IMG/VR virus record: IMGVR_UViG_3300044824_000082
Span: 4,652 to 68,651 of that record
DNA: 64,000 nucleotides
Direction: 5' to 3' (one strand)
From: a virus
Shown here: one piece after another, positions 1 through 64,000 of the stretch
Layout of the letters: each line of letters starts with the position of its first letter
How positions within the stretch are numbered: position 1 is the first letter of the stretch
The notes under the pieces: model-generated
What the model saw: only the letters and a program-made list of their open reading frames with translations
Told to the model about the DNA's origin: nothing
Database searches by the model: none
Position numbers and translations under genes: made by a program

Positions 1-316
1 TGTGCGGCGGGATGAGTGGCGGAAGCAAGGGCGACATTTTCTTCCCTGAAGACAGCGACTGGGAAAAGTGGATAGACGATTCGATAGGGTTCCCGTATGA
101 AGGCAGGTCGGTGTTTACGGAGAAGAACGAATGGCTTGAGTCGACGCAGAAATGTCGCCGTTTCGGGCATCCGGGATGTACGGATGTCGTTCATAATCAA
201 GTGCCCGCCCGCTCGGAAACATCTGGCGTAGTTGAGCCGTCAGAACGCTCGGCTAAGCTCAGTCGGGGCAGCTCCCCGAAAGCCGAATTGCGGGTGGACA
301 CCAAGAGGAAGCGAAA

Positions 317-772
317 GTGAAGAAAATCGGTGTGATAGGGTCGGGTTCCGATAAGTTCACCGACTTCGGGCGTTCGACGGCGCTGCATATCATCGACGAA
401 CTGCTGAAGCCCGGGGTAACAGTGGTTTCGGGCCATTCTCCGGTGGGCGGGGTGGACATTTGGGCCGAGACTATGGCCGAGCAAAAGGGATTACCAGTGG
501 AGATTTTCGTTCCCACGGTGAACAAGTGGCACGGCGGGTACAGGGAAAGGAACATGAAGATTGCCCAGCACTCGGATGAGATTCACGTCATTGTGGCAGA
601 CAAGTATCCGTTGGGGTGGCAGGGAAGAAGGTTTTCGGCATGCTATCACTGTCAGGCGCGGAGCATGCAAGACGCGGTTTCGCATGTAAAGAGCGGTGCT
701 TGCTGGACGGCGTTGAAGGCGATGCGGATGGGGAAGCCGGCCACTTGGTATGTGGTTCGCAATGGTGATTAA
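317..772 (+). CDS. SLOG-superfamily (YspA/DprA-like) nucleotide-binding protein
   Basis: KIGVIGS at the N-terminus and VVSGHSPVGGVDIWAE, then YRERNMKIA and SGACWT, fit the SLOG/Rossmann pattern. Confidence 0.65.
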   Translation: MKKIGVIGSGSDKFTDFGRSTALHIIDELLKPGVTVVSGHSPVGGVDIWAETMAEQKGLPVEIFVPTVNKWHGGYRERNMKIAQHSDEIHVIVADKYPLGWQGRRFSACYHCQARSMQDAVSHVKSGACWTALKAMRMGKPATWYVVRNGD

Positions 773-789
773 ATGAGGAACGATACGTC

Positions 790-1194
790 GTGGACGGCGC
801 TCCGCAGCAAGCCCTGTCCGAATGGATGCGGATTTGTTTCACGGGCGCGGCGGGGCATCAACCGAAACTCGATAGTCAAGCGGCACATGAGGTTGCGATG
901 TCCGAAGAAGGCGTGAGCGAGTGTGGTTGTAAAGGCGGGTTAGAATGCGAATGTCATGGGGTTGATTCGAGCGATTGTAAGTTCGAACAAACTGTGAACG
1001 AGTTGAAGGCTCAGTTGGAAGGTCAGATAGCGGAGACGAAGCACTGGTGGGAAGAGACGCTCCGGCTCCAAAAATATGTGGGCACTTTAGAGAACGATTA
1101 CCGGGAGTTACGAGATTACAACGCCCGCTTGGGAAAAGAACTTAAGCAAGCGCGTGCATCAGGTAGCGATGATTCGGCAAGGAAGGGGGTTTAG
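790..1194 (+). CDS. hypothetical protein, Cys cluster plus coiled coil; true start possibly downstream
   Basis: ORF track; CGC..CEC..C followed by a heptad-rich segment. Confidence 0.45.
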   Translation: MDGAPQQALSEWMRICFTGAAGHQPKLDSQAAHEVAMSEEGVSECGCKGGLECECHGVDSSDCKFEQTVNELKAQLEGQIAETKHWWEETLRLQKYVGTLENDYRELRDYNARLGKELKQARASGSDDSARKGV

Positions 1195-1345
1195 CGTGGA
1201 AGAGTTCAGAAGTGAGGAATTGAGTGCGGCAGAACCGGTGTGTTTTTGCGGGCACAAAGGGTGCTCGGGGCAAGGCGGGTGTCCGTTGGCGGAGTGCTAT
1301 CACCACGAACGGAGAAACCCGCGGCCAATGACGTGAGGTAAATCA

Positions 1346-1558
1346 ATGGGCGACACAAAGGAAGTAGAGAAGTTGAGAATCGAAGACAGCGATGGGCGCG
1401 TTTTGATTGAGGGAATGCAGAGTAGAGACTTTGTGGACATACTCAAGATGTTCCGAGCGATTGTGGACGCGGTGGAGCGCGGGGACCTCGTTCCCGATGC
1501 CCCGGGCATCAACCGGGACTCGCTACACGCTCTGGCACACCGTATTGGATGGGTATAG
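1346..1558 (+). CDS. hypothetical protein
   Basis: GAGGT SD-like site before the ATG; virus-like codon usage. Confidence 0.55.
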   Translation: MGDTKEVEKLRIEDSDGRVLIEGMQSRDFVDILKMFRAIVDAVERGDLVPDAPGINRDSLHALAHRIGWV

Positions 1559-1583
1559 GACTCACAGAAACGGACGTAGAACC

Positions 1584-1925
1584 GTGTCCGGCCCTCCAAC
1601 CCCCATCTCGATACCCACGATTAAGACGTGCGGGTACTGCGGCCACGCCAGCGTGTATCATTTGGGTGAGGATATGGTGGTGGGGAAAGGCCCGTGTGTG
1701 ATAGGGAAGACGCCGGGGCTGATGACGTACCATCCGTGCGATTGTAAGGAGTTTGTCGAGCCCCCGCCCGAAAAGGTGCGGCCGGTGGAGCACTGCGCGG
1801 CGTGCGGGGGAGAGTTGAAACTGATATGGAAAGACAGGGCAGCGCAGTGGGCATGTATCCTTTGCGGGAAACTGTGGCCGGTGGTGATGCTCCCGGTGTG
1901 GCCGCACGACTACGCAACGCGGTAA
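1584..1925 (+). CDS. Zn-finger protein (CxxCGH..H..C..CxC plus a second Zn ribbon)
   Basis: GTG start inside ORF 1407..1925; CGYCGH, CDC, CAAC and CILC motifs. Confidence 0.5.
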   Translation: MSGPPTPISIPTIKTCGYCGHASVYHLGEDMVVGKGPCVIGKTPGLMTYHPCDCKEFVEPPPEKVRPVEHCAACGGELKLIWKDRAAQWACILCGKLWPVVMLPVWPHDYATR

Positions 1926-1949
1926 AGGAAAGTTTAAGTAGGCAGTACG

Positions 1950-2378
1950 ATGGAAGATTCTAAGCAGTATTTTCGAGAAGCGCAACGCCGATGGGCAGCC
2001 GTTCCAGCCAATCATGCGAAGATACTTGCGCGGCTTGCGAAGTGGAGAGCAGAGCACCCGGAAAGAGCAGCCGAAATATCAGCGAATACCAGAAGGAAGT
2101 TGAAACGAGAGGTTCTGGCCCATTACGGGCCGAATGGTGAGGCTCGATGTTCGTGGCCCGGTTGTGAATGGACAGATTTAGAAGCGCTGAGTATAGACCA
2201 TGTTAACGGCGGTGGGAATGAAGAACGAAGGAAACTTGGGCGTAAGGCCGGACAGCATTTTTACTATTGGCTGAAGCAGAATGGTTATCCAGAAGGTTAT
2301 CAGACGCTTTGTATGAATCATCAGTTTGTTAAGCGGGTTGTAGAAAGAGAGTGCAAGCGGAAAGGGGAAAGTTTATAA
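1950..2378 (+). CDS. HNH endonuclease
   Basis: CSWPGC...LSIDHVNGGG...LCMNH; basic N-terminal helix; own TATA-like box. Confidence 0.8.
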   Translation: MEDSKQYFREAQRRWAAVPANHAKILARLAKWRAEHPERAAEISANTRRKLKREVLAHYGPNGEARCSWPGCEWTDLEALSIDHVNGGGNEERRKLGRKAGQHFYYWLKQNGYPEGYQTLCMNHQFVKRVVERECKRKGESL

Positions 2379-2401
2379 CCACGGGAGGGGATGTCAATAC
2401 G

Positions 2402-3559
2402 ATGGATTGGAACCTGTTTGACGAGACATTCTCAAAGTTCGGGTTGCTCAAGGTCTTGCGGGACGGCAACGGTTTCGAGTGGCGCGTCTATGGCGTGCAT
2501 AACTTTGAACGCCCGCTGTTCGTAGGAAAGGCGGGGCAGTTCGAGGAAGCCCGTAAACAGGGCGAGGACAAGTTGTACAAGGATTTGAAGCAGATTTTCT
2601 GGATTCTCAGTCAGATGTCTGAGAAGGAACGTAAAGAAGGCGAGCCCGTAGATGCGGAAATCATCGAGCGGGCGATTCGGGAAATCAACGCGGGGCGGAA
2701 GTCACAGGCGATTGTGTATCTGCGGGAAATCATCAATCGGGAGAAGGCCGAGGGCGAGCCCGACGACGTGCGGCAGTTGGAACTGGCGTTGGCATTGTTG
2801 ATGTCGGAGCCACCCGATTTGGGCAAGTCGGAAGTGCCGCAGCCACCGATAGAGCGGCCTGAGATGAAGTCGGGCGAGACGGATTGGCAACGTGAGAACA
2901 ATATCAAAAGGACGCACCCGCCGTCAGGATTGCCCCGGTACGTCTGTACGATTTGTAGTATGCCGGTTGACTTTACCGATGAAGGCGGATTGATTCCGCA
3001 TAATCATGCGACGAAGGCGGTTCGTTTCATGCGAGCGCTTTCGGGAGTCAAGAAGGGCACGACGTACGAGCCCTGTCCAACGTGTTCCAGCGGCCATCTC
3101 GGGTTGAAGGGCGGGAAGCCTCGGGATTTGAAGTGTCCGGATTGTGGCGGGACGGGGCAGAAGGTTACGCAGAAGGCGGGACAGATTTTCACTTGTGATG
3201 AGTGCGGTGCGGAGTTCAATTCGCTTCCGGGATTGAAGGTTCACATGACGGACCATTTCGGGGAGAAGTCGTTGGAAGACGATTTTGGTGCAGATAGTCA
3301 GGGGCACGAATATTACGACGGTGACAAGCATTTGTATCATTGCAAGCTTTGTGGTTGTCACGAAGATTCTCCGAACGCGACAAACCCGTGCAGGAACGCT
3401 AAGAAGGCGGTTGAGAAGGACGCTTGTGCGGTGTGTGGTAAACCGGCCACGCGAGAGGAAGAAGACGGCACTCGGGTGTGCAGTAAGTGTTTCAAGCAAC
3501 GCAACGGCCAGACGAAGGGAGTTCGGGTAGTTCGGGCGTTGGTAGGCAAGAAAAGGTAG
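2402..3559 (+). CDS. multi-Zn-finger protein, putative head-associated polyprotein
   Basis: ATG 2402 follows a TTTATAA box; several CxxC and C2H2 modules separated by K-S/K-A/K-G; two RAL(S/V)G..KK motifs shared with the portal and protease. Confidence 0.65.
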   Translation: MDWNLFDETFSKFGLLKVLRDGNGFEWRVYGVHNFERPLFVGKAGQFEEARKQGEDKLYKDLKQIFWILSQMSEKERKEGEPVDAEIIERAIREINAGRKSQAIVYLREIINREKAEGEPDDVRQLELALALLMSEPPDLGKSEVPQPPIERPEMKSGETDWQRENNIKRTHPPSGLPRYVCTICSMPVDFTDEGGLIPHNHATKAVRFMRALSGVKKGTTYEPCPTCSSGHLGLKGGKPRDLKCPDCGGTGQKVTQKAGQIFTCDECGAEFNSLPGLKVHMTDHFGEKSLEDDFGADSQGHEYYDGDKHLYHCKLCGCHEDSPNATNPCRNAKKAVEKDACAVCGKPATREEEDGTRVCSKCFKQRNGQTKGVRVVRALVGKKR

Positions 3560-3565
3560 GCGGGC

Positions 3566-3688
3566 ATGGCGTTCAAGCGGTTTCAGTGTGAGTTGTGCAA
3601 GCGTCGGTTCAGAACGCCGCGCGGGTTGAAGGTTCACAAGAAGATGATTCACGAAGCCGAAGTGATAGTGGAGTTCGTGCCAGTATGA
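3566..3688 (+). CDS. small C2H2 zinc-finger protein (40 aa; not in ORF track)
   Basis: MAFKRFQCELCKRRFRTPRGLKVHKKMIH, translated by hand. Confidence 0.65.
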   Translation: MAFKRFQCELCKRRFRTPRGLKVHKKMIHEAEVIVEFVPV

Positions 3689-3703
3689 CGAGGGGGGGTT
3701 GAT

Positions 3704-4096
3704 TTGCCGAGTCGTGAAGAGCGTGGGGCCTACGGTTTCGGGCGGAAGGTTCGGAATTGGGAAAAGTACAACCCGTTGGGACATCGGGTGACGCCGTTTC
3801 CCGAAGAGAAGGTATGTGGGATATGCGAGTCACGGTGTGACGTGGTGTTCCCGGTGGCACCGAAGTTGTGCGGACGGTGCGCCATGCACGCGATTGGCCG
3901 TTCGGATGTGATGAACAAGTGGAAGTTCGGCCCGCCCGACTTGACGGGGTATCACTGCGATAACTGCGGGCAGTTGACGTACCGCCCATTGCAGGTGAAC
4001 ACGCGTATTTGTAACAAGTGCACGGTGCGGCTCGGGCAGCAAGTGGTAAGGAACCAGATAGCCTTGAAGTACGGCGCCCGGCGGGTGTTTGGTTGA
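3704..4096 (+). CDS. Cys-rich Zn-finger protein
   Basis: four CxxC pairs; GAGGGGG SD-like site before the TTG. Confidence 0.6.
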   Translation: MPSREERGAYGFGRKVRNWEKYNPLGHRVTPFPEEKVCGICESRCDVVFPVAPKLCGRCAMHAIGRSDVMNKWKFGPPDLTGYHCDNCGQLTYRPLQVNTRICNKCTVRLGQQVVRNQIALKYGARRVFG

Positions 4097-4138
4097 GGTA
4101 GCAAGATTTAAATAGGGCGTGATAGCTTAGAGTCTATC

Positions 4139-4588
4139 ATGCCGACAGGAACGGGAGTGGGACAAGTTGTTCCGCAGAGTGGTTTTGGAACGCCAAACTC
4201 GAACACGGGACAGACGACTGGAATGTTGACGACAGATTTTTACGACAACCGGCGCGTGTCAGCGGTTGATGCTAACCCGATTGTCTTGATGGTGCTTCCC
4301 AGCACCGCTTACACCGTGTGGGACGTTTCGATGTCATGGCACGGGAACTGTGCAGCGGTGAGCACGGTAACGGCGGGAACGTACGTTATGTCATGGACAG
4401 CTTTGGGCGGGGCTCAGAGCGCGACGGTTACGGTAGCGGCAATGGCAGGAGCGACGAACAAGAATGCGTCCTTGCAGTTTTCGATTATGCCGGACCCGTC
4501 GAGCACTGTGACGGTTCAGTTTGCGGGCAGTTCGTTCACGGGAACGGCCACGTACGCGTTTTCGACTACGGTTTCGCGGACGCTCTGA
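4139..4588 (+). CDS. putative virion structural protein, Thr/Ser/Gly-rich beta fold
   Basis: TTTAAATA box upstream; the RRVSAVDANPI segment resembles RATVTAVDATPI in the 12643 fibre C-terminus. Confidence 0.6.
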   Translation: MPTGTGVGQVVPQSGFGTPNSNTGQTTGMLTTDFYDNRRVSAVDANPIVLMVLPSTAYTVWDVSMSWHGNCAAVSTVTAGTYVMSWTALGGAQSATVTVAAMAGATNKNASLQFSIMPDPSSTVTVQFAGSSFTGTATYAFSTTVSRTL

Positions 4589-4589
4589 G

Positions 4590-4603
4590 AAAGGTTTAAG
4601 TAG
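4590..4603 (+). promoter_or_regulatory. archaeal BRE+TATA promoter AAAGGTTTAAGTAG (representative)
   Basis: near-identical copies at ~12606, 24135, 31755, 32381, 45513 and 47712, each followed by ATG at similar spacing. Confidence 0.8.
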
Positions 4604-4625
4604 AGGCGAGGAGTTAATATCAAGC

Positions 4626-4724
4626 ATGGCAAACGAAGGTCAAGGATATGTGGCGGCACCGGGGTTCGGGAATCCCGTTTCGTACTTGGGGCCAGCGGCG
4701 ACAGTGACGTTTGTTCCGGATTAA
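4626..4724 (+). CDS. 32-aa peptide MANEGQGYVAAPGFGNPVSY...
   Basis: strong AAAGGTTTAAGTAG promoter at leaderless spacing; GFG-x-P motif also in the N-terminus of 4139. Confidence 0.45.
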   Translation: MANEGQGYVAAPGFGNPVSYLGPAATVTFVPD

Positions 4725-4734
4725 GGAGGGAAAC

Positions 4735-5319
4735 ATGGAAGAGGAAGGAAAGGTAATCGAAGCGCTGCCACAAGAGGCGTTGAAGGGCGGACTGGGCGGT
4801 GTCAAGGTTTTGGTGATTGGCCGCGACGCCGACGGAACTGAAACGGGGCGGTATCAGAGCGATGCCGACTTGATTACCCAACAGTGGGTGCAGTTCTTGT
4901 ACACGAATTTCTTTTACACAACGGCGGGCTTGAACGTCGTCACGATTACGGGTGCGACAGTCACAGGAACAACGTTCGGTGTGTTCGGGACGTTGTCGGC
5001 ATTGACGATTGCGGCAGGAATCGGAACGAACGCAGCGCAGGTTAACGACAACAAGCTTCAGACAATCTCAGGTACGTTGGCAGGAACGTGCCCGGGAACT
5101 ATCAGTGCGTGGGCGGGACAGTCGGGTGTGACGGGTTCGTTCACCATTACGGGAACGATTACGAACACCTCGGGCAGCACGATTAACTACAGCGAAATCG
5201 GGTTGATGGCTAACGACAAGAGCGCGAACACGTATCTGTTGACGCACGATGTGTTCACTGCGGTTCCGGTGAGTTACACGGGAACGCTGACGATTACTTA
5301 CACAATAACCAACAGTTGA
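4735..5319 (+). CDS. putative tail/baseplate structural protein
   Basis: AGGAGG SD; IAAGIGTNAAQVNDNKL...YSEIGL...LLTHDVF resembles 20015..20443 and phage tail proteins. Confidence 0.55.
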   Translation: MEEEGKVIEALPQEALKGGLGGVKVLVIGRDADGTETGRYQSDADLITQQWVQFLYTNFFYTTAGLNVVTITGATVTGTTFGVFGTLSALTIAAGIGTNAAQVNDNKLQTISGTLAGTCPGTISAWAGQSGVTGSFTITGTITNTSGSTINYSEIGLMANDKSANTYLLTHDVFTAVPVSYTGTLTITYTITNS

Positions 5320-5349
5320 GCAGCCTGAAAATTGGGCCGGATTGCCGCT

Positions 5350-5568
5350 ATGTCAAGTGAGAAGCGAGCGGCGTACATGCGTTCTTACTGGAAAGAACAC
5401 CGGGCGGAAGCTAACGCAGCGTGGCGGCGGTGGCGCGACAAGAACCCCGCTCGGGCGAGGAAAAAGGCACGACAGTATTATTTGGCGCGGAAACAGATAC
5501 ACAAGCGGGTAAAGGTTCGGACGTCGTTTTCTACGAGCTTCAAATTGCGGGTGGGGAAGCGGCGATAG
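5350..5568 (+). pseudogene. basic helical N-terminus of an HNH-type endonuclease with no nuclease domain (probable remnant)
   Basis: YMRSYWKEHR..WRRWRDKNP resembles the N-termini of the 1950 and 60085 HNH proteins; no HNH core. Confidence 0.4.
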
Positions 5569-5649
5569 TTATTTGGTAAGGCGGGCCAACGTTGAAATAG
5601 TCAGCCCGGCGTAAGCTTAAATAGATGACGCTTGCGTGTGAGGTAATCT

Positions 5650-8514
5650 ATGCCGTCTAATGACGGCACGGCGGTAGTTCGCGGTACGGGGGTAGCCACA
5701 CTATCGGCGGCGATTACAACAGCGGCTGGCCCCGACTTCTTGTTTGTTGGCGCGGTAACGACGTTGCTAAGCGGCACCGTCACGTCGATTTCTTCGGTTC
5801 CGTCATTAACGTGGACAAAAGCGGCGGGGGTAGTCACCGGAACCACGGCGGCAACGTACGTTGATACCGAACTCTGGTGGTCGTCGCAGAAGGCAGCGGG
5901 AGCCGCAACCGTTACAGTAGTGTTCTCGGGAGCGGGAAGCTGCACGGCGATGATATGGGCCGTTAACGGGGGCGGGAACAGTTCGAATCCGTTTGACCCC
6001 GGCGCTTCGGCCCTCGTAACAGCGGCAGGAACCGGCACGGCAGTTACGGCCACAGTGACATCAACGAACCCAAGTGCGATGTTTATTGGGGTGGTTGGAG
6101 TCAACGGTGCGGACACGTTAACTGCCAAGACGGGGTTTTCAACCACAGTCGCAGCGTTCAGTACTATCCCAGCAGGGTTCGTTGAGTGGAATAACAGTGC
6201 AACGATTCGCTCGGCCTTTGCGGTAACAGCAACGGTTTCGTCTTCGGCTCAGTGGGGTATCATTGCGGCGGTGCTTCTGGGCACTCGTGGCGGCAGCGGA
6301 AAGTTGGCCGGCGCGGCTTCGGTAGTTAACAGTCATCAGGCAGTGACGGGTGCCGGCACGTTCCATAGTTCAGTTTCGGTAGTAGCGAACGCGAAAGGGA
6401 CGGGGGCGGGAACAGAGCACGGAGCGGGAACCGTTCAGACGCTTGTGCAAAAACTGAACGGCGCGGGAACGCTTGCCGGGACGCACGCGCTACTTACGTC
6501 TCAGCGTGGAACCGGCGCGGGCACGTTCCATACTACGGTATTGGTAGTTGCCAACGCATCTCACGCGGGTGCAGGCACGTTGGCCGGAACGCACTCACTG
6601 ATAACCAGTCAGACTGGAAAGGGTGCGGGCACACTGGCAGGTACGCACAGTTTGACGAATGCCCATCAAGCAAAGAGCGGGACGGGGATACTTGCTGGTA
6701 CGCATAGTCTAACGAATTCGCATCAGGCGGAAAGTGGTGCGGGTACATTGGCGGGTACTCATTCGTTGGTTTCGTCCCAAAAAGAAACGGGAGAAGGGCA
6801 ATTCGCCGGCACACATAGTTTGTTGTCCAGTCAGAAAGAGACTGGTGCGGGTACGGAGGCAGGGACACATTCGTTACTGGTTTCGCAAAAGAAGTCGGGA
6901 GGAGGACAGTTCGCGGGGACGCACTCGGCGCTCACGTCTCAGAAAGGGGTTGGTGCGGGACAACTTGCGGGTACGCACACGTTGTTAACCAATCAAAAAG
7001 AGGCCGGTGAGGGGCAGTTCGCCGGGACTCATACGCTTAAGACAAGCCAAGTTGAGGCTGGCGAAGGACAGTTTGCTGGAACCCACGCGCTCAAGACAAG
7101 TCAGGTGGAGAAAGGAGCGGGTACGTTTGCTGGCACGCATGCGTATCTCGCGTCTCAGAAAGAGACAGGCGAGGGGCAGTTTGCGGGTACTCACAGTTTG
7201 GTTAACAGTAAGCAGGCGGTAACGGGTGCGGGTACGCTGCATTCTTCGGTAGCGGTGGTTGTCAGTGAAAAGGGAACTGGGGAGGGGCAGTTCGCCGGGA
7301 CTCATACGCTTAAGACAAGCCAAGTTGAGGCTGGCGAAGGCCAGCTTGCCGGAACCCACACGTCCAAGACCAGTCAGGTTGAAGCCGGAGAAGGAAGGTT
7401 TGCAGGCACCCATACGATAAGCACCTCGCAAGTCGAGGCGGGTGAGGGACGGTTCGCCGGCACCCACACCACCATCGTATCGGGGAAGGCAACGGGAACG
7501 GGGACGTTGCACGGTGCGGGTGTTGCTTCGGGAGCGAGTGCAGGTGTTGCGACAGGTGCCGGAACCCTGCACGGTGCGGTTACAAGTAAGGTAGCGAGTG
7601 GTAAGGCGTCAGGCGCGGGGACAGAGCACGGTGCGGCAACGACAGCGGCTTCGCATCAGGCTGAAGCGGGAGAAGGTCAGTTTGCCGGGACCCATACCAC
7701 CGTGTTCAGTCAGGCGGCGAAAGGCACAGGCACGTTCCACGGTTCGGTGGCGGTGGTCGCGTCTGGTAAGGGGGTAGGAGCCGGAACCGAACATGGCGCT
7801 GCGACAATCGTAAGCCACCAGTCGAAGGCGGGAACGGGTACAGAAGCCGGCGCGGTTACAGGTGCGATTGCCAGCGGAAAAGGGACTGGGGCCGGAACAG
7901 AGCATGGCAGTGTCACGGCGGTGGCGAACGGGAAAGGTATCGGGACTGGAACCGAGCACAGCACCGTTGGTGTAGTGGCGAATGGCAAGGGGTCCGGTGC
8001 GGGGGCTTTGTACAGTTCGGTAACTGTAAAGGCAAACGGATTGGGCGCTGGAACCGGGGCGGAGCGCGGCTCGGTTGCGGTAGTAAGCCATCAGTCCAAG
8101 AGCGGCGCAGGAAGCGAACAGGGCGCGGGAACGGTTGTAAGTCATCAGTCGAAGCCGGGTTCCGGAACCGAACACGCGGCAGTCACGGCGATAGCAAGTG
8201 GAAAAGCGGCGGGAGAGGGACGTTTCGCCGGGGCGTCACAGTTCAGTGAAGCGGCGGTTGCCAGTGGAGAAGGGAGGTTCTCGACAGCCGTTTACGCGAG
8301 CCAGTATCCGCCTGTGCCAGTCAAGGGAACCTGTGGGTTCGGTTCGGCGGTGCTGGTCACGTCTATGAGTCCGACTGGGCGGGAAGTGCTCGGGGTAGTG
8401 AAGGAATCGGGAGGAGTCAGTTCTGTGGGGCAAGAGGTGTCGCCGGGAGTGTTCCAGTTCTTCATTAACGGGAAACCGTACGCGTATTATCACAACGTAC
8501 AGGGGTTGCCATGA
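5650..8514 (+). CDS. long repeat-containing fibre/adhesin-like virion protein (954 aa)
   Basis: many ~18-aa GxG(Q/T)(F/L)AGTH..SQ repeats; beta-rich N-domain; shared C-terminal domain. Confidence 0.75.
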   Translation: MPSNDGTAVVRGTGVATLSAAITTAAGPDFLFVGAVTTLLSGTVTSISSVPSLTWTKAAGVVTGTTAATYVDTELWWSSQKAAGAATVTVVFSGAGSCTAMIWAVNGGGNSSNPFDPGASALVTAAGTGTAVTATVTSTNPSAMFIGVVGVNGADTLTAKTGFSTTVAAFSTIPAGFVEWNNSATIRSAFAVTATVSSSAQWGIIAAVLLGTRGGSGKLAGAASVVNSHQAVTGAGTFHSSVSVVANAKGTGAGTEHGAGTVQTLVQKLNGAGTLAGTHALLTSQRGTGAGTFHTTVLVVANASHAGAGTLAGTHSLITSQTGKGAGTLAGTHSLTNAHQAKSGTGILAGTHSLTNSHQAESGAGTLAGTHSLVSSQKETGEGQFAGTHSLLSSQKETGAGTEAGTHSLLVSQKKSGGGQFAGTHSALTSQKGVGAGQLAGTHTLLTNQKEAGEGQFAGTHTLKTSQVEAGEGQFAGTHALKTSQVEKGAGTFAGTHAYLASQKETGEGQFAGTHSLVNSKQAVTGAGTLHSSVAVVVSEKGTGEGQFAGTHTLKTSQVEAGEGQLAGTHTSKTSQVEAGEGRFAGTHTISTSQVEAGEGRFAGTHTTIVSGKATGTGTLHGAGVASGASAGVATGAGTLHGAVTSKVASGKASGAGTEHGAATTAASHQAEAGEGQFAGTHTTVFSQAAKGTGTFHGSVAVVASGKGVGAGTEHGAATIVSHQSKAGTGTEAGAVTGAIASGKGTGAGTEHGSVTAVANGKGIGTGTEHSTVGVVANGKGSGAGALYSSVTVKANGLGAGTGAERGSVAVVSHQSKSGAGSEQGAGTVVSHQSKPGSGTEHAAVTAIASGKAAGEGRFAGASQFSEAAVASGEGRFSTAVYASQYPPVPVKGTCGFGSAVLVTSMSPTGREVLGVVKESGGVSSVGQEVSPGVFQFFINGKPYAYYHNVQGLP
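7009..7340 (+). repeat. exact 59-bp direct repeat (7009-7067 and 7282-7340) inside the repeat protein
   Basis: GAGGGGCAGTTCGCCGGGACTCATACGCTTAAGACAAGCCAAGTTGAGGCTGGCGAAGG occurs twice, in frame. Confidence 0.85.
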
Positions 8515-8575
8515 GGAGAGTGCGGAAGGTTGAAATAAGCGGCACCCGTTATTTAAGTGTGTCGGGAGGTAGCGC

Positions 8576-10159
8576 ATGACGGTAGGGTTGGACGGCACGG
8601 TAATCGCACAAGCTAAGGCGGCGACTATCAAAGCCGCGCTGACGACTACGCAGGCGAACGATGTTATCATCTTTGTCGGAGTCTCGGCGGCAACGACAAC
8701 GATTACAGCGGTTGTTGCAACGGGATTGACTTTTACCCAGCGTTCGTCATCTTCGGTTGCAGCCGCGATGACAATGTCGGAGTGGTACGCGGTAGCCACC
8801 GGCGCGTTCAGTAACACGATTACTGCTACGTTTAGCGCGTCTGGAACTGTTTCGATTATCGCGTTTGGTGTTTCGGGCGCGAATACCACGGCGCTGTTCG
8901 ATTCGAATGCGGCCCTGCCGAACTGGGCATCAGTCACGGCGGCTTCGATTACGGGCACAATTTCAACGTCGTTCCCGAATGATTTTGTTTTTCAGGTAGT
9001 TGGAAACCAGGTTACTGAAGCAACAGCCACGGTGCCGGCGGGTTTCTCGACTATTGAAGTCAGCGCGGGGACAATGGGGCCGCAGGGTGCCTATGAGATT
9101 CCTTCGACAACGCTGAGTGTCAGTACTGCCAAGTGGAAGTTCCCGACGTCGCGCGGGCTGATGATTCTGTCGGACGCGTTGCAGCCGCTTACCCAGCCGA
9201 AAGGTGGGGCAGGAACAGAAGCGGGGACGCACACGCTTTTGACTTCGCAGGCAGAAACCGGCGCAGGGCAGTTGGCCGGTACACATTCTTTGGCTTCGAA
9301 TTTGAATAAGGCCGGTGCGGGGCAGCTTGCGGGAACTCATGGATTGGTTTCCAGTCAGGTAGAGAGCGGAGAGGGACAGCTTGCGGGTACTCACACGCTG
9401 AAATCCAGTCAGGTTGAAACGGGCGAGGGTTCGTTAGCGGGGACGCATAGTTTGGTTTCGTCGCAAAAGAAATCCGGCGGAGGAAGTCTTGCTGGGACTC
9501 ATAGTGCCATTGCGGGAAACCCTGTCAGCGGAGAGGGCAGACTCGCAGGTACGCACACTTTGTTAACGTCCCAGAAGGAAACTGGTGCGGGGGCACTTGT
9601 CGGAACGCACGGGTTAGTGTCAAGTCAAAAAGAGGGTGGTGCGGGAAGTCTTGCGGGAACTCACGTTCTCAAAGTGAGTCAAGTCGAGGCAGGCACAGGT
9701 AGTTTGGCGGGGACACACAGTTTGTTGTCCAGCCAAAATGAGACTGGCGAAGGGCGATTTGCTGGTACTCACGGCGCTGTTGCTTCGGGGAAAACGATTG
9801 GTGAAGGCCAGTTGGCGGGAAGCGGTACCGCGGCAAGCATTTCAAAGGTCGCAGGAGCAGGAACGTTCCACGCTACCGCGAAGGAGGTAGCCAGTCAGCG
9901 CGTGGTTGGAAGCGGGGCGCTCACAGGAACGTATCAGATTGTAAAGCCCGTAGTGGGGAGGGGCGGGTTCGGGTGTAAGGTTACGCTGTTCGCGTTTGCG
10001 GGAGCTTCGCAGGTACCGTATGCAGCGCGTCAGGAGTCAGGAGGGGTTACGGAACCAACGCTGGACATTTCGGGAGGAATCTACGCGTTCAACGTGAACG
10101 TGTTGACGAATCCGATTACGGGCGGATTGCCGCCGCCAGATGGAGGGAATGCTAAATGA
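8576..10159 (+). CDS. paralogous repeat-containing virion protein (527 aa)
   Basis: same architecture as 5650 with fewer G(Q/S)LAGTH repeats. Confidence 0.75.
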   Translation: MTVGLDGTVIAQAKAATIKAALTTTQANDVIIFVGVSAATTTITAVVATGLTFTQRSSSSVAAAMTMSEWYAVATGAFSNTITATFSASGTVSIIAFGVSGANTTALFDSNAALPNWASVTAASITGTISTSFPNDFVFQVVGNQVTEATATVPAGFSTIEVSAGTMGPQGAYEIPSTTLSVSTAKWKFPTSRGLMILSDALQPLTQPKGGAGTEAGTHTLLTSQAETGAGQLAGTHSLASNLNKAGAGQLAGTHGLVSSQVESGEGQLAGTHTLKSSQVETGEGSLAGTHSLVSSQKKSGGGSLAGTHSAIAGNPVSGEGRLAGTHTLLTSQKETGAGALVGTHGLVSSQKEGGAGSLAGTHVLKVSQVEAGTGSLAGTHSLLSSQNETGEGRFAGTHGAVASGKTIGEGQLAGSGTAASISKVAGAGTFHATAKEVASQRVVGSGALTGTYQIVKPVVGRGGFGCKVTLFAFAGASQVPYAARQESGGVTEPTLDISGGIYAFNVNVLTNPITGGLPPPDGGNAK

Positions 10160-10341
10160 GCAGTACGAAAGGTTCGGGGAAATTTGGGACAACGGTGACG
10201 GTGTATGTAACTGGGCCTAACAGCGGGGACATTCCTATGTATGCCATCCAAGAGACGGCGGGAAAGACAGTTGTGGGGTTAGAGGTTTCGCCGGGGATTT
10301 ACATATTCAGCGGAGGGTACTACAGCGCGTTCACAGCGTAG
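10156..10341 (+). CDS. stand-alone copy of the C-terminal domain of the two upstream repeat proteins
   Basis: KGSGKFG..QETAG..GLEVSPGIYIF versus KGTCGFG..KESGG..GQEVSPGVFQF; ATGA overlap. Confidence 0.6.
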   Translation: MSSTKGSGKFGTTVTVYVTGPNSGDIPMYAIQETAGKTVVGLEVSPGIYIFSGGYYSAFTA

Positions 10342-10381
10342 AAAGGTTTATGAAGGCGGCGGGAGATTGTTGAGGTGAGAT

Positions 10382-12598
10382 ATGGCGGCGAGTACTCTAA
10401 CGATTAAGGACAGTCTCGGTGGCACGACCACAGCGTTCGAGGCGAGTGTGCCGGTTCAGTTGGAAGTCGTGAACACGATTCCGGATTCTTGGCTTGCCGG
10501 CCCATTGGTTGCGACGATTGTGGCGGGCGCGGGAATCGGTGCGACGTCTCCGAGCAGTGTCGGGGCGGCTACGATTGCGAACGCGGGGGTTATTTCGCTC
10601 AATGGGTTGACGGGGACGCCAAGTGTGGTTGGCGGGACGGGAGCCACTATCACGGTGGCGGGGGCAACGATTACGGTTACTCCGAGCGGGGTGCCCAATT
10701 CGGCATTGCTCGGGCCAGAAGTTACAGCAGTTGTAGCGGGCAGTGGGATTTCGGTGGTTTCGGCGGGAACGGTTGGGGCGGCCACAGTAAGTGTCAGTTC
10801 GGCTCCGTGGAATCAAATCAGTTCGCCGTCTAAGCCGGTGTATACTTTGTCACCGAACGGGGGCCACGGTGGAGATGGAGGGGATTTCGGGCCGAATTCA
10901 TTGGGGCAAGGGCTGTCGACACTGACTCCGGTGGGTAGTGTCAGCACGACGGGTGGATTTCAAGAAGCGATGGATTACCTGAAGTCGCTTGGGGGAGGAA
11001 ATATCGTTCAGACAGGTCCGGTTACGGGCACCGGACAGTTCATGTTCAGGTCGGGTGTCAGTTTTGACTGTCAGGGGTATTTGATGACGTGTACGACGGC
11101 CATGCCGACGCCGTTCATGACGGACGCAAACGCGACGATGCAGAACACGCGTATCAACGCGTATGTGAGTTGCGGGACGAACAGTCCGTTAGATGTGGTG
11201 ATTAACCCATTGGGTGGGACAACGATTGGGACGGTTTCGCCGTGGACATCGCCCACGAACACAAATCCGTACTATCAAGTTTACATGGTGGCAACTGCGA
11301 CATTGTTGGGGACGTGCACAGCGATTACAGCCCCCGATGGACTGGCGAGCCCGATGTACGATGGAGTCTGTCACTACGGTATCTTCCCGGTTGCGCCGGG
11401 GCAGAACATCAAAGTCACGTTTAAGGGCTACCCGCCTCCGATTAGTATTTTGAGCGGAGTGATTGCCAGCGGGCGTGCGGACGCGCAAACGGTAACGACA
11501 GTTCAGGCGTCGGCCTTGCAGAATGAGTATCGTTGGCGGTTCACGTCTTCAAATGCGGGGAACGGGTTTCTCGGATGTTCTTGGTATGTTCCGGGCGGCA
11601 CGGTAACGAATGTCACTGGTGGAGACAATAACTCGTGTAACCAGACGCGGCTCATTGCTTGTGATGGTGCGACAGGGCCGTATGGGGTTCGGTTCTTGGG
11701 CGCGGGGAAGTCGAACTCGAACGCGTTCATTGACCAAGTGGTTGAGAATATCGTGTTGCCCGACATTGGCGGCGGTGTCAATACGTCAGGGACGGTGACG
11801 TGCACGGGGGTTGATTTCGGGTTTCACGTTGACCATGTGAAGGTGTTGTGGGCTGCGTTGACAGGAGACGCCGGCGCGGTGACGGGCTCATCACTGGTGA
11901 TGTTCAACGACGGGGTGTTCGGGGCCCGAAACGTTGACCAGAAAGTTAGTATCTGCGGTATCGAAGACGGGATTTTTGTTTGGAACGGTACGAACACGTA
12001 CTATTACGTGGTGGACCTCGGTAATTGCGGGGAGAACGCGTCGCACTGTTACATGACGAAGTTTCCGGGCGCCGGACAGGCAACGCCAGTCAATGTGGTT
12101 CCCCCAGTCGGGCTGGCTATTCCGTCGTATTTTGACGGATATGACAATATGGATGGGGTGCTTTGGCGGAGGGGGCAGCCGTTCAATGTCATGATGGGAA
12201 GCGGGGGGTTCTTTACTTCGGGGATGGGGGCGCTGAACGTTGCGGGGTGGGATGTCAATGGGGCGAGCAGTGGCGCGCCCCCGGTAAATTATTCGGGTTC
12301 GGGGTACGGGCCGAACTTGATTTACACTTGTCCTCTCACGCAGAACAAGGGACTGTCCATGATATTTGCGGTGATGGAACTTACCGGAGCGGGTTCGGGA
12401 ACCGCGACGTACACGATTACGTATTACAGTCTCGGCGGCGTCAAAACGCAGGTGCTTTCAAGTTCTGTGGCGGGGGAGACGAATGGAAATTGGCTTACGT
12501 GGCAGGCGAACTCGGGGACGGTAACAGTTCAGTTTGCGAACGCGGCAACCCCGTGGACGGCGTATCTGGCATGTTTCGTGGTGCCTGTCGTGGATTAG
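10382..12598 (+). CDS. tail fibre/spike-like protein
   Basis: V(I/T)SLNGLTG and AGxGI repeats, DFGPN..GFQEA module, beta-helix-like body. Confidence 0.7.
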   Translation: MAASTLTIKDSLGGTTTAFEASVPVQLEVVNTIPDSWLAGPLVATIVAGAGIGATSPSSVGAATIANAGVISLNGLTGTPSVVGGTGATITVAGATITVTPSGVPNSALLGPEVTAVVAGSGISVVSAGTVGAATVSVSSAPWNQISSPSKPVYTLSPNGGHGGDGGDFGPNSLGQGLSTLTPVGSVSTTGGFQEAMDYLKSLGGGNIVQTGPVTGTGQFMFRSGVSFDCQGYLMTCTTAMPTPFMTDANATMQNTRINAYVSCGTNSPLDVVINPLGGTTIGTVSPWTSPTNTNPYYQVYMVATATLLGTCTAITAPDGLASPMYDGVCHYGIFPVAPGQNIKVTFKGYPPPISILSGVIASGRADAQTVTTVQASALQNEYRWRFTSSNAGNGFLGCSWYVPGGTVTNVTGGDNNSCNQTRLIACDGATGPYGVRFLGAGKSNSNAFIDQVVENIVLPDIGGGVNTSGTVTCTGVDFGFHVDHVKVLWAALTGDAGAVTGSSLVMFNDGVFGARNVDQKVSICGIEDGIFVWNGTNTYYYVVDLGNCGENASHCYMTKFPGAGQATPVNVVPPVGLAIPSYFDGYDNMDGVLWRRGQPFNVMMGSGGFFTSGMGALNVAGWDVNGASSGAPPVNYSGSGYGPNLIYTCPLTQNKGLSMIFAVMELTGAGSGTATYTITYYSLGGVKTQVLSSSVAGETNGNWLTWQANSGTVTVQFANAATPWTAYLACFVVPVVD

Positions 12599-12642
12599 GG
12601 AAATGAAAGGTTTAAGTATGTGGGAAGGGAATTGGAGGTACA

Positions 12643-14448
12643 ATGACTTACTTGCCAGTTGAAACGACAGCGGGGATAGTGAGCCCCGGTGCGGACTCCC
12701 CGTGGTCGGGGGTTATAGGTAATGCGGAACTGACAGTTTCTGCGGTGGGTACGTCAACGGCGGGGGTTGTTTATCCAAATAACGGGTGCGATTACGGGCC
12801 CGATACTCCGAACACAACGACAAGCGGCTTCAACGAAGCGATGCTGGCGGCGCAGGCCATTGGTGGGTACGGATATACGAGTGGAGGGGCGAGGGTAGTT
12901 CTGGAAGGCAATATCACGGGCACGGGACAGTTCATTTTCAGAAGTGGGGTGGACTTTGATTGTTTGGGGAACATTATGACGTGTACCACAGCAATGCCTA
13001 CACCGTTCATCACGGACCCGGTGTACGGAATGTATGGTGAGAACATTCGGGCGCGAGTCAGCCCGGGCACAGTGAACTCGTGTATAGACACAGTTATCAA
13101 CCCGCTGGGCGGAACGCTTCTCGGCACTGTTTCGCCGTATGTTTATGTGAACTCGTCAGGGTATTACACGATTCTTCTTGTGGGGGGCGCGACAACTAAC
13201 GCGATTCTGTTTCAAGGCACGCTTGTTTCTGGGTTCGCCGATGGGGTGTTCATCGTGCCTAACGGTGGTTCGGTTACGGTTGGGTTCAGCGGCACCGTGC
13301 AGCCAACGATTGCGGTTCTGTCTGGGGTAATGACGACTCTTGCTGGCGGCGAGGTGCAATACAGTGGGGGAACGTATTGGCGGGATGTCACGGTGTACGA
13401 TTTGAGTGTTGTTTACGGGAATGCGGGGAATGCATTTCTCATTACGGGTGGTTATCAGCCGGTATCGAATACTGGTGGTAACGGTTCGTTTAATCAGGAA
13501 TCCATTTACAAGCGATTGGTGTGCGAGTTCGGCGCGGGGTTGAATACCGTGCGTATCATCGGTTCGGGTGCGCCGAACCACATGTCGGCGGTGAACAGCA
13601 AAATTGAATACATTGAAGACACGCATATCGGGAGGGGTGGGTGCGTTGGGTACGGGTTGAACTTTGCAGGGCACACAGACCACTGGGTAGTGGATTACGG
13701 TTGGCTTCAGACGGACAGCACGGCGGCAGCGGGGAGTTCGTTGTACGTTTTCAACGACGGGGTTTACTTTTCGAGCACGGTAAACCTGACGAATGTAACG
13801 CACATTCGGTGCCGTAACGTCATTGCCGTTACCACGAATACGACGGACTACGCCATCACTTTCAACGCATGCGGGCAGAACGAAGGAGAAGGCTGGTGCG
13901 AGGTAGAACAGTTCGATGCGGGCGCTGCGACGGTTCCAGTATCCGTGACGTGGAGTGGGGGTTCGACTTGGGGCAAAGCGTATTGTACTGGTTCGAACAC
14001 GCGCTATTGGACAACGAATGTCGGGCTCATAACTCAGGTGGCGCCAGCGTTTGTGGCGCAGTCGGACATGGCCGCAAATCTGGGCAGCGTATTCGGTGGG
14101 CAAGCATACTTTTTCGCGGACACGCGGGCAACTGTCACAGCCGTTGACGCGACTCCGATTACGATATTTCTGAACCCGAATCAGTACAGAGCGGAACTTG
14201 TGTTTCTCACTGTTGACATGAACCTGTACGGTGCCGGGACGGGCGCAGCAACTTACGTGGTAACGTATGTCACGAATAACAATACGTCAGTGCCCGTGGT
14301 GGTTTCCGGAAGCGCTGTTGGGGATTACAGTATCGGCCCAATGCCGGTTTGGATAGCGAAGAACAGCACGATTACGGGGCAGATAACAGCGGTGGGTTCG
14401 CCAGCGTGGAACATTGCAATAGGGTGTGTGGTGGTGCCAGTGATATGA
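12643..14448 (+). CDS. tail fibre/spike-like protein, paralogue of 10382
   Basis: NNGCDYGPDT..GFNEA; near-identical block TGTGQFxFRSGVxFDCxGxxMTCTTAMPTPF. Confidence 0.7.
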   Translation: MTYLPVETTAGIVSPGADSPWSGVIGNAELTVSAVGTSTAGVVYPNNGCDYGPDTPNTTTSGFNEAMLAAQAIGGYGYTSGGARVVLEGNITGTGQFIFRSGVDFDCLGNIMTCTTAMPTPFITDPVYGMYGENIRARVSPGTVNSCIDTVINPLGGTLLGTVSPYVYVNSSGYYTILLVGGATTNAILFQGTLVSGFADGVFIVPNGGSVTVGFSGTVQPTIAVLSGVMTTLAGGEVQYSGGTYWRDVTVYDLSVVYGNAGNAFLITGGYQPVSNTGGNGSFNQESIYKRLVCEFGAGLNTVRIIGSGAPNHMSAVNSKIEYIEDTHIGRGGCVGYGLNFAGHTDHWVVDYGWLQTDSTAAAGSSLYVFNDGVYFSSTVNLTNVTHIRCRNVIAVTTNTTDYAITFNACGQNEGEGWCEVEQFDAGAATVPVSVTWSGGSTWGKAYCTGSNTRYWTTNVGLITQVAPAFVAQSDMAANLGSVFGGQAYFFADTRATVTAVDATPITIFLNPNQYRAELVFLTVDMNLYGAGTGAATYVVTYVTNNNTSVPVVVSGSAVGDYSIGPMPVWIAKNSTITGQITAVGSPAWNIAIGCVVVPVI

Positions 14449-16106
14449 CGCTAACGGTTGAAGAGGTCCAGTACAGCATTCCGGTAACTTGGACGAAAGG
14501 GACAGTGTCAACGACATTTAGTACGAACCCGTTGATACCGTGGAGTGTCATTTCGGGGAACATGGCTGTTTCGGTTTCTCCGATTGGAACCGCTACGGCG
14601 GGAGTCACGATACTAAATAATGGGTGTGATTACGGGCCGGATACGGCTGTGAGTGGAACGCAAACGGTTACATGCGGGATTCAAGAGGCTGTTAGCTCTG
14701 CGCAGCAGGTTCAGTTATTGCCCGGAACATTCACGGTTTCTACGATGATTGCGCTCCCGGCGACAATTAAGTTGGTGGGGGCCGCGGGCGGCGGAATTTC
14801 GAATGCGGCCGTTTCGATAATCAAAGCCGCTTCGGGCTGGCCCGGCGGGGACATAATTGGCATTCAGGGCGGAACGGCAACGTCTGTTTACGCGCTTCAG
14901 ATTCAAGATTTGTTGATTCACGGAAATTCGCAGACGAGCACGGGTTACGGAATCAATCTGACGCAAGCGGAAACTTCGCGCTATTTCTTGGTTAAGAACG
15001 TCACGTTCACGGCTCTTACCGCGTTTAAGGGCGAGATTTGCGCGGACGGGTGTGAGGATGGGGCAATAGAGAACTGCTTTTCGAATACCAATGAAGGCGG
15101 GGTGTATTGGCACACGAATGGTGGGACTTGGAGAATGTCGAATAGTAAGTTCGCCTCGGCCCACATTTGGGGCCAGTCGATGTACATTTCGGGCACTACA
15201 TTCGGGTTTGGGGGGGTAACGATTGAGCCTTCGTCAGCGAGCGGTTCGTATAGTGCCACGACAAGTGGGCGGGCGGTATTTTCGGGTTGTTACCAGAACG
15301 GGGTGACGGCGGGGACGTTGAATATCTTCATGTACAGCGACCCGCAGAGCACAGGCAAGGCGTGCACGATTGTGGACGTCGGTGGGTGGTGGAACTATCA
15401 GGCGGGGGAGAACACGCCGGGGTACGTTGCGGGAACAGCGTTGTCAGTGATTTCGATAGGGACGCGATTTTCCTTGCCCGGTGCTTACGGTACATTGTTA
15501 CCTATTCCGTTGCATACGGCGGCCGGAGGAGCGGCGTATGTGGTTGGGGCGGATTTCAGCGGAAGCGGAACGAGTCAGACGTTGGCGCAGTTGTTGACGA
15601 ACTCGACGGCTAATATCCCTAATGTTTCGAACGGCCCATCGAATCAGTTGGGAGTTATGCCAAGCATCAGTTCAATACCGTCTCCGACTCCGGCGGGAAT
15701 CACGTCTACTTCGGCATTTGTGATGTTGGGGTTGGGGCAGTTGGCAACCATTGCGGTTCCCGAATTTACGCCGAAGTTGACGGGGAAGGTCAAGGTTATC
15801 GTGACGGGCAAGGCGGGGAACAACGCGGCGAGTGATGGGTACGCTCTCAAGGGAATGTATGGAACAGTTGCAGGAAGCCCATCAGGGTTGACTCCGCCAG
15901 CCAATGGTGATGCCGTGGTGGGGACAAGTTTCACGAACCAGATTGGTTACACGACGGGAAATGCGCTACCACCGTTTTCGTGCTGTGGGGTAGCCACGCT
16001 CACAGTCGGAACGACATACTGGTTCGATTTGGCGGTTGAGGCCACGACAGGTGGAACGGTGACGGTTTCGAATACATGCGTTATCATCGAAGAACTGGCG
16101 GCATAG
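14445..16106 (+). CDS. tail spike-like protein with pectate-lyase-like beta-helix
   Basis: ATGA overlap start; NNGCDYGPDT..GIQEA, then LLPGTFTVS..IKLVGA typical of beta-helix entry. Confidence 0.7.
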   Translation: MTLTVEEVQYSIPVTWTKGTVSTTFSTNPLIPWSVISGNMAVSVSPIGTATAGVTILNNGCDYGPDTAVSGTQTVTCGIQEAVSSAQQVQLLPGTFTVSTMIALPATIKLVGAAGGGISNAAVSIIKAASGWPGGDIIGIQGGTATSVYALQIQDLLIHGNSQTSTGYGINLTQAETSRYFLVKNVTFTALTAFKGEICADGCEDGAIENCFSNTNEGGVYWHTNGGTWRMSNSKFASAHIWGQSMYISGTTFGFGGVTIEPSSASGSYSATTSGRAVFSGCYQNGVTAGTLNIFMYSDPQSTGKACTIVDVGGWWNYQAGENTPGYVAGTALSVISIGTRFSLPGAYGTLLPIPLHTAAGGAAYVVGADFSGSGTSQTLAQLLTNSTANIPNVSNGPSNQLGVMPSISSIPSPTPAGITSTSAFVMLGLGQLATIAVPEFTPKLTGKVKVIVTGKAGNNAASDGYALKGMYGTVAGSPSGLTPPANGDAVVGTSFTNQIGYTTGNALPPFSCCGVATLTVGTTYWFDLAVEATTGGTVTVSNTCVIIEELAA

Positions 16107-16145
16107 GGAACCCTTTTATAGTCCAGAAACGATGGAGGAAGTGGT

Positions 16146-18404
16146 ATGGCGGACGTGCAAGTGAGGCCGTTTACGTTAGCTAAAGTGATGCCGGACCAAG
16201 TTCCAGAGGTAGCGCCGGCGCCGCCCGGACTGTTTGAGCGAGTGATGAAGGCGATTCGGCGAGAACCGATGGACAGGCCCATAGATAGGCCGTACAGCGT
16301 GGACCCTATCCCGCTGGAAACGTACATTGCAATGGCGGGCAATTTGGAAAAGACGCCCGTAACCGAGTTCAGTCTCAAGTTCTTGCGGGACATGACGTAC
16401 AACAGCGACTTGCTCGCGCTGATTGTCCGTACCAAGACGAATGAAACGTTCCGTGGCGGGGTAAGTATCGAGGAGCGGTTCAAGAGCAAGTGTAAGACGT
16501 GCGGGCGGGAGTTCGAGGAAGAGAAGATTATTTGTCCGTTCGACCAAGGCGAGATGGCGCACCCCGATTACAACCAGTGGAAGATTCTGAACGCTTTCCT
16601 GAAGATTATGAACCGATGGGACGAGTCGGTGATGGCGGTGATGCGGGAGGTGGACACCGATGTTCACGTTTGTGATAACGGTTGGGTTTTCTTGGACAGG
16701 GATTACTGGTTTGGGGACGATGGGAAGATTACGAATGAGGAGGTAAAAAGCATCATCCGTTTCGACCCGAACATGATGCGGCTTATCATGAGTCGGTACG
16801 GAATGGGGACGAGCGAGACAGGCGCGTATTCGTATTTCTGTGTCGAACACCGAAACAAGGTTACGGAGTTCGCCGAGAAGAGTGAGGAGCATAAGTGCCA
16901 GTGCGGCAAGGTGATGATACCGGCCTGGTATTGTGCGCTTACCCGCGCAGAGCGGTACTACTATGGGCCCCGTGAGATATACCACGTCAAGATGTACTCG
17001 AACGCGCAGGGCTACGGCGTCCCGCCTCTCATGTCTTGTTACATGAAGGTGAACGCCTTGCTCCGCATGGACAAGTTCATTTTGGATGCGTATTCGCTTC
17101 AGCGGGCTCCGCAGGAACTACTGATTTTGCGGGGTAAGCGGGACAGTATCCACCACGCGTGGGAATGGTTGATGCAGAAGGCTCGCGAGAACCCGAACAT
17201 GGTGTACCCGTTGGTTATTGAGGGCGATGGCGGGGGTGACAGCGGCAGGCGGATAGTCGAGCACGAAACGTTCTCTCTCAAGCCGATAGAGTGGGAATGG
17301 AGCCAGATGCGGGACGAATACCGCCGCGTGGTTAGTGCGGTGTACGGTGTCCAGCCTTTGTTTTCGGGCGGTGCAGGTGACACGGGCGGGGGGCTGGCGA
17401 ATGAGGGACTGCAAATCGCTGTCACGGCGTTGGCTATCAAGCAGGAACAGCACACTTGGAACACGTTTTTGGAGTTCGTCAGCGACCAGTTGGGATGCCC
17501 GGATTACAAGTTCAAGCTGGAACCGAACGAGCAGGAAGACGAGCTTCGGGACTTGGAAGTGGAGCGGAAGCGTATCGACATGGCCGTGATTATGGCCCAG
17601 TTGGGTTACGATGTGGAACTGCACGAAGACGCGAAGGGACGGATGGAGTTCAAGTTCAAGGAGAAGCCACCTGCGCCAGTTGGGGCGCCGGGGCCCGAGG
17701 GACTGATTCCGCAGGAAGACGTTTCCACGGACACGGCGAAGGACTACTTAGAGTCCGATTCGATGAGTCCTGAGCAGAACCGTGACGAACGGTGGGACGA
17801 GGAACGGCGAAGGGCGGCAGGCCCGGCACAGGTAGGCGAGGCGGTAAGTGTCGGCATGGGGTTGGGCGAACTCCAATTTGACGATGATATGGAAGTAGTG
17901 AAGGTGTGCGAGGCGTGCGGTGGAGAGGCAGAGGCGCCGGACTTGTCTAATATGGAAAAGAGCTATTCGCAAGACAGGGAGCGCACCATGCGGATGATAG
18001 CAGGCGGGGACCCGCATTGTGATGTAGAAGGGTGCGGGGCGCCGCAAAATCGGTTGATGATTGCGCACCACAAGCCGGACGAGTTTGCGGGGTACGCTTC
18101 GCGTTCGGGCGGGGCGAACTACGCGCGGTGGATGGTGTACGTGCGGGAGCATCCCAGCAATTATCACCTGCTTTGTCCCGAGCATCACTCGCAGGCAGAC
18201 CAGCGAAAGGTGCCCGGCCCGGAAGTGCACCGAAAGGACGTTCAGTTGTTGAGGGCGTTGGCAGGGGCGGAGAAGGCAAACTATAAGAGCAAGCCGATTA
18301 AGAGCAAGAAGAACCCGCGCGGGGACGAGAACATCCCGATAGAGACGGTTCAGGGTTCCCAGAACATGAACATCCTCGAAGCCCGCCCGGGAAGCCCCGG
18401 TTAA
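16146..18404 (+). CDS. portal protein with Zn-ribbon inserts and a C-terminal HNH-like extension
   Basis: REIYHVKMYS..GYGVPP, RRVVSAVYGVQP..G and FKFK are portal-like; located before a MuF-like gene. Confidence 0.75.
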   Translation: MADVQVRPFTLAKVMPDQVPEVAPAPPGLFERVMKAIRREPMDRPIDRPYSVDPIPLETYIAMAGNLEKTPVTEFSLKFLRDMTYNSDLLALIVRTKTNETFRGGVSIEERFKSKCKTCGREFEEEKIICPFDQGEMAHPDYNQWKILNAFLKIMNRWDESVMAVMREVDTDVHVCDNGWVFLDRDYWFGDDGKITNEEVKSIIRFDPNMMRLIMSRYGMGTSETGAYSYFCVEHRNKVTEFAEKSEEHKCQCGKVMIPAWYCALTRAERYYYGPREIYHVKMYSNAQGYGVPPLMSCYMKVNALLRMDKFILDAYSLQRAPQELLILRGKRDSIHHAWEWLMQKARENPNMVYPLVIEGDGGGDSGRRIVEHETFSLKPIEWEWSQMRDEYRRVVSAVYGVQPLFSGGAGDTGGGLANEGLQIAVTALAIKQEQHTWNTFLEFVSDQLGCPDYKFKLEPNEQEDELRDLEVERKRIDMAVIMAQLGYDVELHEDAKGRMEFKFKEKPPAPVGAPGPEGLIPQEDVSTDTAKDYLESDSMSPEQNRDERWDEERRRAAGPAQVGEAVSVGMGLGELQFDDDMEVVKVCEACGGEAEAPDLSNMEKSYSQDRERTMRMIAGGDPHCDVEGCGAPQNRLMIAHHKPDEFAGYASRSGGANYARWMVYVREHPSNYHLLCPEHHSQADQRKVPGPEVHRKDVQLLRALAGAEKANYKSKPIKSKKNPRGDENIPIETVQGSQNMNILEARPGSPG

Positions 18405-18406
18405 AC

Positions 18407-19339
18407 ATGCCAGAAACCCATCAGAAACCCACGAGGAACGCTCCGGGCTCGGAACCCCCTATCCTGACACCTTTTACGAAGGGGGCACAGGGGATAAAGC
18501 CCGATGTCTCCCCGCAATGGAGGGCCCGACGGGAGGGGTACGCCCGAATGGACAGCCGGTACAAGTTACGGCGGGTTCGAGACAGCACGAACCGCAGCGG
18601 GATGCCTAATGTTACGGGTATCCGAGGCAAGTACACGAAACCGTATTTGGGGAAGGCCACCACGTTCCCGAAGAGCAACGTGGCGCAAAGGTTCGCCGAG
18701 CGGATTCGGGCGGACATGCCCAAGTTCCGGACCACGGAGTTCCCGATGCAGGCTCCGTACATCGCGGAGCGATTTGCGACGGAGTTGGAGCGCAGCACGA
18801 TTGACAGTATTTCGGAGGAGATGGACAAGGCGCTGGCGATAATCCGAAGTCGGGCCGAGAAGCAGTTGGGCGAGGCGATAGAGGTGACTCGGGCGGAGCA
18901 AGACTACTTGCGGGCGTTGAAGGGGTACGTCATCAAGCAGGTTCAGAACAGCGCTTTGAAGTGGCGGGCGGATTTGGTGTCGTCACTGCCCACGTTAAAG
19001 CCGGGGGAGGTGTGGCATCACTTGGTAGATAAGGAGTTCGAAGTGAAGAACGATGCTACGGCGGCGGCGCGTTCATTGATTGGGGGCGTGTATAACAGTT
19101 ACATGGCATGGTTGATTACCCGCAAGACGGCGGGGGTGTTCAAGTGGGTGAACCCGATGGACAAGCGGACGAGTGCTATCTGCCGGAAGATTGTCGCGCG
19201 AACGCACGGTGGGGTAAGTCTCGACCAATTGAAGATGATTGTGCGGGAAGAGGCCGACAAGGGGTGGTACAAGGCCCGAAGCCCGTTGCTGCCGCATCCG
19301 CAATGCCGTTCCACGTTCGTATTGGTGAGGAAGTTGTGA
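18407..19339 (+). CDS. MuF/SPP1 gp7-like minor head morphogenesis protein
   Basis: FKWVNPMDKRTSAICR...PHPQCRS C-terminal motif; directly after the portal. Confidence 0.75.
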   Translation: MPETHQKPTRNAPGSEPPILTPFTKGAQGIKPDVSPQWRARREGYARMDSRYKLRRVRDSTNRSGMPNVTGIRGKYTKPYLGKATTFPKSNVAQRFAERIRADMPKFRTTEFPMQAPYIAERFATELERSTIDSISEEMDKALAIIRSRAEKQLGEAIEVTRAEQDYLRALKGYVIKQVQNSALKWRADLVSSLPTLKPGEVWHHLVDKEFEVKNDATAAARSLIGGVYNSYMAWLITRKTAGVFKWVNPMDKRTSAICRKIVARTHGGVSLDQLKMIVREEADKGWYKARSPLLPHPQCRSTFVLVRKL

Positions 19340-19373
19340 AAGCCTTAAATAGCCCTTTGGGCATGAGTAATTG

Positions 19374-19595
19374 ATGGACGAGGCGGCCATCCCGGTTGCT
19401 ATCGAATATGACGTGAAGGGAGGGCGGGTAGTCTTGTCCGAGATGGAAGAGTCAGTAGTCAAGATTCTGAAAAAAAAGTTGGAGGCCATGAAGAAGGTGA
19501 CATTACAGGTGCACGAAGAGGGGTTCATAGTCAGCCCGAACGGGGTGTATTTCACGGCTGACGACCCGGCGGAACACCGTATCGGTGTGGCGTAG
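19374..19595 (+). CDS. hypothetical protein
   Basis: CTTAAATA box at leaderless spacing. Confidence 0.55.
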   Translation: MDEAAIPVAIEYDVKGGRVVLSEMEESVVKILKKKLEAMKKVTLQVHEEGFIVSPNGVYFTADDPAEHRIGVA

Positions 19596-20018
19596 ATGAC
19601 AGACGAGGTGTTGAGGCTCACTTGGAAAGACGTTCAGAAGGCGGTAAACAGCATAGCGGAGGAAGCAAAGGCGTACAAGTGGGACACCGTGGTGGCTGTC
19701 ATGCGGGGTGGGATGGTTCCCGCGCGTATGCTCGCGGCAAAATTGGGTGTGACGAATATCGTGGTGTGGAACGGAAAGCACGGCACGTTGGGCGTGGCAG
19801 AAGGGCACACGTTGGTAGTAGATGACATTGCCGATTCGGGGCACACGATGGCGCGGGCGAAGTTCGCGTTCGGGGCGCCGATGGCGGTGCTGGTGGACAA
19901 GACCAAGAAGGCCGATTATGCCGGGATGGTAGTGCCCGACAAGCGTTGGGTAATTTTCCCTTGGGAGGGCGTGGCGGACAAGGTGAACGAGCGGCAGATG
20001 ATGGAGGAGCAAGCATGA
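19596..20018 (+). CDS. type I (purine-type) phosphoribosyltransferase
   Basis: LTWKDV, VAVMRGGMVPA, PRPP motif LVVDDIADSGHT, C-terminal WVIFPWE. Confidence 0.9.
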   Translation: MTDEVLRLTWKDVQKAVNSIAEEAKAYKWDTVVAVMRGGMVPARMLAAKLGVTNIVVWNGKHGTLGVAEGHTLVVDDIADSGHTMARAKFAFGAPMAVLVDKTKKADYAGMVVPDKRWVIFPWEGVADKVNERQMMEEQA

Positions 20019-20443
20019 CGAAGGCAACGGTTAAGGTTCTGGTGATTCGGAACGGAAAGGTTGTTCAGACAGAAGAGAAGTTGAACGTGACGACATCGGC
20101 AGGAATGGGGGCGTTGGCGTCATTGTTTATCGGTAATTCGAGTTACTCTTGGAAGTATATTGCCATTGGAACGGGTTCGCAAGCGGCGGTTCCCAGTGTT
20201 TCTACATTGGTGGCCGAATACGGACGTTCTTTGGCGTCGTGTTCGCTCGGCACCACGACGTACACGAACGACACGGCAACGATTACGGCGGGATGGTTGT
20301 TCAGTTCGTCATATACGATTCAGGAAGCGGGGTTGATGAGCGCGAATTCGGGCGGGACGATGTTCGGGTACATCACGTTCGGCCCGTATAATGTTGTCAG
20401 CGGGGATTACGTTTCGGTGGCGTGGACAGAGCAAATGGTATAA
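20015..20443 (+). CDS. putative tail/baseplate structural protein
   Basis: NVTTSAG..YIAIGTG..STLVAEYGR..IQEAGL pattern; ATGA overlap. Confidence 0.6.
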   Translation: MTKATVKVLVIRNGKVVQTEEKLNVTTSAGMGALASLFIGNSSYSWKYIAIGTGSQAAVPSVSTLVAEYGRSLASCSLGTTTYTNDTATITAGWLFSSSYTIQEAGLMSANSGGTMFGYITFGPYNVVSGDYVSVAWTEQMV

Positions 20444-20452
20444 GGGTGAGCA

Positions 20453-22840
20453 ATGGGGGCCGTAACAGTCACAGTAACCGTAGGTGGAATCCTTGACTCG
20501 GGATTCACACAAAGTTGGTTTTGTTCCGGGCCCAGTGGTACGGGCACAGTTACTTGGGCATTTCAGTGTGTTCAGCAAGGTGGCGGTACAATCGGGCCTT
20601 CTACGTACACCGCCGTAAATGCCAATACTCATACGTTTTACACAAATTGTACCCCCGGTATTTGGGGTGCCAACGTTGGCATGTCCGACACGAATGGACA
20701 GTACGGTAACGGTAATGCCAGCGCCACCATCGGTACGGGGTATCAAGTCGTCCAGAATGACACGGTTACAGTAACAAACGTAGGAACCACGGCGTCGTTC
20801 CTTATTATACCGACGGTGAACGAGATTGGGAATGTCAAGACGACTGACGCGATACAGATTTATCACGAAGGTCAGAAGATGCCGGGGTTCGACATTCAGA
20901 CAAGTCGCGGTATTAGTACGGCTGGCAGTCTTCAGTTCAAGACGCCAGCTACTTTTGGGGCTTCGATTAACTTGTATGATAGGATAGAGTTTGGGTATCG
21001 GGGGCACGAATCGTTTTACGGGTGGGCGTATTCGATTGACAAGAGCAGCGAGTACATTTATCAGATTACGGCTTACGATGGTGGGTATGGGATGGCGATG
21101 TTCGCCGGCCTCACGCAAGGTGTTATCTCGCGGGCGGGAGCAACGATGAGCGTGAGCGGGTTGTTGGGTAACTACGCGTTACAGGTGGTTGGTTTAGGGG
21201 CATCGAAATCAGACAAGTTGGGAGTCAACGTCGTACAGAGCGAACTCCCAGTCGTTTTCGGGTGGAACTTTTCTGGCGGACAGGTGTTGCAGAAGATTGA
21301 GGCGGTGGCGTTGGGGTTCGGTTACGTTTCGTACACGGACTATCTCAGCAATATGACGCTCTCGAACTATCAGATAGAAGCGGTGTACCCGTATGGTAGC
21401 GGTACGGTTGTCAGCACTACGCCGGTAGGAACGGTGTTGTTGCGGGAAAACACGGACGGATTCGTAGTTCAGTCCAAGAAGTTTAACCCCAGTGAGAAGT
21501 ATGGGTTCTGGCAAATGAACGGGTTGGAAGCCAGCGGGGCCACGCTTTCTGCGACAGTGGGAGTCACGCAGCCGCAGCGGACGATGGGTACGAACTGGTT
21601 ATTGGTTCAAGCGTCAGACGCGACATTGCTGGGAACCATCGCGAATACGTATTACGACGTCTTCGAGAACGGGGTTTGGACGGTTACGGCGTGGTCGAAG
21701 CGTTGGTTTGACACAAGCGGGGTAGATGTCGGAGGCAGTATCGCTTCGTACATCGGAGACGACAGGTATCTCATTATGTCATCGCCTTCGTTGGGGATAG
21801 CCGTAATGGATATGTCGGAAGGAGGGGTGATGTTTTTGACGGGCGGCGCGGTGAGTGCGACCTACGTTCGCAATTCTGAGAGCCCGCAAATCTGTGCTAT
21901 TCAAGGTAGTCGGATTTCGGAGGTTGGTGGGTTCTTAATCGGCGCCCCGGGAGTCCTTGGTACGATTGGAACGGCAGGGACGTTGGCGGGGCAGAGTATG
22001 GATTATGATGGTTTGGACACTTTGTACACGGCCACCCCAAGCGGGACAGTGTACGCGACGAACTGGTACAATGGGATAAGTTCGGTGGTGGCTACGATTG
22101 GTAGTTCGATTACTACGATACTGGCGCCTGCGCCCGGGGTAGCCTACGTGGGCACCCCGAGTGGGGTGGTTCGAGTGGGTGGCGGAACGATTGATGGAAC
22201 GAGCGGGTATCACGCGTATCGGATGTTCTACGATTCCACGAGCAATTTGGTGTACATTTGCGCGGGCACGAGCGGGGTAGTGTCCTTCTTGCTGGGGGCA
22301 ACCAGTACGTCGGGGACGCTCACGGTTAGTTATGCCGTTCCCGAGGGAGTGTTCATAGGCTGTGCCTTGCAAGATGGAAGTGGTGGAATCGTTTTGGGCG
22401 GGACGGTTAGTATAGCGACTTACACTACGCAGGTGATAAGTACGGTTACAGTTGGTTCTGGTACGGTAATTTGTGACATGGTGTACGACACTGCGTATTC
22501 GCAGTTGGCGGTATTGGCGCCGGTAAGTTCTGCGAATAGCACGTACGTCATGTTTTTGAACCCTACAGCATTGGGCACGCCCATCCGTACTGCGGTGTTT
22601 TCTGGTGTTGCGGACCAAAGAATGCGAGTAATCGACACGGTGATTTCGCGGCAGAACCTTTACACGTTACAGTTTGCGGACGGGACAACGTTGTACAACT
22701 GTATCGTGGCAACGGTTCAGGTTACGCAGATGGGGACGACAGTGACGTTTACGAGTGGGCAAGTGAGTGCGGGAGCGTTTGCGGGGCCGACGGACCCAAC
22801 GCAGCTTTCGCTGTGGAATGTCGTTACGACGATGACGTAG
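20453..22840 (+). CDS. putative tail-tip/baseplate hub protein with beta-propeller-like C-region
   Basis: YDRIEFGY..FYGW..ITAYD hub-like segment; beta-rich composition. Confidence 0.55.
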   Translation: MGAVTVTVTVGGILDSGFTQSWFCSGPSGTGTVTWAFQCVQQGGGTIGPSTYTAVNANTHTFYTNCTPGIWGANVGMSDTNGQYGNGNASATIGTGYQVVQNDTVTVTNVGTTASFLIIPTVNEIGNVKTTDAIQIYHEGQKMPGFDIQTSRGISTAGSLQFKTPATFGASINLYDRIEFGYRGHESFYGWAYSIDKSSEYIYQITAYDGGYGMAMFAGLTQGVISRAGATMSVSGLLGNYALQVVGLGASKSDKLGVNVVQSELPVVFGWNFSGGQVLQKIEAVALGFGYVSYTDYLSNMTLSNYQIEAVYPYGSGTVVSTTPVGTVLLRENTDGFVVQSKKFNPSEKYGFWQMNGLEASGATLSATVGVTQPQRTMGTNWLLVQASDATLLGTIANTYYDVFENGVWTVTAWSKRWFDTSGVDVGGSIASYIGDDRYLIMSSPSLGIAVMDMSEGGVMFLTGGAVSATYVRNSESPQICAIQGSRISEVGGFLIGAPGVLGTIGTAGTLAGQSMDYDGLDTLYTATPSGTVYATNWYNGISSVVATIGSSITTILAPAPGVAYVGTPSGVVRVGGGTIDGTSGYHAYRMFYDSTSNLVYICAGTSGVVSFLLGATSTSGTLTVSYAVPEGVFIGCALQDGSGGIVLGGTVSIATYTTQVISTVTVGSGTVICDMVYDTAYSQLAVLAPVSSANSTYVMFLNPTALGTPIRTAVFSGVADQRMRVIDTVISRQNLYTLQFADGTTLYNCIVATVQVTQMGTTVTFTSGQVSAGAFAGPTDPTQLSLWNVVTTMT

Positions 22841-22898
22841 GAAGGAAAGTATGAACACAAACCAAGATTTTAAATACCATGTTCTTCCTATTAATACC

Positions 22899-23504
22899 AT
22901 GCCATCTGGAATCTATCAGCGTACGCCGGAGCAGTTAGAAAGACTTCGAGAAGCGGGACGAAAGTTGGGTTCGGTTCAGGGCCCGAAGAATGCTAAGTCT
23001 GGCAGATTTCAGTCTGTTGAGTGGAAAGAGCGGGCGGCTCGACAGGGGCGAAAGAACGTTGAATCCGGGCTTTTGGAGCGGATTAGTCTGCCGTCACGGT
23101 TCAAGAAAGGCGAGATAAGAACGACAGCGCAGCGTGAGGCGAGTGCACGGGGCGGTGTGAAGACGATGCTCAAGATTCGCGGGCGTCAGGGGCCCAATGA
23201 AGAAGAGAAGCGGCTTCGTGCAGAATTGGATAAGTTGGGGATTGAGTTTAAACCGGAAGTGTATTTGGGTGATGGTATGGGAATTGCAGATGTGGTAGTT
23301 GGGAAGGTTGTGGGTGAGTTGGACGGCGGCGGGCATTGGGTAAATTTCGCGCGCAAGAAAGGGGTTACTGACGAAGAATATCGTTGCGGAATCGCGGCCA
23401 AAGACGCGAGACATGACAAGCGCAGGAGGCATAATGGTTACGTCGTGATTCGGGATTCGGACCCGATTCGATTGGCGAACAGGATTAAGGAGGTAGTACA
23501 ATGA
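22899..23504 (+). CDS. PD-(D/E)xK (Vsr/DUF559-like) homing-type endonuclease
   Basis: MPSGIYQRTPE N-terminus, basic repeats, ADVV..ELDGGGHW..KDARHD; own TTTTAAATA box; paralogue of 39264. Confidence 0.75.
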   Translation: MPSGIYQRTPEQLERLREAGRKLGSVQGPKNAKSGRFQSVEWKERAARQGRKNVESGLLERISLPSRFKKGEIRTTAQREASARGGVKTMLKIRGRQGPNEEEKRLRAELDKLGIEFKPEVYLGDGMGIADVVVGKVVGELDGGGHWVNFARKKGVTDEEYRCGIAAKDARHDKRRRHNGYVVIRDSDPIRLANRIKEVVQ

Positions 23505-24127
23505 ATACCAAAGTTGGGACCAACTGGCGAGGGTTTACGGTGGGGCACAGGATTTCGGGCCACGAGAAGTGCGGGCGCATGCACGGCCATAACCTTCGGG
23601 TGCGGGTAGAGGTAGAAGGAGACATTGACGCCAAGACGGGAATGGTGGTGGATTTCGGGGTGCTGAGCATGGACTTGGCAGAGATTGTCGAGCCGTGGGA
23701 CCACAAGTTCCTCGCGCCAAAGGATTCTGCGAGGTTGGGATGGTGGTACGGGGCGCAGTGGCTTGAGAAAGAAGCAGCATGCAGTACGGTTCTGCCATCG
23801 CGGGCGTACTTGATTGACTGGGGGTACGTGTTGCCGGCAGAAGACGTGGTGTTGTTGAACCTGTCTGTCATCTCGTCCGAGAATCTGGCGCACTGGATTC
23901 TGTGGCAGTTGATTACGAAGCCGTGGGCGATGGGCAAGCTGGTTCGGGTTCAGGTAAGCGAGAATGGCGAGAACATCGCGGAGGCAAGTCATTTTGTTCA
24001 GAAATACAGCAGCACGTCAAGTTGGACGTACACTGGACAGGGGCAGAATTGGTATGTTGGCCTCAATGCGAACAACGCGGCTGCGCCAGCGGGGAACTGG
24101 GTTCCGACATGGATTTACCCCCCGTGA
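23501..24127 (+). CDS. queD: 6-carboxy-5,6,7,8-tetrahydropterin synthase (PTPS/QueD)
   Basis: GHRI..KCGRMHGHN, GMVVDFG, WDHKFL, SSENLA, VSE motifs. Confidence 0.9.
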   Translation: MNTKVGTNWRGFTVGHRISGHEKCGRMHGHNLRVRVEVEGDIDAKTGMVVDFGVLSMDLAEIVEPWDHKFLAPKDSARLGWWYGAQWLEKEAACSTVLPSRAYLIDWGYVLPAEDVVLLNLSVISSENLAHWILWQLITKPWAMGKLVRVQVSENGENIAEASHFVQKYSSTSSWTYTGQGQNWYVGLNANNAAAPAGNWVPTWIYPP

Positions 24128-24170
24128 GGATGAACAGGTTTAAGTACGCGAACGGGTAATTGTTGTATCA

Positions 24171-27100
24171 ATGGCGGGCACGTTAACGTTCAAGGATAGT
24201 TTGGGAGGTTCAGTCGCAGCCTTCGAGAACGGAAGCGTTCCGGTGTCGATGGCCGTGCAAGGGACGGTTGTCGCTTCGTTGACAAGCCCGAACGACACGT
24301 TGACTTTCGGCGGCGGCGTGGGCGGGAGCATCACGGCGGACTTGAACCTCGCTAACCCGAATACGTGGACGGGCGCACAGACATTCAGTGGAGGAATTGG
24401 TGGCTCGTTCGCGGTGAATCCGGGCGGAACGGTTACGGCGGGAGTCTGGGCGGGAAGCAAGATTCCGAATTCCGAGTTGTCGGGGCCGTCCGTTACGACC
24501 ATTGCAGCGGGAACCGGAATTGGGGTTGCTTCCGGAGGCGGGGTTGGGCCGGCTACGATTTCAAATGCCGGTGTCGTGACGGTAAACGGTTTGACTGGGG
24601 CACCAGTGATTGCTGGCGGTGTTGGAGCAACCATTACTGCGGGCGGCGGAACGATAACGGTGGCGTTCACCGGCACGTCGGGGGTTGCTTCGGTAAATGG
24701 AGTGACAGGAAACCCGGTGATTGCTGGCGGGACGGGGGCTACGGTTACGGTGTCCGGTTCAACGATTACAGTCACTCCGACGGCAGTTCCTAACACAGCG
24801 TTGGCGGGGCCGTTGGTGAATGAGATTGTTGCGGGTTCGGGCATTACTATTGCGCCGTCCGGGGGAACCGGAACGGCAACGATTAGCGTGAGCAACTTTG
24901 TGTGGAAGGGGGCTCTTGGGGTGCCATTTGTTACGGTTTCGGCGGTGGGGACATCGACATCAACGTTGATTACAGTAATGAACAATGGCTGTAATTACGG
25001 GCCCGACACGCCGTTAACGGCAACGTGCGGGTTGCAAGAAGCGGAAAACACCGGGCTATCGTATTATGTGACAGCGGGAACGTACAATCTTGGAACCTCG
25101 CTTGTCGTCATCAATTCGAACAAGCAGATTTTCTGTGACCCCGGGGCGGTAATCAACGTGGCTTCGGGCGTGACGTTCCCAACGAAGGACGGTTGGAACG
25201 GAAGCACGGATTGGACGCAGATGGTAGTGTTTGCGAACTGTTCTAATGTGGATTGGTACGGTGGGATGTTGCAGAACCGGAACACAACGAATAACAGTAT
25301 CAGTGGATTTGTATTTGCGGGAAACACGTCAAATATCACTGTTTACAGCGACACAGTTCAGGGCATGACACGGTGGGCGCACTGGATTACTGGGTATGCG
25401 GCGATTGGCACGATTACGGCGGACGGCAACGTGTCGAACATTTCGATTATCTGCCCGACGGTGGTGAACTGTGGAAATACCACGACTCCCGACGGAGGAT
25501 TTCTCAAGACAGATTTGAACGCGACGACGGGAAGCATCTCCGGAATTTTCGTTCTTAACCCGCAGGGAACCGGGTTGAATTGTATGGGAATTGACTTTGA
25601 AAATGACGAGAGCAGCCCCGGGCTTTTGTCCAACGTTCGAATCATTGGCGGGAATCTGACGGCATCGAGCACGGTTTCAGCAGCGGGAGTAGGGTTGTTT
25701 GTCGAGGCGCAGCATGGTCTTCAGAGCGTTTCTGATATTGTCTTTAGGGACGTGAAGGTGAACGGGTTCACGGCGGGCTCGTATCTGTACACGGACAACC
25801 AGCGGGTAACGTACGACAATGTCACGTTCAACAGCCCGTTGAATGGAACGATTGGAGTGTTCATTTTGCCGGATAATGCCAGCACACTTTCGGTTCAGAA
25901 TCATTTCCAGATTCTCAATACGAAGGTTTTGGGATTCACAACGGCATACGAAGTCGACATGGTTCCGGGCTCGTCTGGAGTTGGTGTCAACGATGTCACG
26001 TTTGTGAACTGTGTCGCAGACGACAACGGCGCAGGAAGGATGACAGCGGGGCTTAAGCTTGTCAATGGCACCTCGAAGTGGATTAACACGCTTCACGCGG
26101 TGAACTGTAATTTCTCGCAGGTTGCGGCGGGCGGAACGGTTCTGGTTGAGAGTGGTTACAATTCGTCATACGCGACAGATGTGATTTTCGACGATTGTAC
26201 GGGAATCCCAAGCACGTTTTCGGGCGGGGTATCTCAGATTGTCGCGGGAACGGGTGTCTCGTTGAGTCCGGTGGGGGGAACCGGGACGGTAACAGTTTCG
26301 GTTACGGGGTTCTTGCCAGTTGGGGGCGCGGTTACATCGCTCAATGGGTTGCAAGGTTCTCTAACTGCAATCGGTGGAACCGGGGCCACGGTTACGACAG
26401 CGGGTTCGACAGTTATAGTTACGCCCACGGCGGTGCCTAACTCGGCGCTTGCGGGGCCGCTTGTGGCGGAAATCGTGGCGGGAACCGGCATCACGCTTTC
26501 TCCGGTAGGTGGAACGGGGACTGTAACAATTAATGCTTCGGGAACGCTTAGCGCAAGTTGGAATGTAGTGGGGGGAAGGCCGTTCTATACGTTCTCGCCA
26601 TCGACTACGGCGGACGGTTCGGACTTCATTGCGGGCTCGGATTTGATGAACAGTTTTGCGTCGTGTGTGGCGACATTGTGTTCGACTGTGACAGTGGGAG
26701 CCACGCTTTACATGAAGCCCGGAACGTACACGTTGAACGGGCCATTGTTTGTTACGGGGACATCCGAGCAACAGCCGTTACTTGTCATCGCAGACCCGGA
26801 AGCGAACTTTGTGATTGCGTCATCGCCTCCGGGGTGGGGTATTCAGTGTGGTTCGGGCACGCGGCGTCCGCATCTTATCTTTGCCAGCGCGTCTTATGTC
26901 GAGTGGCGGGGCGGGAAGTTCACGAGTTCGGTGGCCCGTGCGTCGCAGATTGGATACTTGGGCGGAATTCATATCGCGGGGGCGGTTGACCATCTTACGA
27001 TTCGTGACACGCATATTGGAGAAGCGGTAAACGGACTGTCGAACTTTGCGATTCACGCGACGGGCGGGTATGTGAATGGGTCCGGGTTGCCCACGGGGAT

Positions 27101-29555
27101 TTCAACGATTAACGCGCCGAGCACGGGATACTCGAACATCTTTTTGTACGACAATCGGTATAACTATTGTGGAGGAACGGGAACCGCCCTTACAGGAGAT
27201 GGTGGGGGAGAAGGCTGGCACAATGACAATAATTGGGGGAGCCTGAACGGGACGATTGCGCCACCGTGTGGCCCCGTGTTCTCGAAGAACTCGGTGGGCG
27301 TAAATATGCCGTGGTATGGTTTGGACGTTGCCAGTGGCACAACGATGGTGGGGCTGGTTTCGAGTATCTATGTTGATGGGATGTCTATTACTTTGAACCC
27401 CACCGTGGCGGGCACGTTAGCCATCGCATTGCAGTTGGAAGCGGGTCCGTATTTCTCAGGGGGTTCGCCTCCGATGTGTAACAACGTCAGCATTACGAAC
27501 TCGTATTTCTCGGGCGGGTGGAAGAACAGTATCGGTTATAACTGGGAGACAATCACTATCGAAAACACGACGTTTGCCAATGCGAATAACACCGGGCTCT
27601 TTGTGACTTGCGGGACAGGATTGCTTCAGAATGTTCAGTTGATTGGTGTACGGTGTTTGAACAATAACCAGAAGCTAAGTGGGGCGGGGGCGTTCAACGC
27701 AGGGCTGACGATTGGGGCCGTCAACGCAACCGACACGGGAACGTGTAACGGGGTGACAGTCATCGGCGGAGACTTTTCGGATTATCAGGCAACCCCGACC
27801 CAGAAGTACGGGATTTGTCCGTACAATGGTTCGACAATGAGTGTTCCTGCGGTGGTGGAGAACATCACGATTCTGTCGGGGTACACCGCGATTGGGAATA
27901 CCTCGGCAGCGGTTTATTCGGGCTCGAAGGCACCCGTTTATTCAAGTGGAGCCACCTCGCCAGTGGCGGCGGGTGTGGGAATCGCAGTTTCGACTGTCAC
28001 GGGCACGTTAACAGTTTCGGCGAGCAACGTGCCGTGGGACGTCGGGATTGGTAAGATAGGGTATTCGGTGTCGCCGGCTGGAACATCGACGGCGGGGATT
28101 ACAGTTCCGAATAACGGCGCAGACTTTGGACCCGACACGACATTGGGTTCGACGGTTCCGGGTGTTACAGGTACGCCGTACACGGCAACGAACGGAATCA
28201 ATGAAGCGGGCGCGGCGGCTCAGATTGCGAAGATGCCGAGCAACGTTTACATTTACGGCGGCCCCAATACGACAATTACGGTAACGTCTCAAGTCGTGTT
28301 TAAGAATGGTGTGAGTTACATTGGTGACGGAGTTCAGTTGTGTGCCGGTGGAGGGCTTTTGAACCCGTTCACGACAGACACCACGGCAGTGTACTTTAGA
28401 GGGAGGGTTCAGGGATTGGTGTTGAACGGCAATAACTACACGGGTACGACAGTGTTTACGATTGTGAACGCACAACGTTCGGTGTTCGAGTCGGTAGTAG
28501 TCGAAGGAGCCAACGCGACGCTGACAGCGGTTTCAGTGTCGAGCAGCCCGACAACGTACGCGAATCTGAACGCTTGGCCGCAGGTGGTTAACGTTTACGG
28601 CGGGACGGTTACGGGCATCACTCTTGGAACGGTTGCGTTGGGCGATACGGCGGGAGCATTCTGGGTGCCTTCGTTGGGTAGCATCACGGTGTCGTGGAGC
28701 GGCAAACCGTTGATATGGGCGTCGAACGGAATCGGGTGGTTCCTCACGTCGGGAACGAACGGCGCGACATCGCCGTGGGCAGGGAACTATAACTGTGGCG
28801 GTAACAATTTCATTGAGTGCACGGCGGAGACGTGCTCGGTTGGGTGGATTCAGTATGGGTTAACGTCTTCTACGCACGTCACTGACAACCACATCCACGA
28901 GTTGTACGTTCACGCGGCGAATATCCTCGGGATGGGATTTGTCTATGCCAGCGACACGAACACGTATGATAGGCTGGAAATGTCGTTGAGCAGTTCGGCC
29001 AATGGTACGGTGGGTGTCAATGGAACCGGCGCGGTGATGGTGGCGCTCAATATGTTGAACCCGACAGTCGAGGAGTACATCTACGCGAACCATATCTATC
29101 TCTGTTCGTTGGATACGTCGTACCCCGCGCAGCAAATCGGGTTCCAAGTCGGGTACAACTCGACGGATGCCAACGTCTGTGATAATTTCATGGGTGTGGG
29201 AAGCCTAACGGCGGTGGTGGTGCCGGAATCGAACGGTAGTAGATTCTATTGTTACGATTTCCATGAAGGACAGAAGATGGCTTACTGGGGCACGGGGAAT
29301 TACTATACGTGGTACACGGAGAGTGTCAGCGGGACAACGACAGCGTATTACTATACGAACTTGCCGGCGTTTGCGAAACTGGCGAACGTTACGGGGGGCA
29401 CGGGACTAACGGGAATCACAATGAACATCGGCACTGGGGCAGCGATTCCACTTGGTGGGACGACGGGGACGTACTTGTTACCTCCGGGTGCCACGTTGAA
29501 CTTTACGGGCGCCACGGGCAAGCCCACAGTTCAGACGCTTTTGCTGGGGCCGTAA
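24171..29555 (+). CDS. very long multi-module tail fibre/adhesin (1794 aa)
   Basis: N-terminus shared with 10382 (TLTxKDSLGG..AFE); repeated IVAGxG(I/V) linkers; NNGCNYGPDT and NNGADFGPDT modules; beta-helix segments. Confidence 0.75.
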   Translation: MAGTLTFKDSLGGSVAAFENGSVPVSMAVQGTVVASLTSPNDTLTFGGGVGGSITADLNLANPNTWTGAQTFSGGIGGSFAVNPGGTVTAGVWAGSKIPNSELSGPSVTTIAAGTGIGVASGGGVGPATISNAGVVTVNGLTGAPVIAGGVGATITAGGGTITVAFTGTSGVASVNGVTGNPVIAGGTGATVTVSGSTITVTPTAVPNTALAGPLVNEIVAGSGITIAPSGGTGTATISVSNFVWKGALGVPFVTVSAVGTSTSTLITVMNNGCNYGPDTPLTATCGLQEAENTGLSYYVTAGTYNLGTSLVVINSNKQIFCDPGAVINVASGVTFPTKDGWNGSTDWTQMVVFANCSNVDWYGGMLQNRNTTNNSISGFVFAGNTSNITVYSDTVQGMTRWAHWITGYAAIGTITADGNVSNISIICPTVVNCGNTTTPDGGFLKTDLNATTGSISGIFVLNPQGTGLNCMGIDFENDESSPGLLSNVRIIGGNLTASSTVSAAGVGLFVEAQHGLQSVSDIVFRDVKVNGFTAGSYLYTDNQRVTYDNVTFNSPLNGTIGVFILPDNASTLSVQNHFQILNTKVLGFTTAYEVDMVPGSSGVGVNDVTFVNCVADDNGAGRMTAGLKLVNGTSKWINTLHAVNCNFSQVAAGGTVLVESGYNSSYATDVIFDDCTGIPSTFSGGVSQIVAGTGVSLSPVGGTGTVTVSVTGFLPVGGAVTSLNGLQGSLTAIGGTGATVTTAGSTVIVTPTAVPNSALAGPLVAEIVAGTGITLSPVGGTGTVTINASGTLSASWNVVGGRPFYTFSPSTTADGSDFIAGSDLMNSFASCVATLCSTVTVGATLYMKPGTYTLNGPLFVTGTSEQQPLLVIADPEANFVIASSPPGWGIQCGSGTRRPHLIFASASYVEWRGGKFTSSVARASQIGYLGGIHIAGAVDHLTIRDTHIGEAVNGLSNFAIHATGGYVNGSGLPTGISTINAPSTGYSNIFLYDNRYNYCGGTGTALTGDGGGEGWHNDNNWGSLNGTIAPPCGPVFSKNSVGVNMPWYGLDVASGTTMVGLVSSIYVDGMSITLNPTVAGTLAIALQLEAGPYFSGGSPPMCNNVSITNSYFSGGWKNSIGYNWETITIENTTFANANNTGLFVTCGTGLLQNVQLIGVRCLNNNQKLSGAGAFNAGLTIGAVNATDTGTCNGVTVIGGDFSDYQATPTQKYGICPYNGSTMSVPAVVENITILSGYTAIGNTSAAVYSGSKAPVYSSGATSPVAAGVGIAVSTVTGTLTVSASNVPWDVGIGKIGYSVSPAGTSTAGITVPNNGADFGPDTTLGSTVPGVTGTPYTATNGINEAGAAAQIAKMPSNVYIYGGPNTTITVTSQVVFKNGVSYIGDGVQLCAGGGLLNPFTTDTTAVYFRGRVQGLVLNGNNYTGTTVFTIVNAQRSVFESVVVEGANATLTAVSVSSSPTTYANLNAWPQVVNVYGGTVTGITLGTVALGDTAGAFWVPSLGSITVSWSGKPLIWASNGIGWFLTSGTNGATSPWAGNYNCGGNNFIECTAETCSVGWIQYGLTSSTHVTDNHIHELYVHAANILGMGFVYASDTNTYDRLEMSLSSSANGTVGVNGTGAVMVALNMLNPTVEEYIYANHIYLCSLDTSYPAQQIGFQVGYNSTDANVCDNFMGVGSLTAVVVPESNGSRFYCYDFHEGQKMAYWGTGNYYTWYTESVSGTTTAYYYTNLPAFAKLANVTGGTGLTGITMNIGTGAAIPLGGTTGTYLLPPGATLNFTGATGKPTVQTLLLGP

Positions 29556-29567
29556 TGCGGAGTTGAA

Positions 29568-30635
29568 ATGTCGGGAAGTGCTGGTGACGTAACAGCGGGT
29601 GGGGCCGGCGTCCAAGCGGGCGGCGAACCTCTCACAGCGGCGCAGGAGACGAACTTTCTCGGCCCTGACAAGTTGGTGGGGTTGAGAATCTTATCGGCAA
29701 CCAGTCTGCGGGTGCTCTATTGGGAAAATGTGAAGAGTCTGGACGTTCAGCGAATGGCAAACTCGATTGTGGTGAGCATCGAGGAAGAGAAGCAGGAGGC
29801 CATTGGACTTGGGCGGGAGAGTTTCAAGGACGTGGACGTGCGGGCGGTGTTGTACATGCTGGAACAGGACCCGCTGGGGATTTCGGACGAGAACGCGTTC
29901 GAGGGTTACTTGCAGGTGATTCACGATGCGTTGACTCAGTACAGTCCGTACAGTGGCCTGTCCAGAGACACGGTTGGCGGGAACAACGTTGTCTGGGTGA
30001 AAATCGTGAACGAAAGGCGTGCCGAGGATGTGCGTGGAATCATCCTGTATGAGATTTCTTTTCAAGTGCGGATTTATGTGGGGCCCGGAACGGTGACGCC
30101 ATACGGGCAGAACGTGGTGCCACCTGTCATCACGACAGGCAATACGATTGTGACGGTGCCGGGTCCGGGAATCGTGATGGCGTCGTTGCTGATGATGGGG
30201 AGTCTGATGCAGGTGATGGCGCAGTTCCTCGCGGGATTACCGGCAGGCACGGTGAGCGCGTGGAACATCGTTCCGTTCGTCACTACGAAGTCGGTTGATT
30301 TGCAACGAGCAGGAAACACCGTTGCTATTGGAGCGCCCACGGGTTCGGGGCGTATCATCGGACTGGGATTGGGGCAGATGGGTTCGGGTTCGTACAGTCA
30401 GCAGCAAGTCACGGAATACACGTTCAAGTTGACGTTGTGGACGATTTCCGAGCAAGACATCGTAGCGGCAACGGATTGGATTACGGCGAACTCGCTGTTG
30501 TATTTCTTGAATCTGCCGTATGACGGAGGGCAAGTGGTAATGTCAAAGATGACGAGTTTCGGGCAGAAACAGAAAGAGCGTGGTGTCTGGTGGCGCACGT
30601 TGGATTTGATGCTTGAGGTGGTGATTGGGGTTTGA
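29568..30635 (+). CDS. putative tail completion/terminator-like protein with an internal duplication
   Basis: KSLDVQRMANSIVV..IGLG is repeated as KSVDLQRAGNTVAI..IGLG. Confidence 0.5.
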   Translation: MSGSAGDVTAGGAGVQAGGEPLTAAQETNFLGPDKLVGLRILSATSLRVLYWENVKSLDVQRMANSIVVSIEEEKQEAIGLGRESFKDVDVRAVLYMLEQDPLGISDENAFEGYLQVIHDALTQYSPYSGLSRDTVGGNNVVWVKIVNERRAEDVRGIILYEISFQVRIYVGPGTVTPYGQNVVPPVITTGNTIVTVPGPGIVMASLLMMGSLMQVMAQFLAGLPAGTVSAWNIVPFVTTKSVDLQRAGNTVAIGAPTGSGRIIGLGLGQMGSGSYSQQQVTEYTFKLTLWTISEQDIVAATDWITANSLLYFLNLPYDGGQVVMSKMTSFGQKQKERGVWWRTLDLMLEVVIGV

Positions 30636-30780
30636 GCGGGCGAAGGGGTGGGAGTAAGATTCGGCGCAATCGCGAAGACAAACAGGCACGGCGAGAAGAG
30701 TGGATACTGCGTCAGAGTCGGGAACGGAAACACGGAAAGCGGGGTAAAGGTTATATAGAAAGCGGGCAGTTTGGTAAGCG

Positions 30781-31347
30781 ATGACAAACGGAACACTTTC
30801 GGCCACGGTTCACGCGCAAGGTGCGCTCGTAAAGCCCCTTTTGGTTGATAAGGTAACGGGGGCCATCCCTGCGCTTCGTTGGCAACCGGACGAGGTGCTG
30901 TATCGTGTTTTCGATGTGAGTGCCGGAGCCTTGCGTATGATGTCGGTGCCAGCGGGGACAGGTGTAACGTCTGTGATTTGGCAGACGAACGAGGTTCTCA
31001 GTGCGGCGTATGACAACGTGAACAAGAAGCTACAGGTGAACGTAGTCGCGGCGAGTACTTTCGCGGCAACGTTGCTTCAGCCGAATGAGATTTGGCGGAA
31101 CGTTTTTGACCCTTCGACGGGAGTGCTCCGAGTGGCGAAAGTTAGTACGGGGGGAGGCCCGGTTGCGGGGCGGAAGTGGCAGGTGGACGAAGTGTTGAGT
31201 GGTTCTTATGACCCGGGGGCGAACGCTTTGCGGGTAGTCAGTGTCGGTGCGGGAAGCGGCCCGACAACGCAAATCCGGCAGCCGAACGAGGTTTTGAGTC
31301 TGTGCTACGACCCGAAGGCACACGCTATCCAAGAGACGGGGGTTTGA
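30781..31347 (+). CDS. five-repeat protein, Q(P/T/V)(D/N)E(V/I)...(F/Y)D
   Basis: five ~31-aa repeats visible; promoter GGTTATATA upstream. Confidence 0.7.
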   Translation: MTNGTLSATVHAQGALVKPLLVDKVTGAIPALRWQPDEVLYRVFDVSAGALRMMSVPAGTGVTSVIWQTNEVLSAAYDNVNKKLQVNVVAASTFAATLLQPNEIWRNVFDPSTGVLRVAKVSTGGGPVAGRKWQVDEVLSGSYDPGANALRVVSVGAGSGPTTQIRQPNEVLSLCYDPKAHAIQETGV

Positions 31348-31348
31348 A

Positions 31349-31753
31349 ATGCCGAACAACGACGACACGGTGAGCAAGTGCCGTCTTAAGTTGGCAACGC
31401 AAGAGGCGGTTACGGCGCTCAATGAGAAGGTTGAGATTTACAACCGGAACCTGCGGGAGACGATAGAGAAGAACGAGGAAGTTCGTAAGAACGAGTTTGC
31501 GAAATCCGATGCAACTTTGGATGTCAGGCTCGAAAGCATGAACCAGTTTCGGCACCAGATAGAACAAGAACGTTCGACTTTCATTACCCGCGACCAGCAC
31601 GACATTTTGCGGAGCGAGCTGATGCTCGAAATCAAGCCGCTCCAAATCGCGGCAGCCAACCGAGCCGGGGTAGCACAGGGCAGGGATTGGACATTGTACG
31701 TTTTGTTCGGGATACTTTCGTTTGTGGCAGTCGCTGGCCTGTTTATCCATTGA
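31349..31753 (+). CDS. coiled-coil protein with a C-terminal membrane anchor
   Basis: heptad-rich body; terminal WTLYVLFGILSFVAVAGLFIH. Confidence 0.65.
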   Translation: MPNNDDTVSKCRLKLATQEAVTALNEKVEIYNRNLRETIEKNEEVRKNEFAKSDATLDVRLESMNQFRHQIEQERSTFITRDQHDILRSELMLEIKPLQIAAANRAGVAQGRDWTLYVLFGILSFVAVAGLFIH

Positions 31754-31790
31754 GAAAGGTTTAAGTAGGCAGGAATAGGTAGATGTCTCG

Positions 31791-31859
31791 ATGACTGATA
31801 CGTATCGAGACTTGGTAATTACGGACGACAAGAATCGTCATCAAGTCTATTATACTTAG
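31791..31859 (+). pseudogene. orphaned 5' stub of the prohead protease gene
   Basis: encodes MTDTYRDLVITDDKNR, identical to the first 16 aa at 32416, then stops; keeps an AAAGGTTTAAGTAGGCAGG promoter. Confidence 0.9.
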
Positions 31860-31893
31860 ATACTATATACACCCCGATAACACTTAATTATCC

Positions 31894-32382
31894 ATGCCAC
31901 CCTTCAAAGATTTAACCGGACAGCGATTCGGCAGACTGGTAGTTGTTAGGTTTGTGGGAAGAGAACGATACAAAGGCGCACTTTGGAATTGTAAGTGCGA
32001 TTGTGGGAAAGAAAAAGTCGTTCGTGGTGGAAGTTTGGGGTTGGGAAAAACGAAATCGTGCGGGTGTTTGCAACGAGAGAATGGGGCCACTGTTGGGCAT
32101 TCTCGTTGGAAAGGCGGGAAGACATCGGACGGGTATGTTCAGATACAGCGGGATGGCAAGCATTTGTTGGAACATCGGATTGTTATGGAGCGGTATCTCG
32201 GGCGGAAACTTTTGGAGGGGGAGAACGTCCATCACAAGAACGGGATTCGAAACGACAACCGAATTGAGAATCTGGAACTGTGGTCAACGTGGCAACCGAC
32301 AGGACAACGAGTCGAAGACAAAACCGAATGGGCAATCAGGTGGCTGAAGCAGTACAAACCCGAAGTGATGAGGGGGCCGTAA
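31894..32382 (+). CDS. HNH homing endonuclease
   Basis: DLTGQRFGRL..WNCKCDCG..KSCGC; EHRIVME..VHHKNGIRNDNRIENLELW. Confidence 0.92.
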   Translation: MPPFKDLTGQRFGRLVVVRFVGRERYKGALWNCKCDCGKEKVVRGGSLGLGKTKSCGCLQRENGATVGHSRWKGGKTSDGYVQIQRDGKHLLEHRIVMERYLGRKLLEGENVHHKNGIRNDNRIENLELWSTWQPTGQRVEDKTEWAIRWLKQYKPEVMRGP

Positions 32383-32415
32383 GGTTTAAGTAGGCAGGGA
32401 GAGGTAAAGGGTTTG

Positions 32416-35277
32416 ATGACGGACACTTACCGAGATTTGGTCATAACAGACGATAAAAATCGTTTGGTTGCAGGGTTCGCCAACGTTGCTGTTCTGGACA
32501 GGCAAGGGGACATCGTTCCGACAGACGCAATGGCGAAGGCCATGCTGGAATACATGAAGCGGGGCGGGGTGGTTCTTTTGGGCCACGCCAACAAGCCGGT
32601 GGGCAAGGTAGTCCAGTGGAGCATCCAGAAGCCCGAAGGTAGCGATGCCGATGGAATCCATATCATTGCAGCCATTGACACGGGCACCGAGCCCGGAGAC
32701 GAAGCGTGGAAGAAGCTCGGGAACAAGACGATTACGGGGTTTAGTATTGGTGGTTCGGCCAAGGAAAGCGAGAACGTGCGAGACAAGGCGGCGGTAGGTG
32801 GAGTCGCGCGGGAGCTTAAGGGCGTGGAACTCCATGAGATTAGTCTGGTGGAGATTCCCGCAAATCAGTTGGCAACGGTGTCGGACATCAGCGTGGCGAA
32901 GAGTTGTGATAACGGGACGTGTAAGATGGAGAAGGAAGTTCATCGTGGCCCATTTGCTGCGAAGGAAGAGGCTGACAAAACGGCCCAGAAGTTGAAGCAG
33001 GAAGGCTGGGCAGTTTATCGTATTGTTCAGGACGCGGATGGATGGTACATTGATTTCGGTTCTAAAGAGAACCCCGCGAACGAAACCGGGCGGGAGGAAA
33101 TGCATCCCAAGACAAAACAGCCAGTTTTGATGGCGCAGAAGACTCTTGAAGACGTGAAGGCGATGGGGTTGGATTGGGAGTCTTCGAAGGAAGAGGCGGA
33201 AAAGGCGGCGCAGGAAATGAAGGCGGAAGGGTTCAAGGTTTACGAAATCGTTCCCGATGGGGACGAGTGGCGGATTGACTACGGGCGGGAGGAGAATCCA
33301 GCGCGTAAGACGGTAGATGAAAAGACAAAGTATCCAGACCCATACATTCCCGGGCAAACGATTGATTCGGCGGAGATTCATCGGAGGGCCGAGGAGCTTA
33401 AGCGGCGTGGGGAAGAGAAGGCCGAGGGAGCCCCCGAAGACCCCACGGTGAAGGCCGAAGGTCCGATAGCGTTGGAGCAAGACCCGAACTACGACCAGAC
33501 GAAGTACGGGGTTCAGTCGATGGGGAAGGACGCCGTGGAAAAGGGCGGCAACGAGCAGGTTCGGCGTAAGGTTGGATTCGAGATTGCGGGGGCGAGAGTT
33601 CGTTCGGTGTCCCCAGACGGTTCGCGTGGGACTTGGCACCGCATGACGGACAGCGAGCGGGGCTTGAATCGTTTGTATGGTGCGGGAGAGTTGTCAGCGG
33701 CAACGAACATCCCGAGCGGGTTCCAGCCGGCGCAACCGATTCCGAAGAAGTCAGTGGAGGAGAAGGATGCGGTATCCACGGGCGAAGCGGGGGTAGAGAA
33801 CGCGCGGTTCAGTCCTCCGCAGAAGCCCGAAGACATTGAGAAGCCGTTCAAGTCGCGGGCGCAACAGCGGTGGATGTTCTGGGCGGACCCGAAGATGGCG
33901 CGAGAGTGGGCGCACAAGACGCCGAACATTCGAAGTTTGCCTGAGCGTGCCAGCAAGAAGGATGTCATTGATGGAGACGAGGCACGTCCAGTCGGGGCAG
34001 AGGACGGAAGCAATCTGGTTCCCGAGGCGGATAACAAGAGCCATCCTGTAACGGGCGAAGAGGCGTTCACGGAGAGGGCGGAAGGTCCGCAGGGTGACAA
34101 GTACGGTGAGTTCGGTGAGAAGAGCGTCGAGAAGCTCAACCCCACAGACCAAGAGGCCGGCGATGGGACGTGTACGTGGTGCAAGGTGAAGACGAAGGTT
34201 CACGAAGACCCGCGTTCGGGCAAGCCGATTTGCGAGGCGTGCGCGGCGGAGTTACCGAACAAGGCGATGCAGCCCGAGCAGTTGAAGCCGGGCTATCAGG
34301 AGGGAAAGGAGTCTTCGACAGGCAAGCCCGTGATGCACGAACAGAAGGGCGAGTTCGAGTGCGAGACGTGCGGGAAGAAGCCGATGTCGTTCGAGGAGTG
34401 CGTGGCGCACGAGAAGACGTGCAAGGAGATGCCTCCCGACAGTTGTGACGAGTGCGGCAAGAAGGGAACGACTCGGCGCGGGTTGTGCGAGCAGTGCGAG
34501 GCCGACGCGGTGAACGAGGCGCGAGCCAAGAAGGGGCTCACGTTTAACAAGGCGGGCAAGTGTCGTGGGTGCGGATGTGCCGGGCACGAACTCGTTGACG
34601 GGCGGTATTGTCAGTCGTGCTACGAAGAGTTGCAGTATTTGATGGCCGAAGCCCGTGAAGAGTTCGGGCAGAAGAAGGCATTGCAACAGCGGACAGGGGT
34701 GCCGAGCACGATTCAGGTGGCGGGTGGAACGGCCACGTACGTTGGGACAGAGGTAGAAGACAAGAACGGGCGATGGGACGACAGCTACAAGACGAGCGAT
34801 GGGTACTGGGTGATTCATCACGGCTCGGTGCACGACGTCTATCAGAAGTCGGTAGAGAAGGAGCCGCGTGATGCCACGGACGATGCGAATGTCGGGCCGA
34901 CTGGATTGGCGGCGGAGCCAGCGTTACAGTCGTCTTTGGATGCGAAGAAGGAGGGTTCAGGGACTCCTGCGAAGGGTTCGGGTGGTAGAACTATCCCAGC
35001 TTCGGGCGGGCGAACGGTGAAGCCAAGCGGCGGGCGCACCACGAAGTTGTTGATGGCGTTGGCGGGCGTGCGGAAAGAAGAGAAGTCGGTGAGCAAGGAG
35101 TTGCGGTTGGTTCGGGCGTTGGCGGGAGTGGAGCTTGAGAAGTCCGGTGCGATGTGTAAGCGGTGCGGTTCAAGTCGTCGGCGGCTGTACAAGCGGAAGA
35201 AGGGAATGCTCTGCGGAAAGTGTGTCAAGGCCATCCGAACCCGTGCGTTAAAGCAACTGGCGGGTATCAAGAAGTAG
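32416..35277 (+). CDS. HK97-type prohead protease with a long modular C-terminal extension
   Basis: VAGFANVAVLDRQGDIV, LLGH..PVGK, ITGFSIGG, LHEISLVEIPAN. Confidence 0.88.
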   Translation: MTDTYRDLVITDDKNRLVAGFANVAVLDRQGDIVPTDAMAKAMLEYMKRGGVVLLGHANKPVGKVVQWSIQKPEGSDADGIHIIAAIDTGTEPGDEAWKKLGNKTITGFSIGGSAKESENVRDKAAVGGVARELKGVELHEISLVEIPANQLATVSDISVAKSCDNGTCKMEKEVHRGPFAAKEEADKTAQKLKQEGWAVYRIVQDADGWYIDFGSKENPANETGREEMHPKTKQPVLMAQKTLEDVKAMGLDWESSKEEAEKAAQEMKAEGFKVYEIVPDGDEWRIDYGREENPARKTVDEKTKYPDPYIPGQTIDSAEIHRRAEELKRRGEEKAEGAPEDPTVKAEGPIALEQDPNYDQTKYGVQSMGKDAVEKGGNEQVRRKVGFEIAGARVRSVSPDGSRGTWHRMTDSERGLNRLYGAGELSAATNIPSGFQPAQPIPKKSVEEKDAVSTGEAGVENARFSPPQKPEDIEKPFKSRAQQRWMFWADPKMAREWAHKTPNIRSLPERASKKDVIDGDEARPVGAEDGSNLVPEADNKSHPVTGEEAFTERAEGPQGDKYGEFGEKSVEKLNPTDQEAGDGTCTWCKVKTKVHEDPRSGKPICEACAAELPNKAMQPEQLKPGYQEGKESSTGKPVMHEQKGEFECETCGKKPMSFEECVAHEKTCKEMPPDSCDECGKKGTTRRGLCEQCEADAVNEARAKKGLTFNKAGKCRGCGCAGHELVDGRYCQSCYEELQYLMAEAREEFGQKKALQQRTGVPSTIQVAGGTATYVGTEVEDKNGRWDDSYKTSDGYWVIHHGSVHDVYQKSVEKEPRDATDDANVGPTGLAAEPALQSSLDAKKEGSGTPAKGSGGRTIPASGGRTVKPSGGRTTKLLMALAGVRKEEKSVSKELRLVRALAGVELEKSGAMCKRCGSSRRRLYKRKKGMLCGKCVKAIRTRALKQLAGIKK

Positions 35278-35315
35278 AACGGGCCTTTAAATAGGACGCA
35301 AACCCATATATTTAC

Positions 35316-35696
35316 GTGGAATCGAAATTGGTTCAGCGCGGTAGAAAGGGTTCATCGAAATTCCGAGATTTCCGGTTGACTCAAAGGCGCAGAGGAGTGA
35401 GAAAGAGTCAGCGTGAGTATTTCTTGAAGTCGAAGTACGGTTTGACTATTGCGGCATGGGAAGCTCTTTTCGAAGGGCAGGGAAGGGCCTGTGCAATTTG
35501 TTGTTCAAAATCTGCACGCGGTAAAGCGGGTGTGGGTTGGTGTACGGACCATGACCACGAAACAGGTGAGGTGCGTGGAATCATCTGTCAACCTTGTAAT
35601 TTGTTGGTTGGTTGGATTGAGAAAAGTGCCTGTCCCGAAGAAATTGCGGTAAGGGTGATGAAATATTTAAATCAGGCAAGGTTGCGGAAGGTATAA
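35316..35696 (+). CDS. endonuclease VII-like HNH nuclease
   Basis: KYGLT..QGRACAIC..DHDHETGEVRGIICQPCN. Confidence 0.9.
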   Translation: MESKLVQRGRKGSSKFRDFRLTQRRRGVRKSQREYFLKSKYGLTIAAWEALFEGQGRACAICCSKSARGKAGVGWCTDHDHETGEVRGIICQPCNLLVGWIEKSACPEEIAVRVMKYLNQARLRKV

Positions 35697-35699
35697 ATA
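35689..35699 (+). promoter_or_regulatory. TATA promoter of the scaffold-capsid operon
   Basis: AGGTATAAATA; ATG at 35723. Confidence 0.7.
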
Positions 35700-35722
35700 C
35701 CCCGAGTAGCATAGGATTTGGC

Positions 35723-36310
35723 ATGCCGAAGGCAGTTCGTAAGGACCCGGACCCGGCCGTTGTGCCAAAGCCGGTGGACGAGGAAGAGAAGAGTGAGCCT
35801 ATTAAGCCGCTCGCAGAGGAAGAGAAAGAGAACAAGGAGCCTCCGGGGCCACAGGAGCCAGTCATGGAGAAGGAACCGGACCCGGCGCCGAAGGAAGACG
35901 AGGAGTTCGAGGATGCGTTGAAGATGCTCGGTGAGCGCTTCGACAGGATGGAGAAGGCCATCACCTCGCTCGGTGAGGTTCTGAAAGCGAACTACACAAG
36001 CAAGCCGAAGCCGATGGACGCGGATTACCCGACGCCCCCGTTGGATGGCCCGAAGAGCGATGGGCTACAGGCTCCGAAGATTGACCAGGAAATCAACCCG
36101 GCGGCGAAGCCGTTCGGAAAGGGCAAGCCAGCGAGCGAGGAAGTTCGCAAGGCGGCACTTGCGGGAGCCGCGGACGGAAGCCGTGAGACGAAGCCACCGG
36201 TGGCGACAACGGAGGATTTGAGGGCAATGAGGTTGGCAATTTTGAAGGGCGAAACGAGCATTGCGAAAGAGAACGCCAAACTTGCACAGCGCAAGTATGG
36301 AGGTAACTAA
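35723..36310 (+). CDS. putative capsid scaffolding protein
   Basis: acidic/Pro-rich with coiled coil; lies between protease and capsid gene; TATAAATA promoter. Confidence 0.6.
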   Translation: MPKAVRKDPDPAVVPKPVDEEEKSEPIKPLAEEEKENKEPPGPQEPVMEKEPDPAPKEDEEFEDALKMLGERFDRMEKAITSLGEVLKANYTSKPKPMDADYPTPPLDGPKSDGLQAPKIDQEINPAAKPFGKGKPASEEVRKAALAGAADGSRETKPPVATTEDLRAMRLAILKGETSIAKENAKLAQRKYGGN

Positions 36311-36311
36311 G

Positions 36312-37550
36312 ATGGCGCGGCAGTTGACCTTCCAAGACTTGATGCAGATGTACGACAGCGGCGGACTCGCCCCTATCATGGGAGCCGAGGACTCGTTCTT
36401 CGCTAAGAGCATCTCGGGAGCTATCAGTGCGACGGGCGGTGGAACGGGTGTGTGGAACCCTATCTACGGTGCGCAGTGCTGGTACCAGTTGAACACAGAA
36501 GCGAACCTCTTTGGGTTGCTTCCGAAGTTGACTTGGGACAAGAGCGGATTCCGTACGATTGCCTCGTTTACGCGTGCGGCTACCTTGATGGCGATTACGG
36601 AAACGGGCAGCTTGCCTACCCCGACAACGCCGACGATTAACACCGTCAAGTTGGTTCCGAAGATTGCGGTGAACACGTTTGCAACGAGCCAGATTGTTGA
36701 GCAGTTGGCGAAGTTGTCGCAGGACGACATTTTCGCGAACCTCGACACGATTCGGTTGTACTACGCGACTGAGCACGTCAAGCTGTTGAACCAGATGTTG
36801 AACAGCCTTGTCGTGGGAACCACGATTGCGACGAGCAACCAGTACAGCACCACGATTCCGACGTTCGAGAGCTTGGACCGTATCGTGTGCAGCTACACGG
36901 AGGGTAACACCGTAACGGGACTTGCGACAACGAACGCGACGTTGCAGGCTATCATCAACCCGTACAACGGTGCAGTCAACCGTTGCGCTGGTGGAACGAC
37001 GGGATGGGACTCGCAGGTTATCAGCCCTTCGGGGACGATTAACGTTGCGGCGAGTTTGACGGACAGTGCGATTCGAAGCATTATCCAGAACACTCGTACG
37101 GCGGGCGGGTACAACAACGTGTTCCTGACGGGATACAATACCTATGCCGAAATGCAGGGATTGTACCTAAGCAACTGGCGCACAGTGACTTGGGGCGAGT
37201 TGCGTGTTGACACGGGCTTGAACGGGATTAAGGCGGCAGAGGGGCTGGACGTGGGAATGAAGGTTGCCTCAGCCTACGGTATCCCGGTAATCAGCGCGGT
37301 TGATACGGCACAGTCGCAGGGAACGGGAGTCGGAGTGGCGAATATCTACTTGCTCGACACCACGGACACGGAAGGCTACGGTGACGCGCGGTACGGAGTT
37401 CAGGTGTTGAACCCGACGAACTACCTTGAGACGAGCGCTCGGGACTTCATCCTGTTGGGTGCCCTTGCCTACGAGGCGATGTACATGACGATAGGCGAAC
37501 AGGCGTGTCGGTTCTTCGCTGCGCAGGGTAAGATTCGGGACATTAATTGA
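36312..37550 (+). CDS. major capsid protein (HK97 fold)
   Basis: position and size (412 aa); WNPIYGAQCWYQLNTEANLFGLLPK..WDKSGFR and QGKIRD C-terminus resemble archaeal tailed-virus capsids; strong codon bias. Confidence 0.85.
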   Translation: MARQLTFQDLMQMYDSGGLAPIMGAEDSFFAKSISGAISATGGGTGVWNPIYGAQCWYQLNTEANLFGLLPKLTWDKSGFRTIASFTRAATLMAITETGSLPTPTTPTINTVKLVPKIAVNTFATSQIVEQLAKLSQDDIFANLDTIRLYYATEHVKLLNQMLNSLVVGTTIATSNQYSTTIPTFESLDRIVCSYTEGNTVTGLATTNATLQAIINPYNGAVNRCAGGTTGWDSQVISPSGTINVAASLTDSAIRSIIQNTRTAGGYNNVFLTGYNTYAEMQGLYLSNWRTVTWGELRVDTGLNGIKAAEGLDVGMKVASAYGIPVISAVDTAQSQGTGVGVANIYLLDTTDTEGYGDARYGVQVLNPTNYLETSARDFILLGALAYEAMYMTIGEQACRFFAAQGKIRDIN

Positions 37551-37636
37551 TGGGATAACCTCTCCTCAGTAATGCCAAACCCCTTCCACTAACCTATTCA
37601 CTAAACTTATATACTAAGAGAACCATACCTTTCTAC

Positions 37637-38383
37637 ATGGTATTCGAAGTAATCGACACCCCCGAAAAGGCATGGTTGTTAGGTTGGATTGCAACTGACG
37701 GGAACGTTGACAGGTATCAAGTCAGGATTATCCTGAAAGATGGCGACAGTGAACGTTACGTTTGTGACGAGTTCGTAAAGGTGGCCGGCGGCAAAGTGTT
37801 CTTGCGCGAAAAGACAAATGGGAAAGTAGAGCATTACAAGACGGTTACGTGGGAATTGAACGGGGTTGAAGAGTGTGAGAATCTCGTCAAACTTGGGATT
37901 GGCCCAAAGAAGTCATTGGTATTGGGTAAAGTGGCTGTTCCAGAACAGCTCCTTTGGCACTTCGTTCGTGGAGTGTTTGAGGGCGATGGTAGCGTTTGGC
38001 TGACAACGCAAACGGGGCGCGGCAGGCCGCAAATCTCGATTACAAGCGGCAGTAAAGTGTTCGCAGAATGGGTAGCCGAGATTACGGGCGGGAAGTTGTA
38101 TCCGAAGGAGAAGCCCCGGCGGAACACGTCGTACAGCATCGAGTTCGGCAACCGCGAGGTAATCGAGGCGTTTTACAAGCGGGCCTACGCAGACGCGGGT
38201 GAGTTCGTTCTTTTGCGAAAGAAGCAGAAGATTGAAGAGGGGCTCGGAGCATATTTCAGTTCTGAAGAGCGCGGTGAAATTGGACGGCAGAACGCAGTTC
38301 CGTGGGTAGAACAGTTCACGAAGAAGCACGGCATGAGTCCGATTGAGTGGAATCTGAAGAAAGGGGCGGGCCAATCACCTTAA
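37637..38383 (+). CDS. two-motif LAGLIDADG homing endonuclease
   Basis: AWLLGWIATDG and FVRGVFEGDGS; KKSL; LLRKKQK. Confidence 0.9.
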   Translation: MVFEVIDTPEKAWLLGWIATDGNVDRYQVRIILKDGDSERYVCDEFVKVAGGKVFLREKTNGKVEHYKTVTWELNGVEECENLVKLGIGPKKSLVLGKVAVPEQLLWHFVRGVFEGDGSVWLTTQTGRGRPQISITSGSKVFAEWVAEITGGKLYPKEKPRRNTSYSIEFGNREVIEAFYKRAYADAGEFVLLRKKQKIEEGLGAYFSSEERGEIGRQNAVPWVEQFTKKHGMSPIEWNLKKGAGQSP

Positions 38384-38408
38384 ATACACCCGAATCTTAC
38401 CCCAAATC

Positions 38409-38652
38409 ACGGAGGGATGGGGAGGGTAACAGCTACACAGCGCTGTGGAGTAACACCGCAGAACGGGAAAGGACCCGGTGCGGCCCGTGTGTTCGGGCTT
38501 ACCCCGGGAGAAACTGCTCTGTGCCACGGTGTATGTCCGGGGGTAGTGCCCGGCCTCCTCTACCTTTACGAACAAACTGGGAGTATGATGGCGTGTCGTG
38601 GTTGCTTGATTCACCCTAAGCGCGGCTATATGTAGTCGCCTGCGGGTTGTTT
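38409..38652 (+). ncRNA. putative structured non-coding RNA
   Basis: TATA-like CTTAAATA at ~38379 with no ATG at the usual spacing; several helices foldable by eye; no convincing ORF. Confidence 0.4.
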
Positions 38653-38656
38653 AACT

Positions 38657-38917
38657 ATGACATGGACAGATGTGGCCGAACATGAAGAGCGACTGAAGGC
38701 GATTGAGACGGTTTTGAAGAATGAGTTGGAAGCTTTGAAAGCGGACTTGGCAAAGGAGAAGGCGAAGTTGGAAGCAGAAAAGCTCTTGCCAAACGTGAAG
38801 CCGGCAGTACCAGTACCGGAAGTCAAGGCCGAGGTGACGGAGACAAAGGCAATGGGTAACTCCGTCCAGATTGCCGAGGCGAAGGCAGGCGAGAAGGCAG
38901 AGAACGAGGGGAAGTAG
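38657..38917 (+). CDS. small coiled-coil protein
   Basis: ORF track; E/K heptads. Confidence 0.6.
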   Translation: MTWTDVAEHEERLKAIETVLKNELEALKADLAKEKAKLEAEKLLPNVKPAVPVPEVKAEVTETKAMGNSVQIAEAKAGEKAENEGK

Positions 38918-38929
38918 AGGCAGTAAAAG

Positions 38930-39100
38930 ATGGGGCTGACGTTGGACATCATCCTGATTGTCGTTGGTCTTGTTTTGTGGCTGGTGTCAGGCCAGTTCAA
39001 GCCGGCGGAACTTTCGCTGGGCGTGAAGATTCTCGGCGTGGTGTTGTTTGTCATTGGTGTGATTTTGCTTCTCGTGATGTTAGCCGGCGTAGGTGGATAG
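38930..39100 (+). CDS. 56-aa two-TM membrane protein, holin-like (not in ORF track)
   Basis: MGLTLDIILIVVGLVLWLVSGQFKPAELSLGVKILGVVLFVIGVILLLVMLAGVGG; GAGG SD. Confidence 0.6.
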   Translation: MGLTLDIILIVVGLVLWLVSGQFKPAELSLGVKILGVVLFVIGVILLLVMLAGVGG

Positions 39101-39146
39101 CGGGCTCACACTTTAAATACTCTGTAGTCTTACCCTAATCACGACC

Positions 39147-39224
39147 ATGAACGCGGACGAGCTAAGAGTGGCGCTGGAAAGCCTTCGCGCCGAACGCGGC
39201 GATGGGACAGTTCTTGTCTCGTAG
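39147..39224 (+). pseudogene. orphaned 5' stub of the release factor gene
   Basis: MNADELRVALESLRAERGDGTVLVS* matches 15/25 aa of the aRF1 N-terminus at 39861; has its own TTTAAATA promoter. Confidence 0.85.
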
Positions 39225-39263
39225 CTCCAAGAATTTAAATACGCGGTTAACCCTAAATCTCCC

Positions 39264-39857
39264 ATGCCAAAGGGAGTTTACGTTCGTTCACCAGAATACT
39301 TGGCAGCTTTGAATGAAGCATTTCGCAAGCGCAGCTTGAATCCAGAGTGGCAAGAACAGCATAGGAAACAAGTAGACGCATTGAACGCCTCGCCAGAACA
39401 TCGCGAACATCTTAGAAGGATTCACGCCGACCCGGCCATACGAGAGAAGATGGGTGGGCGTGGGAAGGTGGGAGGGGCTATTGTTGGACGGAGAAACGTT
39501 GAGACGGGATTTTTGGACAAGATTCGGCCTCAAGCTGTAGTAGCGTCCAGAAGGGGATTGAAACCCACAGAGCCAGAAAAGATTGTCAGAGACAAGCTGG
39601 GCGCATCGTGGCGGTACACGGGTGATAACTCGTTCGCTATCGTTACCAAGCGGCATACAAGGTATCCAGATTTTGTCAACGAAAAGGAGCGTAAGTGTAT
39701 TGAAGTCTTTGGTAATTACTGGCACAGTAGAAAGTGGTTTCCAGAACGTGAAGCACCAGAGGACAAGATAGCCGAATACGCGGAAGTTGGTTGGCAGTGC
39801 GAAGTCGTTTGGGAGAAGGACGTTAAGAAATGGCTTCCAGCAAACTGTTCGGAATGA
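39264..39857 (+). CDS. PD-(D/E)xK (Vsr-like) homing-type endonuclease
   Basis: MPKGVYVRSPE; PTEPE..YPDF..IEVFGNYWH..VVWE; paralogue of 22899. Confidence 0.8.
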   Translation: MPKGVYVRSPEYLAALNEAFRKRSLNPEWQEQHRKQVDALNASPEHREHLRRIHADPAIREKMGGRGKVGGAIVGRRNVETGFLDKIRPQAVVASRRGLKPTEPEKIVRDKLGASWRYTGDNSFAIVTKRHTRYPDFVNEKERKCIEVFGNYWHSRKWFPEREAPEDKIAEYAEVGWQCEVVWEKDVKKWLPANCSE

Positions 39858-39860
39858 ACC

Positions 39861-40874
39861 ATGCAAACAGACGAGTTGAGAAAGATAGTAGAGGTGCTGC
39901 GCGGTATGGAAGGAGACGGCACTACGTTAGTGTCGTACCTTGTAATGCCGAAGCGTTCCATAGCCGACGCCCGTGCCCGATTGGCGCGGGAAGTCGTAGA
40001 AGCCGAGAACATCAAGCTTCACAGCACACGACACGCTGTCGTAGCCTCGCTAACCAAGGCCCTGACAGCGGCCCGAGGCATGTCAGAAACCCCCGAGAAC
40101 GGTGTCGCGCTTTACGCCTCACCCACGGATACATGGCTCATCGAGCCACCCGAACCGATTCAGGCGAACGTGTATCGGTGCGGGAGCGAGTTCGTCTTGG
40201 AGCCGTTGGAGGCGATGCTGGCCTCGAAGGAGGTGTTCGCGTTGATAGTGATAGACAGGCAGGAGGCCACGTTGGGTTGGTTGCGGGGCAGTGCCATCGA
40301 AGAGGTGGCCTATTTCGAGTCCCGCGTGATGGGCAAGCACGATGCGGGCGGGCAATCGCAGCACCGCTTCGAGCGGCAAATAGAGCATCAGGCACACGAG
40401 TTCTTTGTGAAGGTGGCGGAGGCGGCAACGCAGGCTTTCGTGGACAAGAAGCTCACAGCCGTGGCAGTGGGAGGCCCGGGAGCCACGAAGGAGTTCTTTG
40501 TGAAGGAAGGGTATCTGGACTACAGACTGCAAGAAAAGGTGCTCCCTGCGTTTAATGTGGGGTACACGAACGAGGCGGGTTTGCGGGAACTGGCGCTAAA
40601 AGTAGAGGCACATCTGCCTGCGTTGGTGAGCGCCAAAGAGCGGGTGCTCCTGCAAGGGTTCTTTGCGGCGATTCGGGACGGCCGTGCAGCGTACGGCAAG
40701 GAACAGATTGCCCGGGCGATTGCGGAAGGGCGGGTAGAGAGTTTGATTCTGTCGCACGGGGTTCCGGTGCCAGCGGGATACAGTGGAGAGGTTCAGCGAG
40801 TCGGAGAGGCCGGGGACGAGGCGGCGGCGTTCAAGAAAGGCTTCGGTGGAATCGGCGCTTTGTTACGGTACTAA
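39861..40874 (+). CDS. prf1: archaeal-type class-1 peptide chain release factor (aRF1/eRF1)
   Basis: GTT (GTS loop), NIKL, PENG, YRCGSEF (YxCxxxF), KHDAGGQSQHRFER (GGQ), GGPG, FGGIGALLRY. Confidence 0.95.
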   Translation: MQTDELRKIVEVLRGMEGDGTTLVSYLVMPKRSIADARARLAREVVEAENIKLHSTRHAVVASLTKALTAARGMSETPENGVALYASPTDTWLIEPPEPIQANVYRCGSEFVLEPLEAMLASKEVFALIVIDRQEATLGWLRGSAIEEVAYFESRVMGKHDAGGQSQHRFERQIEHQAHEFFVKVAEAATQAFVDKKLTAVAVGGPGATKEFFVKEGYLDYRLQEKVLPAFNVGYTNEAGLRELALKVEAHLPALVSAKERVLLQGFFAAIRDGRAAYGKEQIARAIAEGRVESLILSHGVPVPAGYSGEVQRVGEAGDEAAAFKKGFGGIGALLRY

Positions 40875-40912
40875 GCAAAAGCCTTTTAAACTCCGTGGTC
40901 AATCCACCGGCG

Positions 40913-41677
40913 ATGAAGGTGTATCACGCACTTATCGCGTACATGCCGGCGCGGCACGAAACGGCGGAGAACGTAACGAGGGAAGCGGTAGCGGGAGCCG
41001 TAGCGTTGGGCTATCCGTTGGTGATTTGGCACGCGGGAAACAAGCCGACGCCCGGGCCACTGTGTTCTGAAATTCATCCGATTCTGGACCCCGGCGAGGG
41101 GCACGGTGAGATAGTGGACTACGAGAACGGAAATCTGAGCGATAACTGGTTGAAGGCGTGGGACGACTTGTTCTTGGCGGGCGCGGATTGGGTGCTGTGG
41201 ACGAGCAACGACGTCGTGTGGACGAAGGAAGCGCGGGCGGACTTGGACAAGATTGCCGAGGAAGGAAACCACATGACGGTGTACGAGCAGGCGCCGTTCA
41301 TTTGGAGCATGTTCCACAGAGAGTTGTGGGAGAAGGTGCGGGAGCACTGGGACGTGGTATGGGAGCCCAGTATGAACGACGACTCGAATTTCCTGGCAAC
41401 GGTGTTGTGGCAGGGTGGAGCCATCGACTACAATCCGTTGCGGCACCAAGTAAGGCACATCGGGCGGTTGGTGGAAACAACGTACTGTTCCACGGGCAAG
41501 CCCAAGCAGGAAAAGGACGCAGCCATCTATTCGAACAATACGAAGTTCAAGCAACGCTGGGGAATTTCGCCGTATGAGTGGCCTGTTCCCGGCCGCGTAG
41601 AAAGGCGCGAACCGCTGGACGTTCCGCCTCCGCCGCCCCCGGCCAAGCGGGTAAGTCATTTGGTGGGGCAACCATAA
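40913..41677 (+). CDS. putative GT-A fold glycosyltransferase
   Basis: NLSDNW..ADWVLWTSNDVVW, MFHRELWEKV, DDSNF, KFKQRWG resemble GT2 motifs. Confidence 0.5.
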   Translation: MKVYHALIAYMPARHETAENVTREAVAGAVALGYPLVIWHAGNKPTPGPLCSEIHPILDPGEGHGEIVDYENGNLSDNWLKAWDDLFLAGADWVLWTSNDVVWTKEARADLDKIAEEGNHMTVYEQAPFIWSMFHRELWEKVREHWDVVWEPSMNDDSNFLATVLWQGGAIDYNPLRHQVRHIGRLVETTYCSTGKPKQEKDAAIYSNNTKFKQRWGISPYEWPVPGRVERREPLDVPPPPPPAKRVSHLVGQP

Positions 41678-41710
41678 ACTTAAAATAGGCTCGAATACTT
41701 AGGGGAAGCG

Positions 41711-41929
41711 ATGAGTCATTGGGATGCCAAGCGTGACGTGATTGTACTCGATACGAGTTGCTTGGCGGATGGGTGCGAAAAGCCCATTGTGCACACGGCG
41801 GACACGCAGCCGGATTTGTGGTGCCAGGACCACTTGAATCACTTTCGAGAGAAGGCAAAGTGGTTGTCGGGGGCACGGGAGTACTACGAGAAGATGAAGC
41901 CGAAAGAGACGATGAAGGACTTGCGATGA
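41711..41929 (+). CDS. small Zn-binding protein
   Basis: CLADGC..WCQDH; CTTAAAATA box upstream. Confidence 0.55.
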   Translation: MSHWDAKRDVIVLDTSCLADGCEKPIVHTADTQPDLWCQDHLNHFREKAKWLSGAREYYEKMKPKETMKDLR

Positions 41930-42133
41930 TGGCGGCGAGAGGGGGCTCACCATGAAACGATGTAATAGTCGTTTAGGTGAGTCGAATGAGCGGAGCGAAC
42001 AGGCATCGGCGGGTTTGGTGCGAAGAGAAGCGGCGACTGGTTAAGTACCGAGTAGGAAAGCCACACGGAAAGGATGGGAAAATCAATGTCCCGAACTCCT
42101 GTCGGCGGGGGCACAAGACAAAGCAAGTGTAAA

Positions 42134-42216
42134 GGCCCGGTGGGTCAGTCAGGAACGCCGCCGCGCTCAAGACGCGGTGTAGTAGTACAGCGCCGGTTCA
42201 AATCCGGCCCGGGCCA
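42134..42216 (+). tRNA. tRNA-Leu(CAA)
   Basis: cloverleaf; CCGCG-CT CAA GA-CGCGG; long variable arm; GTTCAAATC. Confidence 0.9.
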
Positions 42217-42330
42217 CTGTCGTATGGTATTGAACAGTGGGGTGCCCGAGCCAGTGTGCCAGCAGAGTGCATATCGTGAGTGGTATGACAGGGATAATGC
42301 AAGGATGGAGCGGAGGTATGGGCGATATAC

Positions 42331-42406
42331 GGGCCTGTAGTGGCAAATTTGGAAGAACGCCTGTTTCGCAAACAGGGGGTTCCGGGTTCGAATCCCGGCG
42401 GGTCCA
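42331..42406 (+). tRNA. tRNA-Ala(CGC)
   Basis: CCTGT-TT CGC AA-ACAGG; G3.U70. Confidence 0.93.
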
Positions 42407-42550
42407 TTCATTGGTGAAGGAAATGGGCGAAATCGTGCGGAATTGGAATCCAGAAAACAAGTCGTACGATGAGATGGCTCCGTGGGAGAAGGTGGAGAAC
42501 AACGTTTGGGCGGCTCGGTATGAACGGTTGTGTTTGAGGTTGATAGATGC

Positions 42551-42623
42551 GGGCTCGTAGTGGCAATGGAAGAACACTTCGTTGGCATCGAGGAGGTTGC
42601 GAGTTCGATTCTCGCCGGGTCCA
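42551..42623 (+). tRNA. tRNA-Ala(GGC)
   Basis: CTTCG-TT GGC AT-CGAGG; G3.U70. Confidence 0.92.
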
Positions 42624-42624
42624 T

Positions 42625-42697
42625 GACAGGGAAGCGCTCCGGGATGTGTTCGGGGTTCATACCCCCGAGGTTGGAGGTTCGACTCCTCCCTCTGTCA
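42625..42697 (+). tRNA. tRNA-Met(CAT), initiator-like anticodon stem
   Basis: CGGGG-TT CAT AC-CCCCG with consecutive G-C pairs; A8/U14. Confidence 0.85.
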
Positions 42698-42775
42698 TTT
42701 CATGGTTCACCCGCGATGAAGACGCCCCGATGTACACGGGTGCGGTGCGTGACTTTGTGGAACGGGTGGGCACAT

Positions 42776-42849
42776 GCTCCATTGGGGTAAATTGGGAAGC
42801 CTCGCAGGTTCTCGCCCTGTGGATGTGGGTTCGAATCCCGCATGGAGCA
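42776..42849 (+). tRNA. tRNA-Glu(CTC)
   Basis: GCAGG-TT CTC GC-CCTGT; acceptor GCTCCAT/ATGGAGC. Confidence 0.92.
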
Positions 42850-42853
42850 CCTT

Positions 42854-42926
42854 GCCCGCGCAGTCCGTACGGAACGGATTCTGCCCTGTCACGGCGGAGG
42901 AGTGGGTTCAATTCCCACCGTGGGCG
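42854..42926 (+). tRNA. tRNA-Asp(GTC)
   Basis: CTGCC-CT GTC AC-GGCGG; C8/G14; G73. Confidence 0.9.
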
Positions 42927-42931
42927 TCCGT

Positions 42932-43006
42932 GGGTTCGTGGCGCAAATAGGATAGCGCAAGGGCCTCTTAAGCCCGAGGTTGTGGGTTCAAGTCCCACCG
43001 AGCCCG
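42932..43006 (+). tRNA. tRNA-Lys(CTT)
   Basis: AGGGC-CT CTT AA-GCCCG. Confidence 0.92.
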
Positions 43007-43008
43007 TT

Positions 43009-43083
43009 GGGCTTGTGACTCAGCTTGGACACAGTGCCGCCCCGCGAAGGCGGAAGTCGAGGGTTCAAATCCCTCCAAGCCCG
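43009..43083 (+). tRNA. tRNA-Arg(GCG), C33
   Basis: CCGCC-CC GCG AA-GGCGG. Confidence 0.88.
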
Positions 43084-43084
43084 T

Positions 43085-43158
43085 GCGCTCGTAGCTTAAA
43101 CGGAGAGAGTGCCCGCCTCCTAAGCGGGGCGATACGAGTTCGATTCTCGTCGAGCGCG
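43085..43158 (+). tRNA. tRNA-Arg(CCT)
   Basis: CCCGC-CT CCT AA-GCGGG. Confidence 0.92.
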
Positions 43159-43159
43159 T

Positions 43160-43236
43160 GCACCTGTCGCCTAACTCGGATATGGCGCCACGCTTCGAAC
43201 GTGGAACGATTGCGGGTTCGAATCCCGTCAGGTGCG
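43160..43236 (+). tRNA. tRNA-Arg(TCG)
   Basis: CCACG-CT TCG AA-CGTGG. Confidence 0.92.
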
Positions 43237-43241
43237 TGTAT

Positions 43242-43323
43242 GGCGGAGTGGCTCAGTGTTGACGGCGCGGGCCTTAGAAGTCCGTACGAGGAAACAACGC
43301 AGGTTCAAATCCTGCCTCCGCTA
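43242..43323 (+). tRNA. tRNA-Leu(TAG)
   Basis: CGGGC-CT TAG AA-GTCCG; extended variable region. Confidence 0.85.
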
Positions 43324-43324
43324 C

Positions 43325-43396
43325 AGCCCGATAGTGTAGTGGCGCGCATGGGAACCCTACAAGTTCTCGGTGGGAGTTCAATTCTCTCTCGGGCTA
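43325..43396 (+). tRNA. tRNA-Val(TAC), C33
   Basis: GGAAC-CC TAC AA-GTTCT; acceptor AGCCCGA/TCGGGCT. Confidence 0.82.
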
Positions 43397-43398
43397 TT

Positions 43399-43471
43399 CC
43401 TCACGTAGTTCAATCGGTAGAACACCGGCCCGTAGAGCCGGGTGTTGCTGGTTCAAATCCGGCCGTGGGGA
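43399..43471 (+). tRNA. tRNA-Tyr(GTA), C33
   Basis: CCGGC-CC GTA GA-GCCGG; C1-G72 and short variable loop (archaeal/eukaryal Tyr identity). Confidence 0.9.
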
Positions 43472-43472
43472 C

Positions 43473-43543
43473 GCGTCCATCAGTCAGTGGTAGGCTCCCG
43501 CATCGCCAGTGCGGTGACTCGGGTTCGATTCCCGGTGGGCGCA
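43473..43543 (+). tRNA. tRNA-Gly(GCC), C33
   Basis: CCGCA-TC GCC AG-TGCGG; GCG acceptor start; A73. Confidence 0.9.
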
Positions 43544-43544
43544 T

Positions 43545-43712
43545 ATGAACGAGGAAGAGAGAACGAAATTAGAAGAGGAGTTCCCGATTGTAGACTGTAA
43601 AGGGTGCGGGCATTGTACATGTGCCCATGAACACAGTACAGGAAAATGTCATCTGGTTTGGTGGGACATGAAAGACATGTTAAGGTGTGACTGTCAGGAA
43701 TTCGTTCTATGA
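43545..43712 (+). CDS. small Zn-finger protein inside the tRNA array (not in ORF track)
   Basis: MNEEERTKLEEEFPIVDCKGCGHCTCAHEH..KC..CDCQEFVL; same module as 1584. Confidence 0.55.
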   Translation: MNEEERTKLEEEFPIVDCKGCGHCTCAHEHSTGKCHLVWWDMKDMLRCDCQEFVL

Positions 43713-43715
43713 AGC

Positions 43716-43787
43716 GCGTCCAAGGTGTTGACAGTGACATATCGGGCCTCCAACCCGAAGTACGGGGCGCACGTCCCCGTGGGCGCA
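43716..43787 (+). tRNA. tRNA-Gly(TCC), C33, non-canonical T-loop
   Basis: TCGGG-CC TCC AA-CCCGA; T-arm CGGGG-CGCACGT-CCCCG. Confidence 0.8.
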
Positions 43788-43790
43788 TAT

Positions 43791-43865
43791 GCCACCGTAG
43801 CGAAGTCCAGACATCGCGCCCGCCTCGTAAGCGGGAGTTCGCCGGAGCGAAGCCGGCCGGTGGCT
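43791..43865 (+). tRNA. tRNA-Thr(CGT), non-canonical T-loop
   Basis: CCCGC-CT CGT AA-GCGGG; T-loop AGCGAAG; U73. Confidence 0.85.
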
Positions 43866-43869
43866 TTAT

Positions 43870-43955
43870 GGACGGGTGGCCCAATCAGGAAAGGCGTCCG
43901 CCTCGAAAGCGGATTCTCAGCGATGAGAGTGGGGGTTCAAATCCCCTCCCGTCCG
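43870..43955 (+). tRNA. tRNA-Ser(CGA)
   Basis: TCCGC-CT CGA AA-GCGGA; long variable arm; G73. Confidence 0.92.
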
Positions 43956-43958
43956 TTC

Positions 43959-44030
43959 GCCGGCTTAGCCTAACAGGAGGGCGCCACCCTGAAGAGGTGG
44001 AGATTGGCGGTGCAAGTCCGCCAGCCGGCA
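43959..44030 (+). tRNA. tRNA-Phe(GAA)
   Basis: CCACC-CT GAA GA-GGTGG; T-loop TGCAAGT. Confidence 0.88.
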
Positions 44031-44032
44031 TT

Positions 44033-44105
44033 GGGCGTGGAGCTAATCAGCAGAAGCGCGTGTCTGATACACACGAAGTAGGAGGGGCGGCACCTCCCGC
44101 GCCCA
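44033..44105 (+). tRNA. tRNA-Ile(GAT), non-canonical T-loop
   Basis: CGTGT-CT GAT AC-ACACG; T-loop GGCGGCA; G8. Confidence 0.82.
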
Positions 44106-44108
44106 TGT

Positions 44109-44180
44109 GCCGAGGTAGCTCAGTAGCAGAGCACTCGACTGTTAATCGAGTACGCGAAGGTGCAAGTCCTTCTCTCGGCG
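44109..44180 (+). tRNA. tRNA-Asn(GTT)
   Basis: CTCGA-CT GTT AA-TCGAG; T-loop TGCAAGT; G73. Confidence 0.9.
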
Positions 44181-44181
44181 T

Positions 44182-44267
44182 GGAGGGATGGCCCAGTTGG
44201 CTACGGCGCGGGTTTGCTAAGCCCGTTTCGCGGAAGCGATTCGCCGGTTCGAATCCGGCTCCCTCCG
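44182..44267 (+). tRNA. tRNA-Ser(GCT)
   Basis: CGGGT-TT GCT AA-GCCCG; long variable arm. Confidence 0.92.
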
Positions 44268-44268
44268 T

Positions 44269-44339
44269 GTCGTCCGGGCAGGACAGCCATGCGGGGGCCC
44301 GCAGAGCCTCAGAACCCGGTGCAACTCCGGGGGACGACT
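44269..44339 (+). tRNA. tRNA-Cys(GCA), C33
   Basis: GGGGC-CC GCA GA-GCCTC; U73; T-loop TGCAACT; G8. Confidence 0.82.
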
Positions 44340-44530
44340 TGTGCCCAAAGTGCGGACACGTTCATTCGTTCTTGTCAGGGAAGTGTAACACTGTCTTGGA
44401 TAGATGGTTTGAGTGTGGGTGTCAAGGATGACGACGGACACGATAGTGACGGTAGTGGTGATTGGGATTCTTGCGGCGTGGATTACGTTCGTGATTCGTT
44501 ACTGGTCTAAGTTCATGGAGTGGTTGGAAT

Positions 44531-44905
44531 ATGAAGCTCCCGATTAAGGAACACAAAAGCAAGCACCCTGCGAGTGATGTCAAGACGGCGTCACTGATGG
44601 CCTTCGTGGTGCGGCGGGGGAAGGTAGTGACGGTGGGTTACAATCGAAGGGTGTTTCCGAACGGAGAGGCGTTCTCCCAGCACGCGGAGGAAGCGGCGCT
44701 CAAGAAGGCGGGAAGTCGGGCGAAGGGAGCCACGCTGTACGTGCTTCGGTTCAAGAAGGACGGTAGCCGTGGGATGGCGCGTCCCTGTGGACGGTGCCAC
44801 GACACGTTGAATCGGGCGGGAATCGTGCGGGTGTTCTTTTCGCTGGACAACGTGGACAGGTGGGGAAAGTTGATATGGCAGAACGCACAATGGATAGAGG
44901 TATAG
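44531..44905 (+). CDS. Zn-dependent cytidine/dCMP/tRNA deaminase-superfamily protein inside the tRNA array
   Basis: GYN, HAEEAAL (HxE), ATLYV, ARPCGRC (PCxxC); stop codon overlaps tRNA-Gln. Confidence 0.9.
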   Translation: MKLPIKEHKSKHPASDVKTASLMAFVVRRGKVVTVGYNRRVFPNGEAFSQHAEEAALKKAGSRAKGATLYVLRFKKDGSRGMARPCGRCHDTLNRAGIVRVFFSLDNVDRWGKLIWQNAQWIEV

Positions 44906-44977
44906 CGCCGTGGAGTAGCTGGACAAGCCCACCCGGCTCTGACCCGGGAGACAGAGGTTCGAATCCTCTCGGCGCTA
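44904..44977 (+). tRNA. tRNA-Gln(CTG)
   Basis: CCCGG-CT CTG AC-CCGGG; A1-U72 (archaeal Gln identity). Confidence 0.92.
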
Positions 44978-44984
44978 TCCTTAC

Positions 44985-45059
44985 GGGCGTGTCGTCTAAT
45001 CTGGTTCAGGATAGCTGGCCCCAGACCAGCAGATGTCGGTTCAAATCCGGCCTCGCCCA
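44985..45059 (+). tRNA. tRNA-Trp(CCA), C33
   Basis: GCTGG-CC CCA GA-CCAGC; one acceptor mismatch. Confidence 0.82.
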
Positions 45060-45061
45060 TC

Positions 45062-45136
45062 GGGCGTGTCGCCTATTGGGATGGCACCTGTCTTATAAGC
45101 TGGACAAAGGAGCGAGTTCGATTCTCGTCACGCCCA
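45062..45136 (+). tRNA. tRNA-Ile(TAT)
   Basis: CCTGT-CT TAT AA-GCTGG (one U.U mismatch); acceptor GGGCGTG as in Ile(GAT); 8-nt variable region. Confidence 0.75.
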
Positions 45137-45140
45137 TTGT

Positions 45141-45213
45141 GGGGCTGTGGTGTAACTTGGAAGCATCCGGCGCTCGGAACGCCGAGGTACAGGTTCAAAT
45201 CCTGACAGTCCCA
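45141..45213 (+). tRNA. tRNA-Pro(CGG)
   Basis: CGGCG-CT CGG AA-CGCCG; GGGGC acceptor start. Confidence 0.9.
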
Positions 45214-45547
45214 TTATGAGCGAACTGAAGTGGAGGACGTGTCAGAAGTGCGGCGAGGAACACGTCTTTTCCAGTGAATTGAGATGCGTGAGTTGTCGAG
45301 CGGCGCCCTTGCTCAAGCGGCTCAAGGAACTCGGGTGGGAGAACGGTGTGATTTACGTGGACGGGCTTCCGGTTGGGAAGAAGGCTTAAATAGAAGTGGA
45401 GATGTGATGAGGAGAATGAGTGTGTGTCCGGTTTGCGCGAGGCCAAGTCAAGAGAAAGTTCTGAGCGAGCCTGCAATGGTGCAGCTTTCTTGTGGTCATG
45501 TAGTGCACGAAGGAAAGGTTAAGTAGTCGTGCGGTGATTTGAAAAGC

Positions 45548-46363
45548 ATGGTGGGGAAGTTTAGGCTCGGCAAGAAGGTTCCACGACACGACCCTCGGAC
45601 GTTAAGGTTTGCGAAGTACACGGCGGCACTGGCGGCGCCTCCGGCGCAGGAATATTGGTACAAGGCGGTGCCTTCGTTTGGGATGGACGGTAACGACACG
45701 TACGGCGATTGTACCATTGCGGGCGCGGCGCACCTGATGGAGAATTGGAGTTACAATGAGACGCCACCGAGCCCGGTGGTTCTCTCAACCAACGATTGTG
45801 TGAACGATTACTTGGCATTGACGGGCGGGGCCGACAATGGGTTGGACCTCTTGACAGTGTTGCAAGCGTGGCAAGGCAACGGACTGGCATACGGGACGAG
45901 TGGTAGTCAGTCGTGCTTGCAGAAGTTCTTTCACTGTAAGGTGAGTGGGACGGGGGACGACAAGATTATGGCATACGCGGCGCTCAAGGCGGGCAACGCG
46001 CTTGAGGCACAGCAAGCGGTATGGTTGTTTGGTGGGGCGTACATCGGGTTGGAGTTGCCCGACTTTGCGGTGACGGGAGACATGCTGGCAACCCCGTGGG
46101 TGGTTCCTCCGGGCGGGGCGGTAGGTAACGCGGCGCCGAACCCGAACAATGGGCATTGTGTTTGTATCGTGGGATACGATGCGGCTCAGTTGTATGTAGC
46201 GACTTGGGGAACCGTGAAGACAATGGGATACGATTTCCTGTTGGCGTACAGCGATGAGGGCTACGGGATAATCTCGCCTGACTGGATGGGGACGAGCAAT
46301 ATGGCTCCTTCGGGATTTGATTTGTCGCAGTTGCAAGCGGACCTTGCGGTGGTGACGGGGTAA
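45548..46363 (+). CDS. papain-like (clan CA) cysteine peptidase
   Basis: GNDTYGDCTIAGAAH, NGHCVCIVGYD, VATWG; AAAGGTTAAGTAG promoter. Confidence 0.8.
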   Translation: MVGKFRLGKKVPRHDPRTLRFAKYTAALAAPPAQEYWYKAVPSFGMDGNDTYGDCTIAGAAHLMENWSYNETPPSPVVLSTNDCVNDYLALTGGADNGLDLLTVLQAWQGNGLAYGTSGSQSCLQKFFHCKVSGTGDDKIMAYAALKAGNALEAQQAVWLFGGAYIGLELPDFAVTGDMLATPWVVPPGGAVGNAAPNPNNGHCVCIVGYDAAQLYVATWGTVKTMGYDFLLAYSDEGYGIISPDWMGTSNMAPSGFDLSQLQADLAVVTG

Positions 46364-46626
46364 TGGTGCCTTGTACGGACTGTCCGTGTCACGATGGGAC
46401 AGAGTTTACGGCGTGTTTCTGTCCGTGTTGTTGTGCGGTTGAGCCAGTGGCGGGGGTGACAGGGTAAATGCCGTGGGCAACTCCCGAACAAATTGACAGT
46501 GCCGTTAAGCGGGTGGAGGCACTTGAAGCAAGAGTGGCCGAGGTTGAGAGTGACGTGCGGAGAATGGCAGATGTGTGTCGGAAGATAGTCGAAACCTTTA
46601 AGAAGGCTAAGGGCAATCAGTAAGCA

Positions 46627-47307
46627 ATGACATCGTATTTCCAAGGTGGTATCAGCTACACGCAGTCGGCCGAGGTTCTGGGCTACCTCAAGATTGTGAA
46701 CGCCCAGACGACAGACATCAACCTGCTCGACAATACGCTAATCCCGATGGTGTGTAACGAAATTGACGTGCTGGCGGGGACGTCGTGGGGGAGTGTTAAC
46801 GTTACGGATTCACTGTCGATTGGGCGGTACACGTTGTACGGAATGTACGTAGTTGGAGCGCCGGTGTACATGAAGTATTACCCGATTATCCCGTACATCC
46901 CGGGCCAGCAAACGATGCAGTCCTTCAAGGTGTGGAACGGGAACGTCTATCAGGAGTGGGCGGGGGTGATGATGGAGTCGCGGTTCGGGCAGTACTGGGT
47001 GGACCCGATGGACGCGATTGTGTTTGTCATGGGTTGGTACTGGTATTTGGGACTTGAAATCCAGACGACTTACAGTTACGGTTACAATACGTCCGGGACG
47101 GTTTACTTGGACGGGCAAGTGCACCGGCTGGCGATGCTCAAGTCGGCACAAATGTTTCTGTCGAGCGAGCGTTACACAGCGTTGGTGACGGAAGGGATTG
47201 GCGGAATCGAGATGAAGATGCAGTGGGACTATTTGAATACGGAGATTCGGCGGCTCGAAGACGCCGTCAAGGGATGGAGCCCGATTAACACTGGCCTCAT
47301 CGCGTAA
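46627..47307 (+). CDS. putative head-tail adaptor/connector
   Basis: YTQSAEV..NEIDVLAGTSW..TTYSYGY..VHRLAM pattern; first gene of the tail block. Confidence 0.6.
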   Translation: MTSYFQGGISYTQSAEVLGYLKIVNAQTTDINLLDNTLIPMVCNEIDVLAGTSWGSVNVTDSLSIGRYTLYGMYVVGAPVYMKYYPIIPYIPGQQTMQSFKVWNGNVYQEWAGVMMESRFGQYWVDPMDAIVFVMGWYWYLGLEIQTTYSYGYNTSGTVYLDGQVHRLAMLKSAQMFLSSERYTALVTEGIGGIEMKMQWDYLNTEIRRLEDAVKGWSPINTGLIA

Positions 47308-47308
47308 G

Positions 47309-47704
47309 ATGGCAGACTATCCCGGCTGGCTCAGTGGTGAGAAAGCCAAACTGGAAGCGGAGGTTCGGCGCCGGCAGTTGGGGCGGGTAGCCGAGCACTT
47401 GCGGCGCGAGATTCAGAGAATGGACCTTGACGACACGGGACGGTTGATGCGTTCGATTCGAGTGGACGAGAGAGCGGGTACGGTGACGATGGACGCTCCG
47501 TATTCAAAGTTCGTGAACGATGGAAGACGGCCGGGAAGGGCGCCCCCTTACGAGCAAATCCACAGGTGGGTAGGGCACAAGTTGGGCATTACGCAGCCGA
47601 AAAGGTCACGGAACGTGACGTGGGCCATCATGATGAAGATTAAGAAGAAGGGAATCCCCGGGACGTGGATTCTTGAGAGGGCGTGGAAGCGGGCACTCCG
47701 ATGA
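47309..47704 (+). CDS. HK97 gp10-like neck/tail completion protein
   Basis: DTGRLMRSI..APYSKFVNDGRRPG..PP..WV..K..KKGIPG. Confidence 0.75.
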   Translation: MADYPGWLSGEKAKLEAEVRRRQLGRVAEHLRREIQRMDLDDTGRLMRSIRVDERAGTVTMDAPYSKFVNDGRRPGRAPPYEQIHRWVGHKLGITQPKRSRNVTWAIMMKIKKKGIPGTWILERAWKRALR

Positions 47705-47711
47705 TAGCCAA

Positions 47712-47726
47712 GAAAGGTTTAAGTAG
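47712..47726 (+). promoter_or_regulatory. BRE+TATA promoter of the tail tube gene
   Basis: GAAAGGTTTAAGTAG; ATG at 47748. Confidence 0.75.
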
Positions 47727-47747
47727 TCCGAAGACGATGGAGAGGCA

Positions 47748-48668
47748 ATGACAGTCACGGCAATCTATTCGAGTGCGGGTTTCACTTGGGACTTGGCTAC
47801 GGAGACGAGCTTTGCGTCGGGTACGGTAGGGGCGTGGCCGGGAGATTTGGGAGTGCTGGGACTGGGTGCAAACTTTACCAGCTACGAACTGGACAACGCT
47901 TGGCTGGAAGCTTATTCGCTCGGGTTGCGCCAGCCGCAGGCGTATTACACGCAGGGACTTTCGGCACAGACGAACCTCGAATTCTTGCTTTGCAACGATG
48001 GGTGGAACTTTTGGAACCTCGTCCTGCCGAATCTGGGTAGTACAACCGCTGCGACTTACGCGGTGAGCACGGTGCTGGGGAGCACAGTTAACCCCGTGAC
48101 AGCGCAGATTAGTCTCGGGACGCCGCAGGGGCAAAAGTTTGTTTTGGGCGGCATCATCTTTACGCAAGCCAAAGTCACGGTTCCGAACGCAGATGCGATT
48201 AAGGTAACGTTGTCGGGGCTGGGCACCACGTTTTCCAGCACGACGGGTTCGGTTGCCCCGGGGACGATTCCGACTCAGTTGTTGACTTGGAAAGACGTGA
48301 CAATCCAAGCGGGCACAGGCGTTGGTTCGATTGCGGCATCGTTCGTTCAGAACTTGGACTTTACAGTTACCACGGGCGCGAAGCAGTACTATGTGATTGG
48401 CTCGCCGTACTACCAGGCGTGGTTGCCGTTGGAACAGTACGTCGAAGTTAACGTTACGGCGTTCCATCAGGACGCGAATATGGAGTACTTGTTCGATTAC
48501 TTGGCGGCCACGCAGAACGTAGGCGGGACGGTTGTGGTGAATATCGGGACGCACACTGCAACGTTTGCTGGCTGTTATGTGAAGAAGGGAGTCATGTCCG
48601 GGCTTAACGGCGCAAAGGAAGTCATGGACGCGTTGACCTTCCGGGCGCTCAATCTAACCATCGTTTAA
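47748..48668 (+). CDS. major tail tube protein (putative)
   Basis: ETSFAS, YSLGLRQP, YYVIGS motifs; size; precedes chaperone and tape measure genes. Confidence 0.7.
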   Translation: MTVTAIYSSAGFTWDLATETSFASGTVGAWPGDLGVLGLGANFTSYELDNAWLEAYSLGLRQPQAYYTQGLSAQTNLEFLLCNDGWNFWNLVLPNLGSTTAATYAVSTVLGSTVNPVTAQISLGTPQGQKFVLGGIIFTQAKVTVPNADAIKVTLSGLGTTFSSTTGSVAPGTIPTQLLTWKDVTIQAGTGVGSIAASFVQNLDFTVTTGAKQYYVIGSPYYQAWLPLEQYVEVNVTAFHQDANMEYLFDYLAATQNVGGTVVVNIGTHTATFAGCYVKKGVMSGLNGAKEVMDALTFRALNLTIV

Positions 48669-48806
48669 GCATCAGAACCCATGTATCAGCATGTCGGAAA
48701 CGGCCTTAGAACTGTTCCACGCATTACACTCCATATCCCGACACCCTGTCCCAAACGCAAACGGTAAATAGGGGCGGGGTATCGGGGGTAGAGGAAGGAA
48801 GCAAGT

Positions 48807-49109
48807 ATGGCAGAACAGGAAGTAGAGTATGAGATAGACGGAAAGATGGTGAAGTTTCACCTTCGGCGAGTGAAGTTCGGTGAGTGGCAAAAGGTGATGC
48901 AGAACACGGGCAGTGGAAACGTGGAAATGCTCGGGAACATCACGAAGGGCAAGATTGACACCACGCGCCTCATGGACGACTTGATGAAGCTGTCCGTGAC
49001 GGGGGACAGGGATTTCCATGACTTGTCTATCGGAGACGGAATGGACTTGCAGAACAAGGTTCTCGACTTGAATGGTATGGGTGAGAAGAAGTCCTTTCGA
49101 GTTGAATGA
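48807..49109 (+). CDS. tail assembly chaperone (gpG-like)
   Basis: between tube and tape measure genes; ends in TCC TTT CGA. Confidence 0.7.
   Translation: MAEQEVEYEIDGKMVKFHLRRVKFGEWQKVMQNTGSGNVEMLGNITKGKIDTTRLMDDLMKLSVTGDRDFHDLSIGDGMDLQNKVLDLNGMGEKKSFRVE
49092..49100 (+). other. putative +1 ribosomal frameshift site TCC_TTT_CGA
   Basis: in frame at the end of the chaperone ORF; +1 slip (TTT to TTC) joins the downstream ORF. Confidence 0.7.
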
Positions 49110-49284
49110 AATAGACAAACGCATCTTCGAAGCCGATTTCGTCTTCGCCCGCAACTTTAATATATCACGGGCGGACTTGTTAGATATGTCTTACGTAGAG
49201 GCGATGTACTGGTTGGAGTTGCTGAAGCGTGAGAACCTAGAAACCAATGCGAGGATGGAAGCGGCCAGCAGGACAAGAGTTTAA
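49096..49284 (+). CDS. +1 frame extension of the tail chaperone (gpGT-like)
   Basis: overlapping +1 frame FELNEIDKRIFEADF..LLDMSYVEAMYWLELL, typical of gpT segments. Confidence 0.65.
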   Translation, partial: FELNEIDKRIFEADFVFARNFNISRADLLDMSYVEAMYWLELLKRENLETNARMEAASRTRV

Positions 49285-49318
49285 CGCACGAACCGCATTT
49301 AGCGGGTGGGGAGAGTAA

Positions 49319-50542
49319 ATGCCCGACGATACCGACGAGTTCAAAGTCAAAGTCAGTGTTGAAGGGCTGGATAAGATAGGGGAGCAGATTGCCGCCCAAG
49401 TGCAAAAGGCAATCGCTATGATTCGGACGCCCGGCATGCAAGTCACGGGCTTGGTTGGCGGAGCCGAAGGAAAGGGGAAAGACGAGGCGCTGACGAGGCT
49501 CGGTGCGGTTGTCAGTCATTTAACGACGGTGGTAGGCGGTTTGGCAAACGCAAGCTTGTCCGGGGCCGTCCAAGGGCTTGCCGGTGGCGAGGGCATCATG
49601 CGCGAAGGTGGGCCAATGATGGGTGTCTTGGGATTGATTGCGGGGATACTGGAAGGGCTGGCTCCGATTAAGGCCATCATGTCGGTGATTCAGGCAATTC
49701 TATCGTTGATATTCATGCCGTTGGCGATGGTGCTAATGGCGATTCTCATGCCATTTTTGATGCCGATTCTGATGTTGTTGGGGAAGCTACCGTGGGCCGC
49801 AATCTTCGCAGCGATTATGCTCATTGAGAAAGGCATAACGTGGGGACTGAATGAGATTGCGGCGGGCATCACTTGGTTTGTGGGTTGGCTGCCCGGAGCC
49901 ATTGGCGCGGTTATTTCGTTCTTTCAAGGGGTGGCGGGCGATGTGATGGGAATACTCAGTACCATTTGGGGCGATTTACAAGTGGCGGCGGGTGCCATTG
50001 TCTCGGCATGGAACTGGCTTACGGGCGTAGCGGGGGCCGTGTTCAACGACATTCGTACCGCGATAATGGGAGTCTGGGATTTCATGGGCCAGATTTACAC
50101 TGTTTGGAGTGGCATATTTGCGGACGTGTTCAATGACATTCGTGCGGCATTATTGGGCGCGTGGGGGGTGTTGACAACGCTTTGGAACTGGTTCGATACA
50201 GTGATTGGGGACATTTGGAAAGGGATTGGAGACGGCATCAATATGATTCGAACGATTCTGAACGACATCGCCGGCGCGCTCAAAGCGGTTGGAAATGCGG
50301 TAAATCCCTCGAACTGGGGTAGTGAACTCGCCGGAATGTTCCAGACAGGGGGCATCGTGCCCAAGACGGGGTTGGCGTTGGTGCACGCGGGAGAAATGAT
50401 TATCCCGTCAGGAGGCGGGGCGCCTTCGATTAATGTGACGGTGACGGGGAACACAATAAGTTCTGCGATGGACTTGAACAATATCGCAAATCAGGTGGCG
50501 CAGCAGATTGCGAACAACGCCCGAAGGTTGAGAACATGGTAG
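49319..50542 (+). CDS. tape measure protein (short, 407 aa)
   Basis: aromatic-periodic helical repeats; FQTGGIVPKTGLALVHAGEMIIP; INVTVTGN. Confidence 0.85.
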   Translation: MPDDTDEFKVKVSVEGLDKIGEQIAAQVQKAIAMIRTPGMQVTGLVGGAEGKGKDEALTRLGAVVSHLTTVVGGLANASLSGAVQGLAGGEGIMREGGPMMGVLGLIAGILEGLAPIKAIMSVIQAILSLIFMPLAMVLMAILMPFLMPILMLLGKLPWAAIFAAIMLIEKGITWGLNEIAAGITWFVGWLPGAIGAVISFFQGVAGDVMGILSTIWGDLQVAAGAIVSAWNWLTGVAGAVFNDIRTAIMGVWDFMGQIYTVWSGIFADVFNDIRAALLGAWGVLTTLWNWFDTVIGDIWKGIGDGINMIRTILNDIAGALKAVGNAVNPSNWGSELAGMFQTGGIVPKTGLALVHAGEMIIPSGGGAPSINVTVTGNTISSAMDLNNIANQVAQQIANNARRLRTW

Positions 50543-50554
50543 GAGGAAGGTAGT

Positions 50555-50992
50555 ATGTATCTGGTTGATTTGTCGAACAACAGTACGATTTACGTTTTCC
50601 CGTTGACAGCATCGCTGGCGTACAATATCACGGTTTCAATGACGCCGATGCCGATACCATTGCAGAACTTTCCTTTGCTTTTGAATTTTGGCGGCGCATC
50701 GCCGACGATTACGATTGATTGGGTGATTACAGGTGGACCCGGCGGAGCGCCGAATAACTATCAGAACAATTACACAGGAACGGCGCAAGGCGATTACATT
50801 CAGCTTACGCAGAACATTGGTTGGGGTTCGAGTACGTCGGGGTATGAATTGTGGCTGCCCGAAGTGAGTACGAATCCTATGTCACCGTTAGGGGTTAACT
50901 GTTTCCTCACGCAGCTTTCGGTAACGTACCCGGCGGGGCAAGTCAATGCGTACACTTGCTCGGCAACCTTTGCGCTCGGAACGGTTGTCTGA
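50555..50992 (+). CDS. putative distal tail protein
   Basis: directly after the tape measure gene; PIP..LNFGGASPTITIDW. Confidence 0.55.
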   Translation: MYLVDLSNNSTIYVFPLTASLAYNITVSMTPMPIPLQNFPLLLNFGGASPTITIDWVITGGPGGAPNNYQNNYTGTAQGDYIQLTQNIGWGSSTSGYELWLPEVSTNPMSPLGVNCFLTQLSVTYPAGQVNAYTCSATFALGTVV

Positions 50993-51041
50993 GGGCGAGG
51001 AAAAAGCTATTTAAAGGCGTGAATCCTATGGGGTATCGGAC

Positions 51042-51386
51042 ATGAGCGAAAAAGAGCAACAGTGGTGCTTCGTCTATGCGAACAGGTTGAAAACCGAACG
51101 TGACGCCTTTGAGAAAATCACGCGGGGTTACGGTAGTGTCAGGCGGGAGTACATCGTGAACTCCCCGTCAGTGCGTGTGGAAGACATTACAGACGAGAAC
51201 GTACGACAGCGGTTGGAAGCGATTGAGAAGTCGTTGAAGCCGGAAGAAAGCATCAAGGTGGTGCTGGCGGGTTTCTCTCCGTTAGTGGCGTTGTTGTACG
51301 ACGTGGCAAAGGACATGGGGCATACCGCAGTCTATTTCTTTAAGGACGATAGGACGCAGGACTACGTTGAGATTGTCGCGTTCTGA
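51042..51386 (+). CDS. hypothetical protein
   Basis: TATTTAAA box; ORF track. Confidence 0.6.
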   Translation: MSEKEQQWCFVYANRLKTERDAFEKITRGYGSVRREYIVNSPSVRVEDITDENVRQRLEAIEKSLKPEESIKVVLAGFSPLVALLYDVAKDMGHTAVYFFKDDRTQDYVEIVAF

Positions 51387-51391
51387 AAAAG

Positions 51392-51751
51392 ATGAGGAAA
51401 AGCGAAACGGCCATTTCAAAGCATAGAAAGTATATCTTGAGACGTTACTACGAAGGTTGGGATAGGCTTGCGTTCGCATTTGGTGGAGAATGCCAAAGTG
51501 GAGTTTCTGGATGCGGCAACACCGGCGATTTACGAATGTTGAAATGGTGTCACATCAAACCGACTCCGATTTTGTTACGTCGGTACGGTGACGGCCAACG
51601 TCCAGCAGCAAGCAACACGCTTAAAGACGTAGAAGAGAATCCAGATTGCTATATGCTTCTCTGTGCAAACTGTGATATTTTGGTGTCGGGCGGGCACAAT
51701 GGACGGCCGTGGCTAACCCGACTAAAGACCTTTATACCCCTGAATACTTGA
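51392..51751 (+). CDS. HNH-like endonuclease
   Basis: FGGECQ..GC..CHIKPT..YMLLCANCD. Confidence 0.65.
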   Translation: MRKSETAISKHRKYILRRYYEGWDRLAFAFGGECQSGVSGCGNTGDLRMLKWCHIKPTPILLRRYGDGQRPAASNTLKDVEENPDCYMLLCANCDILVSGGHNGRPWLTRLKTFIPLNT

Positions 51752-51764
51752 TAGGTCAAGAGAC

Positions 51765-52106
51765 ATGACGGCGAAACAAGTGAGCTTCGCGGACATCGCG
51801 GGGCCAAAAGAAGAGGGCGGCGAAGGCGGCAGCATCAAGGAACGAACGATAACGGTGGACGAGGTTTTGAACCAGCCGCTCACCGTTACGAAGGTAGAGG
51901 TGGTGGCGGGGTATCAGAACGAAGACCTGTTGCTCATCTACACAAAAGAGAACCCGAAGCCGATTCGGAGTGGGAGCAAGGTGTTGCTCAAGCAGGCAGG
52001 GGACAAGATTAAGAAGCACACCGATGCGGGCGTAGAAGTCAAGACAGGTATCAAGCGCGAGCGGTCTCAGAAGGACAAGAGTAAGTCGTACTACACGTTC
52101 GTCTAA
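51765..52106 (+). CDS. hypothetical protein, possibly an OB-fold ssDNA-binding protein
   Basis: first gene of the replication block; RSGSKVLLKQ..KSYYTF. Confidence 0.5.
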   Translation: MTAKQVSFADIAGPKEEGGEGGSIKERTITVDEVLNQPLTVTKVEVVAGYQNEDLLLIYTKENPKPIRSGSKVLLKQAGDKIKKHTDAGVEVKTGIKRERSQKDKSKSYYTFV

Positions 52107-52115
52107 GGTGGACGT

Positions 52116-52271
52116 GTGCGTTCGTACCTTGTAGAAGGAAAAACGGGCACTCACGTCGTCTTGGATGATGGGGAGACGATGGTATGTTCGTGCGCGGGGT
52201 TTCAGCATCGGCATCATTGCTCGCACATCGATGGTATTCAAGCGAAGCGCGAGACGCGGAAAAAGCGATGA
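52116..52271 (+). CDS. SWIM zinc-finger protein (51 aa; not in ORF track)
   Basis: MRSYLVEGKTGTHVV..MVCSCAGFQHRHHCSHI (CxC..CxH); AGGTGG SD. Confidence 0.7.
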   Translation: MRSYLVEGKTGTHVVLDDGETMVCSCAGFQHRHHCSHIDGIQAKRETRKKR

Positions 52272-52591
52272 AGTGCCGCAACTGTAAGAAGGAAATGACG
52301 TTTGTGCAGAACATAGAGAAGCTCACCGAGATATTGCTACCCACGCCCGAAGAGCGCGCGGCGGCAATGGAACGTCAGGTAATCTTGTGCGAGCATTGTG
52401 AGCAGCCGTATGGGTACACCAAGAAAAGGAAGAAGCTGGCGTTGGTGGCGCTGACGCCCAAGTGGCTGTCCAAGCAACCCGAGCCGATTCAGAAGAGTAT
52501 GGCGCAGGCGATTTCGGAAGCGAAGAAGGGATTGGAGTTAGTTCGATTGAACGAATACTGGACGAAAAGGATGGAGTCGATTAAAGTATGA
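52268..52591 (+). CDS. Zn-ribbon protein
   Basis: ATGA overlap; CRNC and CEHC. Confidence 0.6.
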   Translation: MKCRNCKKEMTFVQNIEKLTEILLPTPEERAAAMERQVILCEHCEQPYGYTKKRKKLALVALTPKWLSKQPEPIQKSMAQAISEAKKGLELVRLNEYWTKRMESIKV

Positions 52592-53454
52592 AGACGGAAT
52601 TGTTGGCGGGAACGTTCGGAGAGTTCCAGCCGCAGAACGTGTATGCGTTGTACGGGGTGCCGAACGTGGGCAAGACACTGATGGTAATGACAGAGGTGGC
52701 TTCGCTGGCGTCGCAGGGTATCCGAACGCTTTGGATAGACACGGAAGGCGGGTTGAACTTTGACGGCGGGGCGGGTATCTGGGGCGCGTGGAAAGAGAAG
52801 TTGGAGAAACGATTCGGGCTCAAGGACTTGAACGAGTTCGTGGAATACAAGCGCGTTACTGGCTACGAAGAGTTGATGAAGTATCTCGGCCAAGTTGTCG
52901 AGATAGAGTTCGGCGAGGGCAAGATGGGGATTCTCCGTAAGGGAAAGACACGGCGCGGAGAGGAGACAGTGTACGATAGTTTCGGGCGCAAGCGAGGTAA
53001 TTGTGTCATCGTTCTGGATAGCTTGTCCAACGTCTTCCGGGTGGAGTTCGGGAGCACGTTACAGAACTTTCCCAGTCGTGGAGATGCCACCGGGCTTTTG
53101 ACTCACGCGATGAACCTTCTCATGGAGAAAGTAAACGCGCCGCTAATCACGACAAACCACGCCAGCCTCAACCCGAGTAACCCGTGGCAATTCGCGCAGA
53201 TGCGGGGTGGGAGTATGGTGGCCTATTGGAGCAAGAACGTGGCTTACTTGGAGAAGCCCAAGAAGCGGGCGTTGGACACGTACCGGAAGGTATGGGCGTT
53301 TAGGTCGCCGTTGTATAAGGAATTGGGGCACAATGAGTGGATGAGGATTGACAACGACAAAGCGTTCGTTAACAGTTCTGAAGAAGAGGTACAAGCGGCT
53401 ATTGAAGCGGCGGCGACTGCGAAGCGAGACAAAGAAGAAGCGGCAGAAGAATGA
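52588..53454 (+). CDS. RadB/RecA-family ATPase
   Basis: Walker A GVPNVGKT, WIDTEGG, Walker B IVLDSL, TNH, RGG. Confidence 0.85.
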   Translation: MKTELLAGTFGEFQPQNVYALYGVPNVGKTLMVMTEVASLASQGIRTLWIDTEGGLNFDGGAGIWGAWKEKLEKRFGLKDLNEFVEYKRVTGYEELMKYLGQVVEIEFGEGKMGILRKGKTRRGEETVYDSFGRKRGNCVIVLDSLSNVFRVEFGSTLQNFPSRGDATGLLTHAMNLLMEKVNAPLITTNHASLNPSNPWQFAQMRGGSMVAYWSKNVAYLEKPKKRALDTYRKVWAFRSPLYKELGHNEWMRIDNDKAFVNSSEEEVQAAIEAAATAKRDKEEAAEE

Positions 53455-54374
53455 TTAGCGAAGCGGAGTTTGGTATCTGGACACGCGGGCGGGTCCATGA
53501 CGTGCGCGAGTTCGGACTGAAGCGCAAGACGGCTCCGGGGTATGTGGGGTTGTCTCAGTTGTGGACTGGCGTGGACGAGTATGCGGCCATCTTTTCCCGC
53601 GAGCAAATCGAGAAGGGAGAGTTCGATACGATTTTCGTGGAAGTGGATGCCCACAAGCCCGGTGAGGACTGGAATACGAAGTTACAGCAAGTGCTGGCTC
53701 GAACGGAGGAACCTTCGCGGCGGTACGAGTCGGGACGTGGAGCGCACTTGTATTGGGACTTGGACGAACCGATAAAGGGAGTCGGACGTTACAAGCAGGT
53801 AGTCGCAGCGCTGGTGAGGAAGTGGGGTATCGGTGAGTTTATTGACATGCACGTAGTGGGAGACGTGCGGCGGGTGGCCCGGCTTCCCATGAGCAAGAAC
53901 AGTAAGGGCGGGGAGATGATTCGGATAAACTCGTTTATCAGCGGGCCGAGGAAGCTTTATCTGGTAATCGGGGAGGCAAAGGACGGCCCAGAACAGCATT
54001 TCGGGCCTGCTCCCGAGGCCAAACGGTTGTACAGCGAAGGCGAGTATCCGCCGTGCGTGCGGGCGGGTATCAAACAGATTCAGCAGACGGGGGAGCTTGA
54101 CCATGCCCAGCGGTTGCACACGTTCAGTTTCCTCGTGATGAACGATGAGACGCAGAAGGCATACGAGATTCTCAAGCGGTATGCGGGGGACTTTGACCCT
54201 GTCATCAGTGGGTATCAGTTGGGGAGGATGGCGGAGAAGGGGCATTTCCCTTATAAGTGTGCCAACGTGCCGAAAGACTTATGCCCATACACGAACCAGA
54301 AGGAGTGTATGTTCTGGCCGTGGGTTAACGTGCATCGGAACAGGCTTTTGGAGGCATCGAAACATGCTCGGTAA
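53451..54374 (+). CDS. archaeo-eukaryotic primase, catalytic domain fused to a PriL/PriX-like Cys-containing domain
   Basis: FVEVDAH, SGRGAHLY, ID..VVGDVRRVARLP; YPPCV..H..R..YKC..C..C. Confidence 0.85.
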   Translation: MISEAEFGIWTRGRVHDVREFGLKRKTAPGYVGLSQLWTGVDEYAAIFSREQIEKGEFDTIFVEVDAHKPGEDWNTKLQQVLARTEEPSRRYESGRGAHLYWDLDEPIKGVGRYKQVVAALVRKWGIGEFIDMHVVGDVRRVARLPMSKNSKGGEMIRINSFISGPRKLYLVIGEAKDGPEQHFGPAPEAKRLYSEGEYPPCVRAGIKQIQQTGELDHAQRLHTFSFLVMNDETQKAYEILKRYAGDFDPVISGYQLGRMAEKGHFPYKCANVPKDLCPYTNQKECMFWPWVNVHRNRLLEASKHAR

Positions 54375-54448
54375 ATGGGCCAGAAACGGCCGTAGAACCC
54401 TCCCGGGCTTACTAACCGCATCTGGCTCCAACGCCCGAATGGGATAGA

Positions 54449-54571
54449 TTGGGTGGGAAACACTTGTATCGTAAGTTGAAAAAGGAAGGGTATCCGAAAC
54501 TCCCATTGTTGACAGAATGTATGAACTGTAACGTGAAGCGAGATAATTGGGGACGCGGCTTTGACGTTTAA
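54449..54571 (+). pseudogene. C-terminal remnant of an HNH endonuclease
   Basis: LGGKHLYRKLKKEGYPKLPLLTECMNCNVKR resembles GQHFYYWLKQNGYPEGYQTLCMNHQFVKR of 1950; N-part missing. Confidence 0.6.
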
Positions 54572-56507
54572 GTGGGTAACAGCCGGTTATGCCGGCGGTG
54601 GTGAATTGTGGGGGATGAGTCCCGACGGCACCGTGGAGACGGCGCAGATTGGGGACGACGTGGAGTGGCCGTATTTCTACTCCGACATCGAGATGCACGG
54701 TAGTGGGGTAGTCGAGACGGAGTTGGAGTCGATTCGGGTGTTGCGGCTCAATGAGATAGCCGACAAGCGGATGTGGAAGATTTCAATGGATTCGCCTCAG
54801 TTGACTAAGGGACTGCGGGGTAAGGCCAAGTTCACGGCGGAAGACGACATCGTGTATTTGGACAGGAGACTGGGTGCGGACGGTGAGGTGGAATGGGTGC
54901 CGCCCAAGCGAGTCTCGTATATGGACCTTGAAAGTGACAGGAAGACGGGAAAGCCCGTGTTGTTCGGTTCGTTGGTGGGAGATAAATACGAACCGTTCAA
55001 GACGGCACAGGATTACTTTCAAGCAATGGAGGACGACAAGGTAGCCCTTTCGACAGCGTGGAACGGGGACAAGTACGATTTCCGTTTGCTCGACAGGGAA
55101 GGCGGGAGCGAGCATTGGAATCGAATGGCGCATTCCGATTGTATGGAACTTTATGCGAAGTTCGGTGACAAGCACGCGCGGCGCGGGTTGGACATAGTAG
55201 CCCGGCGGGAGAAGGTTGGGAAGAAACTGGACCCAGACGTGGACGGACTCGAAGCGTATAACGAGAACGACTGCCGCATCATGCAGAAGATTGTCGAGAA
55301 GGGAGACTTGATTGGGACGGAATACGCGCTGGGGCACCTGACGGGTATCATGCCCACACCGATGAACCTACGGGCCATTGCCCTGTACGAGAACTACTTG
55401 ATGCGGAATCGGGATAAGTACAACTTGTGGTTGGAGGGTGGCAAGGGATTCCGTGCGAAGGAAGAGAGGATTCAAGGCGCGATGATTTTGTACGGTAATC
55501 CCGGGATTTACGATGGTGCAGACGTGCTGGACTACACGAGCTTGTATCCCAGTGTCGTCATGTATAACGAGTATCACGGCAAGGGAGAGACTGTCTGGGG
55601 AGTCACACAGCAGTTGGTTCGGGAATGGGTGCGGCTCAAGGAAGAGAGTGGTAAGGCCAAGAAGAAAACACAGCGCGAGGCGTACAAGGTGCTGGCGAAT
55701 GGCAGCGGTTACGGTATCTTCATGTCCAGCGGCTTCCGGTATGGGGTGCGGGACATTGCGGCGTTCATTACGGCAACCGCGCGGGCGAAGCTCTTGGAGT
55801 TGCGCGGCATTACGGAGAAGATGGGATTCGTCCCGTTGATGAGCGACACGGATAGTTGTGTGGTTCAGATACCGAAGGCGAAGGCGGCGGCGTTGCTCAA
55901 GACGGTGAACAAGCGGGTGGCTCCGTACAGTGTGAAGGAGGAGTACTACCTGAAGCGGTTCATCCTGTTCGGGGGCATCGAAGGCAAGGCTGTCAAGAAG
56001 CGCTACGCGGGCCTTACCGAAGACGACATGCTGGTGGTAAAGGGCCTTGAAATGGTACGCAACGATTGGAGCCCGTGGGCCCGGGAGATGCAAGAACGGT
56101 TGCTCATGGTGATGTTGAAGGCGCCATACGACCAAGTAGCACAGGTATTGAAGGCGGCGGTAGAGGTGGAGAAGGAAGCCTTCTTCGGTGGCAAGGTGCC
56201 GGTGGATGATGTGGCCATCACAAAGAGTATCGACCTCGAAAGGGAATACAAAGTGAAGACTCAGCACTTGAAAGCCTACGAGCAGTTGGAAGACAAGGGC
56301 GAGGGTGCTATTGGATTCGTTACGTACTGGGTGGACGCGAAGGGCAAGACAATCGTTCGGAAGGGAGAGACGGACGAGGAGCTTCGAGCCAAGCTCGATT
56401 GGAAGGCCATCTGGCGGAAGCAGGCAGAGCCGATAATCACGCGGTTGAAGTCGTGCTTCCAGATGCCAGTACGGACGTTGGAGTTGTACTTGACGGGGGA
56501 GCCGTGA
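54561..56507 (+). CDS. polB: family B DNA polymerase with 3'-5' exonuclease
   Basis: ExoI DLE, ExoII WNGDKYDF, ExoIII YNENDC; DYTSLYPS, KVLANGSGYG, SDTDS, KKRY, KGLE. Confidence 0.95.
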   Translation: MTFKWVTAGYAGGGELWGMSPDGTVETAQIGDDVEWPYFYSDIEMHGSGVVETELESIRVLRLNEIADKRMWKISMDSPQLTKGLRGKAKFTAEDDIVYLDRRLGADGEVEWVPPKRVSYMDLESDRKTGKPVLFGSLVGDKYEPFKTAQDYFQAMEDDKVALSTAWNGDKYDFRLLDREGGSEHWNRMAHSDCMELYAKFGDKHARRGLDIVARREKVGKKLDPDVDGLEAYNENDCRIMQKIVEKGDLIGTEYALGHLTGIMPTPMNLRAIALYENYLMRNRDKYNLWLEGGKGFRAKEERIQGAMILYGNPGIYDGADVLDYTSLYPSVVMYNEYHGKGETVWGVTQQLVREWVRLKEESGKAKKKTQREAYKVLANGSGYGIFMSSGFRYGVRDIAAFITATARAKLLELRGITEKMGFVPLMSDTDSCVVQIPKAKAAALLKTVNKRVAPYSVKEEYYLKRFILFGGIEGKAVKKRYAGLTEDDMLVVKGLEMVRNDWSPWAREMQERLLMVMLKAPYDQVAQVLKAAVEVEKEAFFGGKVPVDDVAITKSIDLEREYKVKTQHLKAYEQLEDKGEGAIGFVTYWVDAKGKTIVRKGETDEELRAKLDWKAIWRKQAEPIITRLKSCFQMPVRTLELYLTGEP

Positions 56508-56785
56508 GCGAAGAGGAAGTAAAGTTACCGAAACGATGCCCGTGTTGCGGCGGCGAGTGGGACGGAGGGTTCGGGCGGTTGCGGATGGAAGTTCGAGGGT
56601 TCTGGCCCCAGTCACAGCGGCCCATCGGTATTTATGGAAGGGAGGATGCCGACACGGTAATGTGCCGCAAGTGTTTCAATTTGTATGATAGGGCAGTTCA
56701 AGCGCTCCGCGATGCCAATTTTCATTGGCTCGGAGCGGGTATGGAAGACGAAAGAAAAAGGAAGGCGGGCGATAAAGTTATTTAA
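56504..56785 (+). CDS. Zn-finger protein
   Basis: GTGA overlap; CPCC and CRKC. Confidence 0.5.
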   Translation: MSEEEVKLPKRCPCCGGEWDGGFGRLRMEVRGFWPQSQRPIGIYGREDADTVMCRKCFNLYDRAVQALRDANFHWLGAGMEDERKRKAGDKVI

Positions 56786-56808
56786 ACTCCTGTGGGGGTA
56801 TAGGGACA

Positions 56809-57015
56809 ATGGAAGAAACAAACGAGGGACAAGTAATCGGGGGCGGTGGGGGCACGACAGTGAAATTGACGCCTGGTATCGAATGGGATGGTATTGTCGA
56901 AGACATCGGGCTTACGGGTGTCACGATTCGTCCGATTGACGAACACAAGATTTGGGCAACGAAGGAGATGTTCCCATTGCGGGCGAGGGTTCACGTCAAG
57001 GTGGAAAAGCTATGA
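56809..57015 (+). CDS. hypothetical small beta protein
   Basis: TATTTAAA box at leaderless spacing. Confidence 0.55.
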   Translation: MEETNEGQVIGGGGGTTVKLTPGIEWDGIVEDIGLTGVTIRPIDEHKIWATKEMFPLRARVHVKVEKL

Positions 57016-57215
57016 GTGAAGAGGAAACAGCACCCGAGCCGGTGCAGGTGTGGCTGGCGGATTGTCCGTCTTGCAAGCACAAGATTGTGGTTATCGCTTA
57101 CGCAACGACGAGTACAGGGTGGCTTAACAGTTCGCAGCGAATCACCAAGTTCGGGCTGGCGGAAGTTCCAGCGGAGAAGAAAAAGGAGTCGTTGGAGCAT
57201 CAGGCATTGCACTGA
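57012..57215 (+). CDS. small CxxC protein
   Basis: ATGA overlap; CPSC. Confidence 0.45.
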   Translation: MSEEETAPEPVQVWLADCPSCKHKIVVIAYATTSTGWLNSSQRITKFGLAEVPAEKKKESLEHQALH

Positions 57216-57340
57216 GGAGAAGGCATGTGCGAAGTGAGTAGGATTGAAGTTACAGTGCCGGAGACGGGAGACACCGTGGTATTTCAAGAAGTCGATGATG
57301 AAGGCGTCGTGCGAATCTGGGTGAATAAGAAGGAGTAGAA

Positions 57341-58006
57341 ATGGAACCAGTAATCGAGCAATGGGGACGGGAGAACTATCCCCGTTTGATGGAAAACGAA
57401 AAGTTAATAGAGGCGCTGTACAAACGCAAGGTCTTAAATAAGCCGACGTTGGTGAGTCAGATAATGGCCTATCCGTTGAAGAAGGTAGTGAATCTCGTCC
57501 CGGACGAGGCAGCGAGTGTGATTGTCACCAAGGTGGAGAGTACCGTGACAGAACGTTCGGTGTGTAAGGTGTGTAACCGCAGCAATAAGAACTGTGCGAA
57601 GGCGCAGCAAGAAGGTAGCAAGCACACGTTCGAGGCCACGCCGTTTTACGTGGTGAACATGCTGGCGGGCGATGAAACCGGGATGCAGAAGTTCCAGCGG
57701 CTCGGTACCGACAGGGATTCGGTGGACGCCATCGAGCATGGCGAGGTGTTCGTGTTGACGGGCTCGCTCAAGAAGTCCACGAACGAGCGGTGGGGAGACG
57801 AGTTCGACATCCGCAGCTTTGCGGTGCTTTCAACTGAGCAGAAGGAAGCGTGGGACTCTTTGGACGATTACAATAGCATCCACGGCGGCGAGGGCGGGCT
57901 TTCCGAGGACGAGTTCAATAAGTTCGTGGACGGTAAGCAAGAGTTAATGGCACCGATTTTCGAGCGGGTGTACGTCTCGCATCTGGACGGACGAGTTCGA
58001 TTCTGA
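57341..58006 (+). CDS. putative OB-fold (RPA-like) protein with Zn ribbon
   Basis: CKVC..C; MLAGDETG..VFVLTG resembles the OB-fold D-x-T-G motif. Confidence 0.55.
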   Translation: MEPVIEQWGRENYPRLMENEKLIEALYKRKVLNKPTLVSQIMAYPLKKVVNLVPDEAASVIVTKVESTVTERSVCKVCNRSNKNCAKAQQEGSKHTFEATPFYVVNMLAGDETGMQKFQRLGTDRDSVDAIEHGEVFVLTGSLKKSTNERWGDEFDIRSFAVLSTEQKEAWDSLDDYNSIHGGEGGLSEDEFNKFVDGKQELMAPIFERVYVSHLDGRVRF

Positions 58007-58014
58007 GGTGGAAA

Positions 58015-58281
58015 ATGATTAGCGAAGTGATGGCATTGGTAATAGCAAATTGGGTGTTCTTTGTCGGTGGCATCGCGTTTACGGTAGCATTGATTCCGTC
58101 ATTGCTCAAGAAGGAAACGTCCATACCAGTGTTCTCTTCGAGCATGACGGCGGGGTTCCTGTGGGCGTACGCGGTAGTGGACGGGCTACTGGGACTGTGG
58201 GAAGCGTTGGCGGCGGGGGCTTCGACAGCGTTGATTTGGACGTTGTTGTTGATGTTCCGCCGTCCTAAGCGGGTGAAGTAA
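58015..58281 (+). CDS. three-TM membrane protein, PQ-loop/SemiSWEET-like
   Basis: three hydrophobic helices; ALIPSLLKKETSI; GFLWAYA. Confidence 0.5.
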   Translation: MISEVMALVIANWVFFVGGIAFTVALIPSLLKKETSIPVFSSSMTAGFLWAYAVVDGLLGLWEALAAGASTALIWTLLLMFRRPKRVK

Positions 58282-59048
58282 TGACGGCGAAAGGAGATGA
58301 ATCGGAAGTGACGTTGGAGATGGAGATAGAGCAACTGTTGGAAGCCGGTATACGGCGGCAGGGGCAGCAGGAAGGAGCCGGGCGCGAGAAGGGGTTCCAT
58401 ATCAGCGGGTTGAGCTATGACTGCCAGCGGAACATCCAGTACTCTCAGGTGGAGGAACAAGAAGAAACCCGCAACCTCGAACCGCCAGACGAGGAATTCG
58501 ATGACGGGACGTATCGGATGTGGATTGGGACGATGCTGCATATCACGCCCCTGACACCCAAGCACGAGTGGGGAGTGTACAAGGTGTACGACGTGAACGG
58601 CAAGAAGGTGCGAGTTCACGGGCACATTGACGAGATTTACGTTCGGGCGGACGGTTCTGAAGTGGTGGTGGACAAGAAGTTTGTGGCATCGGTTCCCCGC
58701 GAGCCGAACGAGCATCACAAGCGACAGGTGAGTTACTACGCGGGGTTGCTCAGCGAAACAGGTGCGAAGGTGAACACGGGAGCGATTCTGTATTTCGCGC
58801 CGGTTGTGAACAAGTTCGAGGGGAAGGAGAGGATTCGGGTGTTTACGTTCCCGATTGATACGAAGGCGGCGCTGGCCGAGATGGAACACAAAGTGCGGAC
58901 GATTCAAGAAGCCATTGACGGCGGGACGGTACTGCCGAGGAATCCGCACTGGTTGTGCCTGTTCTGTAAGTTCCGGAAGCCTTGTATTGAAGTTGACGGC
59001 CCGATTACGGTGCGGGCATACGGGAAAACCCAAACACTGACGGAGTGA
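58281..59048 (+). CDS. Cas4-like PD-(D/E)xK exonuclease with Fe-S cysteines
   Basis: HISGLSYDCQR, GTMLH, GHIDE..VVDKK, QVSYY, CLFCKFRKPC. Confidence 0.85.
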   Translation: MTAKGDESEVTLEMEIEQLLEAGIRRQGQQEGAGREKGFHISGLSYDCQRNIQYSQVEEQEETRNLEPPDEEFDDGTYRMWIGTMLHITPLTPKHEWGVYKVYDVNGKKVRVHGHIDEIYVRADGSEVVVDKKFVASVPREPNEHHKRQVSYYAGLLSETGAKVNTGAILYFAPVVNKFEGKERIRVFTFPIDTKAALAEMEHKVRTIQEAIDGGTVLPRNPHWLCLFCKFRKPCIEVDGPITVRAYGKTQTLTE

Positions 59049-59211
59049 AGATGGGAGAAAGTGTAAAGGACCACATGCATAGTTTGAAGCCGCTTTACTT
59101 GGCGCGACTGTACACGTCGGCGGACGATAGACAGTGGGGGCTTGCGATGTTTTTCTGCGAGGACTACGACTGTGAGTATGAAGAGCTTGCTATCGGGGAG
59201 TTTCAAGAAGC

Positions 59212-59928
59212 ATGACGTTGATTATTGACAGTCGGGAACCGCGTCACTTGATAGACGCGCTGTTGGAGCAGGTTCCGGGCTCGCGGATTCAGACGTTGCC
59301 GTACGGTGATTACATTATCGAGGGTTCGAACCAGCGTTTCATTATCGAGCGCAAGACGGTTCGGGACTTGTTCGCCAGTATGAACGACAACCGAATCTGG
59401 GACCAGTTCAAGGGTATCGAGCGGTTCGAGGGCTACAAGCGGCTCTTACTGGTGGAGGGAAGATTCTGGGATGCTTGGAAGTGGGACAAGTCTTTGACAA
59501 TGGCGCGGTACACCGGGTTGAAAGTCAGCGTGCTGTACGGTTGGGAGAACATGTCGCACGTTTCGACAGAGAATCAGGACGAGACGGTGGACTTTATCAA
59601 GCGACTTGCCAAGAAGGTTGGCAACGCGGAAGAAGAAACGTTTACCCGCAGTCTCGGGTTCACCAAAATCAATCGCACCGAGGACGAGAAGTCGATAGAC
59701 GGTGTTCGCTGGCCGGACGGCGTTGGCGAAGCAAAGGCGGCGGAGTTGTTGGAGCGGTTCAAGACGGTGGAAAAGATAGCGCGAGCTTCCGTGAAGGAAC
59801 TCACGTATGTTTTGGGTGAGAAGGACGCTGTTGAAGTCTTCGAAGCCTTCCGCCATAAGTACGGGAGCAAAAAGAAGAAGGTCAAGAAGGAGGTGGCGGA
59901 TGGGGCTGAAGCAAGCGAAGGGAAATAG
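59212..59928 (+). CDS. ERCC4/XPF-family nuclease with HhH
   Basis: IIDSRE, GDYII, IERKT..DL, LLVEG, GVGEAKA. Confidence 0.92.
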   Translation: MTLIIDSREPRHLIDALLEQVPGSRIQTLPYGDYIIEGSNQRFIIERKTVRDLFASMNDNRIWDQFKGIERFEGYKRLLLVEGRFWDAWKWDKSLTMARYTGLKVSVLYGWENMSHVSTENQDETVDFIKRLAKKVGNAEEETFTRSLGFTKINRTEDEKSIDGVRWPDGVGEAKAAELLERFKTVEKIARASVKELTYVLGEKDAVEVFEAFRHKYGSKKKKVKKEVADGAEASEGK

Positions 59929-60088
59929 CTATATATGGGCGGGCGTTTGGAAGGAGAAGCGCGGTTGGGCGTGGAAGATAGAGGACAGGAACCGATGGAA
60001 GACGTGGGGCGGCAGCGGGTTCCAGTCAAGAGACGCGGCGAAAGAAAACATGGATGAAGTCTTGAGGGGGTTGAAAGTCGAACTATGA
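59900..60088 (+). CDS. hypothetical Trp-rich small protein
   Basis: GGAGGTG SD; ORF track. Confidence 0.5.
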   Translation: MGLKQAKGNSYIWAGVWKEKRGWAWKIEDRNRWKTWGGSGFQSRDAAKENMDEVLRGLKVEL

Positions 60089-60453
60089 CAAGCAATGTGG
60101 AAGCGGTGCACAAGTATCGTAGCAAGCACCGCGATTACGTGCGGCAGAGCCAGCGTGAGTATATCGAAAAGAATCGAGAAGAGCTTTGGCAACGCCGACG
60201 AGAAGTTAAGTACGAAGCATTGATGATGTTAGGCGGAAAGTGCACAGGGTTTGAACGTCCATGCGGAATCACCGACATAGATGTTCTTGAAATAGACCAC
60301 GTCATCCCAGTAAATGGAAAGAGAACCGATGCGAGGGGAACATCGTTTCATCGAAAGATTAGAGCAGGCAAGGTTCCTCTTGACAATTTGCAGATTCTGT
60401 GTGCAAACTGTCACAGTCGAAAGACAATAGCGGAAAGAAGGAAAGAAGCATGA
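60085..60453 (+). CDS. HNH endonuclease
   Basis: LGGKC..C..LEIDHVIP..NLQILCANCHSRKT. Confidence 0.88.
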   Translation: MTSNVEAVHKYRSKHRDYVRQSQREYIEKNREELWQRRREVKYEALMMLGGKCTGFERPCGITDIDVLEIDHVIPVNGKRTDARGTSFHRKIRAGKVPLDNLQILCANCHSRKTIAERRKEA

Positions 60454-60638
60454 GCGAGAAGCAGATAATAGCGGAAGGCGATGTGAGCATGGTGAGCGTG
60501 AAAGGAATGAGCGTGAGCGGGGCAACGCTCGGAGCCGGAGAACTGGTTAAAATCGGGTTCCGGTTCAAGGAGCCGAGTCCCATCAACGACTGGCCGTTGG
60601 GTCAAAAGGTGCGAATCACGGTGGAGACGGTAGAATGA
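60450..60638 (+). CDS. hypothetical small protein
   Basis: ATGA overlaps at both ends. Confidence 0.5.
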   Translation: MSEKQIIAEGDVSMVSVKGMSVSGATLGAGELVKIGFRFKEPSPINDWPLGQKVRITVETVE

Positions 60639-60835
60639 CGTACAAGTTGGTGAAAATCCTTGTGAACGGGGACAGCGGTACGGCGGGGTTGCCCGGAGGC
60701 AATTTTTCTGTGACGGCGATTGGGCGGTTCGGTGACAAGATTAAGTTGTGGACGGGCGATTACCGTCTTAGGCCCGGAGAGAAGCTGGCAATCATCAAGC
60801 CGCTTGTACAGTCGAAGCATGAGGTGGTAGAATGA
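60635..60835 (+). CDS. hypothetical small protein
   Basis: ATGA overlaps; GGAG SD. Confidence 0.5.
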   Translation: MTYKLVKILVNGDSGTAGLPGGNFSVTAIGRFGDKIKLWTGDYRLRPGEKLAIIKPLVQSKHEVVE

Positions 60836-60971
60836 CGCTCGGGGTGGGAAACGTTCTGGCAAAGGTGAACGAGGACGGAACGCCGGTTACGGGCGAGGTT
60901 GCGCGAAAGTTCAAGGTGACTTGGATAAGCGGATACGGCTCTCCTGTATTGGTGATGTTGGAGCAAGTAGA

Positions 60972-61178
60972 ATGAAAGAGCACAACCAACGGTGGAAGCG
61001 GTTGAAACGGGGGCGGTTCGGGCGAATGTCGGTTCTCTTTTGTAAGCGGGAGTTTGGCAATAAGTTTTGGCAGGTGGAGTATTGGTATCTGGATGGCATG
61101 CACCGCAGTATCGGGTTCGGCCCGATGGGAATGGCGTTGAACTCGCAACGCAGTTTCTTGCGGGGAGGTAAGCCGTGA
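60972..61178 (+). CDS. hypothetical basic protein
   Basis: overlap chain with neighbours. Confidence 0.4.
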   Translation: MKEHNQRWKRLKRGRFGRMSVLFCKREFGNKFWQVEYWYLDGMHRSIGFGPMGMALNSQRSFLRGGKP

Positions 61179-62449
61179 AGTTGATGCTCATGTCGGACAG
61201 CCCGTCGATGAACACGGGCTACGGGCAGACGGCGATGTACATGTTGAACGAACTGGACATGCTGGGGTGGGAAGTAGCTGCAATTGGCTTCGGCCACGCG
61301 GGGGCTCCGGTGCGGTTCGAGGGACTGGAAATCTGGCCGGCGGCAAGTCAGTTCATGCTGGCAAAGTCGCTGGCGAAGTTCAAGCCCGACATCTTGCTGC
61401 ACATGCGGGATAACTGGGTGTTCATTCCGAAGTACAATCAGGCGCCGTACTCGTTGATTCCGATGGCCCACGCGAACAAGATACATATGATTAACTTTAC
61501 GCCGGTTCAGTGTACGCCACTGCCGCCCGAGTTCATCGAGTCGATTAACACGCAGGCGGACTACACGTACATTACGAACCAGACGGGTGTGGATTCGATT
61601 ATCAAGCAGGGCACAGAAATGAACATGGACTTGAAGAACAAGGTGGGGTTGATGTACAACGGCATTGACTTCGGCAAGTTCAGAACTTTGAAAGTTCAGC
61701 GGAACTCTTCGAACCTGCCAAAAGACAAGAAGATGGTGACGTTCGTGGGCGCGAACATGGACTACCGTAAGCAGATTCCGGTGGCGATGTTGGCGTTCAG
61801 GAAGTACCTATCGCCGGGATGGACGATTGACAATCCCACAGAGCAGACACGAGACGATGCGTTCATGTATCTGCACACGAATCCGTTCGGCGGGTTCGAC
61901 ATTCCCTTGTTTATCAACCTGCTCAAGTTGGAGAAAAGCGTCTTCTTGAAGAGCAGTGAGGGAGTCAAGCTGGCAACGTGGGACTTGACGCCGCAAGAGA
62001 TGGCAGTGATGTTCAACCTCAGTGACGCGTATCTTACGTGCACGTCGGCGGAGGGGTTCAACCAGCCGCTTTTGGAAGCGATAGCATGTGGGTTGCCGTG
62101 TGCGGTAACGGACACTCCGATTCACCGCGAGTTGTTTACTCAGTTCGGGGGCAGGGTGCGGTTCATCAAGTCGCACCAGACGCTCCCGACAGTGTGGGCC
62201 TTCGAGCATAACTGCGACCCGGACGATGGGGCGGAGAAGTTGAGGGAGGCGTTGGACTACGGAAAGAAGGAAATCAATATGAACGATTTCCCGCAGTTCA
62301 GCTACCGGCGCATCATGAAGAAGTTCGCGGAAGAGGCGGAGAAGCTGGTGGAGATTCCGTTCCCGGACCCGGAAGAAGAGAAGAAGAAGCTCATGGAACT
62401 CCAGAAGAAGCAAGAGGAAGCGTTGCAGGCAGTTCGAAGTCAGCAGTGA
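61175..62449 (+). CDS. GT-B (GT4-like) glycosyltransferase
   Basis: SDSPSMNTGYG, YNGID, FVGANMDYRK, SAEGFNQPLLEAIACGLP. Confidence 0.9.
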   Translation: MKLMLMSDSPSMNTGYGQTAMYMLNELDMLGWEVAAIGFGHAGAPVRFEGLEIWPAASQFMLAKSLAKFKPDILLHMRDNWVFIPKYNQAPYSLIPMAHANKIHMINFTPVQCTPLPPEFIESINTQADYTYITNQTGVDSIIKQGTEMNMDLKNKVGLMYNGIDFGKFRTLKVQRNSSNLPKDKKMVTFVGANMDYRKQIPVAMLAFRKYLSPGWTIDNPTEQTRDDAFMYLHTNPFGGFDIPLFINLLKLEKSVFLKSSEGVKLATWDLTPQEMAVMFNLSDAYLTCTSAEGFNQPLLEAIACGLPCAVTDTPIHRELFTQFGGRVRFIKSHQTLPTVWAFEHNCDPDDGAEKLREALDYGKKEINMNDFPQFSYRRIMKKFAEEAEKLVEIPFPDPEEEKKKLMELQKKQEEALQAVRSQQ

Positions 62450-62463
62450 GAACGGGGTGTAAA

Positions 62464-62769
62464 ATGGAACGAATCGCGTTGGGCGAGCAATTCAGTACGT
62501 TGCCGAGGGCGCCGAAAGAAGAGCCGAAGCAAGAGACAGTTGTTCCGAGTGGCGAGGCGCTGATAGATGCTTCTGGTGTGGGGGTTGTTATTGCCGGCAA
62601 CTTGCAAGTCAATGGCTCGCATAATATGTTCCGTGACATTGTGGTAACTGGGTGCGGCGCATCTTCTACGGTTAAGTTAGACATCCCGACAGATTGGTAC
62701 GTAGAGATTTCGAACGGGCTTTTCAGCAAAGACGGGTTCGGTTTTATGTTGAACGCGCAGAGGGTGTAG
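62464..62769 (+). CDS. hypothetical protein
   Basis: GGGGTG SD; N-terminus shared with the next ORF. Confidence 0.55.
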   Translation: MERIALGEQFSTLPRAPKEEPKQETVVPSGEALIDASGVGVVIAGNLQVNGSHNMFRDIVVTGCGASSTVKLDIPTDWYVEISNGLFSKDGFGFMLNAQRV

Positions 62770-62770
62770 C

Positions 62771-63085
62771 ATGCAGCGAATAGCGTTGGGCGAGACGTTC
62801 AGTGGATTGAAGAAAGACTTCGTGGTGGATGAAGTCTCGGTGCCAGAAATGCCTGTTATCACGAACCATTACGAACAGTACCCTTCGTCGGGAATCGTCA
62901 CCCCGTGGGTTATCCCGCCCGAAAGCGGGGTAGAGTTCGGGCCGAGTGCGGTGGCCGCCATGCCGCCCCCGCCGGTACGCTTGCCGTGGGCGGTAACGGA
63001 CGTTAAATCAGTCGTTGAGGGTATCCTTAAAGGACGGCTCAAGGCCAGCGAGGTGCCCAAAAGCATTCGGGAGGGGCCCGTATGA
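62771..63085 (+). CDS. hypothetical Pro-rich protein
   Basis: GAGGGTG SD; MQRIALGETFS N-terminus. Confidence 0.55.
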   Translation: MQRIALGETFSGLKKDFVVDEVSVPEMPVITNHYEQYPSSGIVTPWVIPPESGVEFGPSAVAAMPPPPVRLPWAVTDVKSVVEGILKGRLKASEVPKSIREGPV

Positions 63086-63678
63086 ATGGGCATAGGATTA
63101 GCGGAAACGGCCCTAGAAACGATTCTGGCGTGGCACCCCCTATCGGGACACCCCCTTCCGAACCGAGCATCCTAACGCGTAGTGGGCAGACGTTCTATTA
63201 CGAGCGCCCCGATGATTTCGAGTATTCGTTGGCGGACATCGGCTACGCGCTCGGAAATCTTTGCCGGTATGCCGGGCACACCGGGTGGTGGTCCGTGGCG
63301 CAGCACAGTTTGTTGGTGGCATGGTTGGCGGAACCGAAAGACAAGCTTCGGGCGTTGTTGCACGATGCTTCGGAGGCGTTCTTGGTGGACGTTCCCGGGC
63401 CGCTTAAGCGAATGGAATGCATGGCGGGGTATCGGGAGCTTGAGAGTAAGGTTATGCGGGCGATTCATCGGCAGTTCGGCATCCCCGAAGACGTAGAAGC
63501 GGAGAAGCGGGTGAAGCAAGCGGACATTCTGGCGTATGAGATGGAGTCCAAGTATCTCGGGCGGGGCAACGGGTACAGTGAGTTGTCGCTCGTCATCCCG
63601 GAAGAGATTAGGCGGATGAACCGGGCGGAGTCTCAGTACGAGTTCGAACGGATGGCAATTTGGTTGATGAGTCAATGA
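63082..63678 (+). CDS. HD-domain hydrolase (YfbR/YfdR-like 5'-deoxynucleotidase family)
   Basis: CRYAGHT..SVAQHS, LLHDASEAFLVDVPGPLK, VKQAD..E. Confidence 0.88.
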   Translation: MNGHRISGNGPRNDSGVAPPIGTPPSEPSILTRSGQTFYYERPDDFEYSLADIGYALGNLCRYAGHTGWWSVAQHSLLVAWLAEPKDKLRALLHDASEAFLVDVPGPLKRMECMAGYRELESKVMRAIHRQFGIPEDVEAEKRVKQADILAYEMESKYLGRGNGYSELSLVIPEEIRRMNRAESQYEFERMAIWLMSQ

Positions 63679-64000
63679 CGTGGAGCAAGGCCAGTAGGGC
63701 ATGGTATTACAGAAACCAAGAAAAAGTGCGGCAGCAGCGGGCGCAATATCGGTTACAAGCAATGGAAATTCTCGGGGGAATTAAGTGCAGTTGGCCTAAC
63801 GGTTGTAATTGCGCAAATATTGATTTGCTTGAGATAGACCATGTTAAAGGTGGTGGAGACAAAGAGAGACGGTATAATGGGTTGCATGGTGGATGGGTTT
63901 TGGCCCGTGAAGTTGCGCAGGGAAGGTATCCAAAGGAGAAGCAAGCAAATTTGCGGGTTCTTTGCACGATGCATAATTGGCTTGCGCATGTAGAACGAAA
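63675..64000 (+). CDS. HNH endonuclease (runs off the window end)
   Basis: LGGIKCSWPNGC..LEIDHVKGGG..NLRVLCTMHN, translated by hand; same family as 1950 and 60085. Confidence 0.8.
   Translation, partial: MTWSKASRAWYYRNQEKVRQQRAQYRLQAMEILGGIKCSWPNGCNCANIDLLEIDHVKGGGDKERRYNGLHGGWVLAREVAQGRYPKEKQANLRVLCTMHNWLAHVER

Follow-up and report, generated by a model that had tools for sequence, protein, structure and literature searches.

Free-standing endonuclease genes of T4-type phages occupy intergenic positions or divide a gene into two parts that both still function, and to our knowledge a duplicated and replaced gene start forms no part of their description. These endonucleases spread by intronless homing, in which a DNA break is repaired and the flanking sequence is co-converted (PMC13096335, PMC3239194), and the Hef-type enzymes belong to the Vsr-like family (PMC3239194). 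The mobile endonuclease ORFs (mORFs) of fungal mitochondria, found in atp6, atp9, cox2 and nad3 of Glomus and in atp6 of Allomyces macrogynus, bring with them a foreign C-terminus for the gene that they enter; the native C-terminus stays downstream, unexpressed, and matches that of relatives free of the insert (PMC3630166). We analyzed a viral locus at which a nuclease gene occupies the 5' end of a queD-like gene, and we read the inserted block, with a probability of roughly 75%, as a free-standing homing-endonuclease cassette that brings, besides its Vsr-like nuclease gene, its own promoter, a ribosome-binding site and a substitute for the first 11 nt of queD.

The window, that is, the whole 64,000-nt stretch of DNA under analysis, comprises bases 4652–68651 of a 68,651-nt IMG/VR virus record with a CheckV completeness of 47%. 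All long ORFs of the window lie on the + strand; the record encodes a prohead protease (PF04586), a tail tube protein and a family B DNA polymerase, and 22 tRNAs are present at 42134–45214. The release factor (aRF1) is of the archaeal/eukaryotic type, and its named cellular relatives are Thermoplasmata and Methanomassiliicoccales MAGs, at 36–45% identity. A TATA box located 22–27 nt before the start codon is the archaeal geometry for leaderless transcripts. The octamer TTTAAATA occurs eight times in the window, compared to 1.02 expected occurrences, and all five of its + strand sites lie 22–27 nt upstream of a start codon. Since this placement matches that of archaeal TATA boxes of leaderless transcripts, the virus is treated here as a tailed archaeal virus, and its source as peat: among the peat metagenome runs, sampled words of the virus DNA were all recovered in X1, which may be the run of origin, with shares of 0.47 in X2 and 0.21 in X3. 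The shares in runs X4 and X5 (0.14 and 0.10) are uninformative on habitat or strain.

The queD locus with and without the insert

The locus comprises the following features:

20453–22840, + strand: upstream gene of 795 aa, structural-looking, with its TAG at 22838–22840 (weak YQBQ-like Pfam match, E 0.0012)
22851–22861, + strand: queD stub, the native first 11 nt, ATG AAC ACA AA, ATGAACACAAA
22862–23511, + strand: inserted block of 650 nt, skipped by a contig of run X2; ends AA..CC, with two letters that fit both sides
22862–22877, + strand: BRE/TATA-type promoter of the cassette, CCAAGAT-TTTAAATA-C, the box ending 22 nt before the nuclease 1 ATG
22899–23504, + strand: nuclease 1, 201 aa, with N-terminal helical repeats that carry the GRKNVESGxL motif and a C-terminal Vsr-like nuclease domain (predicted)
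23487–23493, + strand: ribosome-binding site AAGGAGG for the new queD start, within the last codons of the nuclease 1 gene
23501–23511, + strand: imported copy of the queD start, ATG AAT ACC AA, ATGAATACCAA
23501–24127, + strand: queD-like gene, PTPS family (PF01242, E 1.4e-22)

The ribosome-binding site of the original queD start, GGAAGG at 22840–22845, overlaps the TAG of the upstream gene and is followed by the stub, which is in frame with the nuclease 1 ORF, so that gene callers give a 217-aa product (P0001). The stub and the imported queD start are identical at nine of 11 positions, both differences being synonymous changes in third positions. In the 22862–23511 register, the block opens at the first C of CCAAGATTTTAAATAC and closes with the second copy of the 11 nt of queD; its boundaries are ambiguous by 2 nt, the alternative leftmost register being 22860–23509. 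Nuclease 1 is the sole ORF of the block, only 44 nt of which are non-coding. The TGA of nuclease 1 overlaps the ATG of queD and the AAGGAGG lies inside the nuclease gene, and therefore queD would be the second cistron of a coupled pair. The coordinates and sequence statements of the initial annotation, which covered the stub, the queD start, the 16-mers discussed below and the protein motifs, are all correct.

Contigs from four metagenome runs were compared with positions 21500–41000 of the window. Run X2, a peat metagenome from another sample and another study, is independent of the virus record, and it yielded a 293-nt contig of depth 2.9 that joins window position 22859 to 23510, omitting exactly 650 nt; the insert therefore spans 22862–23511, or begins up to 2 nt further to the left. 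The contig covers 22715–22859 with 10 differences and then 23510–23652 with nine, for a total of 19 differences in 288 aligned nt, and its queD starts at the stub version and encodes MNTKVG at its N-terminus, as in the window. The contig represents an insert-free queD allele, documented by this single 293-nt sequence at depth 2.9 in one run. A chimeric assembly is unlikely because the repeat common to both sides of the junction amounts to 11 nt with two mismatches, compared to the 31-letter words of the assembler, and because the contig stems from a visibly different strain. The cassette lies 11 nt inside queD and, while present here, is exactly absent in the related virus; the native start of queD is left upstream as a dead stub, and the gene restarts from the imported copy.

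Taken alone, the 11-nt queD stub has no statistical significance. When the first 30 residues of 94 + strand ORFs were scanned against their own upstream 1.5 kb, queD ranked 23rd, with a score of 31 against a median of 27, and the protease and aRF1 cases described below ranked first (84) and second (68). The initial annotation had conceded that so short a match might be due to chance, and this caveat holds for the stub by itself; the X2 allele, in which the stub runs directly into queD, identifies it as a true remnant of the gene start. Among the other listed X2 pieces, differences number 0/487 (23952–24438), 25/585, 13/535, 2/539 and 0/707. No other listed piece is as diverged as the bridging contig, a pattern that fits two-sided co-conversion but is at most suggestive, as other diverged X2 patches exist away from the inserts, e.g. 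at 33864–34368. Variants at 22720–22753 are common to the X2 and X3 strains and missing from the window.

Two further gene starts in the same genome

Two other genes of the window, those for the prohead protease and aRF1, are preceded by nuclease-bearing blocks:

31756–31838 and 32381–32463, + strand: direct repeat of 83 nt, 80% identical, comprising the promoter and 16 codons of the protease gene
31894–32382, + strand: HNH gene (PF13392, E 2.2e-10), flanked by the 83-nt repeat
32416–35277, + strand: prohead-protease gene, downstream of the HNH block (whole case, 31756–32463)
39112–39940, + strand: aRF1 case, the third nuclease-bearing block
39112–39119, + strand: native aRF1 promoter
39147–39221, + strand: aRF1 stub of 25 codons, followed by TAG where the working copy has TAC
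39227–39242, + strand: 16-mer of the aRF1 case, CCAAGAATTTAAATAC
39264–39857, + strand: nuclease 2, Vsr-like, ahead of aRF1
39861 onward, + strand: imported aRF1 start

Over the 16 codons that the protease stub shares with the working start, six are identical, 10 differ synonymously and none non-synonymously. A second X2 contig joins 31832 to 32458 and omits 625 nt, a length equal to the repeat spacing, which corresponds to the HNH block; its left part lies on the stub copy, with one listed difference there (31799); 50 differences over the compared stretch are not itemized. As the insert-free protease allele of X2 lies on the stub copy, it is the imported copy that is foreign. In the queD and protease cases alike, the start found in the insert-free relative is that of the stub, and the diverged start is the working one downstream of the nuclease gene. 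Of the properties of free-standing homing endonuclease genes, the blocks show the following: exact presence or absence at one site in near relatives (650 and 625 nt), no housing in an intron or intein, and a separate ORF with its own start.

At the aRF1 locus, where X2 has no cover over 37775–39727 and X3 only loose ends near 39033–39065, the stub and the new start agree at 43 of 81 nt, and the block starts, as judged from the end of the stub homology, at the CCAAGA motif within about 3 nt. The initial annotation placed the left boundary of such elements just upstream of their own promoter and proposed that they land in gene starts. Both statements are borne out, at queD by the X2 contig, with the boundary at the first base of CCAAGA-TTTAAATAC to within 2 nt, and at aRF1 by stub homology. 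Three cassettes from two nuclease classes, Vsr-like and HNH, share one build in one genome, and we read all three blocks as homing-endonuclease cassettes that enter the 5' ends of genes with a replacement start.

Two minor observations concern these loci. P0022, a protein 80% identical to the viral aRF1, is without its N-terminus and is uninformative on the native aRF1 start. The genome also carries a fourth nuclease gene, of the LAGLIDADG class.

The Vsr-like nucleases and the cassette promoter

Nuclease 1 has no match in Pfam, and a word search yielded no relatives. A HMMER scan of 1.84 billion representative sequences detected 16 proteins at E ≤ 1e-3, 13 of them at E ≤ 1e-10. In the family alignment of 14 proteins, residues D147, E156, D158, H162, D185 and D189 (numbering of the 217-aa product) are invariant, and several proteins contain repeated GRKNVESGxL units in the N-terminal half. 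Four of the 14, including that of the window, begin with MP(S/K/T)G(I/V)Y, and this beginning coincides with the ATG at 22899, which argues for that codon as the probable true start of nuclease 1. Matches to DUF559 (PF04480) stay below the gathering threshold: five of the 14 relatives reach E ≤ 1, the best at 0.0011, and the window protein gives none.

The AlphaFold model of nuclease 1 has a mean pLDDT of 75, rising above 87 from residue 120 on, and shows, in agreement with the alignment, helical repeats in the N-terminal part followed by a nuclease domain. Its four best PDB matches in Foldseek are to I-Bth0305I (3r3p) and Vsr (1cw0, 1vsr), with probabilities of 0.98–0.99, a target TM-score of up to 0.61 and E-values of 0.05–0.1. 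The family profile compared with the PDB gave nothing significant (best E 0.38, to an unrelated chain) and shows no detectable sequence similarity to I-Bth0305I. Nuclease 2, with three relatives, has a Vsr match of 17.7 bits, below the cut-off of 27, and its model returns the same four best PDB matches (3r3p, 1vsr, 1cw0) at E 0.01; over both models, the matches range in probability from 0.97 to 1.00 and in E-value from 0.01 to 0.1. Judged by their top structural matches, nucleases 1 and 2 are predicted to have a Vsr/I-Bth0305I-like fold and to be nucleases.

Both proteins may resemble I-Bth0305I and the EDxHD family in a C-terminal Vsr-like fold, for which that enzyme is the best or joint-best PDB match, and the predicted helical repeats of nuclease 1 may correspond to its N-terminal DNA-binding repeats (PMC3239194). 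In contrast to the present cassettes, I-Bth0305I is located in a group I intron and its relatives in split inteins (PMC3239194). Neither window nuclease contains a NUMOD match in Pfam.

The initial annotation regarded the two nucleases as paralogs on the basis of the motifs MPSGIYQRTPE/MPKGVYVRSPE and GRKNVESGLLERI/GRRNVETGFLDKI, all of which are present. The BLASTP alignment of the two proteins (26% identity, E 7e-6) is confined to the N-terminal part, and a profile–profile alignment of the families, which spans 41 columns where the nuclease domain begins, attains 78% probability (E 1.8e-5). The proteins appear to be remote relatives within one superfamily that share a Vsr-like fold, rather than close paralogs.

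A second element of that proposal was a left-end signature, CCAAGA(T/A)TTTAAATAC, taken to define a mobile nuclease family. The 16-mers at 22862–22877 and 39227–39242 agree at 15 of 16 positions; with up to two mismatches allowed, the window holds these two matches only, against 0.03 expected, and none of 100 shuffled sequences reached two. CAAGA precedes TTTAAATA in three of the five + strand sites, the third one at 4107, and most other promoters of the virus have a purine-rich, AAAGG-type sequence in its place. The two Vsr-like cassettes have their first base at the identical position of CCAAGA, which lies 37 nt before the ATG in each, and each junction interrupts a codon between its second and third bases; the regions upstream of the two nucleases are collinear, and their spacers agree at 10 of 21 bases. 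From its composition and placement, the 16-mer appears to be the BRE/TATA-type promoter of the cassette itself, common here only to the two Vsr-like cassettes.

Searches outside the window do not reveal a family signature. The plain 16-mer has 92 matches at 91 loci in IMG/VR, about the number expected by chance (estimated by hand), and none of the 92 is followed by a relative of either nuclease. Neither the 16-mer nor a TATA box combined with the MPxG(V/I)Y start pattern gave any match in viral contigs. The TATA pattern is found at 23 metagenome loci, none of which has CCAAGA ahead of the TATA box and one of which (L023) resembles nuclease 2, over the N-terminal module. A Pfam scan of six ORFs from the 23 loci gave four HNH proteins (three with NUMOD3), one Endo VII and one protein without a match. 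Since NUMOD3-HNH and Endo VII genes also open with MPxG(V/I)Y, the N-terminus would be a widespread module, and the MP(K/S)G(I/V)Y start, like the 16-mer, loses the status of a family trait that it had been given.

Proposed route of entry, rival readings and described counterparts

Under the homing reading, the nuclease would, during co-infection, cut a queD allele that lacks the insert, at the point where stub and insert meet or close to it, and repair of the break would copy the cassette from the cassette-bearing genome. The cassette may originally have sat directly upstream of a diverged queD. At its first entry into this lineage, homologous recombination would have taken place on the right only, with the left broken end joined illegitimately; the first codons of the recipient would have survived entry, so that the start became duplicated. 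The stub would thereafter be part of the left homology arm, and ordinary two-sided homing could carry the arrangement as a unit. The carrier might be protected from its own enzyme by the split in the target site along with the synonymous changes that the imported start shows. Import of the second start with the cassette is preferred over duplication on the spot because copies that differ only synonymously must have been functional genes of separate lineages while they diverged.

That the left ends of both Vsr-like cassettes fall at the identical promoter base and in the same codon phase is left unexplained by illegitimate joining. This coincidence speaks for a reading in which the start was duplicated in place, as a target-site duplication produced by staggered cuts or by a transposition-like promoter–nuclease unit with fixed ends, the two copies having diverged later. 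We consider such an origin improbable, given that the duplicated lengths differ in the three cases (about 11, 80 and 83 nt), that the blocks contain no transposase or integrase and no terminal inverted repeats, and that the protease copies differ only synonymously (10 of 16 codons), with the stub, rather than the working copy, grouping with the insert-free allele. A related and unlikely possibility is that the Vsr-like cassettes represent one mobile unit with a fixed left terminus at the first BRE base, which would move between the 5' ends of unrelated genes, take up the start of each at its right end, and place queD and aRF1 under the cassette promoter. A conventional transposon or insertion sequence can be set aside, as the block ends have no inverted repeats, the duplications are unequal and the nuclease gene is the only ORF.

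It is also rather unlikely that the nuclease gene is an ordinary accessory gene, comparable to a moron and serving, for example, to exclude rival viruses, that was shuffled by recombination and left the stub as a by-product. Compatible with that view, nuclease activity is predicted from sequence and model, the family is small (16 members at E ≤ 1e-3 in the scan of 1.84 billion representatives) and the cassette has a promoter of the virus type. However, near relatives differ in the presence or absence of the block with a precision of 2 nt, one genome contains three nuclease genes of two catalytic classes in a common architecture, and a LAGLIDADG gene besides, and the predicted fold and domain order match those of a proven homing enzyme (PMC3239194). 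Finally, the view that 22851–23504 is one ordinary gene with its start codon at 22851, and that its resemblance to the queD start is fortuitous, has in its favor an open frame with a ribosome-binding site ahead, the database gene call P0001 and the stub rank of 23 among 94, but can be dismissed with near certainty: the X2 allele passes from the stub straight into queD, the MP(S/K/T)G(I/V)Y start of four of the 14 aligned proteins falls here at ATG 22899, and a TATA box lies 22 nt before that codon, as in nuclease 2.

No intron was detected. Between 22300 and 40300, no Rfam family matches at E ≤ 1 apart from a chance IRES match, and the pairing energy at the queD junction (-13.6, compared to a shuffle mean of -15.9 and an SD of 2.7) is within about 1 SD, with no hint of a bulge-helix-bulge. 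The element would accordingly be non-splicing, as had been proposed, in the sense that neither intron-like RNA nor junction pairing was found.

The closest counterparts of the cassettes are the fungal mORFs (PMC3630166). In both, a protein-coding gene is interrupted by an endonuclease gene that is not housed in an intron, the insert supplies a diverged version of the gene end that it displaces, with largely synonymous differences, and the native end persists as an unused remnant that matches insert-free relatives (PMC3630166). The differences are that the 3' end is replaced in mORF hosts and the 5' end here; that mORFs are often fused in frame with the host gene, whereas here the nuclease gene has its own promoter and forms a separate cistron, with the host gene as the next one downstream; that the enzymes are LAGLIDADG or GIY-YIG there, Vsr-like and HNH here; and that the setting is mitochondria in one case and an archaeal virus in the other (PMC3630166). 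The gene hybrid typical of mORFs, a diverged duplicate together with a native copy that matches insert-free relatives, is found at queD and at the protease gene, although neither is a strict member of that class, which is mitochondrial and affects 3' ends. With Seg, Mob and Hef of T4-type phages, the cassettes share stand-alone nuclease genes that are optional among close relatives (PMC13096335, PMC3239194). The logic of the cassette thus appears to be known already and to be mirrored here to the 5' end. The suggestion that these elements constitute an undescribed class was an overstatement in the light of the mORFs (PMC3630166); in the literature searched, with subscription journals and supplements falling outside, no account of cassettes that replace a gene start emerged for archaeal viruses or phages.

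The empty site shows how a nuclease gene free of intron and intein enters a coding sequence, the gene being spared by means of a replacement start, and the occurrence of three cassettes with two nuclease classes in one virus suggests that this route is common in viruses. The invaded genes, the viral release factor among them, now stand behind cassette promoters. For annotation, the consequences are false N-terminal extensions, such as that of P0001 from the queD stub, and short orphan ORFs; chimeric gene starts can also mislead phylogenies. The locus further provides a precise candidate target site for a new subfamily of Vsr-like nucleases. If the Vsr-like cassettes were indeed one unit with a fixed left end, they would represent a mobile promoter–nuclease cassette that rewires the expression of host genes, by a defined-end mechanism of a kind not described for homing endonucleases.

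The initial annotation proposed to collect homologs and examine their flanks for stubs as a trait of the family. Searches of viral, metagenome and genome contigs with queD, nuclease 1, aRF1, the nuclease 1 family alignment and P0010 yielded no related loci, and no donor lineage of the cassette was found. The nuclease 2 alignment identified 47 IMG/VR loci of distant Vsr-like relatives, 39 of them non-identical; these are remote and mostly from phage-like contigs. For each, 900 nt on either side of the nuclease gene were compared in all frames and for the longest exact repeat, with reversed sequences as controls. None of the 39 has a start stub by this test, which is blind below about 10 codons. 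As the HNH cassette of this genome has the same build, the stub does not serve as a family trait, and there is no evidence of a family-wide signature or stub beyond this genome. The only flanking duplication among the 39 (L159) involves the 3' end of a folE2 gene and is of the fungal type; its protein score is 56 against 34, and its exact repeat measures 30 nt, compared with at most 11 nt in the controls.

Stubs and gene calls at the invaded genes

The features of the window that bear on this analysis are as follows.

31894-32382, HNH endonuclease gene, inside block 31756-32463
37637-38383, fourth nuclease gene, LAGLIDADG-type (PF14528, E 9.6e-7), in block 37551-38400
39112-39940, aRF1 block: old promoter, 25-codon stub, second Vsr-like nuclease, then aRF1 gene
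39861-45214, translation module: viral aRF1, then tRNA array

At the prohead-protease gene, the HNH endonuclease gene is flanked by two 83-nt copies of the promoter and first 16 codons of the invaded gene (31756-32463), and all 10 coding differences between the copies are synonymous. The 625-nt HNH block is absent from a contig of X2, a peat metagenome run from another sample and study. The aRF1 stub, that is, the native gene start left upstream of the cassette, stops at a TAG codon, which corresponds to TAC in the working copy; this TAG excepted, the stub shares its frame with the second Vsr-like nuclease. The named cellular relatives of the viral aRF1 are Thermoplasmata, at 36-45% identity; downstream of this gene, 22 tRNA genes form an array (42134-45214).

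The public gene call for the first Vsr-like nuclease (P0001, 22851-23504) begins at the queD stub, such that its N-terminus consists of four codons from queD followed by 12 codons of translated promoter. This start is an annotation artefact, of a kind typical of nuclease cassettes with a stub.

Related arrangements and a common N-terminus

A counterpart at the opposite end of a gene is found in L159, an AT-rich IMG/VR contig (region of interest, 1486-3528).

L159 2527-3495, Vsr-like/DUF559 nuclease gene, downstream of the folE2 GTP cyclohydrolase gene

The 3' end of folE2 recurs directly past the nuclease gene as a 39-nt copy, 95% identical; this duplication is the 3'-end form of the start-replacing cassette arrangement. 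Like queD, folE2 belongs to the 7-deazaguanine/folate pathway.

Six metagenome ORFs (L006, L012, L013, L017, L020 and L023) begin with MP(K/R/C/T)G(I/V)Y.R. A Pfam scan assigned four to HNH, three of these with NUMOD3, and one to Endo VII; the sixth had no Pfam match. This N-terminus is thus a DNA-binding module common to several nuclease classes.

The LAGLIDADG block, promoters and strain variation

The LAGLIDADG-type gene lies between genes and has its own AT-rich promoter; no stub was found at its block (37551-38400). Since an X2 contig diverges from the window immediately past 37550, this block is probably optional as well.

The promoters at 38381-38420 and 39112-39150 are alike beyond the TATA box, with the common layout TTAAATAC, about 8 nt, TCTTACCC(C/T)AA(A)TCACG and then ATG, a likeness suggestive of a class of promoters whose initiator region is conserved. 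A loose resemblance to this pair is seen in the promoters of the nuclease genes.

In X2, 94 nt of the protease/capsid gene (34160-34255) are substituted by a diverged stretch of equal length, within a patch of dense differences from the window (33864-34368), a pattern that points to mosaic recombination between strains.

Follow-up and report, generated by a model that had tools for sequence, protein, structure and literature searches.

The window, a 64,000-nt stretch of DNA from an uncultured peat phage, contains a gene for a prohead (capsid maturation) protease whose start is present twice, with an HNH endonuclease gene between the two copies (Table 1). The protease matches the Pfam families Peptidase_S78 and S78_2 and the PHROG head maturation protease (2.4e-24). 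In a tblastn search, capsid maturation proteases of Streptomyces phages align with it from residue 8, and in seven protease homologues the N-terminus is equally long before the conserved R-LV-GFA. Identities of protease homologues to it range from 57% to 88%. The collection's gene call for the protease begins at codon 17. The protease and the other 954-aa ORF of the window (5650-8514) were compared and proved unrelated. The gene upstream of the duplicated region gave no Pfam or PHROG match.

Table 1. Features of the protease locus; positions refer to the window.
Feature	Position	Strand	Remarks
Upstream gene, 134 aa	31349..31753	+	From the ORF list; left homology arm common to the HNH-less allele
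Resident 18-mer	31756..31773	+	Core GTTTAAGTAG; since the insertion it precedes the orphan start and the HNH gene
Orphan resident protease start	31791..31859	+	Codons 1-16 (copy 1, 31791-31838), 6 foreign codons, TAG; 22 codons in total
Insert, present or absent as a unit	31839..32463	+	625 nt; from comparison with the HNH-less allele
AT-rich leader of the HNH gene	31839..31893	+	Without Shine-Dalgarno-like sequence; no second copy in the window
HNH_3 endonuclease gene, 162 aa	31894..32382	+	Pfam, PHROG; CxC...CxC cysteines N-terminal, HNH motif C-terminal (residues 94-130)
Imported 18-mer	32381..32398	+	Shares bases with the stop codon of the HNH gene
Imported codons 1-16 (copy 2)	32416..32463	+	Joined in frame with the body of the resident gene
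Chimeric prohead (capsid maturation) protease gene, 953 aa	32416..35277	+	Protease domain about residues 8-175, then a long Cys-rich tail

Both copies of protease codons 1-16 translate to MTDTYRDLVITDDKNR. As the original prediction had proposed, all 16 residues are identical, 10 of the 16 codons differ and, by the codon table, each of these 10 differences is synonymous; at the DNA level copy 2 diverges from copy 1 by 21%. The two flanks of the HNH gene, compared in translation, match with E = 6e-11. Copy 1 runs on for the predicted six codons (HQVYYT) to a TAG at 31857-31859, and it occupies a different frame of the window from the protease gene. The HNH_3 ORF does separate the two copies, as claimed. 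From left to right the cassette begins with a short leader and the HNH gene, which are followed by a copy of the phage's gene-start motif and the differently spelled codons 1-16. Its insertion point lies inside the protease gene, after codon 16, and not between genes as for free-standing homing genes.

An exact empty allele is present in a near-identical phage, found in run X2, a peat metagenome from another study than the probable source of the window and represented by Logan contigs of low depth (4.3). Record 7 of this run (385 nt) aligns with 31529-31832 and resumes with 32458-32538, which leaves out 625 nt, with an ambiguity of 6 nt at the joint. It has one difference left of the joint and none in the 81 nt to the right. 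Copy 1 equals this allele except for a single exchange (31799 T>C), and the gene body from 32464 on is identical to it in 75 of 75 nt. Over the upstream gene the X2 contigs differ at 3 of 290 nt and at 1 of 304 nt, and over all listed X2 pieces 11 of 1793 nt differ, so that the flanks are about 99.4% identical. The HNH-less relative that had been predicted, with copy 1 joined directly to codon 17, therefore exists as a natural allele. Because the X2 empty site has copy 1 and not copy 2, copy 1 is the resident start, and it follows that the insert supplied the leader, the HNH gene, the control motif and copy 2. The body right of the junction equals the empty allele while copy 2 is 21% off, which places a sharp switch at the end of the duplication. 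The boundaries of the insert can be slid 6 nt leftwards, because AATCGT stands at both 31833-31838 and 32458-32463. No X2 contig lies on the HNH gene, which does not establish that X2 lacks it. Runs X3 and X4 have contigs over parts of the stretch only, with the junction outside.

The sequence was assembled from a metagenome, and in peat variants of the phage occur together, so that two strain variants might have been misjoined to give a duplication that exists in no single genome. This is scarcely conceivable, as copy 1 continues into a unique leader and then into the HNH gene, and the longest exact repeat, 18 nt, is shorter than usual assembly words. In addition, run X1 yields a Logan contig of 16,130 nt that takes in 30500-34000, and with it the entire structure, with 0 differences, which speaks against the assembly chimera named in the original prediction; X1 is probably the same sample and probably the same reads, and hence represents a second assembler and not a second sample.

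The insert lacks the features of introns and inteins. HNH genes are frequent in phage group I introns, and splicing of copy 1 to codon 17 would yield the same protein; the insert might thus be a self-splicing intron, or be otherwise removed from the RNA, with copy 1 as the true first exon. A search of 31000-33500 on both strands with 4227 Rfam families gave 0 matches at E <= 1, however, and just 136 nt of the insert (55 + 81) lie outside the ORF, with the motif and copy 2 taking up 83 nt. A full second start would be superfluous in an intron, and the same layout also accompanies nucleases of other families and occurs at the 3' ends of genes, making removal from the RNA a highly improbable explanation. 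An intein was rejected, with the frame of copy 1 closed by the TAG at 31857 and that of the HNH gene by a TAA at 32380. The HNH gene is its own ORF with its own ATG, and stop codons stand on either side. Taken with the natural empty allele, in which copy 1 is joined to codon 17, the locus supports the original prediction of a non-splicing homing element that brings its own start into the protease gene. It is likely to be a free-standing 625-nt HNH homing cassette inserted after protease codon 16.

The original prediction had also placed a shared promoter before both starts. An identical 18-mer, AAGGTTTAAGTAGGCAGG, does precede each of them, beginning at 31756 and thus one base later than predicted (31755). 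When up to 3 mismatches are allowed, the window has 5 matches to it against 0.03 expected. The core of the motif, GTTTAAGTAG, occurs at 9 sites, all on the + strand, with 2.2 expected and 0 of 100 shuffles reaching 9. These sites stand 18-49 nt upstream of start codons, and most of them directly follow the stop of the upstream gene. The 18-mer belongs to a phage-specific motif that may act as a promoter. It is not sigma-70-like, as a sigma-70 promoter scan gave nothing at either 18-mer, and the earlier label of a promoter is corrected to that of a recurring phage motif with a putative promoter function. The spacing from motif core to ATG is 32 nt in both the resident and the imported copy. Comparison of the imported unit with the resident one shows that 18 of 18 positions of the 18-mer are kept, that the spacer between 18-mer and ATG agrees at 10 of 17 positions, and that the coding part has only synonymous differences. 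This pattern of conservation is the one that a functional gene start evolved elsewhere would display. Since the cassette carries both the motif and codons 1-16, the protease would now be made from the imported start.

The product of the HNH gene matches Pfam HNH_3 (PF13392) over residues 94-130 (E = 2.2e-10, 40.4 bits, cut-off 24.8) and 13 PHROG families named HNH endonuclease (best 6.7e-27). The catalytic residues of the HNH motif are conserved, with H113, H114, N116, D121, N122 and N126 invariant in an alignment of 17 relatives. In scans for relatives of the HNH protein, identity reached about 51% in viral contigs and 48% in metagenome contigs. A predicted structure model was obtained with pLDDT 81.9 and pTM 0.49. 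Its top Foldseek match in the Protein Data Bank is I-HmuI (1u3e), which is non-significant (E 0.21, TM 0.30), with none at E <= 0.001; sequence and profile searches of the protein against the same database gave 0 matches. The putative enzyme would cleave the empty allele and spare the filled one.

Packaging-associated HNH proteins occupy head modules (PMC12724721), and the HNH gene could accordingly be a resident and useful phage gene, with no homing involved and the X2 form as a deletion derivative. Deletion via the 6-nt repeat would produce the exact X2 form, and the X2 allele could in principle be such a secondary deletion and not ancestral. This explanation leaves the second, differently spelled gene start unexplained. 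The gene is of the HNH_3 family and precedes the protease gene instead of adjoining a terminase gene, and its base composition is foreign, with a GC3 of 0.53 compared with 0.63-0.73 for phage genes and a G+C content of 47.7% for the insert compared with 55.4% for the window. Three further nuclease genes of other families stand at most 8 kb away, and one of them shares the scar. A resident gene later lost in X2 is, on these grounds, very unlikely, and insertion of a cassette is the preferred reading.

The spelling of copy 2 bears on where the cassette came from. Its A-ending codons ATA, ACA and AAA, to which the original prediction had drawn attention, are rare in the phage, accounting for 11%, 18% and 15% of their families. 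At the 10 differing positions the commoner codon is in copy 1 in 6 cases and in copy 2 in 3, with 1 tie. The likeliest source of copy 2 is a diverged relative, from which it would have arrived together with the nuclease gene. As the flanks are 99.4% identical to the empty allele, no recent change of spelling took place in situ. The earlier description of copy 2 as recoded is borne out for the all-synonymous pattern, but recoding as a process is not shown. A plain diverged donor does not easily explain why no residue has changed when the synonymous differences are as many as a random draw would give. It is possible, though doubtful, that selection drove the DNA of copy 2 as far as it could from that of copy 1 while the peptide stayed the same. 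Such adaptive recoding would refine the diverged-donor explanation and does not exclude it; the benefit would be a restored junction immune to the element's own nuclease, and recombination between copy 1 and copy 2 would be blocked from deleting the element. All 10 differences here are synonymous and 0 change a residue, whereas in four other terminus duplications 32 of 66 differing codons are residue-changing (Fisher P = 0.004). The N-terminal 16 residues, moreover, are the least conserved stretch among protease homologues, with 6 of 16 differing in proteins that are 88% identical overall. On the other hand, just 16 codons are involved, and the 10 that differ do not stand out from the 8.3 expected of synonymous codons drawn at random (P = 0.24). 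Rapid synonymous change has no known source, and the four other cases are ordinary diverged-donor patterns.

The arrangement suggests a route by which the cassette may have entered the protease gene. The donor would have been a diverged relative with the nuclease gene in the usual intergenic position, just upstream of that relative's own protease gene. The nuclease would have cut the gene of the resident lineage at, or within a few nt of, the 31838/32464 junction. The downstream end could then have primed repair on the donor, with copying leftwards through donor codons 16-1, the motif, the HNH gene and the leader, and the repair product would have been joined without homology to the unresected upstream end. 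Leftward copying followed by non-homologous joining would explain why both starts were kept and why the switch between donor and resident sequence falls exactly at the break. In T4, according to a review, one-sided homology leads to illegitimate double-strand-break repair with microhomology junctions, and this has been proposed as a route to ectopic sites (PMC2988022). Once formed, the filled structure is perfectly homologous to the empty allele left and right of the insert and could therefore spread by ordinary homing. The empty target is found at neither filled junction: copy 1 leads into the leader, and copy 2 presents 10 changes in 48 nt before the gene body. Because no filled junction recreates the empty target, the genome should be protected from its own nuclease and deletion by repeat recombination should be lessened. 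As both the filled and the empty allele are seen, the point of insertion can be placed to within 6 nt, and from it the cut site of the enzyme is predicted.

Scans of viral and metagenome contigs found no donor of the cassette. The N-terminal 200 aa of the protease had no relatives in IMG/VR or JGI scans (viral contigs, metagenome contigs), and in viral contigs neither the capsid protein nor the eRF1-like protein had a relative. A profile of the protease homologues reached only relatives that are at most 45% identical.

The same layout recurs. A second case in the window, at 39147-40874, comprises a 25-codon orphan start, a Vsr-like nuclease gene and an eRF1-like gene. Beyond the window, the layout was found in 3 of 120 other testable HNH_3 ORFs, namely L074 (thyX start), L069 (DNA methyltransferase end) and, marginally, L058 (terminase end), as against 0 of 190 testable control ORFs. 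This enrichment at HNH genes is statistically weak (one-sided Fisher P = 0.057), and at E <= 1e-3 it falls to 2 of 120 (P = 0.15). Loci in which the nuclease gene lies between tandem full-length paralogues (L014, L016, L106, L120, L121, L124, L125 and L129) or in which low-complexity matches occur away from gene ends (L057 and L071) were not counted. Tentatively, these loci may point to an undescribed phage class of terminus-carrying homing cassettes that employ several nuclease families (HNH, Vsr-like and others) and settle inside essential genes without an intron or intein by means of a carried replacement end, which for 5' ends would include start signals. The most refined cases, this locus among them, might have had their spelling selected to keep the peptide and at the same time to destroy the element's own target and the homology of the repeat. 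Gene ends and promoters could regularly travel between distant phages by way of such cassettes.

Homing endonuclease genes in essential genes are usually described only within self-splicing introns or inteins, and otherwise they are intergenic. The protease locus would represent a third solution in a phage, in which a spare gene end is brought along, here with start signals. The process would create chimeric essential genes and shift promoter motifs and gene ends between diverged phages; it would also leave short orphan ORFs and mislead gene callers. The layout offers a natural blueprint for lodging one gene within an essential gene of a phage with function kept. If selected, the purely synonymous difference would be one of the rare instances in which selection acts on the spelling of a gene and not on its protein.

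Full-text searches of the literature turned up no phage in which a nuclease gene is reported to bring a replacement gene end with it. Hidden HNH insertions of the ShiLan type in actinophage DNA methylase genes (PMC11855218) resemble the protease locus in being non-splicing HNH elements in a phage coding region with a homing-like distribution. Translation runs in frame through the ShiLan insert, which adds a loop to the host protein and has the HNH gene out of frame within it, whereas the host gene here restarts behind the insert. In the T-even phages, intron-less homing is carried out by the free-standing Seg and Mob enzymes (PMC2988022). Like these, the cassette is its own ORF with neither intron nor intein, is found in some close relatives but not in others, and stands beside or inside essential genes. 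It also carries the promoter-like motif of the downstream gene within the element, as seg and mob genes embed promoters (PMC2988022). Seg and Mob genes, however, are intergenic or divide a gene into two parts that both work (Aeh1 nrdA/mobE, T4 gene 60/mobA), whereas the interrupted gene here is restored by a duplicated, imported terminus; that review nowhere uses the stem "duplicat".

Of the known systems, the mobile ORF (mORF) of fungal mitochondria that carries a foreign gene end comes closest. Gene hybrids generated by mORFs are described for atp6 of Allomyces macrogynus and for atp6, atp9, cox2 and nad3 of Glomus (PMC3630166), and partial C-terminal duplications of cob and atp6 with homing endonuclease ORFs for Endoconidiophora (PMC6279837). 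As in these hybrids, an endonuclease ORF lies inside a protein gene together with a diverged foreign gene end that is in frame with the gene body. The native end is orphaned and is the copy that matches close relatives, just as copy 1 matches the X2 allele. In Glomus atp6 the differences from the relative are likewise reported to be all synonymous (PMC3630166). Expression of the fungal hybrids was demonstrated by RT-PCR, whereas that of the phage hybrid is predicted from the sequence. The fungal elements are organellar, encode LAGLIDADG or GIY-YIG enzymes and replace the 3' end, whereas the phage element encodes an HNH enzyme and replaces the 5' end. Because it is the 5' end that is replaced, the phage element must also bring the start of transcription and translation, as its motif and imported codons 1-16 appear to do.

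The 16 residues MTDTYRDLVITDDKNR are encoded twice in the window, which derives from a 68.7-kb IMG/VR virus record of 47% estimated completeness, once on either side of an HNH gene (see table). Copies 1 and 2 differ in ten codons, and all ten differences are synonymous. That the same residues are encoded on both sides of the HNH gene with silent codon changes only had been observed originally, and was confirmed by translation, by codon comparison and by a translated comparison of the left and right flanks of the gene (E = 6e-11). Each copy is preceded by the same 18-nt sequence (18-mer), at 31756 and 32381.

Features of the protease locus and of related sites (window coordinates; positions within the respective contig for L058, L069 and L074)
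Feature	Position	Description	Support
Copy 1	31791-31838	six further codons, then TAG	
Copy 2	32416-32463	opens a 953-aa ORF	
HNH gene	between copies 1 and 2	162-aa ORF	above Pfam HNH_3 cut-off
GTTTAAGTAG sites	1932, 4594, 12610, 24138, 31759, 32384, 45517, 47717, 54566	+ strand	at most 1 mismatch
Endonuclease VII-type gene	35316-35696	right behind protease gene, G+C 47.5%	Pfam 2.1e-17
LAGLIDADG_3 gene	37637-38383	behind major capsid gene	Pfam 9.6e-7
Orphan eRF1-like start	39147-39224	25 codons, TAG-terminated	
Vsr-like nuclease ORF	39264-39857		Pfam Vsr E 0.0033, weak, below cut-off
eRF1-like gene, intact	39861-40874	baeRF family 10	Pfam eRF1_2 1.8e-34, eRF1_3 2e-9
L074	1336-1930	thyX start duplicated, 17-codon orphan	E 1e-4
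L069	2640-3395	DNA methyltransferase C-terminal end duplicated, 31 residues, 21/31 identical	E 3e-12
L058	2750-3350	terminase large-subunit C-terminal end duplicated, stop included	E 0.002, marginal

Public metagenome runs were compared with the locus over 30500-34000. In X1, probably the source sample, a single 16,130-nt Logan contig covers this whole region with 0 differences, so the filled structure is not specific to one assembler. Because this contig spans the structure and no exact repeat exceeds 18 nt, an assembly artefact was rejected. In X2, a peat metagenome from another study, a 385-nt contig joins 31529-31832 to 32458-32538, omitting 625 nt, with 6 nt (AATCGT) assignable to either side. 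To the left it shows one difference from the window (31799 T>C, synonymous) and to the right none; taken together, all X2 pieces listed show 11 differences from it in 1793 nt. A phage of about 99.4% identity therefore has the protease gene uninterrupted, with copy 1 directly joined to codon 17. Copy 1 is accordingly the resident start; the insert comprises 31839-32463, or that interval displaced by as much as 6 nt, and the nuclease gene brought copy 2 with it. Since none of the 81 nt right of the junction differs from the empty allele, foreign sequence gives way to resident sequence abruptly, at the end of the duplication. Alignment with an HNH-less relative was the test put forward with the original prediction, and its outcome as predicted supports the interpretation of the locus as a non-splicing element that disrupts its target gene and carries a replacement start. 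A contig from a third peat study, X3, differs at 15 of 148 nt across 32782-32929 in the protease gene; eight of the nine listed differences fall on third codon positions. Peat thus also harbours more diverged relatives of the phage, which could plausibly donate gene ends.

Two further readings of the insert were considered. An Rfam search of 31000-33500 gave no match at E <= 1, and outside the HNH ORF the insert has only 55 + 81 nt, most of the 81 nt being motif and copy 2; a self-splicing intron was rejected on these grounds, absence of splicing being judged from the sequence. An intein was rejected because the frames of copy 1 and of the HNH gene each end in a stop codon.

The ORF opened by copy 2 encodes a prohead (capsid maturation) protease, matching Pfam Peptidase_S78 and S78_2 and the PHROG head maturation protease. 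In tblastn it aligns from residue 8 onward with capsid maturation proteases of Streptomyces phages (158 records). Because the N-terminus ahead of the conserved R-LV-GFA is equally long in seven closer homologues (56-88% identity), the true start is ATG 32416, and residues 8-16 form part of the conserved domain. The gene call for this protease in the protein collection (P0001, 937 aa) begins at codon 17, a TTG at 32464 and exactly the insertion junction, and lacks the imported 16 codons. A 954-aa ORF at 5650-8514 with many GxGxFAGTHT-like repeats is unrelated and matches the protease ORF in length by chance.

The 18-mer occurs five times in the window with at most three mismatches (0.03 expected) and belongs to a phage-specific motif with the core GTTTAAGTAG, for which nine sites were found, all on the + strand, against 2.2 expected. 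Each lies 18-49 nt ahead of a start codon, mostly right behind the stop of the preceding gene. A promoter had been proposed before both copies; a sigma-70 promoter scan detected no sigma-70 likeness of the 18-mer. The motif, promoter-like in its placement, probably serves as a promoter or processing signal particular to this phage, and the resident one, which now precedes copy 1 and the HNH gene, may drive the nuclease.

The flank test was also run on 58 + strand ORFs of the window. Two were positive, the HNH gene and the Vsr-like ORF. The latter is preceded by an orphan, a displaced gene start, which is identical to the first 25 residues of the downstream eRF1-like gene at 15 of 25 positions (39/75 nt), and TCGTA is present at both junctions. 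From its layout, 39112-40874 appears to be a second terminus-carrying nuclease insertion in the same phage. The eRF1-like product is a release-factor homologue, and the standard code fits the ORFs of the window well. A second motif, TTTAAATAC followed after an 8-12 nt gap by CCCTAA, precedes the orphan start and the Vsr-like ORF (39112-39138 and 39234-39256), and similar TTAAATA(C) boxes occur around 38384 and ahead of the EndoVII gene; this motif may mark a second class of promoter. The head module is rich in nuclease genes (HNH, EndoVII, LAGLIDADG_3 and the Vsr-like ORF), and the flank test gave no duplicated flanks at E <= 0.01 for the EndoVII-type or the LAGLIDADG_3 gene.

Beyond the window, 161 loci yielded 136 distinct HNH_3-relative ORFs, and the test could be applied to 121 of them, including the window's own; 232 ORFs from the same loci served as controls (190 testable). 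In three phage contigs (L074, L069 and L058) duplicated gene ends abut the HNH_3 gene on both sides. The layout was thus seen in 3/120 HNH_3-relative ORFs and in 0/190 testable controls (P = 0.057), an enrichment that is suggestive but not significant. At eight loci (L014, L016, L106, L120, L121, L124, L125, L129) the HNH_3 gene lies between tandem full-length paralogues of about 165 aa sharing FNGDTGxNY and DYxNTxKxKT stretches, sometimes with another HNH gene behind the next paralogue.

The purely synonymous difference between copies 1 and 2 sets the protease locus apart. The number of differing codons, 10 of 15, is close to the 8.3 expected for a random synonymous draw (P(>=10) = 0.24). No residue differs, though nowhere in the protein is conservation lower than over these 16; the homologues P0002 and P0003, 88% identical over 200 aa, differ at six of the 16 N-terminal residues. 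Among differing codons, 32/66 are residue-changing in four other terminus duplications versus 0/10 here (Fisher P = 0.004). The donor lineage may have retained an identical peptide, or selection for self-immunity and for stability of the repeat may have shaped the spelling. Scans of viral and metagenome contigs for protease, HNH and capsid relatives did not find the donor.

Relative to the resident start, the copy 2 unit has an identical 18-mer (18/18), a 17-nt spacer matching at 10/17 positions and only synonymous changes in its coding part, and because of this it has the apparent pattern of a working gene start after long separate evolution. The nuclease gene would first have been located in a diverged relative, in the usual position between genes and immediately ahead of the protease start motif there. 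Its product would have cut the protease gene of the present lineage at or near the 31838/32464 junction, whereupon the downstream broken end would have invaded the donor, copying leftwards, and the copied product would have been joined without homology to the unresected upstream end. The filled allele reproduces the empty target at neither junction and, having homology arms that match the empty allele perfectly, would be expected to spread by ordinary homing. We infer cut, copying, end joining and homing alike. According to a review on T4, one-sided homology is reported to lead to illegitimate break repair at microhomologies, a proposed route into new sites, and seg/mob genes contain promoters serving the downstream gene (PMC2988022).

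The locus resembles the T4 Seg/Mob genes in its intron-less mode and differs in location, theirs being intergenic (PMC2988022); the stem 'duplicat' is absent from the review. A search of the main full text of papers found no phage case of such a layout. The closest described system is a mobile endonuclease ORF of fungal mitochondria (PMC3630166; also PMC6279837), which swaps the 3' end of atp6, atp9, cox2 or nad3 for a foreign copy while the native end remains as an unexpressed orphan (PMC3630166). As described there, the way of working is the same, with a foreign gene end brought in and the native end orphaned, whereas the host here is a phage, the enzyme is of the HNH type and the 5' end is replaced, so that start signals must be brought too. 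The present case adds to this an empty allele found in nature, by which the junction is placed to within 6 nt, together with a carried start motif, a difference that is synonymous throughout and another such scar in this phage.

Follow-up and report, generated by a model that had tools for sequence, protein, structure and literature searches.

A gene for the archaeal release factor aRF1, carried by an archaeal virus from peat, is preceded by an intact nuclease gene and, farther upstream, by a second, truncated aRF1 5′ end. We examined this locus within a continuous stretch of 64,000 nucleotides of the viral DNA (the window) and find that it is probably an end-replacement homing cassette residing inside the viral release-factor gene. 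An arrangement in which a nuclease gene separates a working gene from a displaced piece of that gene's own end is seen both at aRF1 and at the gene of a prohead-protease fusion in the same window.

The release-factor locus and its nuclease

Read from 5′ to 3′, the locus consists of a promoter, a short open reading frame (the stub), the nuclease gene and the complete aRF1 gene (Table 1), and all of these elements lie where a preliminary description of this DNA had placed them. The TATA box TTTAAATA has eight matches in the window compared to 1.02 expected, and a second copy is present at the locus within the left end of the cassette. The first copy is located about 27 nt upstream of the ATG of the stub. 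As the TATA box of archaeal promoters lies about 26-27 nt upstream of the transcription start site, the stub transcript would be nearly leaderless. The stub is followed immediately by CTCCAAGAATTTAAATAC, and its homology with the resident aRF1 may extend two bases further, to 39226 (TAG CT versus TAC CT). Similarity between the two Vsr-like cassettes of the window extends leftwards as far as CCAAGA; were the cassette to begin there, the TAG would be a point change rather than the junction. The break that the preliminary description had placed inside the Tyr codon could lie at the TAG, and a junction two bases later accompanied by mutation of the TAG fits the data equally well.

Table 1 Features of the nuclease-bearing loci, with positions counted from the first nucleotide of the window.
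Feature	Position	Strand	Remark
TATA box TTTAAATA, from the original promoter of aRF1 and now serving the stub	39112-39119	+	
Stub of 25 codons and TAG, 5′ end displaced from an aRF1 allele	39147-39224	+	
Cassette left end, CCAAGAATTTAAATAC, containing its own TATA box (39234-39241), and leader	39227-39263	+	
Vsr-like (EDxHD-type) nuclease gene, free-standing, intact, 197 aa, TGA stop	39264-39857	+	
Replacement aRF1 5′ segment, codons 1-26 and 2 nt, cassette-borne	39861-39940	+	
Complete aRF1, virus-encoded, 337 aa	39861-40874	+	
Stub of the prohead-protease fusion gene	31791-31859	+	peptide of the first 16 codons equals that of the working copy
HNH_3 homing-endonuclease gene, between protease stub and working start	31894-32382	+	PF13392 2.2e-10; PHROG HNH families
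Second copy of the protease promoter and recoded first 16 codons, ATG 32416	32383-32463	+	
Possible PTPS mini-stub, ATG and 2-3 codons (M-N-T), behind Shine-Dalgarno-like GGAAGG	22851-22861	+	
Paralogous cassette: left end CCAAGAWTTTAAATAC, 36-nt leader, nuclease gene 22899-23504	22862-23504	+	

The aRF1 start codon (ATG at 39861) is found, as previously reported, 3 nt past the nuclease stop, whose TGA ends at 39857. The stub, the nuclease and aRF1 also share one reading frame, in which they are separated by a single TAG and a single TGA (stop-to-stop pieces 39225-39854 and 39858-40871). In the present arrangement, the aRF1 start has neither a promoter nor a ribosome-binding motif of its own; the protein is probably made from stub- and nuclease-promoted transcripts via re-initiation after the nuclease stop.

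Judged by its domains and motifs, the 337-aa protein is the archaeal class-I release factor aRF1. It matches the Pfam domains eRF1_2 (1.8e-34) and eRF1_3 (2e-9) and, weakly, eRF1_1 (0.055), its translation displays the GGQ, NIK-L and YRCGSEF motifs, and those of its 194 homologues that have names are called aRF-1. The viral protein is a short form in which the domain-3 insertion of the 404-430-aa cellular forms is absent. The closest homologue (P0002, 80% identity) begins at residue 74, and a search of proteins of 40-128 aa with residues 1-73 of the viral aRF1 gave no candidate for its N-terminal fragment partner. No other viral aRF1 was found in 50,697 GenBank phage and archaeal-virus records (tblastn) or in two pattern-based scans of IMG/VR. 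The window also contains 22 tRNA genes, and an Rfam scan of it detected only tRNAs; an aRF1 beside these genes is a rare instance of a translation-termination factor in an archaeal virus.

The open reading frame between the stub and aRF1 had been described as a Vsr-like PD-(D/E)xK nuclease unrelated to the HNH enzyme of the window, which both profile and structure matches support. As a single sequence, the protein matches Pfam Vsr with an E-value of 0.0033, under the curated cut-off, and retrieves only chance matches from the PDB. A profile built from 36 homologues, however, matches Vsr (1cw0) at 1.8e-9 and I-Bth0305I (3r3p) at 3.1e-5, and the AlphaFold model (pLDDT 85.9) has 1vsr and 3r3p as its top Foldseek matches (probability 0.99-1.00, TM(target) 0.39-0.53). 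The nuclease keeps the family-invariant residues E105, G120 and D136 and the near-invariant residues E147, H154 and E184, and in the alignment D136 and H154 correspond to the Vsr motifs PDF and WH. By analogy with the Vsr literature, as presented in PMC2677866, the conserved E, D and H residues are putative catalytic residues. The 95 N-terminal residues form helical repeats in the predicted model. NUMOD3 DNA-binding motifs were detected in 10 of the 36 aligned homologues and were not detected in the window nuclease. By sequence and predicted fold, the enzyme is a member of the Vsr-like (EDxHD) homing-endonuclease family, which comprises 2863 cluster representatives at E ≤ 0.001 and has relatives in 64 IMG/VR contigs; two relatives, P0271 and P0272, are 49% and 37% identical to it.

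Two divergent 5′ ends of aRF1

That the stub is a real aRF1 N-terminus follows from its sequence. It is identical to residues 1-25 of the resident aRF1 at 15 of 25 positions, as had been noticed earlier, with an ungapped BLOSUM62 score of 68. None of the 5000 shuffled controls, a comparison that the preliminary description had called for, reached this score when scanned over the whole aRF1 (mean 14.1, maximum 41). When every 25-residue window of the 64 kb was scored in six frames against the aRF1 start, only aRF1 itself ranked above the stub, and the next window scored 40. The mean identity of the stub to 113 cellular aRF1 N-termini is 7.2 of 25 residues compared to 5.5 of 25 for the resident N-terminus. 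In agreement with the preliminary description, the swap lies near the stop-recognition loop: the replaced segment ends 3-5 residues past the G-T-x loop of aRF1 domain 1.

At the DNA level, the two 5′ ends agree at 41 of 78 nucleotides (53%), with 14, 18 and 7 identities in 25 codons at the first, second and third positions, respectively. The differences (11, 7 and 18 of 25; chi-square ~9.9, 2 df; pS 0.87 versus pN 0.35) are therefore biased towards third positions, which argues that both copies diverged while selection acted on their proteins, at a time when they were not yet neighbors, and that they come from separately evolving, functional alleles that diverged as working genes in different lineages and not through duplication in place. 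Replication slippage does yield direct partial duplications, and the stub is collinear with the resident copy and has the same orientation, all of which would suit an in-place tandem duplication of the aRF1 5′ end in which the upstream copy decayed and a nuclease gene arrived independently between the two. A dead copy, however, should differ evenly by codon position, and the pattern described above already disfavors this origin. Furthermore, third positions are near saturation, yet the stub retains its ATG, its frame and its promoter; the copies at the protease locus (see below) differ by 10 synonymous and 0 nonsynonymous changes; and three separate landings of nuclease genes between duplicated copies would be required. 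We regard a tandem duplication as very improbable.

The same divergence bears on the integrity of the assembly. The record is a metagenome-assembled virus fragment with an estimated completeness of 47%, in which reads of two co-occurring strains with different aRF1 5′ ends might have been mis-joined, but ends that are 53% identical are too divergent for that, and the layout is found at three loci. Five peat sequencing runs contain part of the region around the locus, and four of these were compared. Run X1, possibly the source sample, covers all of this region identically, and its contig, built with a different assembler, shows no difference from the window across 38701-41300. The probability of an assembly chimera is thus negligible. 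In runs X2-X4, the identical matches are limited to short pieces from the aRF1 body and the DNA downstream of it, which are uninformative on cassette-free alleles, and no joint skipping the cassette was present in the reads or contigs of the four runs.

The GC content is 0.61 in the stub and 0.60 in the aRF1 body, and 0.51 in the replacement 5′ segment and 0.50 in the nuclease gene. This composition matches a cassette origin of the replacement segment, but with segments of just 75 nt it is only suggestive.

We propose the following model for the aRF1 locus. The mobile unit would span approximately 39227-39940 and comprise a TATA box with a leader, the Vsr-like nuclease gene and 80 nt of differently spelled aRF1 codons 1-26. 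In a mixed infection, the nuclease would cut a cassette-free aRF1 allele about 26 codons in, within the DNA for the conserved G-x-G-T-x-L-V-S segment. Repair of the break would be templated by a cassette-bearing genome, with the old promoter and codons 1-25 providing homology on the left and the aRF1 body on the right. The cassette would be copied into the cut, and the 5′ end of the recipient, severed from the body, would persist as the 25-codon stub, so that the stub, rather than the resident N-terminus, would be the native one. The recoded 5′ segment of the cassette would join the aRF1 body seamlessly, leaving aRF1 whole without an intron or intein. With such a spare 5′ end on board, a cassette could enter the coding sequence of an essential gene and need no splicing. 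The carrier genome would be immune to its own nuclease, because the replacement differs in its nucleotides and the stub is cut short at the site, and the aRF1 cassette may still be mobile.

Recurrence of the layout and its generality

The layout recurs at two further genes of the window (Table 1). The HNH gene, which had been said to share the succession of stub, nuclease and new start, does so at the prohead-protease locus. There, the working gene (954 aa, ending at 35277) is continuous with the recoded start, and the stub is identical to it at 16 of 16 residues in spite of 10 nucleotide differences, all of them synonymous. The promoter region upstream of the stub (about 31755-31790) is likewise duplicated.

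The other instance involves a paralogous Vsr-like nuclease (30% identity, E 7e-8 in the window self-comparison), whose stop overlaps the start of PTPS (E 1.4e-22) in an ATGA at 23501. The ATG of the mini-stub is in frame with this nuclease and open into it (ORF 22851-23504); a match of 3-4 codons may be due to chance, and the mini-stub is only suggestive. Both Vsr-like cassettes begin at the same base relative to the promoter, directly after target-derived sequence, and in both the insertion point follows the second base of a codon. The left-end motif that they have in common, CCAAGAWTTTAAATAC, has 2 matches in the window versus 0.03 expected. The GC3 of all three nuclease genes is 0.49-0.55 compared to 0.62-0.75 for their neighbors. 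A flank search around the LAGLIDADG gene (37637-38383) gave no stub match of at least 18 bits, nor was one found in the window self-comparison, and the window-wide self-comparison revealed no stub adjoining the Endo VII gene (35316-35696).

These two loci also bear on a regulatory reading, in which the stub peptide or upstream ORF, or read-through of the TAG and TGA, tunes the levels of the nuclease or of the release factor. The idea draws on the single stops that separate the stub, nuclease and aRF1 in one frame, on the paralogous nuclease being open in frame from the mini-stub ATG, and on the product of the target gene being itself a release factor. The preliminary description had put forward read-through feedback on release-factor levels, but we find no support for this: all three stops are in normal use and lack a recoding signal, with TGA, TAA and TAG ending 36, 19 and 12 of the 67 ORFs, and the window carries no suppressor tRNA (stop anticodons are absent from its 22 tRNAs). 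The standard code gives a coding density of about 90%, and reading any one stop as sense adds at most 2% of covered bases. At the protease locus, the stub is in frame 0 and the HNH nuclease and the new start are in frame 1, and PTPS is out of frame with the paralogous nuclease. As the frames differ at these loci, the triple shared frame at aRF1 is not a conserved feature; it may be due to chance, as had been allowed for, being expected in 1 of 9 cases. No conserved relatives that could show selection on the arrangement were found, and we consider a regulatory role highly unlikely.

A more serious rival to the homing cassette is a one-off scar, in which a free-standing nuclease gene located directly upstream of aRF1 in a donor virus was copied into this lineage, along with the donor aRF1 5′ end, in a single repair event with an illegitimate or microhomology-based left junction, the stub being accidental and the unit not reusable. 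The standard outcome of intronless homing is indeed the co-conversion of flanking markers, as described for T4 SegB and mobE, and a second genome with the same cassette was not found in IMG/VR or in the metagenome and genome collections. Searches for relatives of this locus, whether nuclease-bearing or not, gave none in IMG/VR (single-protein and alignment scans) or in the metagenome and genome collections (single-protein scans), and tblastn gave no match in GenBank phage records. An alignment scan of metagenome contigs retrieved 12 loci with 34-39% identity, all with ordinary full N-termini. In an equivalent scan of genome contigs, 80 of 343 loci were kept. The best two of them (L078 and L079) encode short aRF1 paralogues and belong to Thermoplasmata MAGs, where they are located beside large surface-protein genes and have neither a nuclease nor a stub. 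Inspection of these two led us to reject three N-truncated aRF1 homologues (P0015, P0031 and P0103) as markers of a shared nuclease insertion site.

On the 64 viral contigs, too, stubs are lacking beside distant members of the nuclease family, which would agree with a one-off scar: at these 64 IMG/VR loci, no stub-and-start pair rose above the cross-locus null, so that the layout is not a general property of the nuclease family. The flank matches there were of low complexity, apart from a 39-nt duplication of the 3′ end of the upstream gene at the IMG/VR locus L054. Against a single accident stand (i) the occurrence of the layout at three nuclease genes, which represent two families, within 64 kb, (ii) the identical starting base of both Vsr-like cassettes, which is unexpected for random illegitimate junctions, and (iii) the insertion of both after the second codon base. 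We therefore consider a one-off scar rather unlikely and retain the end-replacement homing cassette as the explanation of the locus.

Relation to known homing systems

The closest parallels to the window cassettes come from fungi. The WHO elements of Torulaspora and Lachancea yeasts are described as homing by swapping the end of an essential host gene for a cleavage-resistant, divergent copy, and the old gene end, displaced across the endonuclease gene and bounded by the cut site, functions as a homology arm (Coughlan et al. 2020, eLife, PMC7282813). As in that account, the window loci have a nuclease beside the host gene, a divergent gene end carried along, the old end displaced and no splicing. 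WHO elements, however, replace the 3′ end, whereas the window loci have a replaced 5′ end, in one case with a copy of the promoter. Their nucleases are LAGLIDADG/intein-derived and carry a zinc finger, whereas those of the window are Vsr-like and HNH, and they reside in eukaryotic nuclear genomes with meiosis and not in an archaeal virus. Cleavage and allele-specific resistance have been demonstrated experimentally for WHO (PMC7282813), whereas for the window cassettes we infer them.

The mORFs of fungal mitochondria are reported to have carried a foreign C-terminus into atp6 of Allomyces macrogynus and into atp6, atp9, cox2 and nad3 of Glomus (Beaudet et al. 2013, PMC3630166), and C-terminal duplications are described as adjoining LAGLIDADG or GIY-YIG ORFs (PMC6279837). 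Similar to the window loci, an endonuclease ORF brings in a foreign gene end while the native end stays nearby as a duplicate, and the inserted and native ends differ, coming from different lineages. As described, however, mORFs replace the C-terminus and are often fused in frame, whereas in the window the N-terminus is replaced and the nuclease, which has its own promoter, lies upstream of the restored gene. By this analogy, the window cassettes would be the mirror image of end replacement by yeast WHO elements and fungal mORFs, at the 5′ instead of the 3′ end, and for these counterparts the mechanism is already established.

Free-standing Vsr-like genes have been described within 'fractured genes' (Dassa et al. 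2009, PMC2677866). The window nuclease resembles these enzymes and I-Bth0305I in its fold, its motifs and its free-standing position inside a viral protein gene. As in the model presented there, the ends of the element provide the stop of the upstream piece and the start of the downstream gene, and little or no space is left between the nuclease and the downstream gene (a 3-nt gap or an ATGA overlap). Fractured genes, as described, consist of two complementary pieces that are usually rejoined by split inteins, whereas the window has a redundant upstream piece and a downstream aRF1 ORF that is complete owing to the spare 5′ segment of the element. In neither the nuclease nor the aRF1 ORF did Pfam detect an intein domain.

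The SegB, SegF, SegG and MobE enzymes of T-even phages represent free-standing endonucleases that spread through break repair with co-conversion of flanks. As in this intronless homing, the nuclease of the window adjoins its putative target, and the carrier would be immune through sequence differences at the site. Intronless homing in T-even phages is reportedly the subject of Belle et al. 2002. In the T4 cases, to our knowledge, the nuclease gene lies between intact genes and a displaced duplicate of the target end is not seen.

More broadly, and with some doubt on our part, archaeal tailed viruses could carry a third class of homing elements beside introns and inteins, namely promoter-bearing cassettes that combine a nuclease of one of several unrelated families (Vsr-like, HNH) with a recoded spare 5′ end of the target and leave a stub that acts as the left homology arm. 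At aRF1, such an element would swap precisely the helix-plus-GT-loop module, which is implicated in the reading of stop codons, so that the specificity modules of release factors would be shuffled between viruses and the translation of aRF1 would be coupled to that of the nuclease.

Annotation can easily mistake stubs of this kind for small genes or upstream ORFs, and replaced ends would result in chimeric gene trees. The boundary of a stub, in turn, would predict the cut site of the nuclease directly, which is useful in finding new site-specific nucleases. If the cassettes are active, an endonuclease gene can settle inside an essential gene of an archaeal virus by means of a spare gene end, with no need of an intron or intein. 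End replacement, so far demonstrated at the 3′ end in yeast nuclei and in fungal mitochondria, would then extend to the 5′ end, to viruses of archaea and to two further families of nucleases.

Layout of the aRF1 locus and identity of its nuclease

Every element that the preliminary description had listed at the release-factor gene was recovered as stated (see table). The claimed identity of 15 out of 25 residues between the stub, i.e. the displaced aRF1 5′ end, and aRF1 residues 1–25 also holds (BLOSUM62 score 68), and it stands apart from shuffled controls, as none of 5000 shuffles reached 68 anywhere along aRF1 (maximum 41). In a six-frame translation of the whole window, nothing but aRF1 itself matches the aRF1 start better than the stub, which also aligns with 113 cellular aRF1 homologues at their N-termini. 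Against these homologues, which are not mutually independent, it scored higher than the resident N-terminus in 81 cases, lower in 23 and equally in 9; by this comparison the stub fits cellular N-termini slightly better.

Features of the loci compared and of their surroundings
Feature	Coordinates	Strand	Remarks
HNH_3 gene	31894-32382		between protease stub and working start
Prohead-protease fusion gene, working start	32416
Endonuclease VII-domain ORF	35316-35696		own TTTAAATA box at 35286-35293
LAGLIDADG gene	37637-38383		after putative major capsid gene
TATA box	39112-39119	+	upstream of stub
Stub ORF	39147-39224	+	25 codons, ends TAG
CTCCAAGAATTTAAATAC string		+	with second TATA box, directly after stub
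Nuclease ORF	39264-39857	+	197 aa, stop TGA
aRF1	39861-40874	+	337 aa, starts three bases after nuclease TGA
Block of 22 tRNA genes	42134-45214		ARAGORN
Short aRF1 paralogues	L078 5989-7011; L079 6052-7032		326-340 aa; Thermoplasmata MAG contigs

The nuclease had been described as Vsr-like, an assignment that both a family profile and the predicted structure bear out. The Pfam Vsr match of the single sequence is weak (E 0.0033, under the cut-off). An exhaustive search delineated a family of 2863 cluster representatives (E ≤ 0.001), whose members vary at the N-terminus but share a conserved C-terminal domain some 100 residues long. A 36-member profile of this family matches E. coli Vsr (1.8e-9) and I-Bth0305I, a homing endonuclease encoded within an intron, in its catalytic domain (3.1e-5), and the best Foldseek matches of the predicted structure (pLDDT 85.9) are Vsr and I-Bth0305I entries too. 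Ten of the 36 aligned members carry NUMOD3, a motif characteristic of modular homing endonucleases. Because the invariant and near-invariant family residues are all kept, the gene looks intact. The family, relatives of which are present in 64 IMG/VR contigs, was first described, according to PMC2677866, as free-standing genes within 'fractured' phage genes.

One member, on the low-GC viral contig L054, lies between the two copies of a 39-nt direct repeat (3378-3416, 4490-4528; 95% identical). The upstream copy comprises the last dozen codons and the stop of the upstream gene, and the second runs downstream from the stop of the nuclease gene itself. The repeat looks like a 3′-end duplication of the type of yeast homing (WHO) elements and fungal mitochondrial mobile endonuclease ORFs (mORFs).

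Related layouts elsewhere in the window

An HNH locus with a like layout had been proposed as well, and it is present: a window-wide self-comparison uncovered a second stub (31791-31859) with the same 16 initial residues as the prohead-protease fusion gene, followed by an HNH_3 gene and the recoded start. The protease stub differs from the working copy at 10 nucleotides, all synonymous, and the promoter region is duplicated too, in a near-identical copy.

A Vsr-like paralogue lies at 22899-23504 (E 7e-8 in the self-comparison; 26% BLASTP identity). It and the aRF1 cassette have matching left ends, each with CCAAGATTTTAAATAC and a 36-nt leader, and a window search found the CCAAGATTTTAAATAC motif at these two places only. 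The paralogue's stop overlaps the PTPS gene start, and just before its left end a Shine-Dalgarno-like motif is followed by ATG and N and T codons, giving the M-N-T with which PTPS also begins. This mini-stub could be a displaced PTPS start, but its shortness makes the match no more than suggestive. At both Vsr-like loci the target-derived sequence stops within three bases of a common CCAAGA, and the insertion splits a target codon behind its second base, which brings the stub into frame with the nuclease. The loci could represent three separate repair scars instead of a reusable element, and a reusable unit stays unproven, as no second genome with the cassette was found; the precise left end common to both Vsr-like cassettes nevertheless favors a defined unit, and we consider the scars the less favored reading.

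In both Vsr-like cassettes (22899-23504, 39264-39857) the 36-nt leader is open in the nuclease frame, and the target start codon lies in that frame (1 in 9 by chance); at the PTPS locus no stop separates this codon from the nuclease. The Endonuclease VII-domain and LAGLIDADG genes are further free-standing nuclease genes in the head-gene block. A flank search found no stub of at least 18 bits beside the latter, and the window-wide self-comparison found none beside the former. Behind the LAGLIDADG gene, a 270-nt spacer (38384-38656) opens with a TTAAATA box and contains a GC-rich, Cys-rich ORF of 72 codons (38417-38635); no RNA family was found in it with Rfam. Three small ORFs (60085-60453, which carries an HNH domain, 1950-2378 and 63660-63998) are paralogous, with mutual identities of 29–38%. 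Just past a 527-aa gene (8576-10159), an open frame at 10156-10338 encodes a sequence similar to the last 46 residues of both that gene and its 954-aa paralogue (5650-8514), and may represent a frameshifted continuation of the gene or a 3′ end that has been displaced.

Origin, expression and relatives of the viral aRF1

The stub and the resident 5′ end share 41 of 78 nucleotides, with 14, 18 and 7 identities out of 25 at codon positions 1, 2 and 3, respectively (pS 0.87, pN 0.35). A copy dead since duplication is expected to diverge evenly over codon positions, and the uneven pattern makes an in-place duplication of the aRF1 5′ end very unlikely. Most of the divergence of both copies therefore accrued inside working genes, and the two 5′ ends are diverged alleles joined by recombination between diverged genomes. 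The GC content of the stub (0.61) is close to that of the aRF1 body (0.60), and that of the resident 5′ segment (0.51) to that of the nuclease (0.50); for segments of 75 nt, this likeness is only suggestive of a direction.

The preliminary description stands in its main observation and in the layout shared by HNH and Vsr-like genes, but not in the proposed read-through feedback on release-factor levels, for which stop usage, coding density, tRNAs and frames offer no support. The stops of 67 ORFs are TGA (36), TAA (19) and TAG (12); the standard code gives about 90% coding density, and this rises by no more than 2% if any one stop is read as sense; no stop-codon anticodon or suppressor tRNA was found among the window's 22 tRNAs; and the triple shared frame of the aRF1 locus is absent at the protease and PTPS loci. 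In this layout neither a promoter nor a ribosome-binding motif belongs to resident aRF1 itself, whose translation probably depends on re-initiation 3 nt past the nuclease stop.

The 64-kb window belongs to an IMG/VR virus record of 68.6 kb, whose completeness is estimated at 47%. Nearly all genes, including those for a prohead protease, a tail tube and an HK97-gp10-like protein, are on the plus strand, and archaeal-type TTTAAATA boxes occur eight times against 1.02 expected. The sequencing runs containing the sequence are peat metagenomes, and the nearest cellular homologues of the viral aRF1 come from Thermoplasmata. We infer a tailed archaeal virus, the host assignment included. The tRNA block holds an extra weak Rfam tRNA match (42334-42402) and is interrupted by small ORFs, e.g. 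a dCMP/cytidine deaminase-like gene (44531-44905).

A virus-encoded aRF1 is unusual in itself, and keyword searches of open-access text found no publication on aRF1 in archaeal viruses, which does not establish absence from print. The protein has GGQ and Y-R-C-G-S-E-F, with NIK-L replacing NIKS and G-T-T replacing the G-T-S loop, and is without the domain-3 insertion of the 404–430-aa cellular forms. No relatives were found in IMG/VR scans, by tblastn in 50,697 GenBank phage and archaeal-virus records, or in single-protein scans of metagenome and genome collections; alignment scans of metagenome and genome contigs (for genomes, the best 80 of 343 loci) gave only homologues of at most 43% identity. 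The best two, on L078 and L079, were rejected as locus relatives, being N-terminally truncated paralogues on cellular contigs with no nuclease nearby. They are without helix 1 and the loop because they start right after the G-T-S loop position, and each seems to be a second cellular gene for a release-factor-like protein; very large surface-protein genes adjoin them. The closest database protein, P0002 (80% identity, recorded on three contigs), starts exactly at the Met aligned with residue 74 of the viral aRF1, and in this relative, truncation or interruption of the gene may have occurred at another position. No cassette-free aRF1 form was found among contigs from four peat runs.

A model of end replacement

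The simplest account, and in our judgment quite a probable one, is that the aRF1 locus is an end-replacement homing cassette. The nuclease would cut cassette-free aRF1 alleles about 26 codons in, and the carrier genome would serve as the repair template from which the cassette is copied into the cut allele, with homology provided by the old promoter and codons 1–25 on the left and by the aRF1 gene body on the right. The stub would be what becomes of the recipient's own 5′ end, and the gene would be restored by the cassette's recoded 5′ segment. The carrier would be protected because its stub ends at the site and its resident copy is spelled differently.

In keyword searches of open-access text, the only published cases of gene ends replaced by endonuclease genes came from fungal mitochondria and yeast nuclei. 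The aRF1 cassette of the model is the mirror image of the yeast WHO elements (PMC7282813) and of fungal mitochondrial mORF gene hybrids (PMC3630166; PMC6279837), and it is unlike the fractured genes of PMC2677866, whose host gene remains divided in two. The locus would extend a known kind of homing element to the 5′ end of genes, to an archaeal virus, to Vsr-like and HNH nucleases, and to a release-factor target.
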